Source: a phage | Sequence record: PX994957.1 | DNA length: 64,000 bases | Strand: one strand, 5' to 3' | Shown: piece after piece, positions 1 through 64,000 of the stretch | Numbering within the stretch: position 1 is the stretch's first letter | How the letters are laid out: every line of letters starts with the position of its first letter | Notes under the pieces: model-generated | What the model was told of the DNA's origin: nothing | Seen by the model: only the letters and a program-made list of their open reading frames with translations | Database searches by the model: none | Made by a program: the position numbers and the translations under genes

Positions 1-174
1 TTTAATCAACACCCCAATATTACTATTAACTACTGCGTTACCTAAATCTGGATGCACCTCACGAACTTCTGCAGCTGTAATGAAATCTTTCTTAGCAATA
101 GTAATTAAAATCGCAGCAGTTTTTTCATTCAGAACATCGTTAGAAGCTTTGATGATGTAAGTTACTTTAGACAT
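1..174 (-). CDS. motA: MotA middle-transcription activator, N-terminal 58 codons; gene runs off the window start
   Basis: ATG at 174, frame open to nt 1; translation MSKVTYIIKASNDVLNEKTAAILITIAKKDF matches T4 MotA N-terminus as recalled. Confidence 0.7.
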   Translation of the reverse strand, partial: MSKVTYIIKASNDVLNEKTAAILITIAKKDFITAAEVREVHPDLGNAVVNSNIGVLIK

Positions 175-216
175 TTTCTAATCTCCGTAATTCTGTATCA
201 GTAGTTGATAGTTGTA

Positions 217-246
217 TAGTACCACAGTATGCTTTGGTTGTAAACC
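217..246 (-). promoter_or_regulatory. T-even early promoter upstream of motA
   Basis: on minus strand GTTTAC (241-246), 18-nt spacer, TACTAT (217-222); A/T-rich tract 251-278; conserved leader shared with other copies. Confidence 0.55.
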
Positions 247-254
247 GTTTTGTG

Positions 255-298
255 AAAAAAAAAATTAAAATAAAAAAGGGAGAGCCTCGGCTCTCCCT
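255..298 (-). terminator. intrinsic terminator hairpin plus U-tract
   Basis: GC-rich palindrome 279-298 (GGGAGAG..CTCTCCC) followed on minus strand by long U run. Confidence 0.6.
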
Positions 299-302
299 AA
301 AA

Positions 303-452
303 TTACTGCATGACTGTGATAACTGTCATGATAACACGTTGAATTCCGAACGCAAGAAGACCTCCTGCTACGGCTGGAACAACACCTAAACCCGCCAGTA
401 AAATGCTACCGGATACTAATGCAGCGCTTGTAATACCTATGAATGGACTCAT
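303..452 (-). CDS. 49-aa hydrophobic membrane peptide
   Basis: ATG overlaps gene 52 stop (ATGA); SD GAGGAAA; MSPFIGITSAALVSGSILLAGLGVVPAVAGG; under 60 aa so absent from ORF track. Confidence 0.5.
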   Translation of the reverse strand: MSPFIGITSAALVSGSILLAGLGVVPAVAGGLLAFGIQRVIMTVITVMQ

Positions 453-1777
453 TTGATTTCCTCTAAATCTTTAGTGTATTCGGTAACTACATTAGTAGTT
501 TTCCAATATTCGTTTTCTTCTTTCTTAGCTTTAGCTTCTTCAGCAAGTTTCTTTGCTTCGTCGGAAGTCATATGAAAAATATTCATTCCAACTAGTTTAT
601 CAACATAAGAAGAATACATATCGATTTTCGAAAGTTCTTCGGTCAGTTCTTTGCGAGTTTTACCCTGCACAACGATTTCACCTGAAATTACTTTCTTAAT
701 GAAATGTGCCTTGGCAAAGGCTAAACGAAAAGCTGACTCAGTTTCTTTGATTTTGTTATCAATTCGTTTTTGGACATAAGTTTTACGAACTTCAACAAAG
801 TCTTTAATTAAATCAACTACGTTATCGTAAACTTGTAGTTTTCCTTTCTCATTAATAACCGTAATATTCTGAGAACGACGCTCAATCAACCCGAAGTCTT
901 TCATAATTTTTGCATGGCGTTCTTCTTCGTTATCGCTCAAAGAATATTCTTTACGGAATTTAACTTTGAATCCAAAACCATGCTCACCACAAGCATCATC
1001 CCATGTAATGAAGCCTTTATCTTCAAGTGGGTCTAAGATTTTACTCACATAAGTTTCACGATCATACTTATACGGAATCTCAGTGATATGCATTTGAGTT
1101 CGTGAAGTAAACTTATATGTTCCACGAATTTCATATTGGCCATCAATCTCAACGACTTCACCACGAAATTCTGGGAATTCTACCTTCGGTTTAGTTACTT
1201 TCTTTCCTTGAAGAGCTTGTAATACAGCTTTCTTAACAGAAGAAACACTATGAGGAAGAATGTAAGTTGCATAACCAGTTGCAATACCGGAAACACCATT
1301 AAGAAGAACAGTAGGAATAATAGGCAAATAGAAAGCAGGCGGAATGTGTTCTTTATCTTGATGTACCGGAGCATATTCAGTATCTTTATATACGTTATAG
1401 AAATTTTTACTTACACGAGCAAAAATATAACGACTTGCTGCTGCTTTTTGGACGGTACGAGAACCAAAGTTTCCTTGACCATCTAACAGAGGAAAATTAT
1501 TATTCCAAGTGTTAGCCATCAAAGCACCTGCGTCTTGCGCAGAGTTTTCACCATGATGATATCCAAGGTCCGCTACACCACCTGCAATAGAAGCGAGTTT
1601 GTGAAACTTATCTTTATTTCCTCGTGCCAAATCAAGAGCTCGAGCAATAACAAATCGTTGAACTGGCTTAAATCCGTCAATCATATTTGGAATGGCACGA
1701 TTTTCAACCGTGTACATAGCATAAGCCAATGCTTCATTATCAATGATACTTTTTAAATCGCGATTATTCAGTTGCAT
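449..1777 (-). CDS. 52: DNA topoisomerase II medium subunit gp52
   Basis: 442 aa, same length as T4 gp52; MQLNNRDLKS start; position downstream of ndd and upstream of motA. Confidence 0.93.
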   Translation of the reverse strand: MQLNNRDLKSIIDNEALAYAMYTVENRAIPNMIDGFKPVQRFVIARALDLARGNKDKFHKLASIAGGVADLGYHHGENSAQDAGALMANTWNNNFPLLDGQGNFGSRTVQKAAASRYIFARVSKNFYNVYKDTEYAPVHQDKEHIPPAFYLPIIPTVLLNGVSGIATGYATYILPHSVSSVKKAVLQALQGKKVTKPKVEFPEFRGEVVEIDGQYEIRGTYKFTSRTQMHITEIPYKYDRETYVSKILDPLEDKGFITWDDACGEHGFGFKVKFRKEYSLSDNEEERHAKIMKDFGLIERRSQNITVINEKGKLQVYDNVVDLIKDFVEVRKTYVQKRIDNKIKETESAFRLAFAKAHFIKKVISGEIVVQGKTRKELTEELSKIDMYSSYVDKLVGMNIFHMTSDEAKKLAEEAKAKKEENEYWKTTNVVTEYTKDLEEIK

Positions 1778-1781
1778 AAAT

Positions 1782-1928
1782 TTACCATACTAGTGAATGT
1801 AGTGCCATAATAACATCAGAAATGAAAAGCACGACTTGAATTAATCCGAACATTACTCCATAATATAGTGCTACTAATAAAGTAGCAAGGGCTAATGAAT
1901 AGCCCAAGATTTTCTTAATCATTTTCAT
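1782..1928 (-). CDS. 48-aa hydrophobic peptide
   Basis: ATG at 1928 overlapping upstream ORF end; MKMIKKILGYSLALATLLVALYYGVMFGLIQ; stop 4 nt before gene 52 ATG. Confidence 0.4.
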   Translation of the reverse strand: MKMIKKILGYSLALATLLVALYYGVMFGLIQVVLFISDVIMALHSLVW

Positions 1929-2067
1929 TTAATAGCCAAAACAATGATAAAATTGCTAATACGCCTTGAGCTGTTGCTTGTAAAAATACTGAAGTTTCTC
2001 CAGTTATTACTGTTCCGGCGAATAAAAAGGACCAGCAGAAAAAGGCTATACCATAAACAAATTTCAT
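1915..2067 (-). CDS. 50-aa membrane peptide, possible ac-like small protein
   Basis: ATG 2067 with SD GAGGAAAAT; MKFVYGIAFFCWSFLFAGTVITGETSVFLQ; T4 has small membrane ORFs ac/stp in this interval. Confidence 0.45.
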   Translation of the reverse strand: MKFVYGIAFFCWSFLFAGTVITGETSVFLQATAQGVLAILSLFWLLNEND

Positions 2068-2079
2068 ATTTTCCTCACT

Positions 2080-2095
2080 GGCGTCCGAAGACGCC
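2080..2095 (-). other. RNA stem-loop with UUCG tetraloop immediately 5' of an SD
   Basis: GGCGTC CGAA GACGCC perfect 6-bp stem; no U-tract, abuts SD of downstream ORF. Confidence 0.45.
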
Positions 2096-2154
2096 TTTAG
2101 TTTTAAAATTATTACGATAGAACTGCATCACATGTTCGTTATGGAAATTACTCA

Positions 2155-2613
2155 TTAATATGCCTGCAAAACGAATTTAAAGTTATCAGCCAACATACGG
2201 TTCATTTCTTCAAGTGTTTGATACTCAGAATGATGATTACGAGTAAACGCTAAAGCTAACTGTCCTTTTCCAAATCCCGTCGTCAGAGGTTTCATCTTAG
2301 AAGCAGGCAGATAAAACACTGTGTATGGAACATTGTTATTTGCAATAGTACGTGCAAGCTGAGACCGACGTTGACGAATATGACTTAGAACTGCACTGAA
2401 TCCTTGCTTAGAACGCTGATTACCTACATAAAATCGTGCTGACACACATGGATTACTAAATGGACGACCATCTAATTTACTTACTAAAAAGTAAAATCCA
2501 GGTTTAGATAAAATATCTTTATGCGGAGTTCCCAAAAACCACTCACCGCCCTTGATTGTACCAATAACAGTAGCACCTGCATCATTCAGATCAGTAACAG
2601 TCATATATTTCAT
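2155..2613 (-). CDS. ndd: Ndd nucleoid disruption protein
   Basis: 152 aa from ATG 2613 (SD GAGGAAATTAAT); T4 Ndd is 151 aa; position between denB and 52; track ORF N-terminal 16 codons are read-through. Confidence 0.75.
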
Positions 2614-2673
2614 ATTAATTTCCTCTAAATTATTTTCTACTCCAAGGCCGCATGAATACACACGGCCATTAAA

Positions 2674-2889
2674 TTAATCGTCGCAGTCGACGCTCAATTC
2701 CCAAAACTCTTCTACGGTATAAGTTTCAGTATCATTTTCAATACAGAAACGTTCATTACTGTTATTTGCTAAAGTAGCGTTAACTGTCGGTTTCTCGCTA
2801 GTGCTCTTAAGAGGTGAAATACGAATTAACTGATCACCGTTATCTAAACAGAAAATTTCACCAACTTTTACATCTTTAAAACTTTTCAT
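2674..2889 (-). CDS. hypothetical protein (ndd.x-type)
   Basis: 71 aa; ATG 2889 with SD GAGGTGA. Confidence 0.55.
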   Translation of the reverse strand: MKSFKDVKVGEIFCLDNGDQLIRISPLKSTSEKPTVNATLANNSNERFCIENDTETYTVEEFWELSVDCDD

Positions 2890-3004
2890 AATTCACCTCA
2901 AGGAGTATAAAATCCAAATGCAGTTGTTGACCATCCCATCCAATATGGAAAATTTGCACCAATGTAAAACATAAGAATATAAAACCAACCGCTCAACAAA
3001 TTCA

Positions 3005-3202
3005 TCATTTTACACCATTCCAAATTGTTTCAACTACTGATTTTAAACCATTTTGATAAATATCCATTCCGACTACTGCCATCAAATAGATTCCAACTAC
3101 AACTGAACCTAAGGCGAAAATCAGCATAAAAATAAATAAAGTCGGAAAAATATTATCGAAAAACCATTCAATAAATGTAAAAGCACCGCGTTTACGCTTC
3201 AT
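3005..3202 (-). CDS. 65-aa membrane protein
   Basis: ATG 3202 with SD GAGGAAAATA; hydrophobic core FIFMLIFALGSVVVGIYLMAVVG; track start is TTG read-through. Confidence 0.55.
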   Translation of the reverse strand: MKRKRGAFTFIEWFFDNIFPTLFIFMLIFALGSVVVGIYLMAVVGMDIYQNGLKSVVETIWNGVK

Positions 3203-3209
3203 ATTTTCC

Positions 3210-3323
3210 TCACATAAATCCAAAATAAGCGTTTAACATATCAATCATTAAAACGATTGGGAATATACTCAAAACTATTAGTATTATAACTACATTCCAT
3301 ATAGCTTTAACAATCTTTTTCAT
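3210..3323 (-). CDS. 37-aa hydrophobic peptide
   Basis: ATG 3323 after SD GGAGGAACA directly downstream of early promoter; MKKIVKAIWNVVIILIVLSIFPIVLMIDM. Confidence 0.45.
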   Translation of the reverse strand: MKKIVKAIWNVVIILIVLSIFPIVLMIDMLNAYFGFM

Positions 3324-3351
3324 TTTGTGTTCCTCCGTAGTTGATAGTTGT

Positions 3352-3382
3352 ATAGTACCACAGAGGAACAGTCTTGTAAACA
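3352..3382 (-). promoter_or_regulatory. T-even early promoter
   Basis: GTTTAC (3377-3382), 18-nt spacer, TACTAT (3352-3357); flanked by inverted repeat GTTCCTC/GAGGAAC. Confidence 0.55.
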
Positions 3383-3598
3383 ACTTTTTTAAAAATATTC
3401 GTAATAAATGTGAATACCAACTACTACCGCTGAAACCTGTGCAACCCACCACGCGCAAGCAATAAGTACAGAATTAAAAATTTTCATAATAACCTCATCA
3501 CAAAAGTAAATGTTAAACAAATTAATGGAATACTAATTAACCAAACAAAACACCACCATAATGAACTCATAGTTCAATCTCAACGATTTTCATTTTAC

Positions 3599-3805
3599 TC
3601 AATAATCCGCTAAAAGATCGACGATTGCATCACGAAGACACTTATTCGCAATACGTTTAAGAGCAATTTCAGTTTCTGGAGCATTTTGAATAATCATTGA
3701 ATTCAATTCAGCCTCAGCAAACTGAAGTTCTTTAACTAATTCAGCTTTATATTTTCCTTGCCCTTTCTTAGCTTTTGCTCGTTTTAATTCAGCTGTAGTA
3801 AACAT
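3599..3805 (-). CDS. hypothetical protein (denB-proximal)
   Basis: 68 aa from ATG 3805 with SD GGAGAATAAA; track start is TTG within promoter leader. Confidence 0.55.
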   Translation of the reverse strand: MFTTAELKRAKAKKGQGKYKAELVKELQFAEAELNSMIIQNAPETEIALKRIANKCLRDAIVDLLADY

Positions 3806-3839
3806 TTTATTCTCCAAATCCGTATCAGTTGATAGTTGT

Positions 3840-3869
3840 ATATTACCACAGTCCTTGTGGTATGTAAAC
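3840..3869 (-). promoter_or_regulatory. T-even early promoter
   Basis: GTTTAC (3864-3869), 18-nt spacer, TAATAT (3840-3845); spacer dyad CCACAGTCCTTGTGG. Confidence 0.5.
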
Positions 3870-3884
3870 CGTTTGTGAAAATTT

Positions 3885-4442
3885 TTAAATGGAAAGATAC
3901 CATCCGTTGTAGTTGCTTTTTCTTACAACCTTACGAAGGTCTTCTCTGTCACCGATGAACTTCGGAGTGTACTGGATGACACCTGGATGAATTTCTTTAG
4001 TGTTGAATATAATTATACAGTCAGCGACTTGATGATTTAGAATGGGCCCTAAATTTATTCCAGAACCATATGGATACTCTCCGCTGCATCCCGTTGTTAC
4101 CGAAATCCAACGCGAGTCAGTTTGATGTGTTTTGACTTCTACACGAAGCCCGCAATATTTTGGATGCGCTAAAACATCCCATGCATACGTGTACGGGTCA
4201 TTAACGTCCTCTTGGCCTTTGTTAACATACCCGCTTAGCCAATCTGCTACAAAAAACTCTGCGTACACCGCGATACGGCATCTTTCGATAACTTCTGCTT
4301 TATCCTGGTTCGGGTTTTGTTTTAAAGAGTATCTTGCTGTATCAGCAATTTTGACCTTCATTTCACTAGTCAAATCACTGTTCGATAGGGTAAATGTCGG
4401 AATCTGAAATAGTCTCTGTAAACCCGGATTCGTTTTCTGCAT
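3885..4442 (-). CDS. denB: DenB endonuclease IV
   Basis: 185 aa, equal to T4 DenB length; ATG 4442 with SD AAAGGAAAG; adjacent to rIIB side. Confidence 0.85.
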   Translation of the reverse strand: MQKTNPGLQRLFQIPTFTLSNSDLTSEMKVKIADTARYSLKQNPNQDKAEVIERCRIAVYAEFFVADWLSGYVNKGQEDVNDPYTYAWDVLAHPKYCGLRVEVKTHQTDSRWISVTTGCSGEYPYGSGINLGPILNHQVADCIIIFNTKEIHPGVIQYTPKFIGDREDLRKVVRKSNYNGWYLSI

Positions 4443-4704
4443 TTAGACTTTCCTTTTTACCGCTGAGATAAGCGTTATATACTTTAAGAGTGCCGTAATA
4501 AATTCGGTCATTTTCATCTAAAGACTCACGGTCAAGTTCATCGAGTTCCTTTTTATCCATGACTATAACATCATTGCAATAAAGAAACCCAAGTTTTTTG
4601 TGTCCAAACTCAAATTTATTACAGTACACAATATTAGCGTGATGATTACCATGTAGAGAAATTTCTTTTATGTCGGAATCACCGATATTCATACAATAAA
4701 TCAT
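4375..4704 (-). CDS. hypothetical protein; 3' end overlaps denB start by 68 nt
   Basis: 109 aa; ATG 4704 with SD AAGGTG. Confidence 0.5.
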   Translation of the reverse strand: MIYCMNIGDSDIKEISLHGNHHANIVYCNKFEFGHKKLGFLYCNDVIVMDKKELDELDRESLDENDRIYYGTLKVYNAYLSGKKESLNAENESGFTETISDSDIYPIEQ

Positions 4705-4721
4705 AATTCACCTTAAAACAA

Positions 4722-4737
4722 AAGGGCCGAAGCCCTT
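4722..4737 (-). terminator. UUCG-loop hairpin between genes
   Basis: AAGGGC CGAA GCCCTT; followed on minus strand by UUGUUUUAA then SD of next gene. Confidence 0.5.
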
Positions 4738-4740
4738 ATT

Positions 4741-4935
4741 TTATTTGAATTGTGCAATTCTTTTCTCTAGACACTCAGCATAAGATTTCATTGAGATGAA
4801 CTGTGAAAGCAGCAGTTCTTGCTCAACTGCACTAACCGTTAGAAACTTTGTGCTTTCTAAAAATTTGCTCAGTGCATTAATTTTGAGCATTAATTGATCG
4901 TATTCTTCTTTTACTCGTGCTTGATAACCTAACAT
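4741..4935 (-). CDS. hypothetical protein (rIIB.x-type)
   Basis: 64 aa; ATG 4935 with SD AAGGAAAAT. Confidence 0.55.
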   Translation of the reverse strand: MLGYQARVKEEYDQLMLKINALSKFLESTKFLTVSAVEQELLLSQFISMKSYAECLEKRIAQFK

Positions 4936-4949
4936 AATTTTCCTTAGTT

Positions 4950-4965
4950 AAGGGCCGAAGCCCTT
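4950..4965 (-). other. intercistronic UUCG-loop hairpin abutting rIIB stop
   Basis: AAGGGC CGAA GCCCTT overlapping rIIB stop codon, directly 5' of next SD. Confidence 0.5.
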
Positions 4966-5902
4966 ATTTAAATTGTTCAGTAACGTCTTCAATTACTTCG
5001 TATTGGCAGGTACGCATTTTAGCGTCGTTGTAATCAATCGGAATTGATACTACATCACGAGGATGAACTTTAACTTTTACAACTCGGCTGGTTGAACCAC
5101 CGAAGTGACGAATATAAGATTTAGAACACACATGCAGACCACGAGAACAAGTTTGTGTATCATCGTCATTCACACGAGTACGCGGCATTTTAACTACTTT
5201 ACCAGGACTGTTATCAAAGGTATTTGAGTGACAGTCAAAGTAATTGCTGCGAACTACTTTCCAAGCATAGAAGTAACCATCTTCTGTAATTTCAATATCG
5301 TTTGCTACCAAGAAATCAAAAAGTCGAGATACCGCTTTCTGGCTTGGGTTTTCCAGCAGATTTTCCAAGAACGGAAAATAAACTTCAAAGTTTTCGCCTT
5401 TTTCCATCGAATCAAGAATACGATCAACCAAACCAGACCGCAATTCAATATTTTGATAGAATAAGCTTCCACCTTCAATTCGAACATCGCCGGAAATATA
5501 TTTTTCAACAGCGCGACGAACATTAATTTTTTGTGCCGCTTCTTCCAGCTTATCCGCTACAAGCAGATTGAGAATTTCCTGGAAGTTTGAATGAGTATTA
5601 GGTGTTGCATTATAAGTTACACCATCGACAGTAATCGAAATGAATTTTTTAGATGCATTCCAAATAATGTCAGATTTAGTAACTGGAGCAATAACTGCAT
5701 CGCTATTAACTTTAACTGTAATATCACCGCTAATAGTAACTTTAGAGCGTTTAGCTTCTTCAGCATTTTTCAAAACACGACGGATTGTATCAACCGATAC
5801 ACCTTGCCAATCAGCCAATTCCTGCTGAGTATAATTACCGCTTGAATACAGTTTAACAATTTCAGCTTGTTCGTTTTTGGTCAGGCATTTAATATTGTAC
5901 AT
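4964..5902 (-). CDS. rIIB: RIIB
   Basis: 312 aa, equal to T4 rIIB; immediately downstream of rIIA. Confidence 0.9.
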   Translation of the reverse strand: MYNIKCLTKNEQAEIVKLYSSGNYTQQELADWQGVSVDTIRRVLKNAEEAKRSKVTISGDITVKVNSDAVIAPVTKSDIIWNASKKFISITVDGVTYNATPNTHSNFQEILNLLVADKLEEAAQKINVRRAVEKYISGDVRIEGGSLFYQNIELRSGLVDRILDSMEKGENFEVYFPFLENLLENPSQKAVSRLFDFLVANDIEITEDGYFYAWKVVRSNYFDCHSNTFDNSPGKVVKMPRTRVNDDDTQTCSRGLHVCSKSYIRHFGGSTSRVVKVKVHPRDVVSIPIDYNDAKMRTCQYEVIEDVTEQFK

Positions 5903-5913
5903 AATTTTCCTTA

Positions 5914-8091
5914 TTAGGCCGCAAGGGCCTTCATAGTTTTAGCGATTTGGGAAACTTCATCATCACTTAAAGAGTTGCGATATCCGATGAAGTCGGAAAC
6001 AATACGGAATTTCTTGGTAAACTCAGCAACCATTTTATCACTGTTTTTTGAAGCATTATTTGATAATACATCAAAAAGATTAGTTACTGTCCAGATATCA
6101 TGACCGATGGTATCTTTTCCACCATTAAAATATACACCGCGCAATGAACTAACTATATTAGCGAGTCGTGTATATTCTTCAGAAACTTCATCTGTACTGA
6201 AGTACTTCATCATAAAATCTAGCTCAGGATACTTGATAATTTTATCAATATATCGTTGAGCTGAACTTGAATAACCTACATACTTATCATAATCTACATC
6301 ATCAAAAGCATCTACATATAAATCACGCAAAGCTTCAAAAATACATTGGCACTGACCGAGTTCTTTTACCTTTTTCTGTAAAAGCGGACGAATAACATAA
6401 AATTCATTAATGCCAATAAGATTAGCCATACGAATCAAAATATTCATAGATGGATGACAAAGTGATGTAGTACCATCCATAGAGAAAATATCAGAACGAT
6501 GCATATACGCTACATAACCAGTAATTTCATCTGCTTCTGACGTAAGTGTAAATAGTTCCTCTTTTTCCCAGCGCCCATCTTTAATTTCAAATTTAAATGC
6601 TGTAGCAGCTTTAGGACGAGGAGCTTTACTTTTAACTACCTTTGGAATATAACTTTTAACCAAAGCTTCAATTTCTGACAAATAGTGAATGTTAACTTCA
6701 TCACTTTCAAACATCGCCATAATATCAGGGAGTAAATCAATCTGCGATTCTACTTCCGGATTAATAAACAGAAGACGCTCATTGTGATGAATATTCAAAG
6801 TGTTATTAAATTCACTATCATCTAACGCGTGTGCTAATCCACGGACAATATTAACACGATTTTTAATATTATCAATAACGATATTAATTTTTGTTGTATT
6901 AATACCAAACAGACGATAACTTGATGCAACGGCTGAAGTTTCATGACTTTGCTTAATGCGTTTCAGTCGAGGGTCAAGATTTACTTCATACACCACGCCT
7001 GCATTACATAACTTACTGTCAGGTTCAAACATGCTCTGCATCTTCTTATATGACAGATTTTTAGTCGTGAATTTGACTGAATTACTAATCATATAATCTC
7101 GAGCAGAATAGCCCATTTTCATTAACTCGCGATACGTATGGCGAGGAGATGTAGATTCTTTAAATCGTTTTACATCTTCATTAAATGCTTTCTCACTAAG
7201 CTCTTTAACTCGTTCAATAATATTTTTACGAGTACGATCATCCAATGAAAGAGCTTCACGTGATGGAGCAATATCAAGTGAACCCATTGGAAACTTAATG
7301 TAATTCACTTCATTGCGAATGCTTAGCCAGTTACGGTCTCTAATAACACCATCGATAGGATAAACAATACCGCCATAGATAGCATATAATCCACCACGAT
7401 CAGGCCAGTATCTTTCTGGATTTACACCGTAATAATCATCAAAATCCGGAAAATAATCAATTTCACGGTCAAGACCATTAATAATAGCCAAATCTTTGAA
7501 CGGTCGCATGATATAAGAAACTTCATAAGCAAAGTTTCTAAAGTCTTTTTCTTCAACTGGAACTACGATTTCAATACCAGTTTTATCATCTGGACCCATT
7601 TCTTTTACGAATGTAGGTTTAATCTGTGGGCCATCACCATCCATGTAAGCTACATAACCACGAATTTCACCTTTATGATACGAAGTAATACTAAACGTAT
7701 CAGTATAACTAAACGGAGATTTAGAACCTAAACCAAATCCGCCAATGAAATCGTTAGATTCAGCCTTAGATGAACTGAAGTATGAATTATACAAACCAGG
7801 AGAATTATCATCACCCTGAATATCAAAATCACTCATACCCGGACCAAAATCTCGGCAAACAAATCGTGGATCTAAACGTCCAGGAACTTGAATGATAAAT
7901 TTTTCAGGATTTCCATTGAGAGCATGGGCATCAATCATGTTGGTAATCAATTCACGAACAACTGCGCGAATCTTATTTGTATACAAATCAGATGATAAGA
8001 TTTTAAATACTTTAGGAGATGCTGTGATGCTAAATGCTTTTGATTTAGAACCATTACCAAGAATTGTTTCTTTTTCAGTGGTGATAATCAT
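5914..8091 (-). CDS. rIIA: RIIA (GHKL-ATPase-like membrane-associated protein)
   Basis: 725 aa, equal to T4 rIIA; ATG 8091 with SD GAGGAAATTA. Confidence 0.93.
5916..5930 (-). other. rIIA-rIIB intercistronic hairpin
   Basis: AGGCC gcaag GGCCT palindrome between rIIA stop and rIIB SD. Confidence 0.45.
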
Positions 8092-8101
8092 AATTTCCTC
8101 A

Positions 8102-8305
8102 TTAATTCATATTACGCTTAATAACTTCAGCAACTTCTAGTAGTTCGTCTTTAGTTGCGGTGTCGGATTGAATTTTATCTCTAATATCTTTAAAGCGGTT
8201 TTTAAATTCTTCGGCTTCTCCCATATCGAAAAAGCGTTGAATGATTCTATATTCTCGATGAACTGCTTTATCAAAAAGTTCTAAATTTACTTTATATGAT
8301 TTCAT
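8102..8305 (-). CDS. rIIA.1: RIIA.1-like small protein
   Basis: 67 aa; ATG 8305 with SD GAGGATA; between gene 39 and rIIA. Confidence 0.65.
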
Positions 8306-8330
8306 TCCAATATCCTCATTTGCCCAATTA

Positions 8331-8360
8331 ATTATACCACATCCTTGTGGTAAAGTAAAC
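8331..8360 (-). promoter_or_regulatory. T-even early promoter for rIIA.1-rIIA-rIIB
   Basis: GTTTAC (8355-8360), 18-nt spacer, TGgTATAAT extended -10 (8331-8339); spacer dyad CCACATCCTTGTGG. Confidence 0.6.
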
Positions 8361-10177
8361 TACTGGCTCATCCATTCTTTACGAAGGTCAGCATTATCTC
8401 CCATGAGCATTTCAAAAAGCTCTTTCCAGTTCTCAGGAAGTTTAACAACATCATATACTGGATTTTGAATCATCTCACGATATTCAGATTTTTCCAAAGA
8501 GCCAAGTCCCTTAATATAACGGATGCTATGTTTAGGTAGAGCATCTTTAGCACTCTCATATTCAGCGACTGTATAAAACCATTCTTGTTTTTTACCGACC
8601 TGAGCGATGATTACAGGAGTTTTGACAAAGCGAATTCGTCCTTGCTCAAACAATTCTGGCCAATTACTAAAAAATCCGAGCAGAGAAGGATAAATGCTTC
8701 CTAGACCATCATGGTCAGCATCGGTCATAATAGCAATATTATGATAATTCAAGTTTTCAGCTTTTTCACCAAGAACTAATCCAGTGATTGCGCAAATATC
8801 AAACAGTTCTTTGTTTTTAAGCATATCAGCATATGACATACCCCAACTGTTGAGAACTTTACCACGCAATGGATAACCACCGTGAAGTTCTTTATCACGA
8901 ACATCAATAAGATATCCGATAGCAGAATCACCCTCAGTCAAGAAAAGAGTAGTGTCAGCATCTTTACCACAAAGATTCGCTTTGATATGTTTATGAACCT
9001 TAGCTTTAGAAGCCTTTTTAGCTGCTTTAGTTTCTGCCGCTTTTTCTGCTGCCAATTTACGGGCCAAGGCAGCTTCAATAATTGGCATCAAAATAGCTTC
9101 ATTATTTAGAATAGCGCGTGAAATCTTTTTAGCATCAAGTTGAATATGACTACGAATTTCGCCAAATGGAGAAGTCAAACGCTCTTTAGTCTGAGAATCA
9201 AATCGCATGTTTTTCATATCACGAACAAACATAACGATAGTCAAACATTCTTTAACACGTGCTTTAGTCACATCAATTTTGAACTTACGTTTGATTTGTG
9301 GAATAAGGTCTTCACAAATATCATCCATAACACAGTCAATGTGATGGCCACCATTCTTAGTGTGAATGTTATTCACATAAGTTAATTGACGAAATCCATC
9401 CGGTGAACGACCAACAGCAATAGAACAATTTTCTTGTTCTTGAACAATAGCATGCTCATCATATTGGCGTGCATATTTCTTAAAATTACCCTGAACCTTT
9501 TTACCATTAAAGGTAAATTGAATATCAGGATAAACGACAGCAAGTGTCTGGAGACGATCCAGTGTAATGTCAAGATAAACCTGAGACAGCTCATTAGTTT
9601 CAAATGACATAAAATCAGGAATGAAAGTAACACGAGTTCCTTTCCATTTTCCAGGAATAGTTTCCCAGGATTTATTTTCCATACCATTTGAACAACGAAC
9701 TACAATATTATTTTGACCATCGCCAGTTTCACCGACAAACATCACAGAAAAAATGTTTGTCAAACTAGAACCAACACCATTCATACCACCGGTGACGCGT
9801 TCTTTATCATCACCGAAGTTACCACCTGCTTTTGGAATAGTCCAGGCAGCAACAGGACCAGGAATTTCTTCACCGGTAGGTGTTTTAACCATCGCTTGTG
9901 GAATACCGCGACCGTTATCTTCAACTGTTACCTGATTATTTTTAATGGTAACATTAATTTTATTCGCGAATTTAAACTTAGTACGAATACCTTCATCTAC
10001 TGAGTTATCGATAATTTCATCAATAAGCTTAACAAGACCAGGTACATACTGAACACTTTCCCATTTACCAAACAGAAAGCGCTCATGCATTTCATTAGCA
10101 GAAGAGCCAATATACATGCCGCTACGCTTTTTGATATGTTCAATATCGCTCAGAATTTTAATTTCATTCTTAATCAT
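8360..10177 (-). CDS. 39: DNA topoisomerase II large subunit gp39, unsplit (no gene 60)
   Basis: 605 aa from ATG 10177 (SD GAGGATAAGTG); MIKNEIKILSDIEHIKKRSGMYIG; GHKL ATPase and TOPRIM regions contiguous in one ORF. Confidence 0.92.
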   Translation of the reverse strand: MIKNEIKILSDIEHIKKRSGMYIGSSANEMHERFLFGKWESVQYVPGLVKLIDEIIDNSVDEGIRTKFKFANKINVTIKNNQVTVEDNGRGIPQAMVKTPTGEEIPGPVAAWTIPKAGGNFGDDKERVTGGMNGVGSSLTNIFSVMFVGETGDGQNNIVVRCSNGMENKSWETIPGKWKGTRVTFIPDFMSFETNELSQVYLDITLDRLQTLAVVYPDIQFTFNGKKVQGNFKKYARQYDEHAIVQEQENCSIAVGRSPDGFRQLTYVNNIHTKNGGHHIDCVMDDICEDLIPQIKRKFKIDVTKARVKECLTIVMFVRDMKNMRFDSQTKERLTSPFGEIRSHIQLDAKKISRAILNNEAILMPIIEAALARKLAAEKAAETKAAKKASKAKVHKHIKANLCGKDADTTLFLTEGDSAIGYLIDVRDKELHGGYPLRGKVLNSWGMSYADMLKNKELFDICAITGLVLGEKAENLNYHNIAIMTDADHDGLGSIYPSLLGFFSNWPELFEQGRIRFVKTPVIIAQVGKKQEWFYTVAEYESAKDALPKHSIRYIKGLGSLEKSEYREMIQNPVYDVVKLPENWKELFEMLMGDNADLRKEWMSQ

Positions 10178-10204
10178 CACTTATCCTCGTTTGGTTTCGG
10201 GAAT

Positions 10205-10232
10205 ATTATACTCCGGCAATCATAAAGCTAAA
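10205..10232 (-). promoter_or_regulatory. candidate MotA-dependent middle promoter for gene 39
   Basis: TATAAT at 10205-10210 with MotA-box-like TAGCTTTA 12 nt upstream (one mismatch to TGCTTtA). Confidence 0.4.
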
Positions 10233-10246
10233 GGCCCGAAGGCCTT
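10231..10246 (-). terminator. UUCG-loop hairpin after lipoprotein gene
   Basis: AAGGCC CGAA GGCCTT immediately after stop at 10247. Confidence 0.45.
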
Positions 10247-10507
10247 TTATTTAAAACGAATAGTTGAATCCTTAAAGAACAACCCAGAACATACTGTTCC
10301 TTCTACTTTCTGCCCAGTAGGTCCAATAGCACGAAATCCAGTATGTTGGAAATCATTTTCAGAGCAACCGAACCAATTATATCCAGTGATTTCAATATTC
10401 GTAAAACCACTCGATGATAAAATTTTAGTTGCATTATCAGCATCAGTACATCCTACTAAAGATACTGCTAATACTAATGCTGCAATAGAACGATTAATAT
10501 ATTTCAT
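10247..10507 (-). CDS. predicted lipoprotein (signal peptide + lipobox LVGC)
   Basis: 86 aa from ATG 10507; MKYINRSIAALVLAVSLVGCTD. Confidence 0.6.
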   Translation of the reverse strand: MKYINRSIAALVLAVSLVGCTDADNATKILSSSGFTNIEITGYNWFGCSENDFQHTGFRAIGPTGQKVEGTVCSGLFFKDSTIRFK

Positions 10508-10512
10508 AGTTT

Positions 10513-10887
10513 TCACTTAAATTTAATGGCTTGAAGGAGACTAATAATTCTCAAACGGCTTCTTTCATCTTTAACTGTAAAAGAAAGAGGGTCGCCAGAT
10601 TTCATAGTGATAGTGCATTCAAAATCAAAATCTTCAGGAACTTCTTCGAAGAAGTCAAATTCTTCATCATAAATTAGAACTTCACTCCGCAGACTGTGAA
10701 GAATTTTTCCAGCATTTCTGCTAGTTGCTGTACTAATCATTGTAACATTATGACCTTTCATATCTTCAACGATAAATTCGCTTGTAGATATTACGGCATT
10801 AATAGAACCATTCCTATTACTAGCAGAAAGTAGATATTTCTTTTCTTCACCTTCGCGAACACGATATTTCTTACCGATTTTAAACAT
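10513..10887 (-). CDS. hypothetical protein (39.x-type)
   Basis: 124 aa from ATG 10887 with SD AAGGGTGA; track start is GTG. Confidence 0.55.
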   Translation of the reverse strand: MFKIGKKYRVREGEEKKYLLSASNRNGSINAVISTSEFIVEDMKGHNVTMISTATSRNAGKILHSLRSEVLIYDEEFDFFEEVPEDFDFECTITMKSGDPLSFTVKDERSRLRIISLLQAIKFK

Positions 10888-10889
10888 AA

Positions 10890-11066
10890 TCACCCTTTAA
10901 GTAAATCGTAAAAACCGCCATTCACATGCTTAGGAGCAGAAGGCCGACGAGTAGACAAACGATGACATTTAGGGCAAACATCATTTTCTCGTTCAGAAAT
11001 CTTTTTAATTTTTTCATATTCATGCCCGCAATCTTCGGATTGGCATTTATAATCATACATTGGCAT
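10890..11066 (-). CDS. 58-aa zinc-ribbon protein (FmdB-like CxxC..CxxC)
   Basis: MPMYDYKCQSEDCGHEYE...CPKCHRL; ATG 11066 with SD AAGGAATAAT; absent from ORF track. Confidence 0.55.
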   Translation of the reverse strand: MPMYDYKCQSEDCGHEYEKIKKISERENDVCPKCHRLSTRRPSAPKHVNGGFYDLLKG

Positions 11067-11068
11067 AA

Positions 11069-11494
11069 TTATTCCTTAAAGTGTGCTTTCAACATCTGAT
11101 ACAAAGACCATGCCTGTTCATTATTTTCAATAGTAACTTTCATGACCGGGAATTCTGTGAAATCTTCTATTTGTTCTTGCTCTTTCTCTTCCTGCTCTTG
11201 CTCTTCAGCTGCCTGGTATGGATTTTCCACTTCATCAAAGAACACAGCTTCACTCGTTGAAAGCCAGATAAAATCTTCATCCAAAATATCTTTACCAGAA
11301 GATAACGCCAATTTTCCACTAGATGTCACAAGTTTAGTAGGACGACCAAGATAGTCAATATCTGTAACTCTAAAAGGTTCCATACCAAGACGTCGTGCAT
11401 AAATTCCGTTTTCAGTATGGTCCTTGATAAAATCTTCTTGAGCTTGTTTATTTTTAAATTGATACCATTTATTAACTTCAAATTTAATAGCCAT
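11069..11494 (-). CDS. goF: GoF-like protein
   Basis: 141 aa from ATG 11494 (SD GGAAGGAAAC), equal to T4 goF length as recalled; position between 39.x ORFs and cef. Confidence 0.6.
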
Positions 11495-11709
11495 TAATAA
11501 GTTTCCTTCCAATAAGTTGTACCATCTTCAGTAATTTCGCGAAACACACCATAAATTGGTTGTTTATCACCAACTTTTTCGTACACATAAACCGAAGTCA
11601 AGTGAGTAAACTTATTAGTATGTTCCTTTTGAACTACTACAAGATTTGGATCAAATAATACATCTTCAAATTCGTCATTAGTGCAATTCTGAACAATTTT
11701 ACGTTTCAT
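11494..11709 (-). CDS. cef: Cef-like protein
   Basis: 71 aa, equal to T4 cef length as recalled; stop overlaps goF start (ATGA). Confidence 0.55.
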
Positions 11710-11722
11710 TACAATTTCCTCA

Positions 11723-11992
11723 TTAATTGAACAGTGGAGCGATGCGTTTCAGAAGAGTAGCAGCACCTTTAGCGAATTTTACATCATGAAAAACAGTTTC
11801 TTCTTCCGTTACAACACGAGCTTTAATGTTTTCACAATCCCAATTTTTGCGAACAATCTTCAAAAGCTGCAGTAAATCTTTACATTCAGCAATATCGATA
11901 ACACATCCACGAGAATCTTCCATTATTGCACGATAACCGTAAGCCATACCATAATCGTTGAAAGATTGCTCGATGATAATTAAGTTTTCCAT
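11723..11992 (-). CDS. hypothetical protein
   Basis: 89 aa from ATG 11992 with SD GGAGAATAAA; track start is TTG in promoter leader. Confidence 0.55.
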   Translation of the reverse strand: MENLIIIEQSFNDYGMAYGYRAIMEDSRGCVIDIAECKDLLQLLKIVRKNWDCENIKARVVTEEETVFHDVKFAKGAATLLKRIAPLFN

Positions 11993-12034
11993 TTTATTCT
12001 CCAAGTTATTTTCTGTATCAGTAGTTGATATTGA

Positions 12035-12064
12035 TATAGTACCATAATCAACTACTGATGTATA
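12035..12064 (-). promoter_or_regulatory. early promoter variant inside a 12-bp inverted repeat
   Basis: TACTAT -10 (12035-12040) with weak -35 ATATACA; arms TCAGTAGTTGAT / ATCAACTACTGA flank the -10. Confidence 0.35.
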
Positions 12065-12088
12065 TAGTTTTATGAAAAAATTTAAACT

Positions 12089-12586
12089 TTATGCACAGCG
12101 AGCTTTGCTATAGTGTTTAATCCAGCTTTCAGGAATGACTTTGTATGTTCCTAAAAATACCGCGTTGTACAGCTTAACACCGTCTTCTACCCACTGATCG
12201 GTAATGTATGCGCACATAGCACGAGTACGGTGTTTTTGAACAACCCCTTCCTCATCTTCAGTAAATTCGAATTCATAAGGAGCAACGAACTTAATAGCCT
12301 GACCGAGTTTCCACTTAAAGTATACACCTACATGCGAAGTATCAATCGTTTCAATTCCTTTAGCAGGAACAGCTTTCAAAAACGCAGATTCAAGAAATTT
12401 CGCACGAACATAGCCAAACTGAGGTTTAGACTTTCCATCTTTAGGAATGATACGCACTTTTACTTCAGAATCTTCATCTTTAACGCCGTGTTTAAGCTGA
12501 ATGCTTACAATTTCGACCAATTTTCCTGCTGCTTTAGAACGGGATTTATCAGATACACGAGCAATTTCACCAATATTAATAATCAT
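12089..12586 (-). CDS. motB: MotB-like protein
   Basis: 165 aa (T4 MotB about 162 aa); position between cef and dexA; shares C-terminal DQW(V/I)EDGV motif with next ORF. Confidence 0.6.
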   Translation of the reverse strand: MIINIGEIARVSDKSRSKAAGKLVEIVSIQLKHGVKDEDSEVKVRIIPKDGKSKPQFGYVRAKFLESAFLKAVPAKGIETIDTSHVGVYFKWKLGQAIKFVAPYEFEFTEDEEGVVQKHRTRAMCAYITDQWVEDGVKLYNAVFLGTYKVIPESWIKHYSKARCA

Positions 12587-12630
12587 AGTTATCTCTCACT
12601 TGTTAAAAAGATTTTATACTCCACAGGACC

Positions 12631-12660
12631 ATTATACTCTGGTCCCAAGAGTTTGTAAAC
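12631..12660 (-). promoter_or_regulatory. T-even early promoter upstream of motB
   Basis: GTTTAC (12655-12660), 18-nt spacer, TATAAT (12631-12636); -10 bracketed by GGACC/GGTCC inverted repeat. Confidence 0.55.
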
Positions 12661-12662
12661 TA

Positions 12663-13202
12663 TTAATTCAAAATAGCTACCACTGCACTACGAGGTACTA
12701 CGCTAAAATCACCTGCATGAACAACGTTCAGAAGTTCAACACCATCTTCAATCCATTGGTCTGTTACCCAACCACAGACCGAAATAAATGGAGTCTTGAT
12801 AGCTACCGCACGAGTTAAAAGGTCAGTAGGATCGCATTCTTGAAAGAGGATGAACTCTGCTTCAAAGACTATAGTTTTAATTACTTCATCATTATCTAAG
12901 CGATGTGCTCGAATCACGTAAGCTTTATTTTTATCATACCAGTTACTTTTTGAAAAGCTTTTAACCACAAACTCACCTTCACCAAAAACACTAGTCAATG
13001 CTTTATAACCCAAATTTAGTTCAGTTGTTTTAATTTCAGTTTCAACTAGTTTGTAGGTTTTGCCGATTTCAATAGCGGTAGTCATAGTAGGTTCCTTAAT
13101 TTCCAGTGGTTTAACAGGGCATACATAAGTGCTTACAACATCAAAATCAATCAGTTTAGCTACCGGATTTGGTATGTATTCAGGATTATAATTAAATTTC
13201 AT
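12663..13202 (-). CDS. MotB paralog
   Basis: 179 aa; C-terminus VTDQWIEDGVELLNVVHAGDFSVVP parallels motB ITDQWVEDGVKLYNAVFLGTYKVIP. Confidence 0.55.
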   Translation of the reverse strand: MKFNYNPEYIPNPVAKLIDFDVVSTYVCPVKPLEIKEPTMTTAIEIGKTYKLVETEIKTTELNLGYKALTSVFGEGEFVVKSFSKSNWYDKNKAYVIRAHRLDNDEVIKTIVFEAEFILFQECDPTDLLTRAVAIKTPFISVCGWVTDQWIEDGVELLNVVHAGDFSVVPRSAVVAILN

Positions 13203-13204
13203 AA

Positions 13205-13705
13205 TTATCTCATTTCAATAAAATCTACAAGTTCAGCATGGGATTTACGGAACATTACTTGATGCCCACCAATAATAACTTGGTCATCTGGTACTTCGTA
13301 TACAGCAAGATAAAATCCTTTCGAAGATAATTCTTCACGCTCTTCTCGTGTGAACCATCTCATCATATCATATTCGCTAGCAAAAGCAAAATGATAAAGA
13401 GCTATAAACCATCCGGGAATATGATATTCTACTCCAACATAATCTTTCTTGAACTTAGTATTAATTACGATATTAGCATTTTTAACTAATAGTTTATCTT
13501 CGTGTGGTAAAGGAATTCTTTTATTATTATCGCTATGATGCATAAAATTAGGTCTGTCATAACCTACGTGTAATAGCCACTCTTCGCTCCATGAATCTAT
13601 TATACTCCTGTACGGCGTTATTTGAACACAAAGATTTCGACGTATTGTTATAGCATCTTCATAATCAAGAATACTAAACGATGATTCAACACGATAAATT
13701 TTCAT
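13205..13705 (-). CDS. hypothetical protein (motB.x-type)
   Basis: 166 aa from ATG 13705 with SD GAGGATAATAAA; track N-terminus is promoter read-through. Confidence 0.55.
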   Translation of the reverse strand: MKIYRVESSFSILDYEDAITIRRNLCVQITPYRSIIDSWSEEWLLHVGYDRPNFMHHSDNNKRIPLPHEDKLLVKNANIVINTKFKKDYVGVEYHIPGWFIALYHFAFASEYDMMRWFTREEREELSSKGFYLAVYEVPDDQVIIGGHQVMFRKSHAELVDFIEMR

Positions 13706-13732
13706 TTTATTATCCTCAGTAGCTATGGTGTT

Positions 13733-13762
13733 ATAATACCACAACTAACCGAGGAAGTAAAC
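13733..13762 (-). promoter_or_regulatory. T-even early promoter
   Basis: GTTTAC (13757-13762), 18-nt spacer, TATTAT (13733-13738). Confidence 0.5.
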
Positions 13763-13768
13763 AACTTT

Positions 13769-14452
13769 TTATCGTTTTGTTGGAAGAGATAGAGGATCGC
13801 ATTCTTCCTCTGATGGAGCGTCTTCAAGACCCATAGCATACCGCAAAGCATACTTCATCATCAGGATGTCTTTCGCACAGTCATGAATAGAATCATGTGC
13901 AACGAATCCATCTAAAGTTCCCTTTGGAAGAGGACAAGTGGTCATATCACGAACAAGTAGAAGTGCTTCAATTCTGGTACGAATATCACGCTGATTCCAG
14001 AATTTACACGGTTCTAACTTAAATGTATCAAGCTCATTCTCGGAAACGCCATTAAGACGTTGAATATCACGAATGAGATCGACTAAAATTGGAAAATCAA
14101 ACGACATTCCACGGCACCAACCCTGAGATTTCCAAGGATCGATATTATGCGCATTGATGTAATCATTGAATTTTGCAATACCATCAATAGTGCTTACATC
14201 TTCATCTGACGGTGCAATATTTTTTCGAGCTTCAGGGGATTGATTCTTCCACCATTCGATAGTGCTTTTAGTAAAAAGACGATGTCCTTTTTGGCTTTTT
14301 AAATCAAATTTGATTTTAATGCCACGTGAAACTAATTCATCGAATGTTTCAACGACTTCTGGATTAGGGTCAAAAGCAATTACAGCTAAATCAATAACAG
14401 CTGCCTTTTCGCCGCTTCCCATTGTTTCAAAATCTATAATAAAATCAAACAT
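13769..14452 (-). CDS. dexA: DexA exonuclease A (DEDDh 3'-5' exonuclease)
   Basis: 227 aa, equal to T4 DexA; FIIDFETMG and HDSIHD motifs; SD AAGGAAAAT. Confidence 0.88.
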   Translation of the reverse strand: MFDFIIDFETMGSGEKAAVIDLAVIAFDPNPEVVETFDELVSRGIKIKFDLKSQKGHRLFTKSTIEWWKNQSPEARKNIAPSDEDVSTIDGIAKFNDYINAHNIDPWKSQGWCRGMSFDFPILVDLIRDIQRLNGVSENELDTFKLEPCKFWNQRDIRTRIEALLLVRDMTTCPLPKGTLDGFVAHDSIHDCAKDILMMKYALRYAMGLEDAPSEEECDPLSLPTKR

Positions 14453-14694
14453 TAAATTTTCCTTGCTAAATCGCGAATTTGACCTACAGTATAGTCTTGA
14501 ATATAAACTTTATTAATAGGCTCATCAATAAATTTTGCAATAGATTCAATGTCTTTTTGTATCTCTTCAAGACTGTATACTATCTTTGAAGCTTTTTCGC
14601 GAATAGTAATATTTTCAGGACCCGGATTTTCTTCAATGACAGCTTTAACATTTGTCATAAGAGATTTAAACTGACACCAACTTAATTCAATCAT
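14452..14694 (-). CDS. hypothetical protein (dexA.1-type)
   Basis: 80 aa; ATG 14694. Confidence 0.5.
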   Translation of the reverse strand: MIELSWCQFKSLMTNVKAVIEENPGPENITIREKASKIVYSLEEIQKDIESIAKFIDEPINKVYIQDYTVGQIRDLARKI

Positions 14695-14932
14695 TAATAA
14701 TCGCCTTATAAAGATAGCTAATTTCGCCTAAAATATAATCATTGATTGTAACAGTTTTCACTTCACCACAAAAGAATTCTAACGCAATTAAATCTCGTTC
14801 AATTTCTTCTAATTGAAGCCTCAACTTACTAGATTCTATTTTTACAGTTTCACGATTTTTGCTATAAGCAATTTCATAAATTTCGCTTACTTTATCTTGA
14901 AGAAGATAAAACTGATCTTTAGTTATTTCCAC
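14687..14932 (-). CDS. hypothetical protein (dexA.2-type), GTG start
   Basis: 81 aa from GTG 14932 preceded by SD GAGGAAG; no in-frame ATG near 5' end. Confidence 0.45.
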   Translation of the reverse strand: MEITKDQFYLLQDKVSEIYEIAYSKNRETVKIESSKLRLQLEEIERDLIALEFFCGEVKTVTINDYILGEISYLYKAIIND

Positions 14933-15179
14933 GAATAGCTTCCTCAAATTTAATTAGTAATTTACAGACACTTTCATCTAGTGTAATTACCGTATCTGTA
15001 TTACTGTGATATGATTGTTTTTCAATTCGTTTAATTGCTAATATAGTATCACTTATAAGATAAAGCTTATGAAGGAGCTCAGCTCCTGTTACCATAACAT
15101 TAAGATTATCTTGCTTATTAGTATGCTTCCTTATACCATCTATTAGACGATTTAAATATTTTGAATTGATGTTAATCAT
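14919..15179 (-). CDS. hypothetical protein
   Basis: 86 aa; ATG 15179 with SD GAGGATAT overlapping dda stop. Confidence 0.5.
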   Translation of the reverse strand: MININSKYLNRLIDGIRKHTNKQDNLNVMVTGAELLHKLYLISDTILAIKRIEKQSYHSNTDTVITLDESVCKLLIKFEEAIRGNN

Positions 15180-15185
15180 ATATCC

Positions 15186-16505
15186 TCACACATAAAATAC
15201 GTCATAACGACCACGGGTAACACCAACATAAAGAAGCTGCTGAGCTAGTTCAGCATCTGCATAATGAATACAAGGCGTATAAATGAAAGCACGGTCTACA
15301 GACATACCCTGAGCTTTATGGAATGTTGATGCAGGAAGCGCTTTCACTTTACTAAACTGTGATTTAGCATCCCAAAAATCACTCCACGGAGCTTTTCCGC
15401 CTTTATTCCAATTTTTATAAGTTTCTGCCGTTTTACCTAAAAACAGGTTAAACTTATATAGCTCTTCATCAGATGAAATTATTTTAATCTTTTCACGATA
15501 ATATTCATCATCGCCGTAAGTTTCTACTGTTAAATCCCAATGACGAATTAAGTATTCTCCAGGAACACCACGAGCTTTAACAAACGTTGATGTATACTCT
15601 GCTTCTATAATACGAACTAATTGTCCATTATTAAAAATAATTTCTGATACAGGCTTTCCATCAATTTTATATGTTTTAATTAATGGTTCCTGCATTACAA
15701 TAATTTCACCGACAATAAAATCTTTATCAGTTTCAAAAATCTTTTTACGAATAATGCTATTTAACTTATCAACAGATTTATTCGTAAATGCCATTACGCG
15801 ATTTTCAAACAAATCATCTAAAGATTTGACGATTGAAAAATAATTTACCATAAAATCGCGTAAAGCGGTATCACCAGTAAATCCACGTACTCCATGCCCG
15901 TCAACAACTTTATCATAAATCCACTTACCGTTACGAACATCAGTAGCTACATCAATAATAGGAGCATTACTGCGTTTAACTTCAGTAAGTTCACATTGAT
16001 AAAAATCTTTGTGTGTAAAGAATGGACTGATATAAGCAGTATTTTCTCCTGGATCAACAGGTCTAATTTGCTTATTATCACCTATTCCAATTATTGTGCA
16101 CCACGGCGGAATAGTTGAAAGCAGAATTTTAAATAGCTTTCTATCATACATTGACACTTCGTCGCAGATTAATACCCTGCATTTAGCTAAATCTGGTACT
16201 TCCTTCTGTTCAAAAAGAACGTTTTCTTCATACGTAACTGGGTTAATTTTAAGAATACTGTGAATAGTACTCGCTTCTTTCCCCGACAGTTTTGAAAGAA
16301 TCTTTTTAGCTGCATGAGTAGGAGCTGCCAAAATGATACCAGTTTCACCCGTAGATATTAAAGCTTCAATGATGAACTTAGTAAGAGTAGTCTTACCAGT
16401 ACCAGCAGGTCCATTAATAGTTACATGATGTTTCTTTTCTTTAATAGCCCTCATAACGATGTTAAAGGCATTTTTCTGGCCTTCTGTCAAATCATCAAAT
16501 GTCAT
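15186..16505 (-). CDS. dda: Dda SF1 DNA helicase
   Basis: 439 aa, equal to T4 Dda; Walker A GPAGTGKTT; helicase motifs throughout. Confidence 0.93.
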   Translation of the reverse strand: MTFDDLTEGQKNAFNIVMRAIKEKKHHVTINGPAGTGKTTLTKFIIEALISTGETGIILAAPTHAAKKILSKLSGKEASTIHSILKINPVTYEENVLFEQKEVPDLAKCRVLICDEVSMYDRKLFKILLSTIPPWCTIIGIGDNKQIRPVDPGENTAYISPFFTHKDFYQCELTEVKRSNAPIIDVATDVRNGKWIYDKVVDGHGVRGFTGDTALRDFMVNYFSIVKSLDDLFENRVMAFTNKSVDKLNSIIRKKIFETDKDFIVGEIIVMQEPLIKTYKIDGKPVSEIIFNNGQLVRIIEAEYTSTFVKARGVPGEYLIRHWDLTVETYGDDEYYREKIKIISSDEELYKFNLFLGKTAETYKNWNKGGKAPWSDFWDAKSQFSKVKALPASTFHKAQGMSVDRAFIYTPCIHYADAELAQQLLYVGVTRGRYDVFYV

Positions 16506-16813
16506 CGGAAAGTCCCTGCAATTGGAATACTAACAATACGCCCAGTATCTAGAATTCGTTGATATAATCTTTGTGTATCTACATCAGGCTTAACATGTTT
16601 AACTTCTATTTTATTAAACCAAAACTTGCGTGGAGTCTCAACTAGTCTTGGAATTCCCATACCTAAAGCTAGTTTATATTGGTCTTTGAGAGTAGTAAAA
16701 ACTCTATCAGCAATCTCTCTTTCAAAAAATACAGCAGGACGATGTTCATCAAGTGGAACTGGCGCCGTAAATCCGTCTTTGTCTCGGTAAACTATCGCAT
16801 ATACATAAACCAT
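16502..16813 (-). CDS. hypothetical protein (dda.1-type)
   Basis: 103 aa; stop overlaps dda start. Confidence 0.55.
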   Translation of the reverse strand: MVYVYAIVYRDKDGFTAPVPLDEHRPAVFFEREIADRVFTTLKDQYKLALGMGIPRLVETPRKFWFNKIEVKHVKPDVDTQRLYQRILDTGRIVSIPIAGTFR

Positions 16814-16814
16814 A

Positions 16815-17561
16815 TTATCCTCGGATAAGTTTAAAAATTGAACAATTTAGTGGGTATCCTCTTTTCAGTTTAAGTTTATCAATAAAAGACAAGTTTTGAT
16901 ACCGCTCTACACCTTGAATAATTTTATCACACATATCATATTGCATTTCTGCTTCTGACAACTTTTTCACAATTTTCCAATCCGAGCCTTTAAGAAGAAC
17001 GTTCAGTTTAACAACTTCAGCGCCTTCTGCTATGCGAGAACCATCAATACGAGCTTTAAGTGCTATAATCCTTAGCTTAATGTCAGAGGTCTGTTTTGAT
17101 TTAGAAAGCTGAGAAATGTGTTCAATTCGATTTTCACGCTTTTTCTGTATAGCTTTAATTTGATTATAAGTCTTTTTGATTTTAGCCCATTTCTTTTCAT
17201 CTAAATTTAGTTTATGAACTTTTTTCGCAGATGAACGACCAATTCGCAAAGCAAATAAATCCCGTTTTTCAATCAACTCTTCTAAAGTATAATCAGAACG
17301 AAATGTATTATACTTTTTCTTTACTGCAATAACGTTCCCTTTAATGTATCCAATGTTATTATCAAAACGTTCTAATGATAATTTCTCTCCTTCAATACGA
17401 TTATCAAAAGGTTCTCCTGAATAGGCACAAACTTTTTGATCTAAAATGTTCTTAATGTAATTGAAGTCTAAGTTAAAATCTTTAGAACGTCTTTTTGCAG
17501 ATGCCTGAGTATGCTCTAAACGACGTTTAATTTTACGAATTTGGTTATTAGACAGTTTCAT
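16815..17561 (-). CDS. srd: Srd-like protein (sigma-mimic host-takeover factor)
   Basis: 248 aa basic protein between dda.1 and modA, the T4 srd position; assignment by position and size only. Confidence 0.5.
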   Translation of the reverse strand: MKLSNNQIRKIKRRLEHTQASAKRRSKDFNLDFNYIKNILDQKVCAYSGEPFDNRIEGEKLSLERFDNNIGYIKGNVIAVKKKYNTFRSDYTLEELIEKRDLFALRIGRSSAKKVHKLNLDEKKWAKIKKTYNQIKAIQKKRENRIEHISQLSKSKQTSDIKLRIIALKARIDGSRIAEGAEVVKLNVLLKGSDWKIVKKLSEAEMQYDMCDKIIQGVERYQNLSFIDKLKLKRGYPLNCSIFKLIRG

Positions 17562-17591
17562 ATTTTTCTCACGGACGGTTAACTTACTTAT

Positions 17592-17621
17592 ACTATATCA
17601 TTTTTACTTCAGCTTGTAAAC
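17592..17621 (-). promoter_or_regulatory. T-even early promoter upstream of srd
   Basis: GTTTAC (17616-17621), 18-nt spacer, TATAGT (17592-17597). Confidence 0.5.
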
Positions 17622-17677
17622 AACTTTATGTAAAATGCTTTAAAACTTTCGTGGTATAATGAATCTAAGTCCTTCCA

Positions 17678-18280
17678 TTATAGATTAAATCCTTCAAAAT
17701 CAAGAGTATAGATAGTGTATGTTGAATACTTTTTATACTCATATCTATCTGCAATTCTAAATACACTTCCAGCTGGTATCATTACTTCTTGTTCATCTGA
17801 AACTAATTCCATATTACGATAACGATGGCTATCCGGAAACTTAAAGTTTGGATTGTATTCTTTACAGCGTAGAGCTTTTATAGCATACTCCTGGAAATTG
17901 AATACCATAGGAGCTTTGAATTCAAAAATAACCTGTGTGTTATACTCTAAACCGGAAGCAAAATGTAGAGCTATATTTTTATCATATGAAGCTGATACTA
18001 CTTTATCAAATGTAATAATATCAATTCCTTGATTTAACACTTGCTTAGTCTCGACTGGAACACCTCTCCAAAGAGGTTTATCGTTTGGTTCCAAACGAGA
18101 TTTGATTATTTCATTTAACCAAGTATGGTCATCTGGTTTGTTGGTAATACAATGAATTAAAAGTTCAATTTCAGATAAATTAAACCCTTCAGAAAGTAAT
18201 TCTTCACGAATAGAAGCACGCACCGATGCATCCATTGATTTTATTTTAAAATCTTTTAGTTGCATTACTGAGTATTTCAT
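17678..18280 (-). CDS. modA: ModA ADP-ribosyltransferase
   Basis: 200 aa, equal to T4 ModA; ART-like R / S-x-S / E-x-E pattern (LWRGV, SAS, EQEVMIP). Confidence 0.75.
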   Translation of the reverse strand: MKYSVMQLKDFKIKSMDASVRASIREELLSEGFNLSEIELLIHCITNKPDDHTWLNEIIKSRLEPNDKPLWRGVPVETKQVLNQGIDIITFDKVVSASYDKNIALHFASGLEYNTQVIFEFKAPMVFNFQEYAIKALRCKEYNPNFKFPDSHRYRNMELVSDEQEVMIPAGSVFRIADRYEYKKYSTYTIYTLDFEGFNL

Positions 18281-18900
18281 TCAACTACCTCAATATCATA
18301 AACTTTAAATGTTCCAAATGAATCGTGTAATTTTTCTTTTGAAATAGAAGTTATTTTATACTTTCCAATTGGAATCATCCATTCTTGTTCACGCACAATC
18401 ATCATTAAGTTATCAGTTCTTTCTGAATCTAACCCGTCAGTATCTTCATACGTGTACTTAAACTCAGTATTAGGAGAAGAAAGTATAATATCGCTGATAT
18501 GGTCAGAATAATTAAAAGCTTTATCAGTTTTTAAGCGAAAAATTATTTCAGTGAAATATTCAGCATAAGAAAAAGAACACGCTGTATGCAAACTAGTAGT
18601 AAATGAATCTACCCTGTTCGTTGAAAACACTTCTCCAACTTGTAAATCTTTAATGAGTTCTTTTGTCGATTTTGATATACCACGATATAATTGATAAGGC
18701 GATTTAATTAAATGCTTTTTAATGATTTTATTCAACTGTCTGTGAAGAGCTTCATTCTTTTTGGCTTCCATACATTGCCAAAGAACAGACTGCTCAAAGT
18801 CAGTAAATTTTTCACAGACCTTTTTATACATATCATATTGAAAATCAACGCTTTCAGCTTTTATAGATAACTGTTCAACATCTGCAAGATTAATAATCAT
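18277..18900 (-). CDS. modB: ModB ADP-ribosyltransferase
   Basis: 207 aa, equal to T4 ModB; paralog of modA (LYRGIS, EQEWMIP). Confidence 0.75.
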   Translation of the reverse strand: MIINLADVEQLSIKAESVDFQYDMYKKVCEKFTDFEQSVLWQCMEAKKNEALHRQLNKIIKKHLIKSPYQLYRGISKSTKELIKDLQVGEVFSTNRVDSFTTSLHTACSFSYAEYFTEIIFRLKTDKAFNYSDHISDIILSSPNTEFKYTYEDTDGLDSERTDNLMMIVREQEWMIPIGKYKITSISKEKLHDSFGTFKVYDIEVVE

Positions 18901-18926
18901 GATAGCCTCCGTATACTTCAGAAGCT

Positions 18927-18956
18927 ATCATATCATCGTTAGAAAGGAAAGTAAAC
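18927..18956 (-). promoter_or_regulatory. T-even early promoter upstream of modB
   Basis: GTTTAC (18951-18956), 18-nt spacer, TATGAT (18927-18932). Confidence 0.5.
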
Positions 18957-18967
18957 AACTTTTTGAA

Positions 18968-19150
18968 TTATTTTGCCCAGGGAGCCCAAGGCGGAGGGTC
19001 AAGATGGTATGAAGCTAGTTCTTCTAGAAGAGCATCTGGAGCTTCAATTCCATAATTCTGTAATACTATACGGTATTCTTTCTTATAATCACTAGAATCA
19101 TTCTGGTTATTCGTAGAATGATTATCTTCTAACATCTCAAATAAATCCAT
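18968..19150 (-). CDS. hypothetical acidic protein
   Basis: 60 aa; ATG 19150 with SD AGGAATTAAT. Confidence 0.5.
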   Translation of the reverse strand: MDLFEMLEDNHSTNNQNDSSDYKKEYRIVLQNYGIEAPDALLEELASYHLDPPPWAPWAK

Positions 19151-19158
19151 ATTAATTC

Positions 19159-19629
19159 CTAGCGATAAAAACCAAATTGACGATTAGCTTCAACAATCTT
19201 TCTTTCTTCTTCAGACATTCTCCAGCGTAGTCCAACGTCAAAATGAGCCCAGACCATCTTAACAAATGCATTTATATCTTTAATATCTTCAATAATGAAT
19301 GTTTTACTTTTCGAAGGTTGACTCGCTAATTTAACTTTATCATCTTCAAACAGGTCAAAAAGACCATATTCATGAGCTCTTTTATAGCCTTTAATAGTTA
19401 AAGCTTCAGAAGAAGAAAACGGTGAATCAGTATTCTGCAAAATATCTTCAGTATGCTTTATAATTAGAATAACATTTTCTGGATATTTTCTTTCTTTTAT
19501 ATCTTTAATTAAAAAATCCGGATTTTCTGCTAAAGGAATAATTAACGAGCATTTTTTACCAAGAGTATTTACTGATTTACCTTCTTTAGACATAAATTCT
19601 ATTGAATAATGTTTTGCTACTTCAATCAT
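19159..19629 (-). CDS. hypothetical protein
   Basis: 156 aa; ATG 19629. Confidence 0.55.
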
Positions 19630-19786
19630 GTGATTTCCTTTTGCCTACTAATGGACCGTCGGGAATTTTGTTTTCCTGGATATATTTCTCATTTTCTTCC
19701 ATCATTTTACTACCGATTTTAAGAAGCAAATCCATTGCTTCATTTGCTTTAGCTTTAGCCTCTTCTAACGTCATATCTTTGTTCAT
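19622..19786 (-). CDS. 54-aa hypothetical protein
   Basis: ATG 19786 overlapping upstream stop (ATGA); [25 protein letters not shown]; absent from ORF track. Confidence 0.4.
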
Positions 19787-19986
19787 GATTTATCACCATA
19801 GATGTCTCTCATCAATTTAAGCGCTGAGCGTTCTAATTTCTTTTCTTTCTCAGCACTAATCATTGATTTCATCCATTCTTCCGATTCGTTCTGCATTTCT
19901 TTATTTGCTTGTTCAACCCAGCCATCATCAATATACATTGAGTTTGGTCGATTAAACCATTCAAATATTTTCTTTAGGACTTTCAT
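19783..19986 (-). CDS. hypothetical protein
   Basis: 67 aa; ATG 19986. Confidence 0.5.
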
Positions 19987-20455
19987 TCATTTTACCTAAA
20001 ACAATAGTAGGAGCATCGTCAAATTTATGAATTTTTAGCAAATTTGGAGTTAATTTATTCCATAAAGAAGTAATAAAATATGATAGCGCAATTTCTTCCG
20101 CAATTATGAATTTATTTCCCTTATCTCCCTTATCTATTTTCCAGTCATGTACTGAATCATATGAATAGAAGGACAGCGGTTTATTGTTATAAAATGCTTC
20201 ACCAACATCAATATAGTTAGATTTAGTAAATGCTTGAATTGACGTAAATGGAGAATTTTGTACAGTTTCAATAATTCCGATCTTTTTAAGTTTTATTTCA
20301 ACATCTTCTGGAACTGGCATTGAAATAAAATCTTCTACTAGATACATGCTATTGTCATATCTTTTGTCAATCATTACTGCTACAGTAATTGGAACATCCT
20401 TGACAAACGCCATACTAATACTATTAATAAACATTTCAAACAAAATTGCTTCCAT
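19961..20455 (-). CDS. hypothetical protein
   Basis: 164 aa from ATG 20455 with SD GAGGAAAATT; track start is TTG. Confidence 0.55.
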
Positions 20456-20463
20456 AATTTTCC

Positions 20464-20796
20464 TCAATCACAAGATGTAGATGAACAACTAGAATCACAA
20501 GAACTTCCGCATGAATCACTTGCCCATACGTGAACAGGAACATTTGTATCATATGAAGAATTAGAACTTTTAACTTCGTTAGAAGATGTAGGTACTGACC
20601 ATCGCCAAGGATTTTTATAATATTCTTGGGCTTCTTCATAAGTCATAGTAACTGCTTCTACTGTTCCATCTCCCATATAAACATACTCAACTACAGTTAA
20701 AGGAAGGTAGTCATTTGAAATAGGAACTACACCTTCCCCAGGAGTCGTAGAGAAAAAATCCGTAAAGAAACTTTTAAACCAATTAAAGATAAACAC
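20464..20796 (-). CDS. hypothetical protein with Cys/Ser-rich C-terminal tail
   Basis: 110 aa, GTG start after SD GAGAGGT; C-terminus [18 protein letters not shown]. Confidence 0.5.
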
Positions 20797-21002
20797 TACA
20801 AAAAACCTCTCTTGAATTCAACTTGCTTCTCGCCATAATCATATCGAATCTCTGCATTAAATTCGACAGAACCATCTGCGTACATCATAAATGAATGCAC
20901 AACAACTTCTGTGGACCATGGCTGCAGTTCATATTTCTTCATTACATGTCGTGAAATGATAATATCTAAATCTTCATTTGGTTTAATCCAACGATTTAAC
21001 AT
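20796..21002 (-). CDS. hypothetical protein (soc.x-type)
   Basis: 68 aa; ATG 21002 with SD GAGGAGAGCAC. Confidence 0.55.
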   Translation of the reverse strand: MLNRWIKPNEDLDIIISRHVMKKYELQPWSTEVVVHSFMMYADGSVEFNAEIRYDYGEKQVEFKRGFL

Positions 21003-21027
21003 AGTGCTCTCCTCTATAAGATAATTT

Positions 21028-21057
21028 TATTATACCATACTCATTTTGGAAAGTAAA
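21028..21057 (-). promoter_or_regulatory. T-even early promoter
   Basis: GTTTAC (21052-21057), 18-nt spacer, TATAAT (21028-21033). Confidence 0.5.
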
Positions 21058-21073
21058 CCGGTAAAATGAAAAA

Positions 21074-21091
21074 GGACTCCCTAGGGAGTCC
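21074..21091 (-). terminator. intrinsic terminator after soc
   Basis: perfect palindrome GGACTCCCTAGGGAGTCC followed on minus strand by CUUUUUCAUUUU. Confidence 0.6.
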
Positions 21092-21099
21092 TTGAATTA

Positions 21100-21336
21100 T
21101 TAACCACCTATTTCTGTAGGCGTAAACATTGCAGCATTCTTAGTTTTCCAAGTTGCTGCATCGGAAACTACATCAGAATAAGCTGCTTTTTCTGACGGAA
21201 AGATTTGATAATGAGAATCTGCAATACGGTGTTCATTTGAATATACATCAAATGCTACAGAAACTTCCATACCTTTAACTTCTTTGCCTTCACCTGCTGG
21301 ATGAGTAAAGGTCTTGATGTTAACGAAACCACCCAT
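21100..21336 (-). CDS. soc: Soc small outer capsid protein
   Basis: 78 aa; VNIKTF, SVAF, HYQIFPSEKAAYS resemble T4 Soc; late promoter motif upstream. Confidence 0.75.
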   Translation of the reverse strand: MGGFVNIKTFTHPAGEGKEVKGMEVSVAFDVYSNEHRIADSHYQIFPSEKAAYSDVVSDAATWKTKNAAMFTPTEIGG

Positions 21337-21367
21337 AATAAACTCCTTTATTGTTTAATTACAGGTG

Positions 21368-21375
21368 TATTTATA
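21368..21375 (-). promoter_or_regulatory. T4-type late promoter (TATAAATA) for soc
   Basis: exact TATAAATA on minus strand about 30 nt upstream of soc SD AAAGGAG. Confidence 0.55.
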
Positions 21376-21377
21376 AC

Positions 21378-21518
21378 TTACAATTTAGCGGCTTTCCAGA
21401 GTTGTTCAATAATCTCTTGGTCTATTTCTTTAGTTATTTCATTACGTAATAAAGCAGTAAGGGCTTTCGCCCTTTTCTTATTCAACTTTTTGAGTTGACG
21501 TTTATTTAAACAAGCCAT
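21378..21518 (-). CDS. possible 46-aa basic protein; may be non-coding
   Basis: ATG overlaps gp56 stop (TAATG) but no SD; contains GAAA-loop hairpin (21460-21475) and MotA-box-like TGCTTTA. Confidence 0.3.
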   Translation of the reverse strand: MACLNKRQLKKLNKKRAKALTALLRNEITKEIDQEIIEQLWKAAKL

Positions 21519-22036
21519 TAATAACCTCGGTCTTGACGTGCGAAATTTTCAGCATTTTTCAGGTAATAAAGTTTAAAGATTTCTTCTGCTGTAAGACCAA
21601 GACCTTGGAACATGTTCAGAACGAAATGGAGAATATCAATCATTTCAAACTTAATTTCCAGTTGGTCTTGTGGAGACAAATCAGTAATCAGAGTTTCACG
21701 GCGTTCACCATGCTGCGACTTCCAAGGCTTCCATACAGCAGATGCATCTTTTTCACCATTGCTCATACCACCAAGAGAAGTCAGAAGTTCACGGAATTCA
21801 TCATCAATATAATCTTTCTGATTACGCAACCAATCAACAACTTCACCGGCAGTAGCCAAGTCATCAGGATGACGATTATATTCAGGTTTATCTTTAGCTA
21901 AACGAATTTGCAGAGATTTCTGCATGTCAAGCATTACCTGCAGCGGGTCTTTTTCATCACCGAGAATATCCCAATATTCATTTTGAGCTTTATCAGCGCC
22001 TTCGATCAGTTGACTACATTCGTTGAAATGTGGCAT
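21518..22036 (-). CDS. 56: gp56 dCTPase/dUTPase (MazG-like)
   Basis: 172 aa (T4 gp56 171 aa); ATG 22036 with SD AAAGGAAAAAT. Confidence 0.88.
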   Translation of the reverse strand: MPHFNECSQLIEGADKAQNEYWDILGDEKDPLQVMLDMQKSLQIRLAKDKPEYNRHPDDLATAGEVVDWLRNQKDYIDDEFRELLTSLGGMSNGEKDASAVWKPWKSQHGERRETLITDLSPQDQLEIKFEMIDILHFVLNMFQGLGLTAEEIFKLYYLKNAENFARQDRGY

Positions 22037-22072
22037 GTTATTTTTCCTTTCAATTCATGGGTTAGTAGATTA

Positions 22073-22097
22073 ATTATACAATAAATATATAAAGCAA
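22073..22097 (-). promoter_or_regulatory. MotA-dependent middle promoter for gene 56
   Basis: MotA box TTGCTTTA (22090-22097), 11-nt spacer, TATAAT (22073-22078). Confidence 0.5.
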
Positions 22098-22109
22098 TAA
22101 GGAGGACAT

Positions 22110-22310
22110 ATGGTACAAAAATTAATGGCACTTGTTAATGCCATAAAAGGTAATAAAAAACGTATAGCTTTTACTATTTCTGCTATGGTAGGAATTTTAC
22201 TCTGGAACTTTATTCTATCACCTGTTGCAATTGCGCATGGTATTAATATTCCAGTAGTTACTCTTGATACATTTGTAGATTTAGCATTTGCTTTAGTTGG
22301 GTTAATTTAA
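22110..22310 (+). CDS. 66-aa hydrophobic protein on the opposite strand between 56 and 61
   Basis: strong SD AAGGAGG (22099-22105) then ATG 22110; MVQKLMALVNAIKGNKKRIAFTISAMVGILLWNFILSPVAIAHG; stop interleaved with gp61 stop. Confidence 0.45.
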   Translation: MVQKLMALVNAIKGNKKRIAFTISAMVGILLWNFILSPVAIAHGINIPVVTLDTFVDLAFALVGLI

Positions 22311-23335
22311 ATCTTAGCATATTTAGATAGCCGCATTTTAGCCATCAACCCCTGGGCAATATTATTTTTCATATATTCCATAATTTGTTCAGGGGTTGCA
22401 CCTTCCTTTCTAATCATATCATTAACATCTTTTGATTTCCAGGGAGATTTATCCCAAAACATAACCCTTTCTCCTGCATCAACTAATTTAGTCATTCGCT
22501 TAATAGTGTCAGGATGACGAGGTTCATTATCTAAGACCCACACACGCCTATCTTTAAATGGAACAACTTCTAGGTCTAATTGACCACCCGTAATAGCTAT
22601 ACCATTTTCAATAAAAAGTGAATCTATAGGTCCTTCTAGAACATATACATCGCCATCTTTAACTCGTTCAACACCGTAAATTTTTGTTGCCTCAGGATAA
22701 GCTTTAATGGTGATATATTTTTGAGGAGCATCTTTCTTTAATGCACGTCCTTGAAAAGACTCAGCTTTTCCATTAGCATTATAAATTGGAATAACAAGAC
22801 GAGGCTCAGAAATTTCCTTTTTGTATGTTCCCGGTGCTATGCTATTAACTAATTTAGGCCATTCGGTTGTAAACCAAAGATATTTCCATTTATCCTTTGG
22901 AATACAACGAGCTTTTACATATTTTATAATTGGATGGTCTTCCGCCAGTTTATCTAATCTAACACACGACGGAAGAGATTTAATTATTTTCTTCTCAGGT
23001 TGTTTAGGAAGTTCTTTAGGTTTTTCTACTGGACGACTTTTACCTTTTTCTTTTCTTATTTCAAAGATATACTCACGATATAAATCGGGTTCAAACTCCT
23101 TTAAATATATTCCGATTGGTGCATGATAGTTACAGTTATAACAATGAATATTTCCTTCATTATTATCACCATAATACCATCCACGAGCTTTATTCTGATC
23201 GGTTTTTGAATCTCCACAAACAGGGCATCTAAACCGCAATTTAAAAGTTGAACTATTATTTACTTGTGTGAATTTAGGTAAATGAGCTAATGCACGATAC
23301 GCAAACTCATTATCAATCCAAGGTATTGATGACAT
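22307..23335 (-). CDS. 61: gp61 DNA primase
   Basis: 342 aa, equal to T4 gp61; N-terminal zinc ribbon CPVCGD...CYNC; TOPRIM-like VLEGPIDSL / VLDNEPRHPD. Confidence 0.9.
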   Translation of the reverse strand: MSSIPWIDNEFAYRALAHLPKFTQVNNSSTFKLRFRCPVCGDSKTDQNKARGWYYGDNNEGNIHCYNCNYHAPIGIYLKEFEPDLYREYIFEIRKEKGKSRPVEKPKELPKQPEKKIIKSLPSCVRLDKLAEDHPIIKYVKARCIPKDKWKYLWFTTEWPKLVNSIAPGTYKKEISEPRLVIPIYNANGKAESFQGRALKKDAPQKYITIKAYPEATKIYGVERVKDGDVYVLEGPIDSLFIENGIAITGGQLDLEVVPFKDRRVWVLDNEPRHPDTIKRMTKLVDAGERVMFWDKSPWKSKDVNDMIRKEGATPEQIMEYMKNNIAQGLMAKMRLSKYAKI

Positions 23336-23337
23336 TT

Positions 23338-23502
23338 TTACTCTTCTTTTTCTTTAGATTCCTCTTTCTTCTTTTTAGGAATCTGTTCAGGACCTTTATT
23401 TACTACAGCGCCCGACGTTGTTCCAGTAGAGATATTTTCAGGATTACCACCTGAATCTCCAGCGACCATATCTTCTTTGATAAATTCTTTATATGTTTTC
23501 AT
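23338..23502 (-). CDS. 54-aa Lys/Glu-rich protein
   Basis: ATG 23502 inside repeat copy A (TAATATG junction); MKTYKEFIKEDMVAGDSGGNPEN; absent from ORF track. Confidence 0.45.
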   Translation of the reverse strand: MKTYKEFIKEDMVAGDSGGNPENISTGTTSGAVVNKGPEQIPKKKKEESKEKEE

Positions 23503-23546
23503 ATTAACCTCTATTCATAAAAGCATTAAAAATTTGGTCATCAATA
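23500..23546. repeat. 47-bp direct repeat, copy A
   Basis: catattaacctctattcataaaagcattaaaaatttggtcatcaatag; 2 mismatches to copy B. Confidence 0.8.
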
Positions 23547-23860
23547 GATGGAATAGCAACCTTTTCGGCATCATTTAGCAAATCATTAATTTCATCAGAT
23601 AGCATAACACATGTGCCTTTATTTCCTGTAATTGTTACTGCGCAATTACGAACGTTTTCTTTATCAAATTTTAGGTTAATATTTTCGTAGTGAAAATCCT
23701 TTAATGCCGAATATATCTTTAAAATGAAATTGTCTTTTACTACAATAAACCCAACCTCACTATTAAAACGTGGTTCATGGAAACTGTAATAAACCTTTTC
23801 ATCTATAAAATCGTATGAAATTTTTTCCATTTTTAAATATGAAAATTCAGAACTATACAT
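23504..23860 (-). CDS. hypothetical protein (61.x-type) bracketed by 47-bp direct repeats
   Basis: 118 aa; ATG 23860 with SD AAAGGTTAAT; C-terminus SIDDQIFNAFMNRG shared with next gene. Confidence 0.6.
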   Translation of the reverse strand: MYSSEFSYLKMEKISYDFIDEKVYYSFHEPRFNSEVGFIVVKDNFILKIYSALKDFHYENINLKFDKENVRNCAVTITGNKGTCVMLSDEINDLLNDAEKVAIPSIDDQIFNAFMNRG

Positions 23861-23904
23861 ATTAACCTTTATTCATAAAAGCATTAAAAATTTGATCATC
23901 AATA
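23858..23904. repeat. 47-bp direct repeat, copy B
   Basis: catattaacctttattcataaaagcattaaaaatttgatcatcaatag; 358 bp from copy A. Confidence 0.8.
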
Positions 23905-24494
23905 GAAACATTTACTTTAGACTGTTTTTCTGATGGTAATTCATATCCACATATTACAATTTTGTGATCAATATCAAAATACACAGAAGCAATATGATTA
24001 ATGATGTTTTCAGTAAAGTCTAAATCAACATCAATATCTTTTTGACCACAGCCCAAAGGATAAATAATGCGAGTAATTCGATTATCTTTAACAAATATTC
24101 CACCGACATACTCTGTGCTGCGTTTAAAGTTTACACGTTTCCTAAATGAAAAATATTCAGGTTCTTTATGAGCCCGACTCATAGGACACAATGAGTAGCT
24201 AGAATAAGAGATGTCAAATCCTACACCTTCAATATGAGCCAACGCGTCATGATTAAACCAATTATAATCATATGCCAAATCCATTATATTGTAATATGTG
24301 AAAGGCACCGGATTAACATCATGTGTTGTACCTTTAAAATCTGCCCAGGCAACGATTTCGTTATCTTTAACAATTACAAAAATTGTGTCAATAAGATATC
24401 CACGGTTATTTTCATCAGGCGTTATATTATAACATTGTGCATCAGGAAATTTACCGTATTTAAACGGTGGATTTTTGTGCATATAATAAATCAT
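23862..24494 (-). CDS. hypothetical protein (61.2-type)
   Basis: 210 aa from ATG 24494 with SD AGGTGAATAAT; C-terminus SIDDQIFNAFMNKG. Confidence 0.6.
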   Translation of the reverse strand: MIYYMHKNPPFKYGKFPDAQCYNITPDENNRGYLIDTIFVIVKDNEIVAWADFKGTTHDVNPVPFTYYNIMDLAYDYNWFNHDALAHIEGVGFDISYSSYSLCPMSRAHKEPEYFSFRKRVNFKRSTEYVGGIFVKDNRITRIIYPLGCGQKDIDVDLDFTENIINHIASVYFDIDHKIVICGYELPSEKQSKVNVSIDDQIFNAFMNKG

Positions 24495-24495
24495 A

Positions 24496-24789
24496 TTATT
24501 CACCTGTGATTTCGGTTACGATATTTTTGTTATTAAAGTTTTTATCGCAATACAGAACATAATTATACTGCATTACACCACCAAACTTAAGTTGTTTTTG
24601 CACTTCAGCTTTCATTTTAGGACGATCGCGCTCAACAATATTCATAATATCCGCTTCAATTTGAGTTTCAACTTCAGTCTGATCTGCAGTCATAGACCAT
24701 TCACACAAGTCTTTATCATATCCTGCCATAGCAGGCTGAGCAGCACAAGAAGCCAAAGTAAAAATTGTAGCAAAAATAAATTTTTTCAT
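24496..24789 (-). CDS. sp: Sp (spackle) periplasmic protein
   Basis: 97 aa, equal to T4 Sp; signal peptide MKKFIFATIFTLASCAAQPAMA; SD GAGGAGATTATC. Confidence 0.7.
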   Translation of the reverse strand: MKKFIFATIFTLASCAAQPAMAGYDKDLCEWSMTADQTEVETQIEADIMNIVERDRPKMKAEVQKQLKFGGVMQYNYVLYCDKNFNNKNIVTEITGE

Positions 24790-24817
24790 GATAATCTCCT
24801 CAGTAGTTTATGTTTAT

Positions 24818-24847
24818 ATAATATCTCAATTTCCAACAAAAGTAAAC
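24818..24847 (-). promoter_or_regulatory. candidate early promoter upstream of sp
   Basis: GTTTAC (24842-24847) with A/T-rich -10 region 17-18 nt downstream. Confidence 0.4.
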
Positions 24848-24849
24848 AG

Positions 24850-25107
24850 CTATTTTAAAACTTCTGCATAATCACATGTTACAAACTGTTTCTCTAGCTT
24901 AACGATCTTACGAAAGTATCTTTTGCATTGACGAATCTGCCGTTTCGTAGGACGTACAGCAAACTTAATAAATTCCACTCGACCAAATGGAGGGCTTTCT
25001 TCTGCCGGAATATCTAACACCAATTCCCACGTATCCGCAATAAGTGCTTTGAATTGAGTATTTTTCCTGACGTTATACGGAGTAGGTTTAAATAAAACAA
25101 TATGCAT
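24850..25107 (-). CDS. hypothetical basic protein at the T4 61.4 position
   Basis: 85 aa; ATG 25107 with SD GAGGATAATATG; between sp and dmd. Confidence 0.55.
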   Translation of the reverse strand: MHIVLFKPTPYNVRKNTQFKALIADTWELVLDIPAEESPPFGRVEFIKFAVRPTKRQIRQCKRYFRKIVKLEKQFVTCDYAEVLK

Positions 25108-25108
25108 A

Positions 25109-25291
25109 TTATCCTCGGCAATCTACTTCACATACTTTCTTGTCATCAATGAAAGCTTTAACTAATGCTTTATTAACTTCAGCATATTGAGTAGTAGCCC
25201 ATTGAACGTCATCTTTCATCATTGTGGTTTCTTTAGTAAACATGCTTTCATTCTTAAACCACCCCATAAAAACTACCTTTACCAATTCCAT
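25109..25291 (-). CDS. dmd: Dmd antitoxin (inhibitor of host RnlA/LsoA toxins)
   Basis: 60 aa, equal to T4 Dmd; MELVKVVFMGWFKNESMF; adjacent to gene 41. Confidence 0.75.
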   Translation of the reverse strand: MELVKVVFMGWFKNESMFTKETTMMKDDVQWATTQYAEVNKALVKAFIDDKKVCEVDCRG

Positions 25292-25320
25292 AACAATCTC
25301 CTCATTTAACCAACAAGACT

Positions 25321-25350
25321 ACTATACCATAGTCTTGTCAGTTTGTAAAC
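25321..25350 (-). promoter_or_regulatory. T-even early promoter upstream of dmd
   Basis: GTTTAC (25345-25350), 18-nt spacer, TATAGT (25321-25326); dyad CAAGACTA / TAGTCTTG around -10. Confidence 0.5.
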
Positions 25351-26777
25351 TAAAATTTTAATTCATTTGCCAAAGCATCTAACTGAGCTCGAGTGGATTC
25401 ATTTCTTTGATAGCGATTCTGTTCAGCCTGAATCTGTTGTGAACCTGCTACTTCACTCACTTCAGTTGGAGTAGAATCTTGTTCAATTTCTACCCATTTT
25501 TGATTTCCTTTTTGAACACCCATCAAAAACTTATTCCACTTATTCTTATCACCATATCGTGATTTGATTTGCTTAATAAGTTGTTGTTCAGCAGCTGCTA
25601 GCTCCTCGGTTTCAATGACCGCAAGCATAAAATCAGCTGTTGCTGGAAGACCAGCAGATTCTGCAATATCGCTCATGTTAACATCGGAAGAGTCCCAAGC
25701 TTGTTTACCGACCTGTGCTGCAGTCCAAAGAACAGTTTCGGTTTCAACAGCCAGAGCACGCAATTCCTCTGCGATAGCTTTAACAGTTGTGTAACTATTT
25801 TCTGAATAAACTCTAATGCGGCAAGATTTACAAATACCTAGATAGTCGACAATAATGATTGTTGGAACAAAATTCTTCTTGAGCTTCAATTCATTCAAGA
25901 GAGACCTGAATGTGTTAGCATCTGCCCCACCAGTGGGATACTGTTTAACGATTAAACGACCAAGAGTAGATTTCTCACGCCATTTTTCCATTTTTCCTTT
26001 ATACTCAGCGTAAGAAATATGCCCATCATCAATGTCATCAAGAGAAACATCAAGCATATTAGCATCAATACGCTTAGCACAGACTTCTTCTGCCATTTCC
26101 ATGGAAATGTAAAGAACATTATGTCCGAGCTGCAAATAATCTGCTGCCAATGAACAAAGTCCTAATGATTTACCAACGTTAACGCCAGCCATTAAAACGT
26201 TCAGTGTCCCAGTCTCAGCTCCGCCTTTAGTAATTTTGTTTAGAATTCTGAGTTTAAATGGAACCTTACGAGCTTTATTCATATAAGATAGCCAACGTGC
26301 TTCGTAGTCATCCATCCAATCATGACCAACGTAACTATCAAATGAAATTGATAATGCTTGGCGCATGATGTCAGGAATAGCACCAACGTCCGGCATTTTC
26401 TTATTTCGTTTTTCCGGAGGAAGCTCAGCATTAGTTTGAATTTCGATTATTTTAGACGTAGCATTAAACATCGCCCTTTGCTGAACATATTTTTCTGTTT
26501 CTTTTACTAACCAGCTGTGGTCTTCCGGAGAATCAGCTAGTTTTGAAATAAGTGTTTTTACACCAGAATATTCTGTTTCAGTAAATGAACTATTTTCTAA
26601 TGCAACATTTAACGCATTAATAGATGGAACGCTATGGTACTCGTTAACATGAGATTTAATTAATTTGAACGTATTTTTAGCTGGACCACTTTCAAAATAT
26701 TCTGAATCCATATATGGCCAAACTTTTGAAAAATAAGCTTGATCAAATATGAGATGAGAAAGAATAATTTCTACCAC
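25350..26777 (-). CDS. 41: gp41 replicative DNA helicase (DnaB-like)
   Basis: 475 aa, equal to T4 gp41; Walker A GVNVGKS; GTG start behind SD AAGGAG. Confidence 0.93.
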   Translation of the reverse strand: MVEIILSHLIFDQAYFSKVWPYMDSEYFESGPAKNTFKLIKSHVNEYHSVPSINALNVALENSSFTETEYSGVKTLISKLADSPEDHSWLVKETEKYVQQRAMFNATSKIIEIQTNAELPPEKRNKKMPDVGAIPDIMRQALSISFDSYVGHDWMDDYEARWLSYMNKARKVPFKLRILNKITKGGAETGTLNVLMAGVNVGKSLGLCSLAADYLQLGHNVLYISMEMAEEVCAKRIDANMLDVSLDDIDDGHISYAEYKGKMEKWREKSTLGRLIVKQYPTGGADANTFRSLLNELKLKKNFVPTIIIVDYLGICKSCRIRVYSENSYTTVKAIAEELRALAVETETVLWTAAQVGKQAWDSSDVNMSDIAESAGLPATADFMLAVIETEELAAAEQQLIKQIKSRYGDKNKWNKFLMGVQKGNQKWVEIEQDSTPTEVSEVAGSQQIQAEQNRYQRNESTRAQLDALANELKF

Positions 26778-26786
26778 ACTTACTCC

Positions 26787-27131
26787 TTAAAAGAATTTAA
26801 ACTTTTTCTTTGACCTTTTATTAAATGCATCTTGTAGTTGCATTGTAATACATTTTTCTACATGAGGAGCTAACTCAGCTTTTCTTTTTTGGTCAAGAAC
26901 AGCAAAGTCCATTACGACTTTTCCATCAACCCAATCTAATTTTGTCACATACACAATATGTGTAGAACCATCTTCTAGTTTAATGACAATCTCCTGGATA
27001 ACATTTTCCATGGCAGATTTAATTATCTTAAGAGATTCATTAAAAAGACGTTCTTTTCTTTCTTCTTCCCCCTCCGAAGAGGGGGATTCATCGATAATTT
27101 CTAGATCTAAATCTAAATCATCTTTATTCAT
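26787..27131 (-). CDS. 40: gp40 head-vertex assembly chaperone
   Basis: 114 aa from ATG 27131 with SD GGAAGAA (track GTG start gives 120 aa); position between uvsX and 41. Confidence 0.65.
   Translation of the reverse strand: MNKDDLDLDLEIIDESPSSEGEEERKERLFNESLKIIKSAMENVIQEIVIKLEDGSTHIVYVTKLDWVDGKVVMDFAVLDQKRKAELAPHVEKCITMQLQDAFNKRSKKKFKFF
27068..27085 (-). other. GC-rich UUCG-loop hairpin inside the gp40 coding sequence
   Basis: CCCCCTC CGAA GAGGGGG perfect 7-bp G/C stem in an otherwise AT-rich region; encodes SPSSEGEE. Confidence 0.6.
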
Positions 27132-28305
27132 TAAATTCTTCCATATCACTTAACTGCTCGAGGTCAGTTTCTAAATCAGCTGCTGATTTACTTTTACTTT
27201 CTGGAGATTTAAATTTTTCAACCTTTGAGTTAATCAATTCATCAACTTCAGCTTCAACAATTTCATTACTATCAATAGCACCTAACTGATAAGCACGTTT
27301 AATAGCATCTCGGAATGGTTGATGCTTAAATAAAGGACCCCAGAATGTAGTGCAGTTGGTATCTTTTGCACGCCAAGATTTTTCTTCGCGAATCATCTCG
27401 CCGGTTTCTTCGTCAAGAAATTCACGAGCATACCAACCATTCTTAGGTTTTACTACAAATCCTAATTCTAGAGCCATATCTAACAATCCAGAATAAGGAT
27501 CGATACCACCGTCAAATTTAACATCAATAAAGAATTTACTTTTTTCTTTAACGGTACGAGATTTTTCTACATTTAGAACAAATTGATACCCCTGAAGATC
27601 AGAACCATCTTTAATCTGACGCTTACCGATAATGAATACAGTATCAGCCGAATACATTACGCCTGTACCACCTGTCATCACGGTTTTACTAAACATTTCA
27701 ATTGTTTCAATTGTATGGTTAACCGCAACACATGGAATATTTTTAATGCTAAAATAAGGAGTAACAATACGAAATAATGACTTCAGTGATTTAGCACGAG
27801 TCATATCTGCCACAGATTTTTCATTCAAGGCGTCTTCCGTTTCTTTCTTAGAAGCCATATTACCGATTGAGTCGATGAATACAATAACCTTTTCACCACG
27901 CTCAATAGCTTCAAGTTGATTCACCATATCAATTTTCAGCTGTTCAACTGACTGAATTGGCGTATGAATTACTCGTTCCGGGTCAACTCCCATGGATCGC
28001 AAATAAGCTGGAGTAATACCAAATTCGCTATCATAGAATAGACAAACCGCGTCAGGATATTTGTTCAAATATGCCGCAACCATAGTCAAAGACATATTTG
28101 ATTTAAAGTGTTTAGAAGGCCCTGCGAAAATAGTTAAACCAGACTGCATACCGCCATCAATCGCACCAGAAATAGCAATATTCAGCATTGGAATTTTTGT
28201 ACGGATTACATCCTTTTCATTAAAGAATTTAGATGTAGTCAGTTCAGCAGTCATTTTAGAAGTGGAAGCTTTAATCAAACGGGATTTTAAATCTGCAATA
28301 GACAT
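27124..28305 (-). CDS. uvsX: UvsX recombinase (RecA-like)
   Basis: 393 aa (T4 UvsX about 391 aa); Walker A GPSKHFKS; RecA-fold region. Confidence 0.92.
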   Translation of the reverse strand: MSIADLKSRLIKASTSKMTAELTTSKFFNEKDVIRTKIPMLNIAISGAIDGGMQSGLTIFAGPSKHFKSNMSLTMVAAYLNKYPDAVCLFYDSEFGITPAYLRSMGVDPERVIHTPIQSVEQLKIDMVNQLEAIERGEKVIVFIDSIGNMASKKETEDALNEKSVADMTRAKSLKSLFRIVTPYFSIKNIPCVAVNHTIETIEMFSKTVMTGGTGVMYSADTVFIIGKRQIKDGSDLQGYQFVLNVEKSRTVKEKSKFFIDVKFDGGIDPYSGLLDMALELGFVVKPKNGWYAREFLDEETGEMIREEKSWRAKDTNCTTFWGPLFKHQPFRDAIKRAYQLGAIDSNEIVEAEVDELINSKVEKFKSPESKSKSAADLETDLEQLSDMEEFNE

Positions 28306-28384
28306 TCATTTTTTTTCCATAGGCATCATTATATTTTCCTCACTGGTTAAAGATAGAGTAATTATAACACAATAAATTTAGGCA

Positions 28385-29227
28385 TTAATCAACTGCTATT
28401 GGATGAATAGCATTAAACTTATGAAATGCTTCTGATTTTTCTTTACGTGAAACGCACATGCGAAGAACCTTTAATGGCTCGTCTTCTTCACCCAACGATT
28501 TTCGTTTTTCAATATTCGACGTTTTCCAACGAGCTTGCTCTGGAAACTCTCTATTGATTTGCTCAAGCGCTCTATTATGTTTAGAATTACTACGAATTGA
28601 ACTGCACCCGCCAGGAGCTTGTGCTTTTCCAGATACAACCAGATATTTGAACAAGGCCAAATGCGGATAACCTTGATTAATTAAATTGAGAAATGCATAC
28701 ATATCTTCGCACAAATCAATTTTTCCATACCCAATTTGTTCTGTCGTAAGTTTTCCAAGGTCATACCATGTATTCGTGAATCCATATGAATTTTCACGAT
28801 AATTACCCCAAGATGAAGTAATTTTAAAAATAGGTAGACGAGCATGACCATGATAATACCCGCAATCCATGGCATCTTCGACGTATTGAATCAATTCATA
28901 GAACTGTTCATGAGTCAATTGATTAACTTTATCCACACAACGACGGTCATCTCTTTTTCGCATTGAACTCATACGAATAGTAGTATCATCGTCAATCATC
29001 CAGATTCGTTGACCTGCATACATATCAGTAATTGCTTTACGAGTACCGGCAATTCCGTTTACATCATCAGGAATAGTTATAATTTTAGCTCTAGACCCAT
29101 AGGCATCATAATAAGCTTTTTCTTCATGTTCACGCACTACAATATGGGGTTCATAATCAGTCGGAAACATATCAAGGGCAGAAACTGCCCCGACACGCTG
29201 ATAACTTGGAATTACGAATTGAATCAT
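28385..29227 (-). CDS. GT-A-like glycosyltransferase at the beta-gt position; candidate beta-alpha glucosyltransferase
   Basis: 280 aa from ATG 29227 (ATGA overlap with gene 42 stop); DxD-like MIDDDTTI; too short for T4 beta-gt (351 aa, GT-B). Confidence 0.6.
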   Translation of the reverse strand: MIQFVIPSYQRVGAVSALDMFPTDYEPHIVVREHEEKAYYDAYGSRAKIITIPDDVNGIAGTRKAITDMYAGQRIWMIDDDTTIRMSSMRKRDDRRCVDKVNQLTHEQFYELIQYVEDAMDCGYYHGHARLPIFKITSSWGNYRENSYGFTNTWYDLGKLTTEQIGYGKIDLCEDMYAFLNLINQGYPHLALFKYLVVSGKAQAPGGCSSIRSNSKHNRALEQINREFPEQARWKTSNIEKRKSLGEEDEPLKVLRMCVSRKEKSEAFHKFNAIHPIAVD

Positions 29228-29964
29228 TTCCACTCACCTTTATAGTCTTTTTTCACAATATGAGTTTCGCCAGTATTCCACCAATGATCAACCAAGTAAA
29301 AATGACGAGAATATACATGAAGACTTCCGACATTCCATATAATAGAACCTGCTTTATACTGACGAGTTGAATCGCCGGCATTCAAATCAGATACTAATTT
29401 ATCTAATACGTATTTTTGCCATGCATAATCATTACGGAATCCGAAGACTACGTCATTTGAGCGCATGCTTACTACTGCATTGACTTTCTTATCACGAATC
29501 AGGTACTGTACTGTATTAGTACACATGAAATCTGACATGCCATCTTTATTGTAGTCAAATTGCATGGATGGACGAGTATAAATCATGATACCACGTCGAG
29601 AATCAGGATTTTGACCAAGTTCAGCTAAACACATATCATACTGAGCATAGTTATCTTCTGACCAAATAGCCCAACCATAATTCGAGTTAATTTCGCCTTT
29701 AGAAGATGCTACCTGCTGCCAAATCTTTGGTGTTTCACCTGGAATATCTTTAACAAACAAGCTCTTAGATTTATACCATTCAAGTTCGCGCTGAATGTAT
29801 TCATCATTAAGAGCGCCAAAAATAAACGGTTCATCTGCTACAAATGATGCGCCAATAATTTCAATAGTTTTAACACCAGTTTTATCAACTACGAAATCTT
29901 TTTCCTTTAATGCAGTTCCCAAATAAAAACGGATTTCTTCAACTGTCATAGAGTCATTAATCAT
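29224..29964 (-). CDS. 42: gp42 dCMP hydroxymethylase
   Basis: 246 aa, equal to T4 gp42; thymidylate-synthase-like fold. Confidence 0.92.
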   Translation of the reverse strand: MINDSMTVEEIRFYLGTALKEKDFVVDKTGVKTIEIIGASFVADEPFIFGALNDEYIQRELEWYKSKSLFVKDIPGETPKIWQQVASSKGEINSNYGWAIWSEDNYAQYDMCLAELGQNPDSRRGIMIYTRPSMQFDYNKDGMSDFMCTNTVQYLIRDKKVNAVVSMRSNDVVFGFRNDYAWQKYVLDKLVSDLNAGDSTRQYKAGSIIWNVGSLHVYSRHFYLVDHWWNTGETHIVKKDYKGEWK

Positions 29965-29971
29965 TTAAACC

Positions 29972-30121
29972 TCAATTGATGCATTCATATTTAAATTGTA
30001 ACAGTAATAAACCCCACCCTATGATAAGAGTTGGAATCATAGCAGGAACTGTTACGCTATAGTATATACTTATTATAACCATCAAGATTAAAAGCAACAC
30101 TGTTATAATTTTGCTTTTCAT
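29972..30121 (-). CDS. 49-aa membrane peptide
   Basis: ATG overlaps imm stop (ATGA), SD AGAAGGA; MKSKIITVLLLILMVIISIYYSVTVPAMIPTLIIGWGLLLL; absent from ORF track. Confidence 0.4.
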   Translation of the reverse strand: MKSKIITVLLLILMVIISIYYSVTVPAMIPTLIIGWGLLLLQFKYECIN

Positions 30122-30369
30122 TCCTTCTCTCTGATGATAATTACTTGATTTGGTTGTGCGGATTTTTTAGTTTCACCCGCAATTGACCAAATAAATGTAA
30201 TAAACCAACCAATAATTGACCAGTTAAACAGTAAAGATGTGAAAAAGATTCCTACTGTTGATTTTGACCCACGCATCAAGGCGATGAACCATGGAAGCAT
30301 GTATATAATAATAGCCAACACACCTGAAACTAAAACCATAAAAATTGAACCTGCTACTAAAGTTTCCAT
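30118..30369 (-). CDS. imm: Imm superinfection immunity membrane protein
   Basis: 83 aa, equal to T4 Imm; two hydrophobic helices; between 42 and 43. Confidence 0.82.
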   Translation of the reverse strand: METLVAGSIFMVLVSGVLAIIIYMLPWFIALMRGSKSTVGIFFTSLLFNWSIIGWFITFIWSIAGETKKSAQPNQVIIIREKE

Positions 30370-30376
30370 GCTTTCC

Positions 30377-30757
30377 TCACTTAGTCAAATTTTTTACACA
30401 TGAATTATAAGAATTCACTACATACTCCATCGGAGCATTTTTACCAGTACGCCATTGGTAATTATTAGCCCAATTAGCCCAAAGTTCGGCGCAGTAGTTT
30501 TCAATTTTTTCTTCGCGTGTAATTACATCTGAATTACGATATGCTTGAGCAGATTCATCTGGACGAATAGCTTCGTCAAAATTTGCCTGCATTTGTTCTA
30601 CTGTTTGCTTTGGAGCTTCTTTATAACACTTGACATTAGGATTATAAAACTTGCTTGAACAGTTTACAATTTTTCCTACATCAGACTGATTTACTACCGG
30701 TCCTTGAGCCACACAACCAGTAAGACCTAATGCAATAACCAAAATAGCGATTTTCAT
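30377..30757 (-). CDS. lipoprotein (imm.1-type)
   Basis: 126 aa; signal peptide + lipobox MKIAILVIALGLTGC; SD GAGGAAATTATT. Confidence 0.6.
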   Translation of the reverse strand: MKIAILVIALGLTGCVAQGPVVNQSDVGKIVNCSSKFYNPNVKCYKEAPKQTVEQMQANFDEAIRPDESAQAYRNSDVITREEKIENYCAELWANWANNYQWRTGKNAPMEYVVNSYNSCVKNLTK

Positions 30758-30767
30758 AATAATTTCC

Positions 30768-31004
30768 TCAAATGCAAGTAGTAATTACTCCAGTAGTGCT
30801 TATGCAGGTATTACCAATTTGCACACCTAAAGATCCATTTGTATTCACATGAAGATTATCATCAATTTTAACTGATATTTTACCATTAGTGTGAATAACG
30901 GTGCTAGATTCAATCACAGGTTGAGTATCATTTTCAACACTAACAAATGGAACTGCTGCTAATGCAACTAAACAAACTGCTAAGCATCCCATAACAATTT
31001 TCAT
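30768..31004 (-). CDS. small exported protein with signal peptide
   Basis: 78 aa from ATG 31004 with SD GGAGAATAAA; MKIVMGCLAVCLVALAAVPFVS. Confidence 0.5.
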   Translation of the reverse strand: MKIVMGCLAVCLVALAAVPFVSVENDTQPVIESSTVIHTNGKISVKIDDNLHVNTNGSLGVQIGNTCISTTGVITTCI

Positions 31005-31041
31005 TTTATTCTCCAAATCCGTATCAGTAGTTGATAGTTGT

Positions 31042-31071
31042 ATAGTACCATGGAAGAACATTCTTGTAAAC
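31042..31071 (-). promoter_or_regulatory. T-even early promoter
   Basis: GTTTAC (31066-31071), 18-nt spacer, TACTAT (31042-31047); conserved leader. Confidence 0.55.
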
Positions 31072-31158
31072 AGTTTTGTGAAAATTTTTTAGGGAATTTT
31101 AAATGTCCAGAATCATCTGTTTTTCATAAGTATAGATTTATATTACTTGTATGAAAAA

Positions 31159-31174
31159 GGGACCCGGAGGTCCC
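31159..31174 (-). terminator. intrinsic terminator after gene 43
   Basis: GGGACC CGGA GGTCCC hairpin followed on minus strand by UUUUUCAUAC. Confidence 0.6.
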
Positions 31175-31187
31175 TAGATTTATTCTA

Positions 31188-33884
31188 TCAGCCAAACAGG
31201 AAGTCTAACGAAGCTTTTTCTTCATAGTCCATACCAGCCGATTCACACATGCCCGCAAGCGGTTTAACAAACGATTTTTGGAACAAAGTTGAGTAGTCAA
31301 TCCAAAACAGTACGTCAGAACGAATTTCTTTTGGAAGTTCTGTACCCGACGGCCAAGCAATGCATTTGTCACCAAATGGATTTCCTTCACGCAATGGAAG
31401 AACCATTACTTTATTTCCATCCAAAATTGGAGCTACACCTAAACCGCTAACAGCTCGACGATAAGTTAGCACACCACGAATATGGAACGGACATTTAAAT
31501 CCTGGCCAACCTTTATCATCATATTTCGCTATATCGTTCGCAGTTTTTACTTCAGCAATAACTTTATAATCAAGTTGACGATATTCTTTCTCAAAGTTCT
31601 TGTAGTATTCTTGGACAGACTCTTCACCTTCTTGAAGAATACGACGAATACTTTCTTCGAGAGCTTCTTGGACCGCTTTAGGCGTTGAACTCTGCTGAGT
31701 TTCCATACCCATGATTTTTAGATGTGGTTCAGCAAAACGCTTATCTTCCATATCATAAACGTTCAGAGCATAACGCTTTTTCGCTTTCCAAAATCCACCA
31801 ACACCCTTTGAACCAAGCGGAGGGCAAGAAATAGCTTCACGGTCCATATGCATCAGATGCTCGCGGTTATTCATATAATCACATAACTCACGATATGCAA
31901 CATCAATCATAGGTTCCATCTTTTTCTTACCAAACTGATTCATGAATTCAACTAAATCATTTTGTTCTTTAAAGCGGTCAAGACCTACTTTTTCAATTAC
32001 TTTATCTACACAAACATATACCGAATCAGTATCACCTGCTGCGATGAAATCTTCACCATTAGTTCCACATACTTTATTCAGATATTCATTAATTTTGCGA
32101 GCAATCCACTGAATACCGACTTGACCGAAAATTGTGATAGCAGTAGCATTTCGCAAATCATAGTAACGGAAATGAATATTACCAAGAGCACCATAAAGAC
32201 TGTTAATAAGAATTTTACGGTTCAGCTGATTTGTGTTAGCAAGTGTAGCTGCTTTTTCACATTCTTCGATCAGACTATTAAGAACAGATTCGGTGTAATT
32301 CGATAATTCGTTTAAGAAATCATCACTGAACTTAACATATCGTTCAACTTCTGGTTTAGTTGAGCAAGACCCTGCGCCTTTCATAATAATCTTTTTAATA
32401 GCTTCGGCATTCATTTCTTCCGCGAACATTTTCTTTTTCCAATCTTTACGCTGGAAAAATACTTTAGCGATTTCCTTTGGAATGATACCTTCTTGGTGCT
32501 TATCATACATCCATCCATTCGGAGAGCAAGAATATTCATCACTTGGCTTAGGAGCTGTTCCTGCGATATATTCATGAATTGGATGAACTTTAAACTGCCC
32601 ACGAATAGTCTCAGGACTAATGTTAACCTGACGAATAATGCTAGGATACAGAGACGTCAAGTCAAAACTCATAATGTATCGACGAGCAATCGGTTTAGGT
32701 TCAAACACAAATGCACCTGGAAAACTCTGTTTAACGTGCGAACCTTGTTGAGGAATAACCTTATGTTCACCTTTCAGTGAGTTAAAAATAATAGCATCCC
32801 AAGTTTTAATAGGACTCATTACACCAGAAAAAGGCATTTTAGCGTAATAAGACATACTTAAAACTAGATCGATAAACCCACGAATTTTATCAATTGCTTG
32901 AACTGATTCTACGTCAATGATGTTATAACTAATGTATCTCTGATGATTAGTCTCACGAAGTTTATTAATAGGACCATCATACGGTAATTTACCTTTTTTG
33001 GTTTCATGCTGAGCAACTGATTCCAAAGAGAATGACGGCAAATTAGTAAATGCGAATTTCTTATACAAATCTAAATAATCAAGAATAGATACGCCATCAA
33101 TAGAATAAATTTCTTTGCTACCGTACACATTTTGAATTAGTTTAGATTTTACTCGACCGATTGGAGAGAAGCGTTTCATACTACGTTCACCGAGAACCAT
33201 TTTAACGCGATTCATGATATACGGAACGTCAAATCCCTCAATATTCCAACCAGTAAAAATAGCAGGTCGTTTCTGTTCCCAAAGATTGATATATTCCATG
33301 AGCATATCACGCTCATTATCAAATGACATATAAATTACTCGGTCAAGAATTTCTTGAGGAACTTCATCACCACCTTCGCAGTCGAGCTTAGCAGCTAACT
33401 TTGCATCCCATTTTGATACTGAACCGTACATTGAATTCAAAAGGTCGAAAACATAAAAACGATCGTCAATTGAATCATAATGAGTGATAGCATCAATTTC
33501 ATATTCAGCTTTCATTGGATCAGGAAATTTATCACCAGTAACCTCAATGTCACAGTTAGCTACACGAACAAATTTTCGGTCATAAACAATTTCTGAACCA
33601 TACGTATCACTGATATAAGCGAGTTTAAAATCGTTCATACCAAGAGCTTCGAGACCGATGTCTTCCATTCGCTTCATCCAATCTCGAGCATCTTTCATTG
33701 ATGGAAATTTTTGAGGAGCGCAATTTTTACCATAGATGTCTTTGTATTTTGACTCTTCCTTACAATGTCTAAACATAGTTGGAAGATATTCTACTTCACG
33801 AGTACGTTCCTTTCCATTTTCATCAATATAACGTTCAACAATGTTATTTCCGACTGTTTCGATAGAGATATAAAATTCTTTCAT
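31188..33884 (-). CDS. 43: gp43 DNA polymerase (family B)
   Basis: 898 aa, equal to T4 gp43; exo and pol motifs (FDIE, SLYPSII, YGDTDS); N- and C-termini as recalled for T4. Confidence 0.96.
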   Translation of the reverse strand: MKEFYISIETVGNNIVERYIDENGKERTREVEYLPTMFRHCKEESKYKDIYGKNCAPQKFPSMKDARDWMKRMEDIGLEALGMNDFKLAYISDTYGSEIVYDRKFVRVANCDIEVTGDKFPDPMKAEYEIDAITHYDSIDDRFYVFDLLNSMYGSVSKWDAKLAAKLDCEGGDEVPQEILDRVIYMSFDNERDMLMEYINLWEQKRPAIFTGWNIEGFDVPYIMNRVKMVLGERSMKRFSPIGRVKSKLIQNVYGSKEIYSIDGVSILDYLDLYKKFAFTNLPSFSLESVAQHETKKGKLPYDGPINKLRETNHQRYISYNIIDVESVQAIDKIRGFIDLVLSMSYYAKMPFSGVMSPIKTWDAIIFNSLKGEHKVIPQQGSHVKQSFPGAFVFEPKPIARRYIMSFDLTSLYPSIIRQVNISPETIRGQFKVHPIHEYIAGTAPKPSDEYSCSPNGWMYDKHQEGIIPKEIAKVFFQRKDWKKKMFAEEMNAEAIKKIIMKGAGSCSTKPEVERYVKFSDDFLNELSNYTESVLNSLIEECEKAATLANTNQLNRKILINSLYGALGNIHFRYYDLRNATAITIFGQVGIQWIARKINEYLNKVCGTNGEDFIAAGDTDSVYVCVDKVIEKVGLDRFKEQNDLVEFMNQFGKKKMEPMIDVAYRELCDYMNNREHLMHMDREAISCPPLGSKGVGGFWKAKKRYALNVYDMEDKRFAEPHLKIMGMETQQSSTPKAVQEALEESIRRILQEGEESVQEYYKNFEKEYRQLDYKVIAEVKTANDIAKYDDKGWPGFKCPFHIRGVLTYRRAVSGLGVAPILDGNKVMVLPLREGNPFGDKCIAWPSGTELPKEIRSDVLFWIDYSTLFQKSFVKPLAGMCESAGMDYEEKASLDFLFG

Positions 33885-33890
33885 AGATAT

Positions 33891-33925
33891 TCCTTAGTTT
33901 ATAGCCCGAGTTATTAGGCTCTTGA
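33891..33925 (-). promoter_or_regulatory. gene 43 translational operator hairpin plus SD
   Basis: minus-strand GAGCCUAAUAACUCGGGCU hairpin directly 5' of SD AAGGAAUAUCUAUG, matching the gp43 autoregulatory operator as recalled. Confidence 0.55.
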
Positions 33926-33942
33926 TATATTATACTCCAAAT

Positions 33943-33960
33943 AAGGGGCCGAAGCCCCTT
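33943..33960 (-). terminator. UUCG-loop hairpin
   Basis: AAGGGGC CGAA GCCCCTT immediately after stop at 33963. Confidence 0.5.
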
Positions 33961-33962
33961 GC

Positions 33963-34184
33963 TTAAATTAATACCAGTTGTCGGTGAAAAATTGTCAATC
34001 CATCTGCATTAATTGACTTAACGACTGCTGTAAAATGTTTTTGTTCTGGATGAACTAGTTTTTGAAATTCTACTTGAAATTTTAGTTGGAGGTTTTCTGG
34101 TAAATCAAAAAGCGTTTCTGTCGCAGAAAGATTATATTTTTCTTTAAGAGACGTCATGTATTCTTGTGGAGTTATAGCAGTCAT
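33963..34184 (-). CDS. hypothetical protein between regA and 43
   Basis: 73 aa from ATG 34184 (TAATATG junction with regA stop). Confidence 0.45.
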   Translation of the reverse strand: MTAITPQEYMTSLKEKYNLSATETLFDLPENLQLKFQVEFQKLVHPEQKHFTAVVKSINADGLTIFHRQLVLI

Positions 34185-34185
34185 A

Positions 34186-34554
34186 TTAATTACCAATCGT
34201 ATATTTAGGAACGAGTTTCCATTCATGTTTTTGTTTAAAAGAAATAACTCGGAAGTTATTAGTTAAATCTTTCATAAAAGTTCTTTGACCAGGGACGATT
34301 TCAATCAGTCCCCAATCTTCTAACAGCCATGCAATCGAATCACGACGAACTTCATCTTCTTCTGTCATTTCAACTTGACGGCCATCCATACGAAGCATTT
34401 CTTTAAAATGAACGATATAGTATAGTCCTTTTTTCTGAAGAATATGACAGGACTGATACAGAACTTTATCTTTATTATTAGCAATTCCCATACGAGTCAA
34501 AGTTTCTTTTACTTTCAGAAAATCTTCAGGTTTTTTAAGAGTAATTTCAATCAT
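34186..34554 (-). CDS. regA: RegA translational repressor
   Basis: 122 aa, equal to T4 RegA; between 62 and 43. Confidence 0.88.
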   Translation of the reverse strand: MIEITLKKPEDFLKVKETLTRMGIANNKDKVLYQSCHILQKKGLYYIVHFKEMLRMDGRQVEMTEEDEVRRDSIAWLLEDWGLIEIVPGQRTFMKDLTNNFRVISFKQKHEWKLVPKYTIGN

Positions 34555-34555
34555 T

Positions 34556-35119
34556 TTACCATTCCAATGCTAGTTTTTTGAGTTGTTTCTGTTCTTTTAC
34601 GTTCTTAGTCACTTCTTTCAAAAAATCATCCGTGACTAAACCTTTTAGTTCTTTTAATACTAAAGGAAGTTTTCCATTTTTAGTAAGAATTGATTTATAG
34701 TTAATTGCATCATTTGTATTAACTTGATAACGCTTAGCAAGTAACTTAATAATCAATACTTCGGTGGAATCTTCAACTAGTTTTGCCCATTTACCATATC
34801 TTTTACCACGAGGAACTGCAGCCATTAGATAATTAAAATGGGCTTCATCACTTAAGCCTGATCCAATTAAATTCATAGCATATACAGCTGGCATGCACTC
34901 TGGAAATTGTGATAATGCATTTTCAACCATGAATTTTGAATAATCTTTTTGAGCAATAGAGCATTTAGTTTTATTATTAATAGCTCCAATTATTTCAAAA
35001 AACTCATTTTCAGCTTTTTCTTTAAAAGTATCAGCAGAAGATTGGACAGCTGTCCAATCTTTAGAATACCAAGCAACTTGATGCTCGTTTAATTGAATAT
35101 CATCTTCAAATAAGCTCAT
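34556..35119 (-). CDS. 62: gp62 clamp-loader subunit
   Basis: 187 aa from ATG 35119, equal to T4 gp62; track start is GTG. Confidence 0.85.
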
Positions 35120-35120
35120 A

Positions 35121-36080
35121 TCACTTCCACTGCATTTCACATGCTAATTGAATGAAAAGATAAGCTAAATGCAATTCAGTATTAGCTGCAATACCATGAT
35201 ACTGATTATTTTCGCCGACAATTTCGTACATACGAATAATACTCTGTGGAGTTACACGTGAATAGATTTCTTCGGCAAGTTTACCCACGAACCACGAATA
35301 ATCGGCTGCATATTTTGGTGCTAAAGCTCTGAGTTGTTTAACATCTTTATTTTTGAGAGACTCAAGAACATCATCAATAGCACCACGATCGTTAGTAACC
35401 AGTGATAAAATACCAGCATCCAAAACACCTTTAGATGAATAACTATCGAGCTCGCCAATAGTTTTACGAAAATCAGGAAAATTCTTTTTAACCAAAGCTG
35501 CTACAACTTTCATATCAGCTATAGCAATTCCTTCATGCTTGCAGATTTCAGTCAATCGACGAATCATCTGCTTCATCATTTCAATTTTATCTTCATCGGT
35601 CGGTTGACCGAACGTAATAACTCGGCAGCGTGACTGAAGTGGTTTAATAATACCATCAATATTGTTAGCAGTAATAATAATACTACAGTTTGAACTATAA
35701 GCTTCCATAAAGGAACGAAGATGTCGCTGAGACTCTGCTAGCCCTGAACGGTCAAATTCATCAATAACGATTACTTTTTGACGACCATCAAATGAAGCTG
35801 CGCTGGCAAAATTAGTCAAAGGACCGCGAACGAAATCAATTTTACAATCTGACCCATTCACAAACATCATATCAGCATTTACATCATGACACAATGCTTT
35901 TGCTACAGTTGTTTTACCTGTTCCTGGAGAAGGAGAATGAAGAATAATATGTGGAATCTTACCTTTACTTGTAATAGATTTAAAGGTTTCTTTATCAAAG
36001 GCGGGAAGAATACATTCATCGATAGTAGATGGACGATATTTCTGTTCAAGAATGTGTTCTTTTTCATTTACGGTAATCAT
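35121..36080 (-). CDS. 44: gp44 clamp-loader ATPase (AAA+)
   Basis: 319 aa from ATG 36080 (SD GAGGAAATT), equal to T4 gp44; Walker [10 protein letters not shown]. Confidence 0.9.
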
Positions 36081-36115
36081 AATTTCCTCATTCAAGTTTT
36101 AGTGTAAATTATAAA

Positions 36116-36127
36116 GGGCCGAAGCCC
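36116..36127 (-). other. UUCG-loop hairpin between 45 and 44
   Basis: GGGC CGAA GCCC after gp45 stop. Confidence 0.45.
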
Positions 36128-36131
36128 TCTA

Positions 36132-36818
36132 TTAAAAATCGTGGGTAGAATCAGCTTCAAGAGCTACTACATAATTCGCGTGTTCACCTTCAAATTTAGC
36201 AGCACCTTGTTTACCTTTTGCCCAGAGCAGAAGTTTATAATTTCCTGGTTGCATTTTCATATTTGCCATATTGATAATGAAATTAAATGTATTTTCACCA
36301 TCATAATCACCAAGAGTCAAAGAATATTTAACACGGGTCAGAGCAGAATCTTCTACTTTATTAAAACCGTTAATTACGATTTTACCTTCTTTTACCGTGA
36401 TAGCAATTGTATCAATTTGCAGACCACGAGATACACGCAACAGTTGTTGAAGGTCTTCAGCTTTAATTTCAGTAACAACAGATGCTACCGGGAATGGAAT
36501 TGGTTTATTAGGAGCAACTACTGTACTCGGATCGGCTGCTGGCCAAAAAATTGTTGAACGAGCATCAGCAATTTTAATATTTCCATCTTCTGACTGGGAA
36601 ATTTCTGCATCATCATTAACTAGAGACAGAATACCGAGAAAACCGTTCAAATCGTAAATTGCTACATCAAAATCAATAACGTCAGAAATATTTGCTTCCG
36701 CATAAGTTGTACCATTAACTGCTCGAGTCATAATAAATTGACCGGATTTAAGCATAATACCAGAGTTAATAGTAGCGAAATTTTTCAGCAGAGCAGTAGT
36801 ATCTTTAGACAGTTTCAT
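36132..36818 (-). CDS. 45: gp45 sliding clamp
   Basis: 228 aa, equal to T4 gp45; SD AAGGAAATTAC. Confidence 0.9.
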   Translation of the reverse strand: MKLSKDTTALLKNFATINSGIMLKSGQFIMTRAVNGTTYAEANISDVIDFDVAIYDLNGFLGILSLVNDDAEISQSEDGNIKIADARSTIFWPAADPSTVVAPNKPIPFPVASVVTEIKAEDLQQLLRVSRGLQIDTIAITVKEGKIVINGFNKVEDSALTRVKYSLTLGDYDGENTFNFIINMANMKMQPGNYKLLLWAKGKQGAAKFEGEHANYVVALEADSTHDF

Positions 36819-36849
36819 GTAATTTCCTTCAATTCAAATGAGATTTAAT

Positions 36850-36873
36850 TTTATAATTAATTTAATAAAGCAA
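36850..36873 (-). promoter_or_regulatory. MotA-dependent middle promoter for gene 45
   Basis: MotA box TTGCTTTA (36866-36873) with A/T-rich -10 (TATAAA/TAAAAT) 10-12 nt downstream. Confidence 0.5.
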
Positions 36874-37263
36874 TTAACGATTAAAATCAGCCGCAATTGT
36901 TTCAGCAACAATTTGAGCAGCAACAATTAGACGTTCATCTGCATTACCGCAATAATCATCTTCAAGACGTTCACCGCATGAAGTCATAATAAATTTAGCA
37001 CCGGCGTTTAGGGATTCTGTAGTATGTTTGCGCATTAGTTCAATCCATTTATTACTTACTTCACGATCGATAGCTTCATAATACGCATGACGAGCAGGTG
37101 CAGATTTAATTTTGTTCTGAATAACTTCCATTGCGTTATCAGAAAGAGACAAAACCCATGCTCGACGAATTTTATTTTGGTTTTGTGGATTTGATTCAGA
37201 ACGCACGTGTTTTGGCTGAATATCTTTTACATCAACAGTATAATTCACAGTAATTTTAGTCAT
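36874..37263 (-). CDS. rpbA: RpbA RNA-polymerase-binding protein
   Basis: 129 aa, equal to T4 RpbA; between 46 and 45. Confidence 0.75.
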
Positions 37264-37272
37264 AATACACCT

Positions 37273-37461
37273 TTAGTCATAATAATCAGTAACAGTCCAA
37301 GCTTCATTTCTATTGGACATTATTTTTGTATATTCTGCTTTAAATGCATTCCTAAGCATAGATTCAGTAACTATATGCTCTTCATTAGAAAAATTATTTC
37401 TCAGAATATATCGTTTTATTTCAGGAATAGTTAATAGATGTTGTCCAGTTGAATATTCCAT
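37273..37461 (-). CDS. hypothetical protein (45.2-type)
   Basis: 62 aa; ATG 37461 with SD GGAGGAAAAAC. Confidence 0.55.
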   Translation of the reverse strand: MEYSTGQHLLTIPEIKRYILRNNFSNEEHIVTESMLRNAFKAEYTKIMSNRNEAWTVTDYYD

Positions 37462-37478
37462 GTTTTTCCTCCACAGAG

Positions 37479-37502
37479 ATTATACTCTAATAAATTAAAG
37501 CA
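37479..37502 (-). promoter_or_regulatory. MotA-dependent middle promoter
   Basis: MotA box aTGCTTTA, 11-nt spacer, TATAAT (37479-37484); inside inverted repeat GAGATTAT / ATAATCTC. Confidence 0.5.
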
Positions 37503-37516
37503 TAATCTCTTATAAA

Positions 37517-39199
37517 TTAAACCATTACAGTAAATCGACCAACTTTCTTCATTTGAAGGTGCTGACCATATGCTTGTGGGTCATGGTCTCTATGCGAAAT
37601 AACAAAAACATTAGTATTTTTTAAACTATCTAAAATAGTTGAAATAGCTTTTACACCTTCAACATCGGTCGCTGAATCAAAAACTTCATCAAGAATTAGT
37701 GTGTTTATTTTAACACCTGAAACTTTTTCAGCAATATCACGCCAAGTAAATAAAAGAGCAATATCAATTCGTGCTTTTTCACCTTGACTGAATGAAGCAT
37801 AACTAAAATCTTCACGACCACGGGATTTAATTGTCTCATTAAATTCTTCATCTAATGTAAACACATAATCCGCTTCCATTATTTTAAGATAATGGTTAAT
37901 CTGCTTATTAAATAATGGAATGTACTTTTTAATAATAGCACCTTTAATACCAGAATCTTTGAGCATATCAGTCAAAATTCCTCGGTGGTATTTTTCCATT
38001 ACTAAATTAGTTTTTGTCTTAACAATTTTATCAAGTTCTTCTTGAAGCAATGCTATTTCATCAGCATGGTCAATAAACTCAGAAGATGCTTTTTCTATAG
38101 CCGCTTTAACTTTTTTAGCTTTATCTACCGTCGTGATTAGAGATTGCTTTTTATTGCGAATATCATTTGCCAACGACTGCTGGGTTTTAATATTATCTCG
38201 GTATTCATCAACAAGAACTTTTAAATTATCACGGTGTGTTGAAAGCTGTTCAAATGAATGCGTACATTCAGAAACTTTATCTTTAATTTTAGAAACAACT
38301 TTATCACCGGAACTTAATTGTGACAAACAGGTTGGACATAATCCACCTTCGTGATACATATTAATGACTTTATTATACGAGTCAATTTTTGATTTAATTA
38401 AAACTGCTTCTTGACCGATTTTATTAAATGCATCAGTCGGGTCTTCATCCAAAACAATATTAACTAATCTTTCATTAGCTTCTTCTATTTCCGATTTTAG
38501 CGTTCTAGCTTCTTTTGCCAAATCATCATACATATTCTGCAGACGAGTAAGGTTGTCACCAGACAATTTTTTCTGGCGTTCAACATTATCATTATATATT
38601 TTAATTTGTTGGATAATACTATCTTTTTTAACATCAAGCACTTGGTTTTGTGAATTTAATTCACGTATTAGTGCTTTATTAAGCTTATCCATTTCAGCTA
38701 ATGTTCCTACCTCAAGCAGGTCTTCCACAAGCTTTCTTCGTGCAGGGGTCGACAAACCCATGAAAGGGGTATACCCTGCTGTACCAAGGACAACAATCTG
38801 CTTGAAACTGGCATATGACATTCCGATAAGCTGTTCAAATTCTGCTTGGAAATCTTTACTGCTGGCAGATTCATTAAGACGTGTACCGTTAACGGTGATT
38901 TCGAAAACGTTTGGTTTTTGTCCTCTTTTGATATAGTACTTTTTCTCATCATATTCCATCCACAGTTCAACTAAAAGTTCTTTCTTATTTGTGCTGTTTA
39001 TTAATTGACCTTTCTTTACATCACGAAATGGCTTACCAAAAAGCCCAAATGTGATGGCTTCTAGCATAGTAGACTTACCGCCGCCATTTCGTCCAGTAAT
39101 AAGAGTTTTTTGAACCTTATCTAATTGAATGTCAATAGGATTTCCACCTACTGACATTATATTTTGATACCTAACTCGGTTTAGTTTAAAATTCTTCAC
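37517..39199 (-). CDS. 46: gp46 recombination nuclease subunit (SbcC/Rad50-like ATPase)
   Basis: 560 aa, equal to T4 gp46; Walker A GRNGGGKST; coiled-coil middle; GTG start behind SD AAAGGAA. Confidence 0.9.
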   Translation of the reverse strand: MKNFKLNRVRYQNIMSVGGNPIDIQLDKVQKTLITGRNGGGKSTMLEAITFGLFGKPFRDVKKGQLINSTNKKELLVELWMEYDEKKYYIKRGQKPNVFEITVNGTRLNESASSKDFQAEFEQLIGMSYASFKQIVVLGTAGYTPFMGLSTPARRKLVEDLLEVGTLAEMDKLNKALIRELNSQNQVLDVKKDSIIQQIKIYNDNVERQKKLSGDNLTRLQNMYDDLAKEARTLKSEIEEANERLVNIVLDEDPTDAFNKIGQEAVLIKSKIDSYNKVINMYHEGGLCPTCLSQLSSGDKVVSKIKDKVSECTHSFEQLSTHRDNLKVLVDEYRDNIKTQQSLANDIRNKKQSLITTVDKAKKVKAAIEKASSEFIDHADEIALLQEELDKIVKTKTNLVMEKYHRGILTDMLKDSGIKGAIIKKYIPLFNKQINHYLKIMEADYVFTLDEEFNETIKSRGREDFSYASFSQGEKARIDIALLFTWRDIAEKVSGVKINTLILDEVFDSATDVEGVKAISTILDSLKNTNVFVISHRDHDPQAYGQHLQMKKVGRFTVMV

Positions 39200-39459
39200 A
39201 AAAGATTCCTTTTAATGTATCTTTTAGACCATTCTATCATATCATCATAATCTAAAAAGTATTCATCAAATTCAGCCATGCAAACAACACCTTGTGCTGT
39301 TTTTGATGTAATATAAATTATTCCAACATATCTAGAATCTTCTTCGGTATAATCAATATTTGCTATGAATTCATCATTAATGTCAAATGTCGAAAACTTC
39401 ACAATATGCATCCTTAATACAAGATACAGCCATATCTCGTAATGATTTAGGTGTGTCAT
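39196..39459 (-). CDS. hypothetical protein (46.1-type)
   Basis: 87 aa; overlaps upstream ORF by 77 nt in another frame; start uncertain. Confidence 0.4.
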   Translation of the reverse strand: MTHLNHYEIWLYLVLRMHIVKFSTFDINDEFIANIDYTEEDSRYVGIIYITSKTAQGVVCMAEFDEYFLDYDDMIEWSKRYIKRNLL

Positions 39460-39646
39460 TATCTAAAATGTTGAAGTTAAAAGATACAGCCCAGTCAGTG
39501 CAGACCGTAACCTTTTTAATACAATTATCTTCAACCTCTAGCGGTTCAAACCAATATTCAATAATTTCTTTATGACCAATATCATCTTTTACTTCGCATT
39601 CAAAATGCTGACTCATCATAACATTTTTAAATTCATCAAAAGTCAT
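39383..39646 (-). CDS. hypothetical protein (46.2-type)
   Basis: 87 aa; ATG 39646 overlaps gp47 stop (ATGA). Confidence 0.5.
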   Translation of the reverse strand: MTFDEFKNVMMSQHFECEVKDDIGHKEIIEYWFEPLEVEDNCIKKVTVCTDWAVSFNFNILDNDTPKSLRDMAVSCIKDAYCEVFDI

Positions 39647-40662
39647 TGTGTTGCCTCTACATATAACTGATTTGCATATTGAATAAGTGCTTCACGGTCA
39701 GAATCAGTGATGTCTGGAATTGCATTAATGTATTCTTCCATCAACGTCTGAAGAGATTGAACTTCAACTTCTTCACTGTCATCTGACTCGACAAAGTTAT
39801 CAATCTTTGACACAACTCGTAATGAATGCACAACTTTTTCTAGTTCAGATTCGAACTTCGTTAGATTTTTGTCTACTTCAGTTACTATAACACGTACTGA
39901 TAGATTTGTAAAATCTTTATAGTCAATTTTTCCTTTAAATGGATAATGAATTCTACGATGCCAGGTAGTATTGTTTGGAATAAATTCCATTCGTTCTGTT
40001 TCTGTATCAAACATCCAGAACCCACGAGGGTCATTCTCGTCACCTGCAGTTAGTGTCCATGGTGTCCCAATATATCTAACGTTAGCAGCCTCAGAGATAG
40101 TATGGAAGTGACCAGACCACACTTCTTTATAAGTCTTAAGGAAATCAGGTTCAAGACCATGAGATTTCATTCCTTTATAAAAATAAAATCCATTCAGTTC
40201 CCAGTGACCAACACAAAAAGAAGCAGATGAAGTTTTGATGTGTTCAAGAATTTCACCAGTATTTTCTTCACACATCCAAGGAATTAAATCAATTAAACAT
40301 CCGTCAAAATCTACTGTAGTAGGCTTATCATATACTTTAACATTAGGATATTTAGCCAAAAGCTCAGTAGAAGCATTTGGATGCATTACATTTTTGTAGT
40401 GAAGATCGTGATTTCCTACAATAGTATGTAGGGTAATACCAGCATCATCAAGCATTTGAACTATTTCACGAGCAAATTCCATAGTTTTATGCGTGATCGC
40501 TTTTCGCACATCAAAAATATCACCGTATTGAATCCATACCGTAATTCCATTTTTCTTAGAATATTCTATCGCTTGCTTAATTCCATCAATTTGAATACCG
40601 CGAATCCACTCATCATCAGCTTTAACGCCTAAATGCCAATCACCTAAATTTAAAATTTTCAT
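39643..40662 (-). CDS. 47: gp47 recombination nuclease subunit (SbcD/Mre11-like)
   Basis: 339 aa, equal to T4 gp47; phosphoesterase motifs DWH, GDIFD, GNHD. Confidence 0.9.
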   Translation of the reverse strand: MKILNLGDWHLGVKADDEWIRGIQIDGIKQAIEYSKKNGITVWIQYGDIFDVRKAITHKTMEFAREIVQMLDDAGITLHTIVGNHDLHYKNVMHPNASTELLAKYPNVKVYDKPTTVDFDGCLIDLIPWMCEENTGEILEHIKTSSASFCVGHWELNGFYFYKGMKSHGLEPDFLKTYKEVWSGHFHTISEAANVRYIGTPWTLTAGDENDPRGFWMFDTETERMEFIPNNTTWHRRIHYPFKGKIDYKDFTNLSVRVIVTEVDKNLTKFESELEKVVHSLRVVSKIDNFVESDDSEEVEVQSLQTLMEEYINAIPDITDSDREALIQYANQLYVEATQ

Positions 40663-40799
40663 ATATCAAGAACCGTCGTTGAAATGCAAAATAAAATTAT
40701 TGAAATAAACCCATCTGGTGTGCTAAAGAACCCAATCCAACATGCTCTAGTGAATAGATAAAATGCGAGAAAAAGTATCACATATCCAAGAAATATCAT
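40660..40799 (-). CDS. 46-aa hydrophobic peptide (47.1-type)
   Basis: stop overlaps gp47 ATG (ATGA); MIFLGYVILFLAFYLFTRACWIGFFSTPDGFISIILF; absent from ORF track. Confidence 0.4.
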
Positions 40800-40822
40800 T
40801 ATATCAAACTCTGTATAAAGCT

Positions 40823-40840
40823 AAAGGGCCGAAGCCCTTT
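40823..40840 (-). terminator. UUCG-loop hairpin after a-gt
   Basis: AAAGGGC CGAA GCCCTTT overlapping a-gt stop, followed by U/A-rich tract. Confidence 0.5.
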
Positions 40841-42041
40841 ATTTTGTAATAATGTCAAACTGTTCTTTAAAGCAGAAGCTTGAATCTTGATGCTGATACA
40901 AAAATTCATAAGCTTTTTCGCGTTCGCGGTCATAAAGAGTTCGGTCAGATGACAGTTCTTTAATACGTTCAAATGTTGATTCCATGTCATTTTCATCAAA
41001 CCAAATGATACCGCTATCATGCGAGGTCAAAGGAGTATTATCAACACGGAATTTTAAATTTTCGCCAGTAGATTTCCAAAATACCGGAATTGTTCCACAT
41101 GCACCAAGCTCGAGATGAGTATATTCTAAAGAACGTTGTAGATATTTTTTGTCCAACTTACTCAGCTGATAACCAAATCCGGATTTACTCATACGTTCAA
41201 GCATTTCGCTATTTACATAACGGTCAAGAATTTGCGTTGGCAAATTAGGAGCAATTTTAATTTGGTCTACTTGATGAAGACGATAATACTCGTATGGAAT
41301 TCCTTTTTCTTTAATAGGAATGAACGCTGGAGAACGTTCCAGACCTTCCATAATAGTACTTAGTCCTGCAGGTTTAAGATGTTTTTCATGAAAATCAAAC
41401 ATCTGATAAAAACCTTTCCATGTAGTCGTACGACCAATCCAACGGTTAACATTCATGTTAATTTCAGAAACATCTTTCCAGTAGGTTGATCGAACCTTCG
41501 CAATATCCATAGGAGGCTGAAAGTTATATACTGTCGGTGCTTCTTCAATATCATCAAACAGAGAAACAGTTTCTGGATACCATTCTTTCATCAGAACTTT
41601 ATTAAAATCACCATTATCAGAATGGCTAAAAATAACATCAGCTCGACGAACAGTTTCTTCTAATCCCAAATTTCGGCGCAAAGAAAGAGAAGAATGGTCA
41701 TGTTGATAAACTACAACACGAACCGAAGGTTTAATGTTATCAATAATTTTTTTATAGTTATTAATAGTGTCTTCTTCAACTGAAGTAGCAGGAACTGAAT
41801 TGATAATTAGAATATCACAATCATTTACCAGCTTAAGTGTTTTATCATATTCTTTTGCCAATAAAACCGGAATTGAAAATGATTTATAATCATGCGCGCA
41901 ATTACGAGTAAATGATTTATCTTTAGCATAAACCAAAGTCACTTCATGACCATTTTTAATAAACCAATCACGTTGCTCGAGTGAGAATTTTGTTACACCA
42001 CAACCTTCAAGACCTCGAGCCATAAAAATACATACTTTCAT
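40839..42041 (-). CDS. a-gt: alpha-glucosyltransferase
   Basis: 400 aa, equal to T4 a-gt; N-terminus ICIFMARGLEGCGVTKFSLEQRDWFIKNGHEV as recalled. Confidence 0.92.
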   Translation of the reverse strand: MKVCIFMARGLEGCGVTKFSLEQRDWFIKNGHEVTLVYAKDKSFTRNCAHDYKSFSIPVLLAKEYDKTLKLVNDCDILIINSVPATSVEEDTINNYKKIIDNIKPSVRVVVYQHDHSSLSLRRNLGLEETVRRADVIFSHSDNGDFNKVLMKEWYPETVSLFDDIEEAPTVYNFQPPMDIAKVRSTYWKDVSEINMNVNRWIGRTTTWKGFYQMFDFHEKHLKPAGLSTIMEGLERSPAFIPIKEKGIPYEYYRLHQVDQIKIAPNLPTQILDRYVNSEMLERMSKSGFGYQLSKLDKKYLQRSLEYTHLELGACGTIPVFWKSTGENLKFRVDNTPLTSHDSGIIWFDENDMESTFERIKELSSDRTLYDREREKAYEFLYQHQDSSFCFKEQFDIITK

Positions 42042-42065
42042 TTAATATCCTCTTTGTTTTGGTTT

Positions 42066-42090
42066 ATTTTACCAAAAATTTATAAAGCAA
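42066..42090 (-). promoter_or_regulatory. MotA-dependent middle promoter for a-gt
   Basis: MotA box TTGCTTTA (42083-42090), 11-nt spacer, TAAAAT (42066-42071). Confidence 0.5.
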
Positions 42091-42094
42091 TATA

Positions 42095-42109
42095 GGAGCC
42101 GAAGCTCCT
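42095..42109 (-). other. UUCG-loop hairpin
   Basis: GGAGC CGAA GCTCC directly upstream of the MotA box. Confidence 0.45.
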
Positions 42110-42284
42110 ATCCACATAATACGCCATACAGAGGCTCGTTAGAACTTTTAAATTTTATGCGCTTATATTTTATAGTTCCTTCTGCTTTAGCTTTATCATG
42201 AGACTCTTTAAAGCGTCTCATCATTTCCTCTTTAGAGGAACGAACTTTATTATAATCTATTTCAGAAGTCTGGGTGTTCATCTT

Positions 42285-42488
42285 TCATAACTGCCACCAT
42301 TTTTTAACTTGATAAGAATCAACCCACACTTTCATATTAGGGTCTGCTCTTACAATAGGAGGATTAACTTCTTTAATTGAACTATCATGGTATTCTTTTT
42401 CAGAAATTTTCACACAAAGATGACCATTCAAAGATTCAGTAAATCCTGCATTAATTTTAAGACGCTTGAATTTTACATGCGTAAGCAT
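42285..42488 (-). CDS. hypothetical protein
   Basis: 67 aa from ATG 42488; overlaps upstream ORF by 32 nt. Confidence 0.45.
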   Translation of the reverse strand: MLTHVKFKRLKINAGFTESLNGHLCVKISEKEYHDSSIKEVNPPIVRADPNMKVWVDSYQVKKWWQL

Positions 42489-42774
42489 CAATCATATCCT
42501 CAATCTGTGATCTAGTAGTCTTCCAAAGAATACTAATAAGTTCATCGTTATATGGCTGTTTTAGAATATCCCGACTTTTCTTGATAGCATATTCGTATTG
42601 AGCAAAATTATTGTTTTCAGCTGCGATCTGAGCGTGCTTATAAAGACGATTCAGTTCGCGTTTGTTTTTAGACAATAACTTATTTGCTTTTCTTTCTGCT
42701 TCAAGACGGTTCTTTTCTTCAATAGAAGAAATAAGCTTTTCCACTTCATCATTAATTTCGGGTTTATCAGTCAT
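42457..42774 (-). CDS. hypothetical coiled-coil protein
   Basis: 105 aa; ATG 42774. Confidence 0.55.
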   Translation of the reverse strand: MTDKPEINDEVEKLISSIEEKNRLEAERKANKLLSKNKRELNRLYKHAQIAAENNNFAQYEYAIKKSRDILKQPYNDELISILWKTTRSQIEDMIDAYACKIQAS

Positions 42775-42775
42775 A

Positions 42776-42994
42776 TTATTTCTCTAATATAAAATAAAAA
42801 TCATCATCTGTTAAATGATACCGATAGTTTAATTCTACACCATTAGATTTAAAAGCGGTATCATACGGATTTTCTGGATCAATATCAATGTCAAGAGCTA
42901 AAACTTCCCTGAGATACATTTTAAGTAAATAGGGAATAGCTTCAACTTCAGGTATTTCTTCCAAGAATCCGGAGAGGTTAATTGTTAGCCTCAT
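42776..42994 (-). CDS. hypothetical protein
   Basis: 72 aa; ATG 42994. Confidence 0.5.
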
Positions 42995-43535
42995 ATAAAA
43001 AATCCAAACTAGGAGAATCGTCTACAACACTTTTCTTTTCAGCCCCCGGTGTTCTATAGGTTGATTCTTCGTAATGCGTCATTTTATCATAGATGTCTTG
43101 AATAAAAGTTTCATCTACTAACGCAACCATATCGTCGTCACGGCTGTCATAGACATTGTGAACGAAGTAACTATATTTCTTTGCAACTTCCTTACGTTCT
43201 TTTTTAATACGTTGGACGAATGCATTAAAACAAGCTTGAGTTATATATGCATGTGGGTTTTTATATTTCGTTTCATCAAAATTATGAAGCCCCTTAATAG
43301 AAGCTTCTATACCATCTGCAATCATTTCTTGTTTCCAAGACTGGGTGTATCCTGAAAAGTTGAAACGTTTAGATAAGCCTTCTGCAATAAGCATAATGGC
43401 TAATCCGATAGTATCATTCTGACGAACTACTTTATTTGGGTCTTTATTATTTGCTAATTCTGTTTTCCAATCAATAATAGCTTGTAAAAGCTCTTTATTG
43501 TTTACGTAATTATATTTAGGCTTAGTTTCTGACAT
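42978..43535 (-). CDS. 55: gp55 late sigma factor
   Basis: 185 aa from ATG 43535 (SD AAGAGGTG), equal to T4 gp55; [20 protein letters not shown]. Confidence 0.9.
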
Positions 43536-43613
43536 TTTCACCTCTTAGCTCAATTCATAGATCTATTATATCATAATATTTGAAGATCTATCTTAAAGCA
43601 TAGAGGATATCAG

Positions 43614-43883
43614 TTATCTAAGTAAACAGTATGCTTGGAATACTTTCTCCATCATCTTTTTAAATTCATGAATATCTATATAATGACTAGTTAGATCAGC
43701 ATGATATAAAAAGTCTAAAAACTTTTCATGTGTACTAACATATTCACTTTCATTTAATTCAGAAACATGACTTTCCCAATATCCAACACCAGTCTTATTT
43801 GGGAAAAATGAAATTTTCATGTATTGGTCAACATAGAAAATGCCATAATTTTCAATAGTAATAGAAATATTAATAAATTTCAT
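43614..43883 (-). CDS. hypothetical protein (55.x-type)
   Basis: 89 aa; ATG 43883. Confidence 0.5.
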   Translation of the reverse strand: MKFINISITIENYGIFYVDQYMKISFFPNKTGVGYWESHVSELNESEYVSTHEKFLDFLYHADLTSHYIDIHEFKKMMEKVFQAYCLLR

Positions 43884-44095
43884 ACATTCATCAGCTTAGC
43901 CGCTCCAAGAGCTGCATCTAGTGAATCAAATTGGTCAACGTATTCAATCAATTCGCCGTAATTAGCGTATAACCACCATTGGCTAAATTCATACTCAAGG
44001 ATGAATCCATTTCCTTCAATTTGAGTTAAACCATTGCCGTTTGTATTTACTTCATATCCGGCAAGACGCAAATCGTTAATAAAAGCTTCGTTCAT
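43880..44095 (-). CDS. hypothetical protein (55.x-type)
   Basis: 71 aa; ATG 44095. Confidence 0.5.
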   Translation of the reverse strand: MNEAFINDLRLAGYEVNTNGNGLTQIEGNGFILEYEFSQWWLYANYGELIEYVDQFDSLDAALGAAKLMNV

Positions 44096-44097
44096 AA

Positions 44098-44424
44098 TTA
44101 TACCTTAGTAATTTTCAGGTCTGCAAATTTTTTCTTGCGTTGATTTTTCATGCGACGAATAGTTTTATCGGAAATTTCATGCTTTTGATAAGCTTTAGAT
44201 TCTACACCAAAAGCTTTAACATCAAATTCTGACAAGATATATTGAACCAACAATTCACGGACAGTATTGCGTCCAATTTTCTGATCATTCTGTTTCATCG
44301 TCTGATGAAGTTCTTTTTCCCATTTATCCAAAATTTGAGGAGTTACAATATCGCCTTTTTCTAGCAAAGAAACTACTTTATCATATGCGTAAGAATTGAT
44401 GGCGTTTTTAATTTGAATAGTCAT
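44098..44424 (-). CDS. hypothetical basic protein (55.x-type)
   Basis: 108 aa; ATG 44424 with SD GAGGATAATG. Confidence 0.55.
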   Translation of the reverse strand: MTIQIKNAINSYAYDKVVSLLEKGDIVTPQILDKWEKELHQTMKQNDQKIGRNTVRELLVQYILSEFDVKAFGVESKAYQKHEISDKTIRRMKNQRKKKFADLKITKV

Positions 44425-44464
44425 ACATTATCCTCAATTGCGTTAAAATTTTATTATCCAAAAA

Positions 44465-44480
44465 AAGGGCCGAAGCCCTT
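44465..44480 (-). terminator. intrinsic terminator
   Basis: AAGGGC CGAA GCCCTT followed on minus strand by UUUUUUGGAUAAUAAAAUUUU. Confidence 0.6.
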
Positions 44481-44679
44481 AGCTAAACTGTTTGGCACCC
44501 TTCCAGCCTTCGTACATCATTGCGACTGACAATGACAAAGCTCCTTCGCATGCTGCATACTTATTATTCCAGAACCAATTTAGAAAAACTTCATCCTCAA
44601 TACCATTGTGTTTCATGTTCTGGAAAAATTTGGCGCGTTCTTCACGAAGCTTTTGCGATAACATAGATTCAGGATTCAT
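44479..44679 (-). CDS. hypothetical protein
   Basis: 66 aa; ATG 44679 (TAAATG junction). Confidence 0.5.
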   Translation of the reverse strand: MNPESMLSQKLREERAKFFQNMKHNGIEDEVFLNWFWNNKYAACEGALSLSVAMMYEGWKGAKQFS

Positions 44680-44811
44680 TTAAATTTTCCAGTTACCGTT
44701 TTCATCAATAAATTTAATCCAGTCATTTACTGACCACTTAGTTGTATCGCCTTTTGGAGTAACATTTAAAGTATATAGCCCTTGCTTAAAAAGCATTCGT
44801 TTGATATTCAT
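44680..44811 (-). CDS. 43-aa hypothetical protein
   Basis: ATG 44811 with SD GAGGAAAAT; MNIKRMLFKQGLYTLNVTPKGDTTKW; absent from ORF track. Confidence 0.45.
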   Translation of the reverse strand: MNIKRMLFKQGLYTLNVTPKGDTTKWSVNDWIKFIDENGNWKI

Positions 44812-44818
44812 ATTTTCC

Positions 44819-45112
44819 TCAGCTGTAACGATAGCACTCGTTTGATTTACGCTTAGCAACTAGTTGAGAAGTATTATAATCAAAATCATCGTCAATGTAA
44901 ACTGATTTTTTCAACTTTCTTACTTCACCACGCAGTTGACGATTCAATTCATTCTTAACCTCTGAATCAACACCTCGCATACGTCGCCATTTATCTGAAC
45001 GAAAAATGTTTTCAACCATATCTTTATGACTTACCCCATCAGGAGCTTTACGCTTTCCGAAATAGTCATAATCACGAACTTTCAAGTCTTTACGACGATA
45101 CGTTTTACCCAT
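44819..45112 (-). CDS. hypothetical basic protein
   Basis: 97 aa from ATG 45112; track start is read-through across the upstream small gene. Confidence 0.5.
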   Translation of the reverse strand: MGKTYRRKDLKVRDYDYFGKRKAPDGVSHKDMVENIFRSDKWRRMRGVDSEVKNELNRQLRGEVRKLKKSVYIDDDFDYNTSQLVAKRKSNECYRYS

Positions 45113-45281
45113 GGAGTTTAATTTCCTTAGCAACTGAACTAAATACAGCACGATCACAAATCATACGTTTGTTCCATTTAATCACAGTATAATGAACATC
45201 TAAATCATCGACTGCTGTAACAATAACGATATGTCCGTTAGCACGATAGTACTGGTCAATTTTAATCTCTTTATCAACCAT
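45105..45281 (-). CDS. 58-aa hypothetical protein
   Basis: ATG 45281 with SD GAGGAATTGAT just downstream of early promoter; absent from ORF track. Confidence 0.5.
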   Translation of the reverse strand: MVDKEIKIDQYYRANGHIVIVTAVDDLDVHYTVIKWNKRMICDRAVFSSVAKEIKLHG

Positions 45282-45311
45282 ATCAATTCCTCAAAGGTAA
45301 TTCATATGTTA

Positions 45312-45341
45312 ATAATACCACGGTTTGAACTTCTTGTAAAC
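45312..45341 (-). promoter_or_regulatory. T-even early promoter
   Basis: GTTTAC (45336-45341), 18-nt spacer, TATTAT (45312-45317). Confidence 0.5.
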
Positions 45342-45422
45342 AACTTTGTGAAAATTATTTTAGGGAATGATAAGAAGTGAACGATAGCTTAGAATGGTAA
45401 TATACAGAATGTGAGAAAGAAA

Positions 45423-45435
45423 GGCCCAGAGGGCC
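45423..45435 (-). terminator. hairpin terminator after nrdH
   Basis: GGCCC aga GGGCC followed on minus strand by UUUCUUUCUC. Confidence 0.5.
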
Positions 45436-45439
45436 CGTC

Positions 45440-45763
45440 TTAGTCTTCTATGATATCTCTATCATATCCAAGTGAAATGAGAGTTTCTTTGAAGTGTTTA
45501 ATGTTCTTTTGTCTAGAATCATTAATGAAAATGACTGGATAACGAATGTTAAGAGATGTGAATCCGGCGCGTTTGGCAAGAGATACAATCAGTGGACGAT
45601 CATACTCAATCTTACCATTATTTGTAAGAACTTTATAGAAAGTAAAAGGAGCACTGAGCTCCTTTAGAAGTTTTGTAACTGATTGACATCCAGGACAACG
45701 ACCTACTTCATCTGGAATTCCATAGACTTCAATCTTATTCTTTAAGTTCGAGTTTTGTTCCAC
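45440..45763 (-). CDS. nrdH: NrdH-like glutaredoxin
   Basis: CPGC redox motif after a KIEVYG beta-strand; no in-frame ATG, probable GTG start at 45763 behind SD AAGGAA; start uncertain. Confidence 0.6.
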   Translation of the reverse strand: MEQNSNLKNKIEVYGIPDEVGRCPGCQSVTKLLKELSAPFTFYKVLTNNGKIEYDRPLIVSLAKRAGFTSLNIRYPVIFINDSRQKNIKHFKETLISLGYDRDIIED

Positions 45764-46046
45764 GAGAAATAATTCCTTGGTAAGCCCAATAAGGAGGATT
45801 AACAGAATCCTCACCAGAGTTTTCTTCAGGAAAATAAACCTGGATAACGAAGCCGGATTCATCAAAGGTGAAATAAGTAGTAGGCAGTTCACCTAACAAA
45901 TCGGCACGAGCGTTGATTTCTTCGAGGTCTTGTTCACGTCCAGCCCAGAAGCTTGGGTTCAGACTACATTCATAGAAATAATAGTCATTACCGAACATAT
46001 CAAAACCATTCCAACTCTCTACTACATACCGCTCAAAACTAATCAT
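45735..46046 (-). CDS. hypothetical protein (55.x-type)
   Basis: 103 aa; ATG 46046 with SD AAGGCTTAATT. Confidence 0.5.
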   Translation of the reverse strand: MISFERYVVESWNGFDMFGNDYYFYECSLNPSFWAGREQDLEEINARADLLGELPTTYFTFDESGFVIQVYFPEENSGEDSVNPPYWAYQGIISRGTKLELKE

Positions 46047-46048
46047 AA

Positions 46049-46264
46049 TTAAGCCTTTTTATCAAGAACAGCATTCAGCTTGTTAGTAATTTTATCCAGA
46101 CGCTCATTGAACTCACTAGAAGATAAGCCTTTTTCTGGAGAAATTAAGCTAATCACGAAAAATACAACAATAAAAGGAATAAGGAAAATAGCTCCAACTG
46201 CCATAAACAGAAAGAATGTTACAGTTGTAAGAAAATCAGCTAAACCTTTACGAAATTTATACAT
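46049..46264 (-). CDS. small membrane protein
   Basis: 71 aa; hydrophobic stretch TVTFFLFMAVGAIFLIPFIVVFFVISLI. Confidence 0.5.
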   Translation of the reverse strand: MYKFRKGLADFLTTVTFFLFMAVGAIFLIPFIVVFFVISLISPEKGLSSSEFNERLDKITNKLNAVLDKKA

Positions 46265-46379
46265 ATTTTATCCTTAATTAATTAACCAAGCATTGATAAG
46301 CACTAAACTATATTGGGAATAAAATTCTGGACCAAAATGAAAAATCATATCATTTATAGTATCCATAATGTAATTCAAT

Positions 46380-46850
46380 TTAATCATGTTTCCACACCCC
46401 ATCGGTATTTGACCAAAGTCGCTGATTATCTGATCCTCGCCACAGCTTTTTGGTCGGAAGATTTTTCTCATACTTCCCATCAATAATAACATCAACATAT
46501 TTAAGCATTTCTAGTTGTTTAATATCTTCAAACTTATATCCTGTCCACAACCAAATGCTTTTACTGGGATAAAGATTTTTTACTGTTTGAACAATGCAAT
46601 GAATCACGTCTCTGTTATCAGGATAAAGAGGGTCTCCTCCAGTTATAGTTAATCCTTCTATATAATCATTATTCAAACATTCAATTAATTGTTCCAGTGT
46701 TTCACCAGTGAATGGAACGCCATTTCTAGCATTCCATGTTGATTTATTATAACACCCTTCGCATTTATGCAAACAACCTGTAACGAAAAGAACGACCCTG
46801 CAACCAGGGCCATTAACAAAATCGCAAGGATAAAATCTATCATAATTCAT
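46380..46850 (-). CDS. nrdG: NrdG anaerobic ribonucleotide reductase activase (radical SAM)
   Basis: 156 aa, equal to T4 NrdG; Cys cluster CLHKCEGC; ATG overlaps nrdD stop. Confidence 0.88.
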   Translation of the reverse strand: MNYDRFYPCDFVNGPGCRVVLFVTGCLHKCEGCYNKSTWNARNGVPFTGETLEQLIECLNNDYIEGLTITGGDPLYPDNRDVIHCIVQTVKNLYPSKSIWLWTGYKFEDIKQLEMLKYVDVIIDGKYEKNLPTKKLWRGSDNQRLWSNTDGVWKHD

Positions 46851-48664
46851 TGGTGTTTAACCCTATGCATGATTTCTTTATTTTTACCGAGATTAAATCC
46901 GCGTTCGTTCGGATTTCCCAAATAACCACATGTTCTTCTTATGGTATTCATCTTTTTAGGATCAGTTTCTCCACAAATAGAACAAACAAATCCGTTTTCA
47001 GTAGGAGTCATTTCATGGGTACTTCCACACGTAAAACATTTATCTACCGGCATATTAACACCAAAATAATCTAAATGTTGTGCGGCATAATCCCATACAG
47101 CCTCAAGACCTTTTAAGTTATTTTTCATATCAGGAAGTTCAACATAAGAAATGTGACCACCTGTCGCAATGAAATGATATGGCGCTTCACGAGAAATCTT
47201 TTCAAACGGAGTAACATTTTCTTCTACTGAAACGTGGAAACTGTTAGTGTACCAGCCTTTATCAGTAACATCCTTTACACTTCCATATTTTTCTGTATCA
47301 AGTTTACAGAAGCGATAGCAAAGGTTTTCAGCAGGAGTAGAATACAAACTAAAAGCAAACCCAGTTCTTTCAGTCCACTGTTTAAGATGAGCATTCATTT
47401 TAGTTAAAATTTCTTGTCCAATATCACGACCGATAAGAATATTCAATTCGTGAATACCAATGTATCCTAAAGACACTGAACTTCTACCGTTTTTAAATAA
47501 CTCAATTATATCGTCATCGGGTTTAAGACGAACCCCGAATGCACCTTCTTGGTAAAGAATAGGAGCAACAGTAGCTTTAATTCCTTTTAAGGAACTAATT
47601 CTACACATCAAAGCTTCAAAACATAAATCCATTCGTTCATTGAACAATTCGATAAATTTCTGTTCATTGAACTGTGTTCCAATATAAGAATCTAACGCGA
47701 TGCGAGGAAGATTCAGTGTTACAACACCAAGATTATTACGTCCATCAAGAATTTCATTACCAGTCGAATCTTTCCATACGCTCAAGAAACTACGGCAACC
47801 CATTGGAGAAACAGGAACAGATGAACCAGTGATAGCTTTATTGTTCTTAGCTGAAATAATATCAGGATACATCCTTTTGCTTGCACACTCTAAAGCAAGC
47901 TGCTTAATATCATAGTTCGGATCATCTTTATAAAGATTAACACCTTCTTCAACGAACATAACAAGCTTAGGGAAAATAGGAGTTATCCCATCACGACCAA
48001 GACCTTTAATACGATTTTTCAGAATTGCTTTCTGAATCATTCGTTCAGTCCAGTCAGTTCCCGTACCAAATGTAATTGTTACAAAAGGTGTTTGTCCGTT
48101 TGAACTAAAGAGAGTATTTACTTCATATTCATAAGCTTGGAATGCATCGTATACGTCTTTTTCTGTTTTAGATTGGGCATAATTTAACGCATCAGCGATT
48201 TGCCATTTTTCTGCATCCTCAATATGTTTTGCATAGGTGCGTTTAACATAAGGAGAAAGTACTTTATCTACATTAGCAAAAGTCGTTCCGCCGTATTGAT
48301 GGGAAGCAACCTGTGCAGTAATTTGTGCCATAATTGCAGTAGCAACACCGATTGATTTAGGAGTTTCAATCTGTGCATTACCAAGCTTAAATCCGTTCTC
48401 AAGCATTCCTTTTAAATCTACTAAACAACAATTAGTAAATGGAAGAGCAGGGGAATAATCAATATCATGGAAATGGATAATTCCGCTTTCATGCGCTTTC
48501 ATAATAAAAGACGGGACCATATTTTTGGCAATGTGTTTAGACACAATACCAGCCATAAGGTCCCGTTGAGTTGGAAAAACACGAGAATCTTTATTAGCAT
48601 TCTCGTTTAAAAGGTCTTTATTAGTTTTATGAATCAATCCTTCAATTTCTTTTTCAATTGTCAT
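46847..48664 (-). CDS. nrdD: NrdD anaerobic ribonucleotide reductase, uninterrupted
   Basis: 605 aa single ORF; C-terminal zinc site CFTCGS...CSICG and glycyl-radical region RTCGYLG. Confidence 0.92.
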   Translation of the reverse strand: MTIEKEIEGLIHKTNKDLLNENANKDSRVFPTQRDLMAGIVSKHIAKNMVPSFIMKAHESGIIHFHDIDYSPALPFTNCCLVDLKGMLENGFKLGNAQIETPKSIGVATAIMAQITAQVASHQYGGTTFANVDKVLSPYVKRTYAKHIEDAEKWQIADALNYAQSKTEKDVYDAFQAYEYEVNTLFSSNGQTPFVTITFGTGTDWTERMIQKAILKNRIKGLGRDGITPIFPKLVMFVEEGVNLYKDDPNYDIKQLALECASKRMYPDIISAKNNKAITGSSVPVSPMGCRSFLSVWKDSTGNEILDGRNNLGVVTLNLPRIALDSYIGTQFNEQKFIELFNERMDLCFEALMCRISSLKGIKATVAPILYQEGAFGVRLKPDDDIIELFKNGRSSVSLGYIGIHELNILIGRDIGQEILTKMNAHLKQWTERTGFAFSLYSTPAENLCYRFCKLDTEKYGSVKDVTDKGWYTNSFHVSVEENVTPFEKISREAPYHFIATGGHISYVELPDMKNNLKGLEAVWDYAAQHLDYFGVNMPVDKCFTCGSTHEMTPTENGFVCSICGETDPKKMNTIRRTCGYLGNPNERGFNLGKNKEIMHRVKHQ

Positions 48665-49134
48665 TTTAAACTCTTTCTAAGCTGCTTCTTAAATGAAGCT
48701 ATTAATTGTGTTTTAGTGTCAGATTCATTATATTCAAATCCTCTTTGAAGCATCTCAGCCATCATTTCCTCTTTTCCTAAACGAGAAAATTCCTTTGATT
48801 TATCTCCAACAAAGTTAGGGTGAATATTATTTTGGGTGTAATCGGATTTTAAATAAGTAAGTAAATTTTCTAACCATTCAAGATAATCAACACCTTGCCC
48901 CTTTAAGCCAGAACGATTAAATTTATGCTTCATTTGACCTTCTGCGGCATTGCAGAGATTACAAAGCAATCCACGTACCTTTCCTGCTTTTGGCCCATTT
49001 AATTCATGGTCATGATCAAGATGATTAGCTTGAACATCAGGATTTAGTTCTCGTTGGCAAATTAAGCATTTACCGTTTTGTGCATCATAAAATTTCTGTT
49101 TTTCTTCTTTATATAATTTGCCAGTCAATAACAT
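48661..49134 (-). CDS. 49: gp49 endonuclease VII (Holliday junction resolvase)
   Basis: 157 aa, equal to T4 endo VII; zinc-binding CLIC...CNLCN. Confidence 0.9.
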   Translation of the reverse strand: MLLTGKLYKEEKQKFYDAQNGKCLICQRELNPDVQANHLDHDHELNGPKAGKVRGLLCNLCNAAEGQMKHKFNRSGLKGQGVDYLEWLENLLTYLKSDYTQNNIHPNFVGDKSKEFSRLGKEEMMAEMLQRGFEYNESDTKTQLIASFKKQLRKSLK

Positions 49135-49140
49135 AATAAA

Positions 49141-49163
49141 CCCTTACCTTAAATAGATAAGGG
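49141..49163 (-). promoter_or_regulatory. stem-loop sequestering the gene 49 SD
   Basis: CCCTTA / TAAGGG arms with the SD AAGGTAAGG in the loop and 3' arm; T4 gene 49 is recalled to be regulated by such a hairpin. Confidence 0.45.
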
Positions 49164-49175
49164 TATTTATTATTT

Positions 49176-49661
49176 TCAAGTATTGTAAAACATTTGATTC
49201 AATCGCTTATATTGCCGAATCTTTTGGTCAGAAAAAGAAATTTGGGTTTCAAGCCATTCAATATATTCTGCCGCAGCTTGCATCAAATTTCCTTCATAGC
49301 CATCGTTATTTTCTTGTGCAGCTAATTTAGCTAATGCGTATGAAATACGTTCACCTTGAAAATCAGCTTTAGGCTTCTGAACAACTTGATTAGTTCTCTC
49401 TACAACTTCTTCAATTTCGCCATTTTCTACTGATTCAGTATTCCACAAGCACCAATACGTAATTGGCTTATCGTAGATGTTAATAATCTTTCCATCAGAA
49501 AGTTCAATTTCAATAATTCCAGTATCAGGTTCTATATCATCTTCACATTCTTTTGCAAGTTCACGAACTTTAAAGACAGTACCTGCACTAAGTTCCGGCC
49601 AGTAATTACACAGCCCTGTATCAGCACGATTAATTCTAAACCACTTATCTACTGTAATCAT
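49176..49661 (-). CDS. pin: Pin (inhibitor of host Lon protease)
   Basis: 161 aa from ATG 49661 (SD GGAGATGGGAC), equal to T4 Pin; track start is TTG. Confidence 0.7.
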   Translation of the reverse strand: MITVDKWFRINRADTGLCNYWPELSAGTVFKVRELAKECEDDIEPDTGIIEIELSDGKIINIYDKPITYWCLWNTESVENGEIEEVVERTNQVVQKPKADFQGERISYALAKLAAQENNDGYEGNLMQAAAEYIEWLETQISFSDQKIRQYKRLNQMFYNT

Positions 49662-49701
49662 GTCCCATCTCCATATCAATTAAGTCATTTATCGTTGGTT
49701 C

Positions 49702-49731
49702 ATTATATACTGTTTCTTCATCAGTGTAAAC
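49702..49731 (-). promoter_or_regulatory. T-even early promoter upstream of pin
   Basis: GTTTAC (49726-49731), 18-nt spacer, TATAAT (49702-49707). Confidence 0.55.
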
Positions 49732-49783
49732 CGGTTCTTCCGGCTCTGGCTCTACAGTTTCCCATCTAGCCGCCCACCAAGGT

Positions 49784-49993
49784 TTAACCCCGAAGCTTAT
49801 TAAGTTCTTCATCATCAATCCAGGATTCTAGTCCTGATGGCAGGTCACATTCAATTTCCCAAAGAAGTTCTTCAATTTTCTGAAGACGATCTAGTTCTTC
49901 AGCAGGAATAGTAACCATTGACGGAGCTCTTGCTACATTAATATCGTAAATCATATTTACCCCAGTTTGACCATACAATCGCCGTATTTCCAC
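49784..49993 (-). CDS. hypothetical protein (49.x-type)
   Basis: 69 aa ORF from track. Confidence 0.5.
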   Translation of the reverse strand: MEIRRLYGQTGVNMIYDINVARAPSMVTIPAEELDRLQKIEELLWEIECDLPSGLESWIDDEELNKLRG

Positions 49994-50172
49994 TTAGAAA
50001 TAGACTTTTCACCATTAGAATAATAAACTTCAAGTTTAGCACGATTATTTTTAATTTGAATAACCTTTGCTGTCATCAAAGTTCCATACCCATAATAAAC
50101 TGCAACTTCATCACCTACATATACCGCGCTTCCGCGGTAATCGTGAATATAGTCAGTTCCTTCGAGCATCAT
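49957..50172 (-). CDS. hypothetical protein (49.x-type)
   Basis: 71 aa ORF from track. Confidence 0.5.
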   Translation of the reverse strand: MMLEGTDYIHDYRGSAVYVGDEVAVYYGYGTLMTAKVIQIKNNRAKLEVYYSNGEKSISKWKYGDCMVKLG

Positions 50173-50432
50173 TTAAAATATTCTCGCAGTTGGTCAAATC
50201 CACCAATATGACTTCCATCAGGAGCAAATACTTGTGGCATTGTCAAACCAATTTGAGTATCACGGCCTAGTTTAGTCAGAAGCTCAGCGATTTTTTCATC
50301 ATCAAAAACACCTTTTTCCGGCATAATGTTGATAAATTCAAACGGCTGTTTCTTCACGGTCAAAAGACGTTTTGCATTATCGCAATACACACATTTATGG
50401 ATGTTGCTATCATAACCATATACTTTAAACAT
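50169..50432 (-). CDS. nrdC: NrdC thioredoxin/glutaredoxin
   Basis: 87 aa, equal to T4 NrdC; active site CVYC; SD AAGGAATAAT. Confidence 0.88.
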   Translation of the reverse strand: MFKVYGYDSNIHKCVYCDNAKRLLTVKKQPFEFINIMPEKGVFDDEKIAELLTKLGRDTQIGLTMPQVFAPDGSHIGGFDQLREYFK

Positions 50433-50433
50433 A

Positions 50434-50676
50434 TTATTCCTTAATTCCTAGTACTTGTTTAAAAGTCTCGTCGTAATCAAGACTTTGGCCCGTTTGTTCT
50501 TTATGTTTGTATATAATATCACTTACTTCTGATAGCATATTTTTGTATGAACGAGTTACAGCAGATTTAAGCACGCTGTATCTATCAGGAAATTTACCAT
50601 GTTCATTATAATAAGCTATTGCTAATTCACGGACTGCCTTTTCAGCAGTCTCCATATATTCTTTACGCTTGGTCAT
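50434..50676 (-). CDS. hypothetical protein (nrdC.1-type)
   Basis: 80 aa; ATG 50676. Confidence 0.5.
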
Positions 50677-50678
50677 TT

Positions 50679-51068
50679 TTAATCCAAAATATTATTAGGC
50701 ATTGGTTGAACACTCACAAGTTCTTTAAAGAACTCAGTAGAGTCAGGCAATTTAACCATTTCCGGAGCATGCTTATTAAATTTATGTTTACAATGACGGC
50801 ATTTATATTCAAGCTCTGGTTTACGCCAGTTAATCAATTGAACTTGTTCAGTACCGCATTCAGGGCAATTAGGAACGTTTTTAGAAGCTCTTTCACGTCG
50901 TTCAACCATAGCCATAATAGCATCCCATGCTGGAGGTTTAAAATCTAAATCGTCGCAGCCGTGAATCTTTCCACGCATTTCCAGATCGTCTTCTTCACCA
51001 GCCATAATAATTTTAATTAGACTAGAATTACTTGAAGCTGCAATGTCTTCTAATAGACGCTTTTTCAT
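50679..51068 (-). CDS. zinc-finger protein
   Basis: 129 aa; CPECG...CRHCKH. Confidence 0.5.
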
Positions 51069-51991
51069 TTCAATACCTCAATAGCATTACGTAAACCATT
51101 TGCTTTGGCGGTTAAAGCCTTAAGAACTTTAGTATGCTCTTCAATTTGTTTTTCAACTTCAGTCAAACGGACATTGAGATATTCACGTTCTTCTTTCATA
51201 GTATCATTTCCATGATTGGGTTTTGGTATAGGTTTAAATTCACTAGGGTCCTTTAATTTAATAACAAATTTAGTTTCAAACAGTGAAAGACCATAATTCG
51301 TATTATCATCAAAGGATTTGACTACATCCATATCAGATAATAACACGCGCAAATTATAAGCCAAAGAACTAATAGTTTCATTGTGTTTATTAGCTTCGCG
51401 TGGTTTCATATACGGAAGATTTTTATATATCTCATGCGGAGCGCAAACGATAATTGACAATTCAAATTGTCCATTCTGGGACGATGGAATGAATTTAGCC
51501 GTAACCCAGTCTTTTACATTCACATTAATAGTACGGTTATCACCATGACAAAACAGTCTACGAGAATGCTTAAAAAGCATATTCACGTTATTATTGAATT
51601 CGTGTGAAAATTCACTAGCAAATTTTTCTTTACTATCTTTAGAAAACCATTCTTCTAAATAAGTTCTTTTCACGTCGTTAATAATATTAAATGTAACAAC
51701 ACTAGCATTTGATACATTAGTCTTAATGTAGCTTGGATACATAAATTTTTTAACATTATTAACAGCTATCACAGAAGATAGTAATCGGGAACGTTTGAAC
51801 CACTCGAGCAAAGAACCAAGAGAATGTGAATACGCATTTTGTGTATCTTTACAAATATGGTTTTCCCATCCAATATAGTCTAAAAAATCACGAAGAATAT
51901 TATTGATTACTGCTCTGTGTCCGATTTGATAATTACGGTGTTTAGTAATAAGACTGTCAAAATAATCAATATAATGTTTACGAGTTTTCAT
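51065..51991 (-). CDS. hypothetical protein with C-terminal coiled coil (array member 1)
   Basis: 308 aa; MKTRKHYIDYF start; tail [42 protein letters not shown]. Confidence 0.6.
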   Translation of the reverse strand: MKTRKHYIDYFDSLITKHRNYQIGHRAVINNILRDFLDYIGWENHICKDTQNAYSHSLGSLLEWFKRSRLLSSVIAVNNVKKFMYPSYIKTNVSNASVVTFNIINDVKRTYLEEWFSKDSKEKFASEFSHEFNNNVNMLFKHSRRLFCHGDNRTINVNVKDWVTAKFIPSSQNGQFELSIIVCAPHEIYKNLPYMKPREANKHNETISSLAYNLRVLLSDMDVVKSFDDNTNYGLSLFETKFVIKLKDPSEFKPIPKPNHGNDTMKEEREYLNVRLTEVEKQIEEHTKVLKALTAKANGLRNAIEVLK

Positions 51992-52013
51992 GTTCTTCTC
52001 ACTTGGTTAATGA

Positions 52014-52043
52014 TTTATACTCCGAGCCATCCTTGGCTTTAAA
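52014..52043 (-). promoter_or_regulatory. early promoter variant
   Basis: TTTAAA -35 (52038-52043), 18-nt spacer with AGCCATCCTTGGCT dyad, TATAAA -10 (52014-52019). Confidence 0.4.
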
Positions 52044-53045
52044 TTACTTAATTAACTGTAAAGCTTGTTCAAGACGATCAAGACGATTAACAGATTCTTC
52101 CCAAATCCTTTTAGCCTGCTCATATTCTTTCTGCGCTTTATTAGAAATTTCTAGAACTTCTTTATAAGCTTTTTCTAGTGCAATAACTTCTGGACGAATT
52201 TCTACCGGTTCAGGTGAATCATCAAGATTATCCATTAGTTCCTCAAGGGTAGTTTCTTCTTTAGGAGTATTCACAATTTCATCACATTTTTGTTGATAAA
52301 TTTCTTTATCAGTAGGTGAGTACGCGCACTTTACTTCACGAAGACTAATTACAATTTTATATCCTTCCCAACCGCATATATTCTTAAAAGGATAAGTATG
52401 AATATTTTCTACTGTTTCCATACAATCCAAAGCCGTCTCTAATTGATGAGTTATAGTGCTAGCAATTGAGAAAAATTTATTAATATTCTTTTGGTTAGCT
52501 TCTGGTGTAAAAAATTCGTAATTCACAAAAATAGCTACTTTGTTTTTATCAAGCTCATATTCTTTTACGATAATCATATCAGAAGCCAAAGGATGAATTT
52601 GACGATAATCGCCATAACATAATTTAGAAGCTGATTTTAGAATTTGTCCTTTAAAAAGTCTGAAATTACTAATCCAACGACGAGTAAAAATATTCTTAGG
52701 GTCTTCTTTGATATTAAGATGATAAGAATTAACATCACCGAACCAATTGTATCCTATTACACCTTTAGTTTGTTTAATTTCTTTCCCAAATTTACTAAGA
52801 ATATCTCTGTTGACTAAGTATGAAAGAAGACGAGACCCTTTAAAGATTATCTTAATATCATCTTTATCTACACGGCTAGAAATTTCACGAACTTCATGAA
52901 TAAATTTACTGGAAGAAACAATACTTGCATCAATACTGCTGAGCCATTGATTGATAATAGAAAGAACAACGTTCTGACTAGACATGGGTTTAACTTTATC
53001 ATCAATAACACTATTGAATGATTTGATATATTCGTTACGAGTCAT
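52044..53045 (-). CDS. hypothetical protein with C-terminal coiled coil (array member 2)
   Basis: 333 aa from ATG 53045 with SD GAGGAGATTATT (track start lies inside the promoter -10); tail KEYEQAKRIWEESVNRLDRLEQALQLIK. Confidence 0.6.
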   Translation of the reverse strand: MTRNEYIKSFNSVIDDKVKPMSSQNVVLSIINQWLSSIDASIVSSSKFIHEVREISSRVDKDDIKIIFKGSRLLSYLVNRDILSKFGKEIKQTKGVIGYNWFGDVNSYHLNIKEDPKNIFTRRWISNFRLFKGQILKSASKLCYGDYRQIHPLASDMIIVKEYELDKNKVAIFVNYEFFTPEANQKNINKFFSIASTITHQLETALDCMETVENIHTYPFKNICGWEGYKIVISLREVKCAYSPTDKEIYQQKCDEIVNTPKEETTLEELMDNLDDSPEPVEIRPEVIALEKAYKEVLEISNKAQKEYEQAKRIWEESVNRLDRLEQALQLIK

Positions 53046-53073
53046 AATAATCTCCTCAGTAGAAAGTAAGAAC

Positions 53074-53103
53074 ATTATACCACATCCTTGTGGTAAAGTA
53101 AAC
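53074..53103 (-). promoter_or_regulatory. T-even early promoter
   Basis: GTTTAC (53098-53103), 18-nt spacer, TATAAT (53074-53079); same spacer dyad as the rIIA.1 promoter. Confidence 0.55.
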
Positions 53104-54128
53104 TAGTTCAGTGCATTTAATGCATTGTTCAGTTTAGAACGTTGCTTCGTGAGATTTTTGACTTTTTCTTGTGCTTTTTCTAGCATCTTTTCAGCTTCTA
53201 ACACTTCATTGGTCGCTTTAACGAGTTCATCATCTACTGCCTTGATAGACTTCTCAATCGCATCCGCGTGCCATTTTTCAACAGGTTTAAGACTCGGATT
53301 TTCAATAGGAAGAAAATTCACTTTATTGAATTTCCATGCATCTTTATTACCTGAACTATACATCCAAAATTTAGGATCGTTTGATGAGTAATTGGATAAA
53401 TTTAAATTTAAGTTATCTTGCACTTCCTGCTTCTTCTCTTGCGTGACTTCGTCCTTTCTCAAAAAATCATATTTAAATGAAACAATCATATCAAGTTCAT
53501 ATGTTGTTGTGTCTAATTTAAATCGTTCGAAATGCTGTGAAATCTTAGATTGAACAGCAGCAACAACATCCATATACTTAAATGCTTCTGTCAGCTGTGA
53601 TTTAAGGCATTCACAAATTGAAAGAGAATTTTTTGTATTAGGTTTAAAGCTAATTCGTGCAGTTCTATTATTTTCTTTTAACGGTCTTACTTCCATCTGA
53701 AGAGTATAACCATCAAATTTCAGGTTCTTTAAGTTAATGTCAGAACCTTTTAATCGACTAGCCGTCGACAAAATTTGCTTTAATTGTTTACGGAATAGAG
53801 CAATAAATCTCCATTCAAGACGGTAATGATTTGGATTAAAAAATCCTGTTGATAAATCAACCTTACTCTGACCAACGCCTTGAACAAATAGAGGATTTTT
53901 ATAATCAATAGTTTTACAGAAATCGGTGAGCTGTTCGCGAGCAGTCATTTGCGTAATATATCCAGCTTTATCAAAATGTCGCAGCCATTCACTGCTATTC
54001 ATATACTTAAAGTGAATGGAACTATTAACTCTATCAGGGTCTAAATTATTTTGGCACAAAAATGTCATAACATCACGAGTATAGCTGGCATTACGAACCA
54101 TATCTTCAATTTGAGAACGAGTTTTCAT
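53103..54128 (-). CDS. hypothetical protein with C-terminal coiled coil (array member 3)
   Basis: 341 aa; MKTRSQIEDMV start; tail LEAEKMLEKAQEKVKNLTKQRSKLNNALNALN. Confidence 0.6.
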   Translation of the reverse strand: MKTRSQIEDMVRNASYTRDVMTFLCQNNLDPDRVNSSIHFKYMNSSEWLRHFDKAGYITQMTAREQLTDFCKTIDYKNPLFVQGVGQSKVDLSTGFFNPNHYRLEWRFIALFRKQLKQILSTASRLKGSDINLKNLKFDGYTLQMEVRPLKENNRTARISFKPNTKNSLSICECLKSQLTEAFKYMDVVAAVQSKISQHFERFKLDTTTYELDMIVSFKYDFLRKDEVTQEKKQEVQDNLNLNLSNYSSNDPKFWMYSSGNKDAWKFNKVNFLPIENPSLKPVEKWHADAIEKSIKAVDDELVKATNEVLEAEKMLEKAQEKVKNLTKQRSKLNNALNALN

Positions 54129-54136
54129 GGTGTTCC

Positions 54137-55024
54137 TTAAGATTTAAGTAAATCAACAATTTTAATTAATTTTTCACGTTCAGATTTAGCTTTACTACTC
54201 AATCCAGATAGTCTGAATATTTCATCATCATATTGTTGAATAGAAATATTTAGCTCTTCAATTTGCTTATTAAAATAATCAATTTGTTCAGAATGTTTTT
54301 CGTTACTACGAACTGGTACAGGTTTTGTAGGTAATTTAGATGAACTGGATTCATCCGGGCGATAAATTAAAATACAACTTGAACCAATTGGACATTTTGC
54401 ACCAGACACATATTCTAATGTTCCGGCTTCTTTTAAAACTTCAAAAGCTAAACAGAGATGATGCCCCATATTAACATAATCTGTAGAGCGAGCTCTGACG
54501 TAATAATCATCTCCACGAGTGCTAAATTTAAAGCATTTAAGGTCTTCTGTATTATTTGTCTTAAAAATCATTTGTTTATCTAGACCTTTAGCTAATCGAG
54601 CGCCTAATGCTAATAATCGTCGTTGATTTTCCCACAAATCCTCAATCATTTGATCGAATGATAATTTTGGCATTAGTCGACCATAAAGGTCATATCCTTT
54701 ATTATAATTGCGAAGAATTTCACTTGCATTAATACGAGACAATGCTCCAATTTTATTAAGGGCTTTCATAATGCGATTAGATAAATCCATTCCAGACTCG
54801 TGTGTTCGCTGCAAATGTTTTTCTAATCCAAATCCAATATCAACTTTAAATTTATCTAAAATTTCAGCATGAACATCTTTGTCAATAACATTCAAATTCA
54901 GAGTTAGATTAAATCTATGAAAAAATTTATCTGGCTCTCCACGACGAAGTACAGTCCATTCATTCATTTTTTTATTAACTAAAGATTTAATTACTGCATT
55001 GACATTATTAATTACTACTGACAT
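54137..55024 (-). CDS. hypothetical protein with C-terminal coiled coil (array member 4)
   Basis: 295 aa from ATG 55024 with SD GTGAGGAAAATATG; tail QIEELNISIQQYDDEIFRLSGLSSKAKSEREKLIKIVDLLKS. Confidence 0.55.
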   Translation of the reverse strand: MSVVINNVNAVIKSLVNKKMNEWTVLRRGEPDKFFHRFNLTLNLNVIDKDVHAEILDKFKVDIGFGLEKHLQRTHESGMDLSNRIMKALNKIGALSRINASEILRNYNKGYDLYGRLMPKLSFDQMIEDLWENQRRLLALGARLAKGLDKQMIFKTNNTEDLKCFKFSTRGDDYYVRARSTDYVNMGHHLCLAFEVLKEAGTLEYVSGAKCPIGSSCILIYRPDESSSSKLPTKPVPVRSNEKHSEQIDYFNKQIEELNISIQQYDDEIFRLSGLSSKAKSEREKLIKIVDLLKS

Positions 55025-55031
55025 ATTTTCC

Positions 55032-55439
55032 TCACTCAATTTCAATTTTACTAAATACGCAGAATATGATGGAAAAGACTATATAAGCACCGCATACAGA
55101 TTGAACTAATACCATTCCAAAGAACCAAACAATATTATCAAACAATGTCTGTTTTACGTCGAAAGGACGTAAACTTACAGTAATATTATCACCTTTTTCT
55201 ATTGAAGAATACATCTCTGGTGAAATATATTCGCTAAATCTATAACCGTCATTTAGTTCATATACAGCAATAAACGATAAACTAGACCCCTTTCCTTGAG
55301 TTCCTGTAAAGGTATTAACTACAGTAACATCATAATCTTTATAATGCATATAATCATTAATTGCGTAATAACCATATGCAATTACTATACATAAACAACA
55401 TATCAATAAATTCAATCTTTTAATTATCAACCGTTTCAT
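55032..55439 (-). CDS. membrane protein (two predicted TM segments)
   Basis: 135 aa; N-terminal LLICCLCIVIAYGYYAI and C-terminal FFGMVLVQSVCGAYIVFSIIFCVF hydrophobic stretches. Confidence 0.55.
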   Translation of the reverse strand: MKRLIIKRLNLLICCLCIVIAYGYYAINDYMHYKDYDVTVVNTFTGTQGKGSSLSFIAVYELNDGYRFSEYISPEMYSSIEKGDNITVSLRPFDVKQTLFDNIVWFFGMVLVQSVCGAYIVFSIIFCVFSKIEIE

Positions 55440-55468
55440 AATAATCTCAATTAAAAGGGCTTAGAACC

Positions 55469-55498
55469 ATTATACCATCCTTGGTATAAAGCGGTTAT
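55469..55498 (-). promoter_or_regulatory. candidate extended -10 promoter
   Basis: TGgTATAAT on minus strand (55469-55477) but no recognisable -35. Confidence 0.3.
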
Positions 55499-56022
55499 GC
55501 GAGTACCGTCTTTAACCGTTCTTCAAACTTCCGAAGAGTATTTTGGCGTTCAGCTCTTTGCTTTTTGTAAGTTTCAATACGCTCTGAAATGAGAGTGTAT
55601 CGTTCATTTACTGATTTTTTCATAAAATCAGGAATTTCACGAGAAGCTTTAATCTCGTCAAATTTATCAATAACAGCTTGCTCTTCAGCAATTAAGTTAT
55701 CATACATCAAAATATCTTTCTTGATGAACTCAATATCTTCTTGAGTTACACGAGATAATTTAGATGCTTTATCCTTTTTGTACTGTTCGTTAGTATCACG
55801 AGACCAGTGTAATGTACGATTTTTATTCGTGTTCTTGTAAATTTCTACAATACCAATCTCATCGATAATAACGATCCAATTCCAACGGGATTTGTAAATT
55901 TGCCCTCCATCAACCGTGATTTCACCACCGATTGAGACATCATTAAAGAACTTGCTTTGAGCTTCAGATTTAAATTTACCATCATTGTAGTTTACCAAGT
56001 TGAAAATATCTTTAGCATTCAT
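55495..56022 (-). CDS. hypothetical protein with C-terminal coiled coil
   Basis: 175 aa from ATG 56022 with SD GGAGGAACAGAAA; track N-terminus is promoter read-through. Confidence 0.55.
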   Translation of the reverse strand: MNAKDIFNLVNYNDGKFKSEAQSKFFNDVSIGGEITVDGGQIYKSRWNWIVIIDEIGIVEIYKNTNKNRTLHWSRDTNEQYKKDKASKLSRVTQEDIEFIKKDILMYDNLIAEEQAVIDKFDEIKASREIPDFMKKSVNERYTLISERIETYKKQRAERQNTLRKFEERLKTVLA

Positions 56023-56050
56023 TTTCTGTTCCTCCGTAGTTGATAGTTGC

Positions 56051-56080
56051 ATAGTACCACAGAGGAACGGTCTTGTAAAC
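56051..56080 (-). promoter_or_regulatory. T-even early promoter
   Basis: GTTTAC (56075-56080), 18-nt spacer, TACTAT (56051-56056); GTTCCTC / GAGGAAC inverted repeat. Confidence 0.55.
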
Positions 56081-56082
56081 AA

Positions 56083-56397
56083 CTAAAAGAAACTTCTTTC
56101 ACAATTTTTTCCACTGAACCAAGCGCTCACTGCTTTCTTAGTCTCAGGAGCAGTGTTATCCATAAACCATTCAAAGGCAGCCTTTTTATGATTCTGGAGG
56201 GCTTCTCGGGCTTTAATCTGCTCACGGTCTATTAACACTAACATATGAGCCTTTCTTGTCACCAAAGGCTTCTTATGATTTTTTGAATACTCCCAATCAT
56301 TTGTCCAACGCATTGTCGTTGCGAACTGAAATACTGCTTCTTTAATTTTAGTTTCGTAAATTTCACGAGCCTTTGAGTATAACATCATTACCTCCAT
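56083..56397 (-). CDS. hypothetical protein
   Basis: 104 aa; start may be the ATG 9-12 nt downstream, just after SD GGAGGT. Confidence 0.5.
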   Translation of the reverse strand: MEVMMLYSKAREIYETKIKEAVFQFATTMRWTNDWEYSKNHKKPLVTRKAHMLVLIDREQIKAREALQNHKKAAFEWFMDNTAPETKKAVSAWFSGKNCERSFF

Positions 56398-56487
56398 TTA
56401 CCAGTTTAATTCTAGTCATCTTTTTGATGGCAGTCCATATAATCTATTTCTGAACTGCCTTTTTGTCTTAGAAGGCCTCTTATGAAT

Positions 56488-57456
56488 TTATTTCAGAAGA
56501 GTAACCTCAGCGATTTCTTGCCAACCGTTTTTGTCGGTCATAATAAAGTCAGCAAGATAAAGTGCAGTACGCAGTGAAACATTGCGTAAACGGTTAACAT
56601 TGACTTTCATCCATGATAATGCTTTATAAGTTTCTTCATCAGAAAGACCGCGCTTTTGCATCATGTCGGTTGAAAGAATAACATCTTCAACCCTGACCAT
56701 AATTTCTTCATTAGTGTGAACACCCAAATCTAAATAAACTGAGCGGGACACTAATGCTTGTAAATGTGGAGCAAGTTTAGTACCACGGTCTAATTCGCGG
56801 TCAATGTCAACGTTTGTGATAAAAACAATCGTTCCTTTAAATTCAAACTCACGCTCAATGCCTTTTTCTTCTAAGTAAGAAGATGCAGTGCTCCAGCAGA
56901 CTTTACGGGTCTCTCCAGTGTCCAGAGCAGCTTTCAGAAGATTAAGAATGTCCATATCAGAGAAAACATCCACATCATCAATCAAAAGGACAGAATTCTC
57001 TTCACGATTATTCCAAAGTTGTTCATAAAGACCGATACCGGAGATTTTACCGTTAATGCTTTTATATTCAATGTATCCATTATCATTTGCTTTATTCAAA
57101 GCTTTATCTAAAGAATACGTTTTACCAATACCCGCCGCACCAGAGATAATTAATGAACGAATGTTTCCGTTAATAATACCATTCGTCATCATTCCCATAA
57201 CATTAAATCTTTTATTAATGCGGGTTTTCATATCTTCATATGATTCTTTAACTTCTTCAACTTTTACACCATCATATGAAATGTCTGATTTATAAACCCA
57301 AACACCGCGACGTTTACCGTCAATTTCAACAAAAACTTTACCATCTCCTTGTGCATCTACCGGAGCATTATCTGGGAACCATTCGCCTAAGAGCTCAAAA
57401 GTTCCAGAGATTTCTTTACCGAAGTAGATACCCTTATTGATAGTTACAGTTTTCAT
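56488..57456 (-). CDS. P-loop NTPase (AAA-like ATPase)
   Basis: 322 aa from ATG 57456 with SD GGAGAATAAA; Walker A GAAGIGKT, Walker B VLLIDDVD; track N-terminus is promoter read-through. Confidence 0.65.
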   Translation of the reverse strand: MKTVTINKGIYFGKEISGTFELLGEWFPDNAPVDAQGDGKVFVEIDGKRRGVWVYKSDISYDGVKVEEVKESYEDMKTRINKRFNVMGMMTNGIINGNIRSLIISGAAGIGKTYSLDKALNKANDNGYIEYKSINGKISGIGLYEQLWNNREENSVLLIDDVDVFSDMDILNLLKAALDTGETRKVCWSTASSYLEEKGIEREFEFKGTIVFITNVDIDRELDRGTKLAPHLQALVSRSVYLDLGVHTNEEIMVRVEDVILSTDMMQKRGLSDEETYKALSWMKVNVNRLRNVSLRTALYLADFIMTDKNGWQEIAEVTLLK

Positions 57457-57490
57457 TTTATTCTCCAAATCCGTATCAGTTGATAGTTGT

Positions 57491-57520
57491 ATAGTACCAT
57501 AAAGCTTTATGCTTGTAAAC
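57491..57520 (-). promoter_or_regulatory. T-even early promoter upstream of the ATPase gene
   Basis: GTTTAC (57515-57520), 18-nt spacer containing palindrome ATAAAGCTTTAT, TACTAT (57491-57496). Confidence 0.55.
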
Positions 57521-57552
57521 AATTTTGTGAAAAAATTTTTGAAATAAAAAAA

Positions 57553-57570
57553 GGGAGCCCGAAGGCTCCC
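57553..57570 (-). terminator. intrinsic terminator after the NTase-like gene
   Basis: GGGAGCC CGAA GGCTCCC followed on minus strand by UUUUUUUAUUUC. Confidence 0.65.
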
Positions 57571-57572
57571 TA

Positions 57573-58586
57573 TCATTTATAATAACTTCGGTGGTTTTCA
57601 AGATAAACCTTCTCAAGGAAGTCATCCCAGAAACCCATGTCTACTTTTTGCTGCATACCGTTCTTAGAAGCTTCAGTAGATGCTGCTTCTACTTGATCGA
57701 CCACATCTTCCAAAAACTCTTGAACTGTTTTAAATGGATGTTTACCCAACTTCACGTCGAGAATAAATGGAGCATCTTGAAGTGGATAAACCAAGTCACC
57801 AGTTTTGTAAATTTCCAATAGTTGAAGTCCACCACGGCAAGCATGGCTCAGAGCTTTCCAGTCAATGCCCTCATTCGCTTCAGCCTTACGAGCACGTTCG
57901 CCGTATTCAGCATCTAATTTGTTAAGTGACTGCTTAAGCTCAATAAGAGAAAGTGTTGTCTGATATTTACGACCCAACACAGTGTAAAACGTTTGTGGAC
58001 CTGTTTTCTCATGATTATGGAATACCCATTCACAGAACTCGTTTTCAGGGAGTCTGTGTTTGATATCTTCTATCTTAGTACGACGAAGTCTATCAGGGAT
58101 TCCTTCTTGATAGTCGACCCACTGGTCAGGGATTTGATTAACTACTTTCAATACATCACGTAATGCGGCCAAACGAGAACCCTTGACACCGTATTTAGAA
58201 GCTTGCTTGCGGACATATCCTAAATAGGATTTCATGTTAGTTGTATAAAACCGTGAACGATTGTCTTGGATAAATTTCCATACATCAGGCAAATCAGATT
58301 TAACCACTAGTTCAGGCGGAGTGTGAAGCATATCCAATGCTACAGTTTCACCATCTGCTGCTAATTTAAAGAAATACTTAAGACTGTATAGTTCATGGTC
58401 AATATCATCTTTAGTGTTTTTAGATGATGTGTTGTTAGTGTTTTTACTCATATGCTCTTTAACATTTCCGATAAGAATATCGCGAGCACGAGGAACAAAG
58501 ATTTCTTTAAAATCTACATCAGATTCTGGAGTAGAAGTTCCATAAAGATGACTACCAAAATAGCTTTTCATTACTGTTTTCATCAT
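57573..58586 (-). CDS. nucleotidyltransferase-fold protein
   Basis: 337 aa; N-terminal FGSHLYGTSTPESDVDF fits Pol-beta NTase GS-x10-DxD signature with a later candidate catalytic Asp (VALDMLH). Confidence 0.55.
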   Translation of the reverse strand: MMKTVMKSYFGSHLYGTSTPESDVDFKEIFVPRARDILIGNVKEHMSKNTNNTSSKNTKDDIDHELYSLKYFFKLAADGETVALDMLHTPPELVVKSDLPDVWKFIQDNRSRFYTTNMKSYLGYVRKQASKYGVKGSRLAALRDVLKVVNQIPDQWVDYQEGIPDRLRRTKIEDIKHRLPENEFCEWVFHNHEKTGPQTFYTVLGRKYQTTLSLIELKQSLNKLDAEYGERARKAEANEGIDWKALSHACRGGLQLLEIYKTGDLVYPLQDAPFILDVKLGKHPFKTVQEFLEDVVDQVEAASTEASKNGMQQKVDMGFWDDFLEKVYLENHRSYYK

Positions 58587-59044
58587 TCAGCCTTATATTC
58601 AATAACAGGACATACTTTAGCTTTACGAGCTTTTAAAAATTCAACGATAATCGATTTCTTGGATTGAATAGGAGGTAAACCTTTATTTTTCCTATCAATA
58701 TTTTCTACGTGTAAAGCATAATCCTTTTTCCATTTATAATCTTTATATTTTTCACGCAAATGTGCAGGAATAACAAATGAACCGATAATAAGTAAAACAA
58801 CCAAAAGCGCAAGTATAAATGCCGATGGAAGAAGAGCCCATAAACTACCGAAAATAAGCCAACGTTGTAGGCTTTCTGCACAAATAATTGTTAACCCTAC
58901 GAGTATAGCACACCCAAAAATAGAAACGAAAAATGTAGGTATGGCAATAGACCAAAAATATGCGCATAGTGTCTTAGGTCGTTGCCATTCATCGTTAAAC
59001 AATTTGAATAATTTATAGTGCCAAGAGTTTTCATTAATAATCAT
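58583..59044 (-). CDS. membrane protein
   Basis: 153 aa; hydrophobic segments SIAIPTFFVSIFGCAILVGLTIICA and GSLWALLPSAFILALLVVLLIIGSFVI. Confidence 0.55.
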   Translation of the reverse strand: MIINENSWHYKLFKLFNDEWQRPKTLCAYFWSIAIPTFFVSIFGCAILVGLTIICAESLQRWLIFGSLWALLPSAFILALLVVLLIIGSFVIPAHLREKYKDYKWKKDYALHVENIDRKNKGLPPIQSKKSIIVEFLKARKAKVCPVIEYKAE

Positions 59045-59046
59045 AA

Positions 59047-59568
59047 TTATCCTTTCATTGAAGGCGTAACGGTTGTTAAATACTTAATCATAGCTTCAGC
59101 TTCTGATTTTGATAGTGAAATTTCTTCACCGTTTTGGCGAATAGAAACAAAATCTGGATGACGATCACCACCAGCTTTTAAAACACACATATAAGTATCA
59201 GCTTCGCCTTCAATATTTGAAATGATTGAAGCAGTTCCACACGAATGTGGTTTTTGATAAATCAATACAGCTTTTCTTCCACCATTTGACTGTTCATAGG
59301 CTTTTAATACATCAAACAAATCAGTTCTTTTATCAATAGCTAAAATGTTATTTTCATCTTCAATGTTAAATCCTTCGGATACTTCATAAAGCGTTACCCA
59401 TAAATCACCAATGTCAATAACAGCATTTACTTTTCCACGACTTTCAAGAGTATGACAAATTTTCTTGATTTCGTCATAACTCATTTTAATAATATCATCT
59501 CCTTGACTAAGGAAGATGTCATTTTTAAATTCAACACGAATTAAACCGCTTCCACTTGAAATAAACAT
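59047..59568 (-). CDS. hypothetical protein (paralog pair member)
   Basis: 173 aa; C-terminal FVSIRQNGEEISLSKSEAEAMIKYLTTVTPSM parallels next ORF. Confidence 0.55.
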   Translation of the reverse strand: MFISSGSGLIRVEFKNDIFLSQGDDIIKMSYDEIKKICHTLESRGKVNAVIDIGDLWVTLYEVSEGFNIEDENNILAIDKRTDLFDVLKAYEQSNGGRKAVLIYQKPHSCGTASIISNIEGEADTYMCVLKAGGDRHPDFVSIRQNGEEISLSKSEAEAMIKYLTTVTPSMKG

Positions 59569-59574
59569 ATTTCC

Positions 59575-60129
59575 TCACTTTGAAATCATAGTTGGAATAA
59601 CAGAATCAAGATAAGTCTTTAGTGCAATAGCTTCGTCTTTGGTAAATGTGACAATATGTGATCGAAAATCGTCAATTTGACGAATAGATACTATATCTCC
59701 CTCTTCATAGCATTTTGAAACATTTAAAATAGTTTCATCATTCTGATTACAGGAGTTAGTAATAATAGCATTACATTTTTTAAACCATTTTAAATTATGT
59801 TTTCTTTTAGTAGAATCATAAAAATATTTAATGTTAGTTATAAAATTATCCCAATTATTAATTGATAAGCACATTGACTCGCTTTTAATATTAAATCCTG
59901 GACATGAAGAATAAAAATGAATTTTATGCTCATCATTAATGCTTACAATTTTATCAGTGTAAGCATATTCAATTTGGGTTAAACGAACAATTTCACTAGG
60001 CGTAAAATATAACATATCGTCTTCTTGTGTCAAACGATACATATTATTTACTTTTTCTATAGCCAATTCACCAAAAAGTGAACTAACTTCTAATACTAAT
60101 CGTTTCATATTAATCCTTTTTAATGGCAT
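59575..60129 (-). CDS. hypothetical protein (paralog pair member)
   Basis: 184 aa; C-terminal IVSIRQIDDFRSHIVTFTKDEAIALKTYLDSVIPTM. Confidence 0.55.
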   Translation of the reverse strand: MPLKRINMKRLVLEVSSLFGELAIEKVNNMYRLTQEDDMLYFTPSEIVRLTQIEYAYTDKIVSINDEHKIHFYSSCPGFNIKSESMCLSINNWDNFITNIKYFYDSTKRKHNLKWFKKCNAIITNSCNQNDETILNVSKCYEEGDIVSIRQIDDFRSHIVTFTKDEAIALKTYLDSVIPTMISK

Positions 60130-60376
60130 GAATTTGTTCTAAAATTTTAGAGTATTCCTTTATATCAGATTTACGTACAATCGATACACTATAAGGCATA
60201 CTATCGGTGTCTTTTATAAAGCGTTCCAAATGACACTCTAACAAAATTTCTGGATTATAAATCGTGTACATCAAATTACCTGTTGCTCCACGATATTGAC
60301 AGATTTCTACTGATTGAGCATCATTCCACAATTTTGTTAAGACCAAATCACCTACTTCTAATTTAGGAAAGCCCAT
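60110..60376 (-). CDS. hypothetical protein
   Basis: 88 aa from ATG 60376 (TAACATG junction, SD GGTGA). Confidence 0.5.
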   Translation of the reverse strand: MGFPKLEVGDLVLTKLWNDAQSVEICQYRGATGNLMYTIYNPEILLECHLERFIKDTDSMPYSVSIVRKSDIKEYSKILEQIHAIKKD

Positions 60377-60377
60377 G

Positions 60378-60563
60378 TTATTCACCAATTAAAGTTTCAA
60401 TATAAGAATCAAGATTTACTTTAGCTTCTTCCATAAGAGTTTTGTATTTAATCTTGATAGCATGTCCGGAGAAAGCTGATTCATCAATAACTGTTGCTGT
60501 ATGAACAGCTTTGCTATATGTTTCAATTAATTCTCTTAATTTAAAAGCCTGCTCACTCGTCAT
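60378..60563 (-). CDS. hypothetical protein
   Basis: 61 aa; ATG 60563 with SD AAAGGAGT. Confidence 0.5.
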   Translation of the reverse strand: MTSEQAFKLRELIETYSKAVHTATVIDESAFSGHAIKIKYKTLMEEAKVNLDSYIETLIGE

Positions 60564-60667
60564 TACATACTCCTTTGAATCATATCAATAATATTGTTCA
60601 CCAGATTATAGGTAAACAAAGGATAATTATATTGAATCATCACATACACGACAAACAAAATTTTCAT
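60563..60667 (-). CDS. 34-aa hydrophobic peptide
   Basis: ATG 60667 with strong SD GAGGAGAAGAGA directly downstream of early promoter; absent from ORF track. Confidence 0.4.
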   Translation of the reverse strand: MKILFVVYVMIQYNYPLFTYNLVNNIIDMIQRSM

Positions 60668-60695
60668 TCTCTTCTCCTCAGCAGTTGACAAGATT

Positions 60696-60725
60696 ACTAT
60701 ACCATAACCTTGCCAACTTGTAAAC
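60696..60725 (-). promoter_or_regulatory. T-even early promoter
   Basis: GTTTAC (60720-60725), 18-nt spacer, TATAGT (60696-60701). Confidence 0.5.
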
Positions 60726-60727
60726 CA

Positions 60728-60901
60728 TTAAATGGCGTTTTCAATAAAATTCTGAAGCTTTGTGTGAGCATCAACCATGATTTTCATTTCTTCTTTGGCG
60801 AAAGCTGTACCTCTTTCCCGAGAAGAACATTCATAGTCAGAAACTGCATTAGCATATTCTTCGATTAGTTTCATTAAAAACATCTGTTTTTCAGTTTTCA
60901 T
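60728..60901 (-). CDS. 57-aa hypothetical protein
   Basis: ATG 60901 with SD AGGTGGAATA; MKTEKQMFLMKLIEEYANAVSDYECSS; absent from ORF track. Confidence 0.45.
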   Translation of the reverse strand: MKTEKQMFLMKLIEEYANAVSDYECSSRERGTAFAKEEMKIMVDAHTKLQNFIENAI

Positions 60902-61085
60902 TATTCCACCTAATCATTTCAAGATATTGAACTAACTTAGCTTTAGATTTATCCAAATCCTTTTTAGCTGCTTCTATACCGTCGTATGAATATCCTTCAC
61001 AATGCTCAACTGCTAATTGATATGAATCTATTTCAATATCACGTGCTAATTTAATGATTTTTTCAAACTGTTCGCGTGTTAGCAT
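60891..61085 (-). CDS. hypothetical protein
   Basis: 64 aa; ATG 61085. Confidence 0.5.
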   Translation of the reverse strand: MLTREQFEKIIKLARDIEIDSYQLAVEHCEGYSYDGIEAAKKDLDKSKAKLVQYLEMIRWNNEN

Positions 61086-61087
61086 AC

Positions 61088-61291
61088 TTACACTCTCGTA
61101 TTATGATCGATAATTTCATCAAGAAACATATCTAACGCTTCTATAGCATTATCCACTTTAGTTTCAAAGTCTTTAATGCCTTTATTCGAAATACCCGATG
61201 AATACCAAGCAAAGTCAATCAGCTCTTCATCTGCTTTACGAATTGAAGCCACTAATTCCTTGATTTTATCTGCTTGCTCTATACTAATCAT
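61088..61291 (-). CDS. hypothetical protein
   Basis: 67 aa from ATG 61291 (TAATG junction, SD GGTGGAATA); track start is GTG. Confidence 0.5.
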   Translation of the reverse strand: MISIEQADKIKELVASIRKADEELIDFAWYSSGISNKGIKDFETKVDNAIEALDMFLDEIIDHNTRV

Positions 61292-61479
61292 TATTCCACC
61301 ACATATGACAGAGAGAATATTGCACACGCCATGTGAGTTGCAACTTCATCACACATATTATAACGTTTCTTAAGAAATTCTACAAGTTCTTCACTAGTAA
61401 CTTCATCCATGTCGACGAAAAAATCACCATTAATGATGACGTAGATATTTCCTTCTTGATTGAGTGCTTCAATTTTCAT
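61291..61479 (-). CDS. hypothetical protein
   Basis: 62 aa from ATG 61479 with SD GAGGAGAATATC. Confidence 0.5.
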
Positions 61480-61507
61480 GATATTCTCCTCTTTATCTGA
61501 TAGTTGT

Positions 61508-61537
61508 ATAGTATCACAGCTCAAACGGAAAGTAAAC
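61508..61537 (-). promoter_or_regulatory. T-even early promoter
   Basis: GTTTAC (61532-61537), 18-nt spacer, TACTAT (61508-61513). Confidence 0.5.
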
Positions 61538-61553
61538 CGGTAAAATGAAAAAA

Positions 61554-61569
61554 GTCTCCCGAAGGAGAC
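61554..61569 (-). terminator. intrinsic terminator after rI.-1
   Basis: GTCTCC CGAA GGAGAC followed on minus strand by UUUUUUCAUUUUA. Confidence 0.6.
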
Positions 61570-61574
61570 TAATG

Positions 61575-61961
61575 TTATTCGAGGGAAAGAAGATACTTAC
61601 TCTGGTAAAACATTCCAGTAATATCATCTATCGTGCTTTGAATGGCTGGAGGCATTTCTTTATAAATGCTGTTAGATTGGTCTAGTATGCGATCAATCAT
61701 TTTAATTGTGTCGGTAGGAAGTTTACTGGCATCTGGAATTGAAGGCGTGTATTTTCTACCAGAATACCCCAAATATTGCTCACCAAATTTATCAATCAAA
61801 TCTGGCAACTCGGAGAAAATAAAATCGTATGCTTTGTGTCTAGCATAACTTTTAGTTTCAAAATGCGCAGAATGAAAATAAGCTTGTGCAGCCATTAATA
61901 AACCTAAGTATTCATCTGCCTTTGAAGGTTTTCCACTTTGTGAAAAGTCGCTGAATTTCAT
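61575..61961 (-). CDS. rI.-1: rI.-1-like protein
   Basis: 128 aa, same length as T4 rI.-1 as recalled; immediately downstream of rI. Confidence 0.6.
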
Positions 61962-62251
61962 TCAGTCTCCAATTTAATGTTCATAATTCTAGCGTATGAT
62001 TGTGCCATCTCCGCGCCTCGTTCTATACATTCAAAATCAGAAGAGCACGGGTCATTTTTATAGGTCGTTCTCATAAAACTATAGAACTGTTCAGATGATT
62101 CTACGCTTTTATTTTCAAAAAGCATATAAACATGTCTAATACCAGATTCCATAAATTTATCAAAATGAGGATCGACATTCGCTTCAATTGGTGGAGATAA
62201 AGCAAATGACAATCCTAGCATGGCAAAAAGTGCCGTTGCTTTTAAGGCCAT
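61958..62251 (-). CDS. rI: RI lysis-inhibition regulator
   Basis: 97 aa, equal to T4 RI; N-terminal signal-anchor MALKATALFAMLGLSFALSP; SD GGAGG. Confidence 0.8.
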   Translation of the reverse strand: MALKATALFAMLGLSFALSPPIEANVDPHFDKFMESGIRHVYMLFENKSVESSEQFYSFMRTTYKNDPCSSDFECIERGAEMAQSYARIMNIKLETE

Positions 62252-62263
62252 AAAGGCCTCCTA

Positions 62264-62476
62264 TCATTTTTGTCCTGTATTTACTTTATGCCGATGCACG
62301 GCCTTAACTTTATCAAGGTATTTTTCAAAATTTCGCAATCTAGTATAGTCTGCCGGAGATTGGTTGAGTGATACTTCTCGACGCAAAGCTGAAATGATAT
62401 TTCCAACTTCCCTACGAATTTCATCTAATTGAAGCACAGTAAGATTGCGAAGTTGCTTTTCAGTTAATTGTAGCAT
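62264..62476 (-). CDS. hypothetical protein (rI.1-type)
   Basis: 70 aa; ATG 62476; late promoter motif upstream. Confidence 0.5.
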
Positions 62477-62501
62477 ATATACCCCTTTAGTTAGATAAAC
62501 C

Positions 62502-62509
62502 TATTTATA
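62502..62509 (-). promoter_or_regulatory. T4-type late promoter (TATAAATA)
   Basis: exact TATAAATA on minus strand about 27 nt upstream of the rI.1 ATG. Confidence 0.45.
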
Positions 62510-62518
62510 ACTTTTGCA

Positions 62519-63100
62519 CTAACCGAGCTTTTTAGTTAATTCATTCCAATGTTTTCTACACAAAGAAACATAAATTTCATCACCAATACAGATTTGATTA
62601 CCTTCTTTAACTGGTGTTCCATCTTCCATTAATCGAGCTGTCATAATCGCTTTTTTGCCGCAATGACAAACTGCCTTTAGTTCAATAAGTTTATCTGCAA
62701 TCGCTAAAAGTTCTTTAGAACCTTCAAACAATTTTCCAGCGAAATCAGTCCTTAATCCATAAGCCATAACAGGAACATTATATGTATCAACAATTCGGCT
62801 CAATTGATGCACTTGTTCAGTTTTTAAAAACTGAGCTTCATCTACAAATACACAATGAATATCTTTTTGTGCTTCAGCCCATTTATAGAACTCGAAAATA
62901 TCCATATCATCTGTAATAATATTCGCTTCCTGTTTAATTCCAATGCGAGAAACAACTTCACAGACAGAATCGCGAGTATCAATAGCCGGCTTAAGAACTA
63001 ATACACTCATTCCACGTTCTTTATAATTATGTGCAGCAGTCAAAAGAGAAGCAGATTTTCCAGCATTCATTGCTGCATAAGTAAAAATTAAACTCGCCAT
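62519..63100 (-). CDS. tk: thymidine kinase
   Basis: 193 aa, equal to T4 Tk; P-loop NAGKSAS; C-terminal zinc-binding cysteines. Confidence 0.92.
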   Translation of the reverse strand: MASLIFTYAAMNAGKSASLLTAAHNYKERGMSVLVLKPAIDTRDSVCEVVSRIGIKQEANIITDDMDIFEFYKWAEAQKDIHCVFVDEAQFLKTEQVHQLSRIVDTYNVPVMAYGLRTDFAGKLFEGSKELLAIADKLIELKAVCHCGKKAIMTARLMEDGTPVKEGNQICIGDEIYVSLCRKHWNELTKKLG

Positions 63101-63109
63101 ATCACCTTC

Positions 63110-63295
63110 TTAAAGCGTATTCACATAAGCTATTAATTCATTTTCTTTCTTATCAAACCGATCAGCAAATTCTTCCTGCTGTTCAGGAGATAGCGGGCCG
63201 TATTCATCATAAAAGGTGTTTGCTTCTGTATGCTCATCTAGAAGTTCATGGATAAGCTCAAACAATTTATCTTTTTGTTCTTTACTCAGACTCAT
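63110..63295 (-). CDS. hypothetical acidic protein (tk.1-type)
   Basis: 61 aa; ATG 63295. Confidence 0.5.
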   Translation of the reverse strand: MSLSKEQKDKLFELIHELLDEHTEANTFYDEYGPLSPEQQEEFADRFDKKENELIAYVNTL

Positions 63296-63465
63296 ATATT
63301 AATTTCCAGGAGTTTTAAAATAATTCGCTTTTGCTTAAATATTTCCATAGTTAAATGACTAGTATCTTTTTGACCGATTCCAATGGCAAAACCTTTATTA
63401 ACAGCGAGTTCAATTAAATTATCAAGCTCACGTAACACTTCGTATTGTAACTCAAAACTATTCAT
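63292..63465 (-). CDS. 57-aa hypothetical protein
   Basis: ATG 63465 with SD AAGAAGGTAAACC; stop overlaps tk.1-type ATG (ATGA); absent from ORF track. Confidence 0.45.
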   Translation of the reverse strand: MNSFELQYEVLRELDNLIELAVNKGFAIGIGQKDTSHLTMEIFKQKRIILKLLEINI

Positions 63466-63668
63466 TTTGGTTTACCTTCTTTAACGAAATCAGGATAAGG
63501 ATAAAATCCTGAATAAAATCCTTCACCTTTATGATTGATGCATCCTTTATTAGAACAATAGCACCAATAATCGAAATCACAAGCCATTTCATCATTACAT
63601 AAAGCAAAAACAACCGGCCACTTACACTTTTCACAGTGGGCATTTTTAAGAATACTAGTTTGGCTCAT
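63462..63668 (-). CDS. Cys-rich small protein (probable zinc-binding)
   Basis: 68 aa from ATG 63668 with SD AAAGGTTACA; CEKCKW...CNDEMACDFDYWCYCSNKGC. Confidence 0.5.
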   Translation of the reverse strand: MSQTSILKNAHCEKCKWPVVFALCNDEMACDFDYWCYCSNKGCINHKGEGFYSGFYPYPDFVKEGKPK

Positions 63669-63877
63669 AACCATGTAACCTTTAAGCAATATTCTTCTAC
63701 ATGTTGTTTACGACCTTTCTTATCAATAAAGGTATATTCAACGAATGTTCCAATGTAGTCTTTATCTACATCATGTGGACTATTAATTGGACATTTAGTA
63801 CGGCAAATGCGTTCCCATTGACGAATAATTTCTGCTTTGTTTTTAGGATCAAACGGATGCGGGTAATGCACTTTCAT
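63665..63877 (-). CDS. hypothetical protein (tk.x-type)
   Basis: 70 aa; ATG 63877 with SD GGTGGATT. Confidence 0.5.
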   Translation of the reverse strand: MKVHYPHPFDPKNKAEIIRQWERICRTKCPINSPHDVDKDYIGTFVEYTFIDKKGRKQHVEEYCLKVTWL

Positions 63878-64000
63878 AATCCACCACTATTAAATCAATA
63901 TCAGGAGTAAACATGTCAATTAATTTAGAAACCTTATCCCAATCGCCGCCAGCGATACCACAACCTATGCGTGGAATGTAAATTACTGGTTTGAACAAAA
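63848..64000 (-). CDS. C-terminal fragment of an ORF entering from beyond the window end
   Basis: open frame to nt 64000, stop at 63848; ...FKPVIYIPRIGCGIAGGDWDKVSKLIDMFTPDIDLIVVDYESALPASV. Confidence 0.4.

Follow-up and report, generated by a model that had tools for sequence, protein, structure and literature searches.

Gene 39 occupies positions 8360–10177 on the minus strand of the 64,000-nt stretch of phage DNA analyzed here (to be referred to as the window). It consists of 605 codons followed by a TAG stop codon (8360–8362), with zero internal stops, and a spacer of 54 nt separates it from rIIA.1. The description in the initial annotation, a single uninterrupted 605-codon open reading frame (ORF) located directly upstream of rIIA.1, is therefore confirmed. 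The corresponding entry in the ORF list (8360–10180, minus strand, 606 aa) begins with GTG. The second codon of this ORF is the ATG at 10177, the start used by T4, T2 and T6, and gene 39 is therefore assigned to 8360–10177. From this ATG the product begins with MIKNEIKIL, the N-terminus common to gp39 of T4, T2 and T6. As the frequency of stop triplets is 0.073 on this strand, the probability of a stop-free run of 605 codons by chance is roughly 1e-20. ORFs on the plus strand inside 8360–10177 have at most 101 aa, and all of them overlap the strongly conserved gene 39.

The features of the locus are listed in Table 1. The order of gene 39 and rIIA.1 is the same in T4, T2 and T6. A promoter-like site is located in the spacer between them, and the count of such sites in the region is not above that in shuffled sequence. 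On the other side of the gene, a GGCC-TTCG-GGCC hairpin (10244–10233) is found at the end of 39.1, and GAGGA (10188–10184) lies 6 nt before the ATG of gene 39. Judging from the sequence, transcription of gene 39 may start from a site with TATAAT (10210–10205), positioned after this GC hairpin.

Table 1. Features of the gene 39 locus and associated genes (window coordinates)
Feature	Position	Strand	Basis
Gene 52, GyrA-like medium subunit, partner of gp39	449..1777	-	Pfam DNA_topoisoIV, E 8e-77; PHROG 551
rIIA (725 aa), anchor of the T-even gene order	5914..8091	-	ORF list; collinear with T4 1–2793 at 97.0%
rIIA.1 (67 aa), immediately downstream of gene 39	8102..8305	-	98.5% identical to T4 rIIA.1
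Promoter-like site TTTACT, 17 nt, TG, TATAAT, in the 54-nt spacer before rIIA.1	8331..8359	-	Consensus scan, 10/12 matches
Empty site of the MobA element: 64 nt that read as ordinary coding sequence, from the third base of codon 473 to codon 494	8696..8759	-	BLASTN blocks and junction alignment
Adjacent codons Gly491 GGT (8707–8705) and Leu492 CTA (8704–8702)	8702..8707	-	Base-by-base alignment
Region upstream of gene 39	10184..10244	-	Direct reading of the sequence
Gene 39.1 homolog, immediately upstream of gene 39	10247..10516	-	T4 gp39.1 matches 10250–10435 at 98%; PHROG 902

The ORF of the 39.1 homolog can begin 24 codons upstream of the start annotated in T4, where the product has 65 aa. 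The extended N-terminus, MKTMKYINRSIAALVLAVSLVGC, combines a signal peptide with a lipobox-like LVGC. In T2, T6 and T4T, 39.1 is annotated as 261 nt (86 aa), and the T4 reference annotation of this gene may be truncated. Between 39.1 and 39.2 there is an ORF of 126 aa (10513–10893, minus strand) that is absent from T4, corresponding to an insert of 376 nt relative to T4. It is RB32ORF005c in the annotation of T6 and RB51 and matches PHROG 622 (unknown function). Its match to a goF-like PHROG is weak, and on sequence it may be a distant paralog of the neighboring goF. Another ORF, of 179 aa (12663–13202, minus strand; RB32ORF010c in the T6 annotation), stands in for T4 motB.1. Its C-terminus is MotB-like (Pfam motB, E 3e-8; PHROG 2333), and the ORF is a tandem partial paralog beside motB (12089–12586).

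Domain structure of gp39

The gene 39 product contains the Pfam domains HATPase_c (residues 47–149, E 1.9e-9), DNA_gyraseB (residues 250–384, E 1.5e-13) and TOPRIM_C (residues 519–604), and it matches PHROG 543, 'DNA topoisomerase II large subunit', from end to end (E 1.6e-295). The top match among solved structures is gp39 of T6 topoisomerase II (8ylu_C), with residues 1–605 aligned to 1–605 in a single stretch. The match to the artificially fused T4 gp39-gp60 chain (8yo3_C, 682 aa) is broken into two stretches, which would fit roughly 70 additional residues in the middle of the T4 protein. These domain, family and structure matches support the assignment of the ORF as the topoisomerase II large subunit, originally made from the letters of the sequence.

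The GHKL ATPase motifs (N-box and G-boxes) are intact, with DNSVDE at position 57, DNGRGIP at 87 and GGMNGVG at 130, and the QTK loop of the transducer is located at 329. The TOPRIM catalytic Glu motif (EGDSA, 415) and the DxDxD cluster (DADHDG, 486) are found in one polypeptide. The GHKL ATPase, transducer and TOPRIM modules are encoded as a single chain of 605 residues, read by ordinary triplet decoding with no recoding. For annotators, gene 39 in this phage needs no joined CDS or recoding feature. Over codons 1–473 there are 48 synonymous and 8 non-synonymous codon differences from T4, a sign of purifying selection on the gene.

By analogy with the solved T6 enzyme, we infer that gp39 pairs with gp52 to form an A2B2 heterotetrameric, ATP-dependent relaxing enzyme. 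Relaxation has been assayed for T6 gp39, and the T2 and T6 enzymes have two subunits, T4 having the sole three-subunit one (PMC11461880). As the window protein is nearly identical to T6 gp39 (one amino acid difference), it would be expected to support ATP-dependent DNA relaxation as well.

The empty MobA-element site

In the T4 record (NC_000866), gene 39 codes for 516 aa and is accompanied by a mobA remnant, 60.1, and a gene 60 in which the 50-nt bypass is annotated. This bears out the starting premise that the T4 protein is split into genes 39 and 60, with the bypass in the latter. The alignment with T4 gp39 plus gp60 and with T2 and T6 gp39, proposed beforehand as the check on the unsplit gene, reveals no insertion and no internal stop. 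Residues 1–473 of the window protein are 98.3% identical to residues 1–473 of T4 gp39, and residues 472–605 are 95.5% identical to residues 27–160 of T4 gp60, both without gaps. T2 (AP018813) and T6 (MH550421) each have one gene 39 of 1818 nt, at the same position as in the window. Their products of 605 aa also align without gaps, with two differences for T2 (F70L and T173D) and one for T6 (Q526H).

The T4 reference gp39 has LIR at codons 326–328, just before the QTK loop, and an Asp at position 355. The window, T2 and T6 have FDS and Ala at these positions, respectively. The LIR and D355 residues, beside the catalytic loop, may reflect a frameshift that was compensated, or else an error dating from early sequencing of the T4 reference.

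At the DNA level, window positions 10508–8760 are 95.7% identical to T4 5660–3911, and positions 8695–8002 are 99.3% identical to T4 2793–2100 (694 nt). Between these two blocks, the 64 nt of the empty site have as their T4 counterpart a segment of 1117 nt (T4 2794–3910), and the junctions are clean. The T4 segment comprises a gp39 tail of 43 aa, the mobA remnant, 60.1, a gp60 head of 30 aa, a diverged homologous region, and the 50-nt bypass. The identity between the window and T4 extends through base 2 of codon 473 (GC|T), beyond which T4 enters the 43-aa tail. Codons 476–491 of the window are the equivalents of codons 31–46 of T4 gene 60, with differences at 13 of the 48 nt (76% over 46 nt by BLAST). 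The 50-nt coding gap of T4 sits between the equivalents of Gly46 (GGA) and Leu47 of gene 60. The junction alignment shows no UAG and no second GGA landing codon after Gly491 of the window, and the codons for Gly491 and Leu492 are contiguous. Five differences between the window and T4, all of them synonymous, are located within 9 nt past the bypass position, and only 2 are found in the 336 nt beyond.

The components of the T4 cassette were also searched for in the entire 64 kb. The 50-nt bypass has no significant match by BLAST (E ≥ 0.1) or by an ungapped Hamming scan, and the top ungapped match (29/50) lies elsewhere in the window. Only chance matches were obtained for the 1058-nt T4 insert (BLAST, E ≥ 0.1) and for the C-terminal extension peptide of T4 gp39 and the N-terminal extension peptide of gp60 (tblastn, E ≥ 0.23). 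Intact T4T MobA (272 aa), the T4 mobA fragment and gp60.1 have no match below E = 0.7 in the window. In addition, no structured RNA, group I intron or tRNA was detected in the whole window with Rfam at gathering thresholds and ARAGORN. The statement of the initial annotation that gene 60, the bypass element and mobA are missing thus holds across 64 kb, with every cassette query non-significant.

By analogy with published T2 experiments, gene 39 of the window probably keeps the MobA target, and a co-infecting MobA-positive phage would nick and convert the gene. The 64-nt segment has one difference from T2, a synonymous one at Thr485 (ACC in the window against ACT; position 8723). Two more differences are found just 5′ of the segment, where the window has GGA TTA and T2 has GGT CTA. 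Base 8723 is within a few bases of the MobA nick position, as estimated from the description by Manning & Atkins (about 20 nt upstream of the bypass position). We consider it highly improbable that ACC at Thr485, alone or with GGA TTA, lowers cleavage by MobA; if it did, gene 39 of this phage would be an allele naturally resistant to homing, with no need for a bypass element. The far more diverged homologous region of T4 is still nicked once the bypass is removed (bioRxiv 10.1101/2022.08.31.505936).

Relation of the phage to T4, T2 and T6

The window is collinear with the T4 map from about -5.9 kb to +60 kb, and 21 collinear blocks, with identities of 86–98%, are found against T4 positions 1–60,000. 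The best-matching records in the collection are those of Escherichia and Shigella Tequatrovirus phages (96–99%). The maximum over 25 kb is approximately 97.6%, and the phages most closely related are O157-associated members of Tequatrovirus, among them CAM-21 and BECP11. The DNA identity to T4 is about 95–97%, and seven T4 homing-endonuclease genes are missing, which supports the view, put forward from the unsplit gene, that this phage is not T4 itself. The absence of the cassette excludes T4. Its presence would not have proved T4, because about 40 records of phages other than T4 have the cassette too.

The homing-endonuclease genes of T4 in this map interval (mobA, segF, segA, mobB, mobC, I-TevII and mobD) have no tblastn match in the window (E ≤ 1e-3). 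In the synteny map, the sites that are empty relative to T4 are at about 21107–22098, 28294–29241, 42030–42056, 46830–46850, 48127–48128 and 58595–59549. The T4 segments with homing-endonuclease genes are missing or replaced, and the inserts specific to the window cannot code for substitutes, being too short or free of HNH/GIY-YIG matches. At the nrdD gene, the 1035-nt group I intron of T4 with I-TevII (T4 44815–45849) is precisely absent, with the flanking blocks only 2 nt apart (window 48126–48129). The genome appears to be free of homing endonucleases over the 64 kb. Having no T4 homing-endonuclease gene in this interval, such an endonuclease-poor genome could serve as the recipient in homing experiments.

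Two ORFs replace T4 mobD at 58583–59568 (minus strand). One encodes a predicted membrane protein of 153 aa (PHROG 944). The other encodes a y05I-like protein of 173 aa (Pfam T4_y05I_N and T4_y05I_C), a paralog of the adjacent MobD.1 homolog (59575–60129).

Other T4 genes with no match within the window are dam (by tblastn, anywhere in the 64 kb), the β-glucosyltransferase gene, 49.2 and 49.3. At the place of T4 dam, between genes 56 and 61, gene 56 of the window (21518–22036) directly adjoins the spacer that precedes 61 (22037–22309). Where T4 has segA and the β-glucosyltransferase gene, the window encodes a β-glucosyl-HMC-α-glucosyltransferase of 282 aa (28385–29233, minus strand; PHROG 842, E 2e-89; Pfam TAGT), a gene of the T2/T6 type. 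The α-gt gene is present as well (40842–42041, 91% identical to T4). The two glucosyltransferase genes together imply a gentiobiosyl HMC DNA modification of the T2/T6 type, rather than that of T4.

The unsplit gene 39 is already known as the standard arrangement of T2, T6 and the majority of their relatives, and it falls in the catalogued 'parental' class. It types the phage as a T2/T6-like Tequatrovirus and not T4, and has little significance alone.

Origin of the unsplit gene and comparison with known systems

A megablast search with window positions 8000–10600 finds 717 records, 522 of which have at least 80% of the query in one place, in the unsplit layout. Only 43 records contain the T4 insert, namely those of T4 isolates, RB55, RB59, HY01, HY03, vB_EcoM_112, and a small number of Salmonella and Shigella phages. 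At the protein level, 2019 of the 2210 matching phage records hold at least 80% of gp39 in a single place by tblastn. Among the 60 matches listed, which are spread over the whole ranking, the sole full-length match in several pieces is the split gene of vB_EcoM_112 (three pieces), and the match to Bacillus phage SP-15, with a coverage of 62%, is the only other one to be broken up (two pieces). Contiguous relatives of gp39 reach down to about 30% identity by tblastn, in Ackermannviridae and in Campylobacter, Vibrio and Aeromonas phages. Moreover, human Topo II α and β and bacterial ParE are aligned across the split point in one stretch. Because distant phage and cellular homologs are contiguous and the cassette is present in only 43 records, these sequence comparisons support the proposal in the initial annotation that the unsplit gene is ancestral, and the split in T4 is the derived state. 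The same conclusion has been published (Bonocora 2011; Manning & Atkins 2022, bioRxiv 10.1101/2022.08.31.505936; T6 gp39 structures 2024).

In T4 and a minority of its relatives, the MobA homing-endonuclease cassette swaps 64 nt of TOPRIM-coding sequence for about 1.1 kb. This replacement cuts gene 39 short, makes gene 60, and brings in the 50-nt translational bypass. The locus in the window is thus the 'parental' or recipient allele. In published experiments, gene 39 of T2 acquires the cassette through MobA, and self-cleavage of the donor is prevented by the bypass (Bonocora 2011, as described in bioRxiv 10.1101/2022.08.31.505936 and PMC11461880). The locus is almost certainly an ordinary gene 39, undisrupted as is normal for a Tequatrovirus of the T2/T6 type, in which the MobA cassette was never received or was not retained, and none of the observations contradicts this. 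It adds one more 'parental' allele, the reference against which the MobA/bypass cassette of T4 is defined.

The unsplit gene could also be a secondary restoration, if the cassette with MobA and gene 60 was present in an ancestor and was then removed exactly, for instance through an exchange with a co-infecting phage whose gene 39 is unsplit. T-even phages have mosaic genomes with free recombination, and 'hit and run' clades have been described by Manning & Atkins (bioRxiv 10.1101/2022.08.31.505936). Those clades, however, keep the C-terminal and N-terminal extension peptides (bioRxiv 10.1101/2022.08.31.505936), and the window has no trace of either. The higher identity to T4 downstream of the site (99.3% over 694 nt) as compared to that upstream (95.7%) could mark an exchange nearby, but the difference falls inside the local variation along the window (86–98% between blocks). 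In addition, the 64-nt segment has the T2/T6 sequence except for one synonymous base relative to T2 and three relative to T6. We regard such a restoration as very unlikely, although, because a perfect recombinational replacement leaves no scar, it is neither distinguished nor favored by these observations.

A gene fusion would reverse the direction of the change, with the split genes 39 and 60 as the ancestral state and the form in T2, T6 and the window fused later. In its introduction, the 2024 structure paper allows for 'gene-fusion or gene-separation' alike (PMC11461880). The contiguous homologs in 2019 of the 2210 phage records, with identities down to about 30%, argue against fusion, as do human Topo II α/β and ParE, which span the junction in one stretch. 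Moreover, the T4 insert has a homing-endonuclease gene and about 70 residues that are absent from all other homologs. The outgroup distribution effectively refutes the fusion, and its probability is negligible. A comparably minute probability is assigned to an error in the assembly or consensus that hides an insert or a coding gap. We count nothing in favor of such an artefact, and the same 1818-nt gene is present in hundreds of independently sequenced phages, some with a 100% identical product.

T2 and T6 gp39 have the same length as gp39 of the window and the same place between 39.1 and rIIA.1, and structures are available for the T6 protein (PDB 8ylu and others). The differences in DNA sequence between these genes and that of the window are scattered and mostly synonymous. 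T4 gp39 plus gp60 are orthologous to gp39 of the window, and the flanking rIIA, rIIA.1 and 39.1 are common to both phages.

The MobA-free 'parental' topoisomerase II large subunit (Topo2L) genes of clade 1, for example that of RB14, show no relevant difference from the window gene. The clade-1 MobA element has its 5′ end at nt 1399–1419 and its 3′ end 9 nt beyond the bypass, with a deletion of 64 nt of the parental gene and an identity of 67–81% in the substituted homologous region (bioRxiv 10.1101/2022.08.31.505936). The boundaries in the window, codon 473 (nt 1419) and 9 nt past Gly491, agree with these positions. The number of replaced nucleotides is also 64, and the 76% identity (13 differences in 48 nt) is inside the published range. 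The same 64 nt were deleted on insertion of the MobA element in phage HY01, and this mobile element, which has been transferred to T2, removes 55–75 nt of the parental gene (bioRxiv 10.1101/2022.08.31.505936).

Compared to cellular GyrB and ParE and to the N-terminal half of eukaryotic Topo II, the identity of gp39 is low, and gp52, the GyrA-like partner, is a short protein of 442 aa. The phage type IIA enzyme relaxes DNA and does not supercoil it (PMC11461880). On the other hand, the architecture of GHKL, transducer and TOPRIM is alike in all of them, and they are aligned over nearly their full length.

Follow-up and report, generated by a model that had tools for sequence, protein, structure and literature searches.

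Three small cysteine-rich ORFs lie scattered through a 64,000-nucleotide stretch of phage DNA (PX994957.1), referred to here as the window. The first of them, ORF1, raises the question of what a 58-residue protein with paired cysteine knuckles does, and whether it belongs with the other two, ORF2 and ORF3, to one class of small zinc ribbons, as a first-pass annotation of the DNA had proposed. That annotation assumed a phage origin, correctly: the source is a Tequatrovirus, a T4-like coliphage. Over 1401 nt, the sequence of the ORF1 locus is the same as in Escherichia phage vB_EcoM-Sa45lw (100% identity), and wV7, RB51, and other Tequatrovirus genomes share 97 to 99.8% identity with the region around ORF1. 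The ORF map is that of a classical T-even early region, in which the unsplit topoisomerase gene 39, goF, cef, motB, nrdC, and tk could be mapped; the genome is AT-rich (34% GC), and 121 of about 125 putative genes lie on the minus strand. The three ORFs were recovered with the sequences originally quoted for them, all on the minus strand (Table 1). Each sits in a non-essential early-gene cluster whose content varies between T-even phages, so the description of their surroundings as accessory blocks is a fair one.

The window was surveyed with a two-knuckle regular expression (C-x2-4-C, 8 to 40 residues, C-x2-4-C), for which residue shuffles supplied the expectation. The pattern is present more often than chance would allow: 6 of the approximately 125 putative genes carry it, where the shuffles predict 0.46, and if only genes of up to 130 aa are considered, ORF1, ORF2, and ORF3 are exactly the ones picked out, where the shuffles predict 0.32. 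The remaining matches are ORFs 22307-23335, 46847-48664, and 48661-49134, which, judging by gene order in T4 and by size, are probably primase gp61, NrdD, and endonuclease VII gp49. Searches with tblastn found a homologue of ORF1 in 886 phage records, of ORF2 in 1115, and of ORF3 in 778, and all three are under purifying selection, with dN/dS values of 0.03 to 0.17 against closer, moderately diverged homologues. Judged by this comparative evidence, all three are real genes. Sequence searches of the PDB with the three proteins returned nothing significant, and PADLOC gave no meaningful match.

Table 1. Features of the window discussed in the text; all positions are those of the 64,000-nt stretch.
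Feature	Position	Strand	Basis
ORF1, ortholog of gene 39.2, 58 aa plus stop	10890-11066	minus	homology, synteny, HMM, dN/dS
ORF1 residues 1-40, predicted zinc-ribbon core (MPxYDYxC start, C8-x4-C13, C31-P-K-C34)	10947-11066	minus	Pfam match to residues 1-41, AF2
ORF1 residues 41-58, C-terminal tail with APKHVNGGFYDLLKG, conserved in T4-like 39.2 orthologs only	10893-10946	minus	
RB69ORF005c-like gene, 126 aa, immediately downstream of ORF1; not present in T4	10513-10887	minus	matches phrog_622
goF (mRNA metabolism modulator), immediately upstream of ORF1	11069-11494	minus	
Gene 39, unsplit topoisomerase II large subunit, synteny anchor	8360-10177	minus	
ORF2, nrdC.2 ortholog, 129 aa	50679-51068	minus	T4 NrdC.2 homology, phrog_1474, synteny
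ORF2 residues 66-98, ribbon-like module (C68-P-E-C71-G and C90-R-H-C93)	50775-50873	minus	
ORF3, PF23895 'Phage zinc binding domain' protein, 68 aa	63462-63668	minus	Pfam, phrog_2306
Ortholog of T4 tk.3, upstream neighbour of ORF3	63665-63877	minus	94% identity to T4 Tk.3

The product of ORF1 is MPMYDYKCQSEDCGHEYEKIKKISERENDVCPKCHRLSTRRPSAPKHVNGGFYDLLKG. The gene starts with ATG, preceded at a distance of 7 nt by AAGGA (SD sequence); its start codon lies 2 nt past the goF stop, and it is packed tightly with its neighbours. The gene order 39 / 39.1 / (ORF005c) / 39.2 / goF / cef agrees with that of RB51, RB69, and T4, and in RB51, RB69, RB43, and T4 the gene at the position of ORF1, adjoining goF and upstream of 39, is 39.2 or an unnamed equivalent. 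ORF1 aligns with Gp39.2 from resequenced T4 (MT984581) without gaps, with 47 of 58 residues identical (81%; E 5e-37), and its identity to the RB69 ortholog is 93%. Most of the 11 substitutions relative to T4 fall in the inter-knuckle loop and at residues 37 to 42. By homology and gene order, ORF1 is orthologous to T4 gene 39.2.

An ORF of only 58 codons in an AT-rich genome might nevertheless be a chance reading frame, or an annotation artefact from which no protein is made, and it could be added that the T4 reference record contains a truncated version of 45 codons. The pattern of conservation speaks against this. ORF1 gave dN/dS values of 0.03 to 0.09, and in the comparison with T4 dS is ∼1.35 against a dN of 0.12; 852 of the 886 phage records retain it at full length. 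Curated HMM thresholds are passed (see below), an SD sequence is in place, and the packing against neighbouring genes is tight; a deletion of 39.2 in T4 has a known phenotype, according to PMC5153855. On this pattern we regard the chance-ORF explanation as effectively refuted, and its probability as close to nil.

The truncated version can be traced to the T4 reference sequence (AF158101 / NC_000866, 3399-3840; compared with window 10247-11066), in which 39.2 is annotated with 45 aa and 39.1 with 65 aa. Resequenced T4 genomes (MT984581) have a 58-aa 39.2 and an 86-aa 39.1; compared with AF158101, they are 96.9% identical over 293 nt in the 39.2 stretch, and the stretch in the reference looks like an old sequencing error. 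UniProt entry Q01434 inherits the truncated 39.2. Because the reference protein ends at 45 aa, homology transfers lose the conserved tail.

Several features of the neighbourhood were recorded. Both the gene downstream of ORF1 (E 2e-30) and goF (E 6e-40) match phrog_622, while BLASTP detected no pairwise similarity between the two; they may be distant paralogs flanking 39.2. Gene 39 of the window is a single ORF of ∼605 aa, the unsplit RB51/RB69-type form, whereas the T4 region is split as 39 / mobA / 60.1 / 60, with a translational bypass in gene 60. In a promoter and terminator scan, promoter-like sites were no commoner than in shuffles. The strongest site in the 8- to 14-kb region is sigma-70-like (12659-12631, minus strand; TTTACA-17-TATAAT, 11/12) and lies ∼1.6 kb upstream of ORF1, just upstream of a motB-like ORF (12089-12586); the scan found no minus-strand terminator between this site and ORF1. 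The site, a consensus match only, could plausibly act as an early promoter from which the motB-cef-goF-39.2 run is transcribed. An early polycistronic transcript covering ORF1 would be compatible with the scan, which proves nothing in this respect.

ORF1 scored 45.7 bits with the Pfam model Zn_ribbon_8 (PF09723; cutoff 34.4) and 44.9 bits with TIGR02605, 'FmdB family zinc ribbon' (cutoff 31.3). By these curated HMM thresholds it is a bona fide FmdB-type zinc ribbon, as the first-pass annotation had recognized; the 'double CxxC' attributed to it there needs correction, since the cysteines are at residues 8, 13, 31, and 34, giving C-x4-C ... C-x2-C, with the first knuckle a spacing variant. An AlphaFold2 model, built on 16 sequences, has a four-stranded ribbon-like core (strands 3-8, 16-20, 28-30, and 37-41), with pLDDT values of 82 to 85 for residues 1 to 40. 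In a comparison with predicted viral structures, the best fold match was T4 Q01434 (39.2; E 3.6e-5, TM 0.87 by target), with numerous FmdB-type ribbons of phages ranking next; a Foldseek search of the PDB with the same model gave no significant match (best E 0.34).

An alignment of orthologs showed strong conservation of the MP-x-Y-x-Y-x-C start, of a K-I-S-x-R segment, and of C34. The candidate ligands are C-x4-C ... C-x2-C in the T-even type, C-x2-H ... C-x2-C plus one extra Cys in the RB49 type, and C-x2-C ... C-x-C in the RB43 type. Given that the ligand set varies in this way among 39.2 orthologs, metal geometry may differ between them or matter less than assumed. Residues 1 to 40 of ORF1, a small early protein, are predicted to form a single-zinc ribbon with C8, C13, C31, and C34 as candidate ligands, and we infer that the protein binds zinc.

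In the 2012 work of Ang and Georgopoulos the gene was reportedly first isolated from RB69, and its homologues from T4, RB43, and RB49 are said to have behaved alike. PMC5153855, citing Ang & Georgopoulos 2012 (Genetics 190:989), states that T4 Gp39.2 (NwgI) shifts GroEL towards a GroES-binding open state, a point repeated by Mattenberger et al. (PMC4396842). According to these two papers, the only experiments on an ortholog revealed an allele-specific interaction with groEL/groES, with T4 39.2 acting as a suppressor of groEL/groES alleles and being required on certain groEL mutants. This literature makes a small zinc-ribbon protein acting on host GroEL the best-supported mechanism for ORF1. 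By orthology, ORF1 would act on the GroEL of the host, shifting it to an open conformation able to bind either GroES or Gp31, the co-chaperonin of the phage; where the host GroEL functions poorly or is poorly matched, such a shift would assist the folding of phage proteins that depend on GroEL. The GroEL effect has been shown for T4 only, and we infer by analogy that the allele in the window acts on GroEL as T4 Gp39.2 does. We consider it highly probable that ORF1 is gene 39.2, acting on GroEL by orthology, and that ORF2 and ORF3 are independent small zinc-module genes.

Database records describe the protein differently. RefSeq labels its orthologs 'FmdB-like transcriptional regulator', phrog_1076 is filed under 'transcription regulation', and the first-pass annotation offered nucleic-acid-binding regulators or protein inhibitors as the common roles of small phage zinc ribbons; read in this way, ORF1 would be an FmdB-like regulator that binds nucleic acid through its ribbon. 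The PDB fold matches of the model do include zinc modules from RNA-polymerase-associated proteins (for example, RbpA and Rpb12/RpoP), but these are not significant (E at least 0.34). FmdB was named for its position beside the formamidase gene, and we know of no member of the family with a demonstrated DNA-binding function; the regulator label is inherited from the family name, not from a test. Pfam searches detected no HTH or other DNA-binding domain in ORF1, and the ortholog experiments described above point to groEL/groES instead. A regulatory role of this kind appears very unlikely to us, and we conclude, by analogy with T4 Gp39.2, that ORF1 is not a transcription factor. Of the two generic roles offered, that of a protein-directed factor fits what is reported for T4 Gp39.2, and that of a nucleic-acid-binding regulator does not. 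The database labels of 39.2 ('FmdB-like transcriptional regulator' and 'uncharacterized 5.1 kDa protein') are at odds with the published experiments, and their further propagation is inadvisable.

If ORF1 acts on GroEL as its orthology predicts, the part of the protein that makes contact may lie outside the ribbon. A motif, [AK]P-x3-[VI]-x-(G/D)G[FY], is common to the C-terminal tails of T-even, RB49-type, and RB43-type orthologs and was absent among the distant FmdB proteins recovered. In the AlphaFold2 model of ORF1 the tail has low confidence (pLDDT 51 to 58), with a short helix at residues 52 to 57, and residues 41 to 58 would form a flexible tail. Since the tail is conserved across T4-like orthologs and absent in distant FmdB proteins, it is probably a clade-specific functional element that makes the contact, for which the ribbon would serve as scaffold.

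The tail sequence NGGFYDLL resembles the mobile loop of GroES, AGGIVL (1AON chain O), and it is conceivable that Gp39.2 mimics the mobile loop of GroES/Gp31. The tail (NGG[FY]YD-hydrophobic) would then dock in the groove of the GroEL apical domain, and the ribbon would be a rigid handle only; if so, sub-stoichiometric Gp39.2 would prop GroEL open and favour co-chaperonin binding, and an excess would compete with GroES and be toxic. A 'GG plus two hydrophobic residues' pattern occurs at ∼0.34 per 1000 residues in the ORFs of the window, and we treat the resemblance, which was noticed post hoc and carries little information, as a lead only. It is unlikely, in our estimate, that the tail is such a mimic and that ORF3, separately, is a new single-zinc fold.

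Over residues 1 to 99, ORF2 shares 80% identity with T4 NrdC.2, and it lies between nrdC.1 and nrdC.3, as in T4; it matches phrog_1474 (E 1.4e-44), and its dN/dS is 0.17. On homology and position it is the NrdC.2 ortholog. The CPECG...CRHC feature noticed in the first pass is present as a ribbon-like module, and tblastn matches of ORF2 in distant phages cover only residues ∼48 to 99, which include it. The scores with PF09723 (25.7 bits; cutoff 34.4) and TIGR02605 (24.5 bits; cutoff 31.3) are below the thresholds, and no Pfam or NCBIfam threshold was reached. ORF2 differs from T4 NrdC.2 by a 75-nt insertion at the 3' end (window 50679-50770), which gives it a 25-aa tail absent from T4; the insertion also abolishes the T4-type nrdC.2/nrdC.1 overlap.

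We found no published function for NrdC.2; in an anti-OLD study, nrdC.2 only marks the boundary of the amplified locus. A recent report identifies Gp49.2 of T6 as an anti-OLD inhibitor. In the window, T4 49.2 and 49.3 have no tblastn match at E <1e-5, and pin, 49.1, nrdC, and nrdC.1 do match; the gap between 49.1 and nrdC (49800-50172, minus strand) holds different small ORFs, such as one of 71 aa at 49957-50172.

ORF3 is matched end to end by PF23895 at 101.2 bits (cutoff 27) and also matches phrog_2306 (E 7.5e-36); its dN/dS against phage EAWsc9 is 0.06. We counted 7 cysteines and 2 histidines, not the eight cysteines given in the first pass. An exhaustive homologue search gave 123 clusters at 50% identity. 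In 113 of these homologues, C12, C15, C38, and C43 never vary and H46 shows 99% conservation; many have a Cys at position 23 or 24, and conservation does not extend to C30 and C36. As signature of the family we obtained C-x2-C-G-W-P ... D-[YW]-W-x-Y-C-S-N-K-x-C-x-N-H-x-G. This signature, with full or nearly full conservation only of C12, C15, C38, C43, and H46, suggests a single structural site for zinc in ORF3 and not the cluster of several zinc ions implied by the raw cysteine count.

Other searches with ORF3 covered structure and domain partners. An AF2 model from 5 close sequences reached a pLDDT of 41.5 and was not used. Sequence and profile searches of the PDB found no significant relative; weak matches to a p62 ZZ domain and eL42 had E values of 0.2 to 0.8. 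A check for fusion partners of PF23895 returned one sub-threshold fusion to HTH_31 (P0076) and nothing firm on function, and the long Cys-rich proteins P0102 and P0147 gave no PF23895 match in Pfam.

An assignment of ORF3 as T4 Tk.3 was rejected: the two gave no BLASTP alignment, and T4 Tk.3 matches the adjacent gene instead (Table 1). No ORF3 homologue was found in the T4 tk region, and some records mislabel ORF3 homologues as Tk.3. The ORF beside tk (63110-63295, minus strand) is 54% identical to T4 Tk.2, rather than Tk.1, and nothing in the window matches T4 Tk.1; compared with T4, therefore, the tk-vs cluster has been rearranged. A 57-aa ORF at 63292-63465 (minus strand) also lies in this cluster.

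Could the three ORFs nevertheless be paralogs, belonging to a single family of small zinc-ribbon factors for host takeover? Each of them carries paired Cys knuckles and is located in a variable early-gene cluster, and the Zn_ribbon_8 score of ORF2, although below threshold, could be counted in favour. BLASTP rejected the idea, however: ORF1 and ORF2 share only a 4-residue CPxC (E 0.48), ORF1 and ORF3 gave nothing, and there was no similarity beyond the generic knuckle. The proteins belong to different Pfam and PHROG families, and their conserved motifs differ (MPxYxYxC in one case and CxxCGWP...YCSNKxCxNHxG in the other). We rate a common family as extremely unlikely; as far as sequence comparison can tell, these are three independent genes and not a system. 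The profile search that the first-pass annotation had proposed as a check placed ORF1 (PF09723) and ORF3 (PF23895) above the Pfam cutoffs and ORF2 below. A generic knuckle is what remains of the proposed class of small zinc ribbons; in the absence of detectable homology among ORF1, ORF2, and ORF3, the grouping is only superficial.

ORF2 and ORF3 most likely each encode a small factor whose binding partner is a protein of the host or of the phage. The gene represented by ORF1 is already known and has been characterized in T4, and ORF2 and ORF3 belong to catalogued families; with ORF1 a near-identical ortholog of a T4 gene characterized in 2012, the locus carries little weight as a discovery. 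NrdC.2 and PF23895 proteins are widespread, strongly constrained putative small zinc proteins of T4-like phages, and are reasonable candidates for host-factor pull-downs.

ORF1 can be compared with three known systems. It shares with the FmdB / Zn_ribbon_8 family (PF09723; TIGR02605, 'CxxC_CxxC_SSSS') the MP-x-Y-x-Y-x-C start and the CP-x-C second knuckle. The first knuckle is C-x2-C in the family but C-x4-C in ORF1, and the tail motif of ORF1, AP-x3-[VI]-x-GG[FY]YD, is absent from the distant members recovered. GroES and T4 Gp31 are functional analogues, in that all act on GroEL, ORF1 doing so by orthology. They form a heptameric β-barrel lid, whereas ORF1 would be a monomer-sized ribbon without sequence or fold homology to them, and Gp39.2 is described, in the reports cited above, as favouring co-chaperonin binding and not replacing it. 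The closest counterpart is T4 Gp39.2 (NwgI), which agrees with ORF1 in its locus beside goF, its length of 58 aa, its C-x4-C / C-x2-C cysteines, and an identical C-terminal APKHVNGGFYDLLKG; the T4 locus differs from that of the window, where an extra 126-aa gene lies between 39.2 and 39.1.

Follow-up and report, generated by a model that had tools for sequence, protein, structure and literature searches.

The closest described relatives of the elements treated here are the promoter-early stem-loops (PeSLs) of T4-type phages, which were defined in phages phi1 and RB49 (Arbiol et al. 2010, Genome Biol Evol 2:140, PMC2839356). Such a cassette runs from an upstream stop codon and an AT-rich tract through a sigma-70-type early promoter to a stem-loop and a Shine-Dalgarno (SD) sequence with its ATG. 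Recombination between such cassettes in RB49/phi1 has yielded mini-circles, and Arbiol et al. speculated that the stem-loop is a possible target of a DNA-binding protein involved in shuffling. PeSLs were later extended to T4 and PST, with the promoter consensus TTTACW-N17-TAYWAT, and were linked to gene exchange in the ndd region, home of one of the elements described below (3328-3370), by Comeau et al. (2014, Genome Biol Evol 6:1611, PMC4122927). A T4-type early promoter with AT-rich stem-loops is also found at the internal-protein loci of T-even phages (Repoila et al. 1994, as cited by Arbiol et al. 2010); as presented there, those stem-loops are weaker and variable in size, and, lying outside the region analyzed here, they are likened to its elements by citation only.

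A second precedent is provided by the T4 hairpins that sequester a ribosome-binding site (RBS) and carry an internal promoter, known for genes e, soc, 49, I-TevI and segB (PMC3014915, PMC2988022). In these, the SD and AUG are paired in long transcripts initiated upstream; the promoter lies in the DNA encoding the 5' arm or the loop, and the short transcript made from it can be translated. The known cases involve late genes with late (TATAAATA) promoters and delayed expression, and the same reviews list only late genes for hairpins of this kind and call that a commonality.

The stretch of phage DNA analyzed here, 64 kb in all and referred to as the window, is the early region of a Tequatrovirus (T4-like) phage, with genes and promoters on the minus strand, a G+C content of about 35% and a steadily negative GC skew. 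A 2.5-kb portion is 100% identical to the Tequatrovirus Escherichia phages vB_EcoM-G157lw and Sa45lw, and many T4 relatives are about 94% identical to the window. Judged by T4, ECO4 and other annotated genomes, the gene content runs from motA, gene 52, ndd-denB, rIIB and rIIA, through gene 39, goF, cef, motB, dexA, dda, srd, modA/B, soc, 61, dmd and 41, to 43, 45, 46, 47, 55, nrdD, 49, nrdC.x and mobD.x, ending at tk. Because the T4 records AF158101 and NC_000866 carry no promoter features, the promoters had to be called from the sequence. Twenty minus-strand early promoters were mapped, sitting among small non-essential ORFs; they have the form TTTAC(A/T)-N17-TA...T, mostly with TGG before the -10, are followed 25-45 nt downstream by an SD and then an ATG, and agree with the consensus given for PST/T4. 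The 29 nt upstream of the promoters average 73% A+T vs. 66% for the whole window, a modest enrichment, and at most of the hairpin promoters 0-24 nt separate the -35 from the stop codon of the preceding gene. Rfam gave zero matches at the gathering threshold over the whole window.

The hairpins embedded in these promoters are members of the published PeSL class, with an anatomy that matches the descriptions of both 2010 and 2014. They have in common with PeSLs the order of stop codon, AT-rich region, sigma-70-type early promoter, stem-loop, and SD with ATG; the position of the stem-loop, mostly between the -35 and -10 or over the -10; the presence of G-T pairs in the stems; and the repetition of the whole arrangement through early, hyperplastic regions. 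There are also differences. The RB49/phi1 stems are rich in polyG/polyC and are followed by T-runs, in the manner of terminators, whereas those of the window are AT-richer, mutually unrelated and without U-tracts; an RB49 cassette folded here placed its arms as in the window, but with a GC-rich stem and a T-run. The 2014 paper puts the PST/T4 stem-loops just upstream of the promoter (PMC4122927), while the strongest ones of the window lie inside it. Masking of the ribosome site is discussed in neither PeSL paper, and the 2010 text nowhere uses the word "translation".

The reading that we favor, and to which we would assign a probability of roughly 0.6, is that these are PeSL-type composite elements in which a strong T4-type early sigma-70 promoter overlaps a stem-loop encoded in the sense strand. 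RNA polymerases arriving from upstream promoters would transcribe both arms, and the hairpin would be present only in this read-through RNA. The element's own promoter would have its start site about 7 nt past the -10, within the loop or beyond it, and its mRNA would therefore lack the 5' arm and stay open. The hairpin would thus mark and insulate the boundary between units that are packed stop-codon-to-promoter.

The hairpin that first drew attention occupies 12017-12059 on the minus strand, where the 5' arm ATCAGTAGTTGAT (12059-12047) pairs with the 3' arm ATCAACTACTGAT (12029-12017) and the interior, containing the -10, forms an inner 5-bp helix with a 3-nt loop; the result is an almost continuous 18-bp helix. 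An independent repeat search returned it as 12017-12036 / 12040-12059, among the longest inverted repeats of the window, and its folding energy of -23.6 kcal/mol (z = -4.4) was equaled by none of 200 dinucleotide shuffles. It is embedded in the early promoter (12036-12064, minus strand) of an 89-aa ORF downstream of motB, which is the cef promoter in T4: the -35 TATACA lies at 12064-12059, the 5' arm serves as the spacer, the -10 TACTAT lies at 12041-12036, and the predicted +1 would be the A at 12029. Beyond it comes a 5' UTR cassette that is common to other early promoters (11990-12028, minus strand), with its SD GGAG (12002-11999) outside the hairpin and its ATG at 11992-11990. Four paralogs of this cassette are present in the window (31084, 57538, 260 and 3889), and used as a query it finds 3-5 matching places per genome in relatives; in the paralogous T4 msp1 cassette, a -35 GTTTACA and a -10 TACTAT were annotated by the depositors. 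The 3' arm coincides exactly with the first 12-13 nt of the transcript (ATCAACTACTGA), which are conserved and common to many early promoters. The 5' arm is the unique part; it has taken the place of the usual spacer and reduced the -35 to a weaker TATACA.

The arms and loop at this site are invariant in 16 Tequatrovirus loci, and the arms among about 20, while the 5' UTR varies, and T4 carries the identical repeat. T4 and many relatives retain the promoter, the hairpin, the SD and the first codons, and in them a deletion between GAAAA/TAAAA microhomologies has removed 208 bp of the 89-aa ORF. The polymorphism at the site is therefore a simple deletion inside the ORF; cassette exchange, which we had considered as the source of the difference between T4 and the window, is ruled out here.

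Comparable hairpins, all on the minus strand, occur at other early promoters. That of motB (12618-12652) has a core GGACCA/TGGTCC (12645-12640 and 12631-12626), TATAAT in its loop and an outer helix ACTCT/GGAGT (folding energy -22.1, z = -3.6). At motB.2 (13713-13755), directly after the dexA stop codon, the entire spacer pairs with the 5' UTR, including the SD GAGGA, to give the most stable local hairpin of the window (-23.7, z = -5.9). In the modB hairpin (18898-18932), the -10 TATGAT and the first transcribed bases pair with the SD GGAGG and the AUG; modB encodes a toxic ADP-ribosyltransferase. The dmd hairpin (25308-25343; AACTGACAAGACTA / TAGTCTTGTTGGTT; -18.9, z = -4.6) comes directly after the gene 41 stop codon and leaves the SD, 4 nt downstream, unmasked. 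In the ndd-denB region (3328-3370), the spacer TGTTCCTCTGTGGT pairs with ACTACGGAGGAACA, SD included, and a paralog of this element at nrdC.8 (56026-56070) holds the SD GGAGG in its 3' arm. The hairpin of promoter 60724 (60683-60718; AGTTGGCAAGGTTA / TAATCTTGTCAACT; -19.5, z = -5.3) contains two G·U pairs. A much smaller hairpin, TACCACA agga TGTGGTA, whose 3' arm is the edge of the TGn/-10, occupies the spacer of the rIIA.1 promoter (8335-8352), where it is invariant in 14 loci and individually weak; an identical one lies in the nrdC.4 promoter (53078-53095), the two promoters (8359 and 53102) having an identical 31-bp core, and a third (TACCACA aggac TGTGGTA) is found at 3844-3862. Such CCACA..TGTGG spacer hairpins are weak alone (z about -0.5) and recur with other stems in RB69 and JS98.

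A sequence-only reading of the window had already proposed that inverted repeats lie inside early promoters. Every dyad that it listed is present, each in a minus-strand T4-type early promoter, and the coordinates hold for the most part, being 1-2 nt off in places; the start of the main repeat, which is 12017, had been set one base late, the GTTCCTC arm is there but its 56-kb copy begins at about 56028 and not 56032, and the 3844-3862 hairpin was absent from the list. One item has to be withdrawn from the system altogether. ATAAAGCTTTAT, a perfect palindrome at 57499-57510 (not 57497-57508) within the nrdC.10 promoter spacer, belongs to a promoter region with z = +1.3 and a canonical terminator upstream; since the window contains 32 perfect 12-bp palindromes vs. 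25 +/- 5 expected, it is at chance level, and it is most likely a chance palindrome outside the hairpin system.

Where the hairpin is strong, the promoter spacer is taken up by the 5' arm, the -10 falls in the loop or next to it, and the 3' arm, which forms the beginning of the 5' UTR, has its first base somewhere from -1 to +10; at modB the -10 itself and the first transcribed bases make up the 5' arm. If start sites are placed from the -10, no 5' arm extends beyond about +7 relative to it. Since the 5' arm is thus upstream of the predicted start, the hairpin should be possible only in read-through RNA, in keeping with one option of the sequence-only reading, which had offered RNA hairpins in read-through transcripts next to processing sites and protein binding.

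When the promoters were folded from the -35 to the start codon, eight of the 20 gave z values of -3.6 to -5.9 (60724, 56079, 25349, 18955, 13761, 12659, 12064 and 3380), and two more were moderate. Three of these (60724, 13761 and 18955), equally strong cases, had been missed by the sequence-only reading. The two halves of each promoter belong together: native combinations average -12.4 kcal/mol vs. -9.4 kcal/mol for swapped ones in the window (0 of 20,000 permutations), and the same half-swap test gave 7 of 20,000 in RB69 and 74 of 20,000 in JS98. A scan of the entire sense strand in windows of 48 nt placed 7 of its 13 most stable local hairpins, and 8 of its 40 best, inside early promoters, which make up about 2% of the sequence (P about 1e-9); the scan also recovered the known gene 49 hairpin (49129-49176). 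The feature is real, conserved and broader than first reported.

Across Tequatrovirus, Mosigvirus and Dhakavirus the arms are either conserved or compensatorily changed, in a comparative sample that is small (about 25 loci). Because searches with the MotB locus gave 7 loci from IMG/VR and 10 from a metagenome collection, GenBank genomes were added; a ModB protein search found the genera to be either at least 95% or less than 40% identical, hence without graded divergence. Positional homologs in RB69, JS98 and two metagenomic phages (L010 and L011) have other arm sequences at the same promoter positions, which supports the suggestion, made from the window alone, that selection is for structure rather than for a shared motif. 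Covariation of the arms, which had been named beforehand as the test of that suggestion, was found: an alignment of 7 distinct motB promoter hairpin sequences, drawn from three lineages, shows pairing at 56 of 56 cells, as against 29-46% in slid controls, and three pairs have changed on both sides. The arms of this hairpin are GGACCA/TGGTCC in the window, GGGGCCA/TGGTCCC in L010, and GAGAGCCA/TGGCTCTC in L011 and JS98. The site after motB, or before cef, which corresponds to 12017-12059, has a hairpin of unrelated sequence in each lineage: GGTAGGGTA / TACCCTATC in JS98 and L011, with the same unusual TATACA -35; GGTCTAT / ATAGACC in RB69; and GATAGGG / CCCTATC in L010, without a clear promoter. 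At the motB.2 promoter the spacer pairs with the SD in all three genera, and the half of the stem distal to the SD differs each time. At modB the -10 pairs with the SD and start codon in four lineages, with compensatory versions in RB69, JS98 and L010; the -10 and the start-codon context change jointly, from TATGAT/ATCATG in the window to CATAAT/ATTATG in L010.

In one subset of these elements (motB.2, modB, nrdC.8 and the ndd-region ORF), the 3' arm holds the SD and/or the AUG. We gauged masking by the computed energy needed to open the SD-AUG region in the read-through context compared with the transcript of the local promoter. The predicted cost was 15.1 vs. 4.2 kcal/mol at promoter 13761 (motB.2), 16.5 vs. 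2.6 at 18955 (modB), 16.0 vs. 3.9 at 56079 (nrdC.8) and 12.6 vs. 1.6 at 3380 (the ndd-region ORF), as compared with 4.5 vs. 4.3 kcal/mol at the 12064 promoter. Masking of the SD in read-through RNA is predicted at only about 4-5 of the 20 promoters, and at 12064, 12659 (motB), 25349 (dmd) and 60724 the SD is predicted to be free. Promoter-proximal genes did not differ from other genes in the accessibility of their SD in read-through RNA (Mann-Whitney P = 0.48), by which masking as a general rule for promoter-proximal genes is rejected; it is confined to a subset. Translational coupling by the ribosome terminating upstream was also considered and set aside, the 5' arms beginning at least 12 nt past the stop codon.

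For this subset, read-through RNA is predicted to be translationally silent for the gene in question and, being untranslated, might become a target for Rho-dependent polarity. We suggest tentatively, at somewhat less than even odds, that some immediate-early promoter spacers or -10s double as anti-Shine-Dalgarno sequences and that modB, motB.2 and nrdC.8 may be translated only from transcripts of their own promoters. The arrangement resembles that of T4 e, soc, 49, I-TevI and segB, in that the SD and AUG would be paired in long, upstream-initiated transcripts and a promoter in the DNA for the 5' arm or loop would provide a short, translatable one. In contrast to those late cases, the masked genes of the window (motB.2, modB and others) are early genes with early sigma-70 promoters, so the logic would be reversed, with expression confined to the immediate-early burst. 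If anything in the picture is new, it is this masking at early promoters, which may be undescribed; a literature search, with the older subscription literature outside its reach, found no paper on it and no T4 transcript-end maps.

For the unmasked subset, which includes 12017-12059, the hairpin might attenuate read-through or form a barrier at the 3' end of the upstream cistron, and by analogy with the reporter result for a PeSL of RB49/phi1, given below, this is its most likely role; since the SD at 12017-12059 is unmasked, the specific role of that hairpin is the least certain of all. A related alternative is that the unmasked hairpins function in mRNA stabilization or processing, shielding the upstream cistron (motB, gene 41) as a 3' barrier against 3'-5' exonucleases once RNase E, or RegB acting on the downstream GGAG, had cut the RNA, or else being themselves RNase III-type sites. 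RegB cuts exposed intergenic GGAG sequences in early mRNAs, and secondary structure protects them (Uzan and Miller 2010, PMC3014915); the hairpins, lying 0-24 nt past the upstream stop codon and just upstream of a GGAG SD, are suitably placed, and the nearly unbroken helix at 12017-12059 would suit such a function as well. This explanation, however, leaves the position of the 5' arm upstream of the local start unaccounted for, and processing data were not found in the searchable literature. We consider it unlikely as a substitute for the PeSL-type reading, with which it overlaps rather than excluding it.

Evidence that the constraint acts on the sense-strand RNA, as the PeSL-type reading would have it, comes from strand comparisons and from substitutions. 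Owing to the G·U pairs in the stems, the sense RNA has a folding advantage of 2-11 kcal/mol over the antisense at 10 of 10 hairpin promoters of the window. Within Tequatrovirus, pairing survives 15 of the 19 distinct substitutions seen in promoter-embedded stems, and of the transitions at Watson-Crick pairs of these helices nine yielded G·U and one A·C (P = 0.011), a bias that points to sense-strand RNA; incidental downstream helices in the same alignments showed no excess of G·U over A·C. T4 supplies two further exchanges between G·U and A-U, since both G·U pairs of the window at promoter 60724 are A-U there, and the dmd stems of T4 and the window differ by an A-U to G·U and a G·U to G-C change; the one contrary case is an A·C mismatch in the dmd stem of T6. 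A symmetric count over ungapped stems gave 12 G·U vs. 4 A·C, which is suggestive at most; the comparison of substitution types told more. The folding advantage of the sense strand is not seen in RB69, although JS98 does show it; in RB69, with stems that are for the most part perfect Watson-Crick helices, the strand test is not informative.

The same observations bear on the possibility that the dyads are DNA-level signals, either operators that bind a protein or hairpin/cruciform sites acting in recombination. Promoter cassettes are indeed repeated, as seen in the four paralogs of the 12017-12059 cassette and the 31-bp core common to 8359 and 53102, and homology between relatives breaks at some promoters, in some loci directly upstream of the motB -35 and a short way past the motB.2 start. 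Recombination from PeSL to PeSL, with mini-circles, has been demonstrated in RB49/phi1 (PMC2839356), and in RB69 the two strands cannot be told apart. Against this, the arm sequences are unrelated between promoters and thus do not fit any single binding protein; the sense orientation tolerates G·U and avoids A·C (9:1), and several stems have 2-3 G·U pairs, which are A·C mismatches on the other strand; and the difference from T4 at 12017-12059 is a microhomology deletion within the ORF rather than a cassette exchange. We therefore regard a purely DNA-level function as improbable.

Equally improbable is the view that these are ordinary Rho-independent terminators of upstream transcription that happen to overlap the next promoter. 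Arguments for it come from RB49/phi1, where the stems are GC-rich and followed by T-runs (RB49 3201 has GGGAGTCTCCCTT and then TTCTTTT) and where one stem-loop reduced lacZ expression as rrnB T1 does. Like intrinsic terminators, the hairpins of the window are stable and come right after a gene, and they occur where a separate terminator is absent: none of the five promoters with an upstream intrinsic terminator has an embedded hairpin, vs. 11 of the 15 without one (Fisher P = 0.008), so that in the window the two are mutually exclusive. Intrinsic terminators, however, combine a GC-rich stem with a U-tract, whereas the embedded hairpins have AT-rich stems, none has a U-tract, and they fail the terminator pattern; they are thus not canonical intrinsic terminators. 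A terminator scan that called true terminators in the window (e.g., 21072-21093) called only the modB hairpin among them, and its tail is inside coding sequence. Furthermore, T4 delayed-early expression depends on read-through at such junctions (Hinton 2010, PMC2988021).

That the dyads are nothing but functionless chance palindromes in AT-rich intergenic DNA is hardly credible for the long hairpins, for although the window has no excess of perfect 12-bp palindromes, both ATAAAGCTTTAT and the short spacer dyads are weak when taken singly, and a generic consensus promoter scan cannot separate real promoters from noise (82 found in the window vs. 81 expected), the idea is contradicted by z values down to -5.9, by significant half-swap tests in three genera, by the concentration of the strongest hairpins in promoters, and by the compensatory changes.

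The early promoters of the dense early regions of T4 thus carry a second layer of information, and the hairpins embedded in them form the largest single class of strong local RNA structure in the 64-kb window. For annotation, this means that dyads of this kind in T4-like genomes are to be recorded as PeSL-type cassettes and not as operators. What our comparisons add to the PeSL picture is evidence of a constraint on the sense-strand RNA and of specificity for read-through transcripts and, in a subset, a predicted gating of translation. The pairing of spacer and RBS in that subset could explain how some immediate-early proteins are made in a short burst despite continued transcription driven from upstream. 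If this is true, modB, motB.2 and nrdC.8 would be silent on abundant read-through RNA, and the choice of promoter would act as a translational gate that mirrors the late-gene cases of e, soc and 49 with the opposite temporal logic. For engineering, such elements offer a compact, natural way of insulating adjacent transcription units without a terminator.

Almost all of the early promoters in the window share the sequence (A)TCAAC, often in the form cTATCAACtac, at the predicted start of the transcript, and the same is seen in RB69 and JS98, T4-type phages of other genera. At most early promoters of the window it lies about 7 nt past the -10, at about +1 to +7 (for example at 12029-12024, 3341-3335 and 31035-31029); it is a conserved, putative initial transcribed sequence.

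Further upstream, in the promoter spacers, are mini-hairpins at 8335-8352, 53078-53095 and 3844-3862 with an AAGGA(C/T) loop; their 3' arm, TGTGGTA, is the border of the extended -10. The design recurs with other stems, such as CATCC/GGATG and ACCAC/GTGGT, in the promoters of RB69 motB and motB.1 and of JS98 imm and modA. The promoters upstream of rIIA.1 (8329-8359) and nrdC.4 (53072-53102), about 45 kb apart, have an identical 31-bp core in common, on which homologous recombination or gene conversion could act.

In the hairpins that overlap early promoters and are predicted only in read-through RNA, the sole antisense-type transition found in a helix is in phage T6, where a U-to-C change at the dmd promoter puts an A·C mismatch midway along the stem. 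The promoter at 60667-60724, upstream of an ORF for a hydrophobic peptide of 34 aa, shows a reversal of predicted accessibility: its Shine-Dalgarno region is harder to reach in the promoter's own transcript, with a computed opening energy of 8.9 kcal/mol vs. 2.8 in read-through RNA, possibly because the 3' arm, once freed, pairs in another way.

Folding of the sense strand of the whole window in 48-nt windows recovered, as positive control, the known hairpin at the gene 49 ribosome site (49129-49176, minus strand), with its late-promoter-like ATAAATA. On the minus strand between genes 46 and 45.2, a hairpin of -19.3 kcal/mol (37469-37516) encloses a middle promoter with a MotA box (TGCTTTA followed by TATAAT), and at this junction in RB69 there is also a hairpin, with another sequence; the promoter-in-hairpin arrangement is therefore not confined to early promoters. 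Coding DNA holds two very stable minus-strand hairpins, one at 27041-27088 (CCCCCTCttcgGAGGGGG, -20.2 kcal/mol), close to where uvsX and gene 40 meet, and another at 62169-62216 (-20.4 kcal/mol); neither is followed by a T-run.

The window has a complete 89-aa ORF (11723-11992) between motB and cef. In T4 (6483-6652) and many relatives this ORF is a short remnant, owing to a 208-bp deletion with GAAAA/TAAAA microhomology on its flanks.

At the modB promoter (18898-18932), the -10 hexamer is complementary to the start-codon context of modB itself, as it is in RB69, JS98 and the metagenomic phage locus L010. Between genera the -10 and the start-codon context vary jointly, and the promoter sequence thus appears to be under RNA-pairing as well as sigma-70 constraint.

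Follow-up and report, generated by a model that had tools for sequence, protein, structure and literature searches.

Sequence comparison identifies MotB and MotB.1 of a T4-like phage as tandem partial paralogs with a shared C-terminal domain and unrelated N-terminal domains

The window, meaning the whole 64-kb stretch of phage DNA analyzed here (PX994957.1), includes a 3.5-kb segment that on comparison has 100% identity to Escherichia phage vB_EcoM-G157lw and ∼95% identity to hundreds of Tequatrovirus genomes; judged by its sequence, the source is a T4-like phage (Tequatrovirus). The locus contains the early-gene block usual in such phages, dexA-motB.2-motB.1-motB-cef-goF, carried on the minus strand in the order found in T4: dexA, motB.2, motB.1, motB, an ORF of 93 aa that T4 does not have, cef, and goF. 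The genes and the putative promoter are as follows.

13769-14452, minus strand: dexA
13205..13705, minus strand: motB.2 (ORF; T4 annotation; phrog_1106)
12663..13202, minus strand: motB.1 coding sequence, 179 aa (ORF; phrog_2333 over its full length, E 1.5e-82; slot between motB.2 and motB as in T4)
12631..12659, minus strand: putative sigma-70/T4-early-type promoter, TTTACA-17-TATAAT (11/12 matches, the best in 11400-14700)
12089..12586, minus strand: motB coding sequence, 165 aa, orthologue of T4 MotB (PF17613, E 9.9e-98; phrog_1671, E 1.5e-75; position of T4 motB)
11723-12004, minus strand: 93-aa ORF between motB and cef, without a T4 counterpart
11069-11512: goF, within the window

The putative promoter lies in the 76-nt gap between the motB.1 stop codon and the motB start codon, a gap in which one base differs from T4, downstream of the -10 hexamer. 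The initial annotation had credited the second gene of the pair with a promoter of its own, and this has to be withdrawn: the strong site is downstream of motB.1 and upstream of motB, and the promoter thus belongs to motB. We infer from its sequence that the 12659..12631 site drives motB. The motB.1 start has no comparable promoter of its own; its start codon follows the motB.2 stop codon by 2 nt, so motB.1 and motB.2 are probably co-transcribed. One candidate for a motB.1 promoter, ATGAGA-17-TATAAT at 13213..13185, was rejected because its -10 element falls within the ORF and cannot serve a start at 13202. A weaker site, TTTACT-17-TATTAT with an upstream TG, is found at 13761..13733, upstream of motB.2. 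The number of promoter-like sites in 11400-14700 (14) is close to that expected from shuffled sequence (13.5), and only the 11/12 site deserves weight. A perfect 13-bp hairpin is located 3' of motB, and a terminator scan of 11400-14700 detected no intrinsic terminators.

Alignment with T4 MotB and motB.1, proposed as a check when the two ORFs were first described, matches each ORF to its T4 counterpart by profile and by locus. The 165-aa ORF is MotB, as had been claimed: the match to Pfam family PF17613 (motB) spans the whole protein, aligning residues 1-163 to profile positions 1-160 of 162, and scores 325 bits where the cut-off is 25; both phrog_1671 and synteny with T4 motB agree. It is a basic two-domain protein (pI 9.2, net charge +6), in which AlphaFold2 (AF2) modeling and pI together point to a KOW-like N-terminal domain and a C-terminal barrel, with most of the positive charge carried by the KOW-like domain (pI 9.75, net charge +5), whose KOW assignment has been published (PMC7827196). 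The regions of MotB, all on the minus strand, are:

12383..12586, minus strand: N-terminal KOW-like beta-barrel, residues 1-68, basic (AF2 strands 8-11, 23-30, 41-46, 56-61, 65-67)
12320..12382, minus strand: inter-domain linker, residues 69-89 (pLDDT <50 at 70-86; indels in the family)
12092..12319, minus strand: C-terminal barrel, residues 90-165 (pLDDT 84-95; strands 97-112, 115-134, 137-144, 147-152, 156-160)
12113..12223, minus strand: core shared with MotB.1, residues 122-158, RAMCAYITDQWVEDGVKLYNAVFLGTYKVIPESWIKH (hhalign; BLASTP)

The length of the linker varies through large insertions and deletions across the family alignment A1. MotB of the window resembles T4 MotB in locus, full-length profile match, two-barrel layout, basic pI, and upstream promoter sequence, and it is ∼88% identical to the 162-aa T4-type MotB (P0128 in alignment A1); it differs in being three residues longer, owing to a small insertion in its C-terminal hairpin (EDEEGVVQKHRTR versus DDGRVVYTR). 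T4 MotB is an early protein toxic to E. coli that binds DNA non-specifically, co-purifies with H-NS/StpA, and alters H-NS footprints (PMC6070864, PMC7827196). By homology with T4 MotB, the window protein would likewise be a toxic, non-specific DNA-binding nucleoid-associated protein that alters H-NS binding. Interference with H-NS silencing is a theme that MotB has in common with T7 gp5.5, T4 Arn, and LUZ24 gp4, although these are unrelated to MotB in sequence and mechanism, gp5.5 and gp4 binding the silencer protein and Arn mimicking DNA. The H-NS theme is that of MotB; nothing ties MotB.1 to H-NS.

The neighboring ORF of 179 aa is the motB.1 gene, as had been supposed, matching phrog_2333 from end to end and occupying the T4 slot directly upstream of motB. 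The protein is acidic (pI 4.9, net charge -7), and its length is common, the 197 homologous database clusters being mostly of a 177-183-aa form. Its regions are:

13080..13202, minus strand: N-terminal extension, residues 1-41 (predicted disorder: pLDDT <50 at 1-5 and 10-41)
13104..13148, minus strand: short linear motif DFDVVSTYVCPVKPL, residues 19-33 (family pattern D-x-D-[VI]-x-S-[MT]-Y...P)
12834..13079, minus strand: middle domain, residues 42-123 (homologous to the LSm-like N-terminal domain of T4 MotB.1)
12666..12833, minus strand: C-terminal barrel, residues 124-179 (AF2 strands 132-136, 141-152, 155-162, 165-170, 174-176)
12675..12785, minus strand: core shared with MotB, residues 140-176, ISVCGWVTDQWIEDGVELLNVVHAGDFSVVPRSAVVA (hhalign; acidic, pI 4.1)

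Residues 111-179 are 68% identical to intact T4 MotB.1, and this identity together with alignment A2 places the MotB.1-type C-terminal core (DPTDLL...CGWVTDQWIEDGVELLNVVHAG) in the 179-aa ORF. The middle domain has no similarity to T4 MotB.1 by BLASTP alone, yet it matches the profile of the T4-type N-terminal domain in hhalign (94.8%, E 5.4e-8, 72 columns), and the T4 protein (P39415) is also found by fold with Foldseek (E 1.3e-5, TM 0.57). Since its middle domain matches T4 MotB.1 by both profile and fold, the 179-aa protein is, on sequence and model comparison, a true MotB.1 whose N-terminal domain has diverged and which carries a 41-residue extension. In gene slot, PHROG (phrog_2333), and fold of the N-terminal domain it agrees with T4 MotB.1 (P39415; intact 143-aa T4T protein ADJ39729.1); it differs in the 41-residue extension with its D-x-D-V-x-S-x-Y motif and in an LSm-like domain that has diverged beyond the reach of BLASTP. 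By description it would fit 'Category 4' (different N-terminal motif) of Patterson-West 2021. The extension is predicted to be disordered yet is conserved, with many invariant columns in alignment A2, and of 26 cluster representatives checked, 9 have the D-x-D motif, either N-terminally or within the linker, in proteins with differing architectures. An internal start at Met40, which gives the 140-aa form of some records (P0110), was considered but rejected as the principal form, given the strong conservation of residues 1-39 in protein sequence.

The N-terminal domain of T4 MotB.1 has been described as LSm-like and as fold kin of GoF and Frd.2 (Kim et al. 2025, PMC12152347), and the middle domain of the window MotB.1 is homologous to this T4 member of the GoF/Frd.2/MotB.1 LSm-like family. 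An hhalign comparison of the middle domain with GoF of the window indicates no relation (probability 0.5%); the kinship of MotB.1 with GoF is structural only and comes from PMC12152347. Amber and deletion mutants of T4 motB.1 have no plating, burst-size, or latent-period phenotype, and a reporter is unaffected by MotB.1 (PMC12152347). The earlier suggestion that MotB.1 may be aimed at a different host factor is a plausible conjecture.

The observation that started this analysis, a DQW(I/V)EDGV module common to the C-termini of MotB and its neighbor, is real by BLASTP, Pfam, PHROG, and hhalign. The ORF coordinates and strand and the two quoted peptides are also correct, except that the peptides had been given as the ORF ends: MotB runs a further 11 residues (WIKHYSKARCA) and the 179-aa ORF a further 7 (AVVAILN). 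In BLASTP the two proteins align with 16 of 32 residues identical, 24 of 32 positive, and 0 gaps (E 5e-11). PF17613 matches residues 141-174 of the 179-aa ORF at 34.3 bits, above its cut-off of 25, and the PHROG MotB profile matches residues 124-177 (E 1.5e-16). When family profiles built from 30 MotB and 22 MotB.1 sequences are compared with hhalign, MotB 122-158 aligns to MotB.1 140-176 over 37 columns (probability 98%, E 2.5e-13), and outside these core columns the two profiles yield no alignment. The conserved core pattern is (T/S)DQW(I/V)EDG(V)(E/K)L(L/Y)N(V/I)V...V(V/I)P. Searching the six-frame translation of the 64-kb window with the module profile returns exactly two copies, those in MotB and MotB.1.

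The description of the neighbor as a divergent second copy of MotB is therefore right for its C-terminal module and wrong for the protein as a whole, as only ∼37-55 C-terminal residues are homologous. The 179-aa ORF is not a full MotB paralog: a KOW-like basic N-terminal domain is lacking, and the Pfam match is confined to 141-174. By sequence comparison, motB and motB.1 are tandem partial paralogs having one homologous C-terminal domain and unrelated N-terminal domains. The shared C-terminal domain is correct but already known, having been published for T4 in 2021 (PMC7827196): Patterson-West et al. reported a conserved MotB/MotB.1 C-terminal domain with differing N-terminal domains and suggested duplication (PMC7827196), and divided 102 homologues among four categories, one of them having 'another distinct NTD motif' (PMC7827196).

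AF2 models of both proteins were computed from the family alignments, and register was judged from strand positions. The MotB model (pLDDT 79) comprises a barrel at 1-67 and an all-beta domain at 90-165, separated by a disordered linker at 70-86. The MotB.1 model is of moderate confidence (pLDDT 68), with residues 1-41 disordered, an alpha/beta region at 44-123, and then the C-terminal barrel. Different predicted folds for the two C-terminal regions, the outcome named at the outset as telling against the proposal, are not what the models contain: each region is predicted as a beta-barrel, and the strands are in register, with the last four of MotB and MotB.1 coinciding at an 18-residue offset. 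The C-terminal barrel of MotB has an extra long hairpin (∼97-121) where MotB.1 has one short strand.

PDB sequence searches with MotB, MotB.1, and the module profile returned only unrelated proteins, the best at E 0.5-1. In Foldseek searches of the PDB, the two models retrieve the same top classes, tandem Tudor domains (53BP1, UHRF1) and the KOW domains of Spt5 (DSIF); Agenet and SAWADEE domains are found in addition with the MotB model. These matches, obtained with whole two-domain models as queries, are weak (E 1e-3 to 4e-2, TM 0.2-0.4). The strand count and the top Foldseek classes fit a five-stranded SH3-like barrel, at E values of 1e-3 or weaker and TM ≤0.4. The models thus suggest that the shared domain is a small SH3-like beta-barrel of the Tudor/KOW structural class, as a statement of fold class only. 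Tandem Tudor, Agenet, SAWADEE, and Spt5 KOW repeats (53BP1, UHRF1, DSIF) also consist of two consecutive small SH3-like barrels, a resemblance that with weak E values, low TM, and 8-18% sequence identity is one of fold class only.

A search of 1.84 billion representative proteins with the module profile yields matches in only 29 clusters (50% identity). Among the weakest are three long proteins (601-862 aa, P0262-P0264), which were judged spurious; P0262, the one of them inspected by sequence, is a repeat protein with short 'GYATEQWVE.KGYL' repeats. In all remaining clusters the module is C-terminal, preceded by N-terminal regions of five or more kinds: a KOW-like domain, combined with either the enlarged barrel (MotB type) or a plain MotB.1-type barrel, a T4-type LSm-like domain, the domain of the window type, a middle domain present in duplicate (251 aa), and an additional N-terminal domain (246 aa). 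In tblastn, 768 phage records match the KOW plus plain-barrel protein P0248, almost all of them enterobacterial T4-like phages; from these sequence searches the module appears almost wholly restricted to T4-like phages. The core has a net charge of 0 to -5 in 22/22 cluster representatives examined, and most family members are acidic, including those that bear a KOW domain.

A Kanagawavirus (Klebsiella phage) carries a single KOW plus plain-barrel gene at the syntenic site, between a dexA neighbor and cef. An ancestral single gene encoding a KOW domain, a linker motif, and a plain barrel may have been kept in Klebsiella T4-like phages and duplicated in tandem in the lineage of the motB pair, a scenario based on one outgroup locus, and one copy would then have swapped its N-terminal domain. 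No repeat between the two module copies was found at the DNA level, so the duplication is old and there is no sign of recent gene conversion.

The explanation that best accounts for these data, to which we assign a probability of about 0.85 as a whole, is that MotB and MotB.1 are partial paralogs sharing an SH3-like C-terminal barrel and having unrelated N-terminal domains, with the duplication described above and a scaffold role for the barrel. In the models, MotB begins with a basic barrel of the KOW-like type, followed by a flexible linker and by a C-terminal barrel that an extra beta-hairpin makes larger; MotB.1 consists of a disordered 41-residue extension with a conserved motif, an LSm-like domain, and a plain C-terminal barrel. 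The shared core would more likely be a common protein-contact or self-association scaffold than a DNA-binding surface, because no other segment is as well conserved, the residues invariant within it are polar or acidic, the core is never basic, and the positive charge of MotB is concentrated in the KOW-like domain, net charge being a crude argument against DNA binding. The N-terminal domain would probably set the ligand: DNA in the case of MotB and another ligand, perhaps RNA or a protein, in that of MotB.1. That the core is never basic and the family mostly acidic argues for the KOW-like domain as the source of DNA binding by T4 MotB and for a different role of the common domain.

The strongest competitor, which we consider unlikely, is that the shared domain is an OB-fold binder of nucleic acid, such that MotB and MotB.1 both bind DNA or RNA and MotB.1 is a second nucleoid-binding protein. 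HHpred has assigned the MotB C-terminal domain to the cold-shock/OB-fold DNA-binding family, with a match to eIF5A (PMC7827196); MotB binds DNA tightly (PMC6070864), and an all-beta barrel in the AF2 models is in keeping with such a fold. The charge distribution speaks against this proposal, as MotB.1 has a pI of 4.9 and its core a pI of 4.1, the core is net basic in none of the 22 representatives, and the basic charge of MotB lies mainly in its KOW-like N-terminal domain. In addition, none of the top 50 Foldseek PDB matches for either whole model, weakly scored as these are, is an OB-fold protein; Tudor/KOW SH3-like barrels are retrieved instead.

It is quite unlikely, in our estimate, that the module is specifically an association domain through which the proteins form homo- or hetero-oligomers, with acidic MotB.1 tuning or antagonizing the compaction of DNA by MotB. 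In both proteins the module is the best-conserved segment, it is always C-terminal, motB and motB.1 are adjacent and co-occur in many genomes, the two proteins are oppositely charged, and multivalency is needed to bridge or compact DNA, all of which such a role would accommodate. Klebsiella-type phages, however, carry one module gene only, and deletion of T4 motB.1 has no burst or latent-period phenotype (PMC12152347), although the motB phenotype is itself only about two-fold. The remaining alternative, that the resemblance is a short chance or convergent motif rather than a homologous domain, can draw on the restriction of profile-detectable similarity to ∼37 residues and on upstream regions (MotB 90-121 versus MotB.1 124-139) unlike in length and sequence, but is already effectively refuted by E values of 5e-11 to 2.5e-13 with a Pfam match over the curated cut-off, by the presence of the core across all family clusters, by predicted strands in register in the two proteins, and by known intermediates in which a MotB.1-type C-terminal barrel follows a KOW N-terminal domain.

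The preferred reading, partial paralogs with a common barrel scaffold, leaves room for a more specific and speculative proposal that we regard as improbable: that the barrel's TDQW(I/V)EDG...LN(V/I)V face, which is invariant and acidic, is a docking or association surface used family-wide, through which MotB.1 modulates MotB or delivers its LSm-like domain. If this were true, MotB.1 and the numerous acidic KOW-type relatives would be brought to the partner or site of MotB, or would bind MotB itself. MotB.1 would then be a modulator of MotB-driven nucleoid compaction or would bring an LSm-like (RNA-binding?) domain there, with the conserved disordered D-x-D-V-x-S-M-Y peptide as a further element for binding partners. 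The value of the observation is modest and practical, in that a phage-restricted domain is joined to several N-terminal domains in early host-takeover genes. Were the docking proposal true, the published tests of T4 MotB.1, which used the 119-aa ORF, would have missed that function.

This 119-aa ORF is that of the reference T4 sequence (AF158101.6 = NC_000866.4), which has an extra G in motB.1 (ATTGGAAGATGG versus ATTGAAGATGG). The extra base ends the reference protein at 119 aa (…DQWIGRWR), inside the shared domain, with 28 further codons open in the next frame, and the resulting MotB.1 is without the last three strands of the C-terminal barrel. Because a one-base insertion cuts the reference ORF within the shared domain, constructs derived from the 119-aa T4 ORF may have tested an incomplete MotB.1. 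The extra base is absent from all 13 other records of T4 or near-identical phages. Strain 147 has an open 143-aa motB.1 frame that is unannotated in its record, and T4T and MT984581 annotate a motB.1 coding sequence of 432 nt (143 aa).

The T4 reference genome (NC_000866.4, handle L002) carries a one-base insertion in motB.1, an extra G after ...CAATGGATT. The position of this insertion and of the other features described here is as follows, in window coordinates unless stated otherwise:

L002 2292–2340, equivalent to window 12740–12760, minus strand: insertion in T4 motB.1
13190–13185: −10-like TATAAT inside the 5′ end of the motB.1 ORF
13104–13148, minus strand: conserved short linear motif DFDVVSTYVCPVKPL of MotB.1
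13085: internal ATG (codon 40, Met40) of motB.1, preceded by AAGGA
12017–12059, minus strand: perfect 13-bp inverted repeat, ATCAGTAGTTGAT ... ATCAACTACTGAT
11723–12004, minus strand: 93-aa ORF (phrog_3720) between cef and motB

The extra G cuts the T4 reference MotB.1 to 119 aa, with the break falling inside the C-terminal domain shared with MotB, and the T4 MotB.1 of published work (13.8 kDa) is this truncated ORF. The insertion is absent from 13 other records (T4, T4T, RB55, RB59); a 143-aa motB.1 CDS is annotated in T4T and MT984581, and in strain 147 the frame is likewise open for 143 aa. A different change is found in P0261, a 43-aa database protein retrieved with the representative search, in which the first 17 residues of MotB.2 (MKIYRVESSFSILDYED) are fused to the last 27 of MotB.1 (GVELLNVV...AILN), corresponding in the window to motB.2 codons 1–17 and motB.1 codons 153–179. 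P0261 is a natural deletion variant from which most of motB.2 and motB.1 has gone, the junction apparently lying at an ...ED motif common to both.

The short motif of window MotB.1 sits within a predicted-disordered stretch and follows the family pattern D-x-D-[VI]-x-S-[MT]-Y...P. KOW-type relatives carry the same motif in the linkers between their domains, and in another architecture it follows the LSm-like domain; such a distribution would suit a mobile peptide that binds a partner. A shorter MotB.1 isoform without this N-terminal motif is conceivable; a 140-aa form starting from Met40 is annotated in some database records (P0110).

Outside Tequatrovirus, members of the MotB family are mostly acidic (pI 4.4–6), including those with the KOW-like domain, and thus the strongly basic, DNA-coating nature of T4 MotB may be peculiar to its lineage and not typical of the family.

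The inverted repeat lies 30 nt past the motB stop codon, and the 96-nt RNA segment containing it has a folding energy of −20.8 kcal/mol (z −3.9 versus shuffles). Lacking a T-run, this hairpin does not qualify as a canonical intrinsic terminator; a role in RNA processing or stability is possible. Where the window has the 93-aa ORF, T4 has nothing but ∼170 nt of non-coding sequence separating cef from motB.
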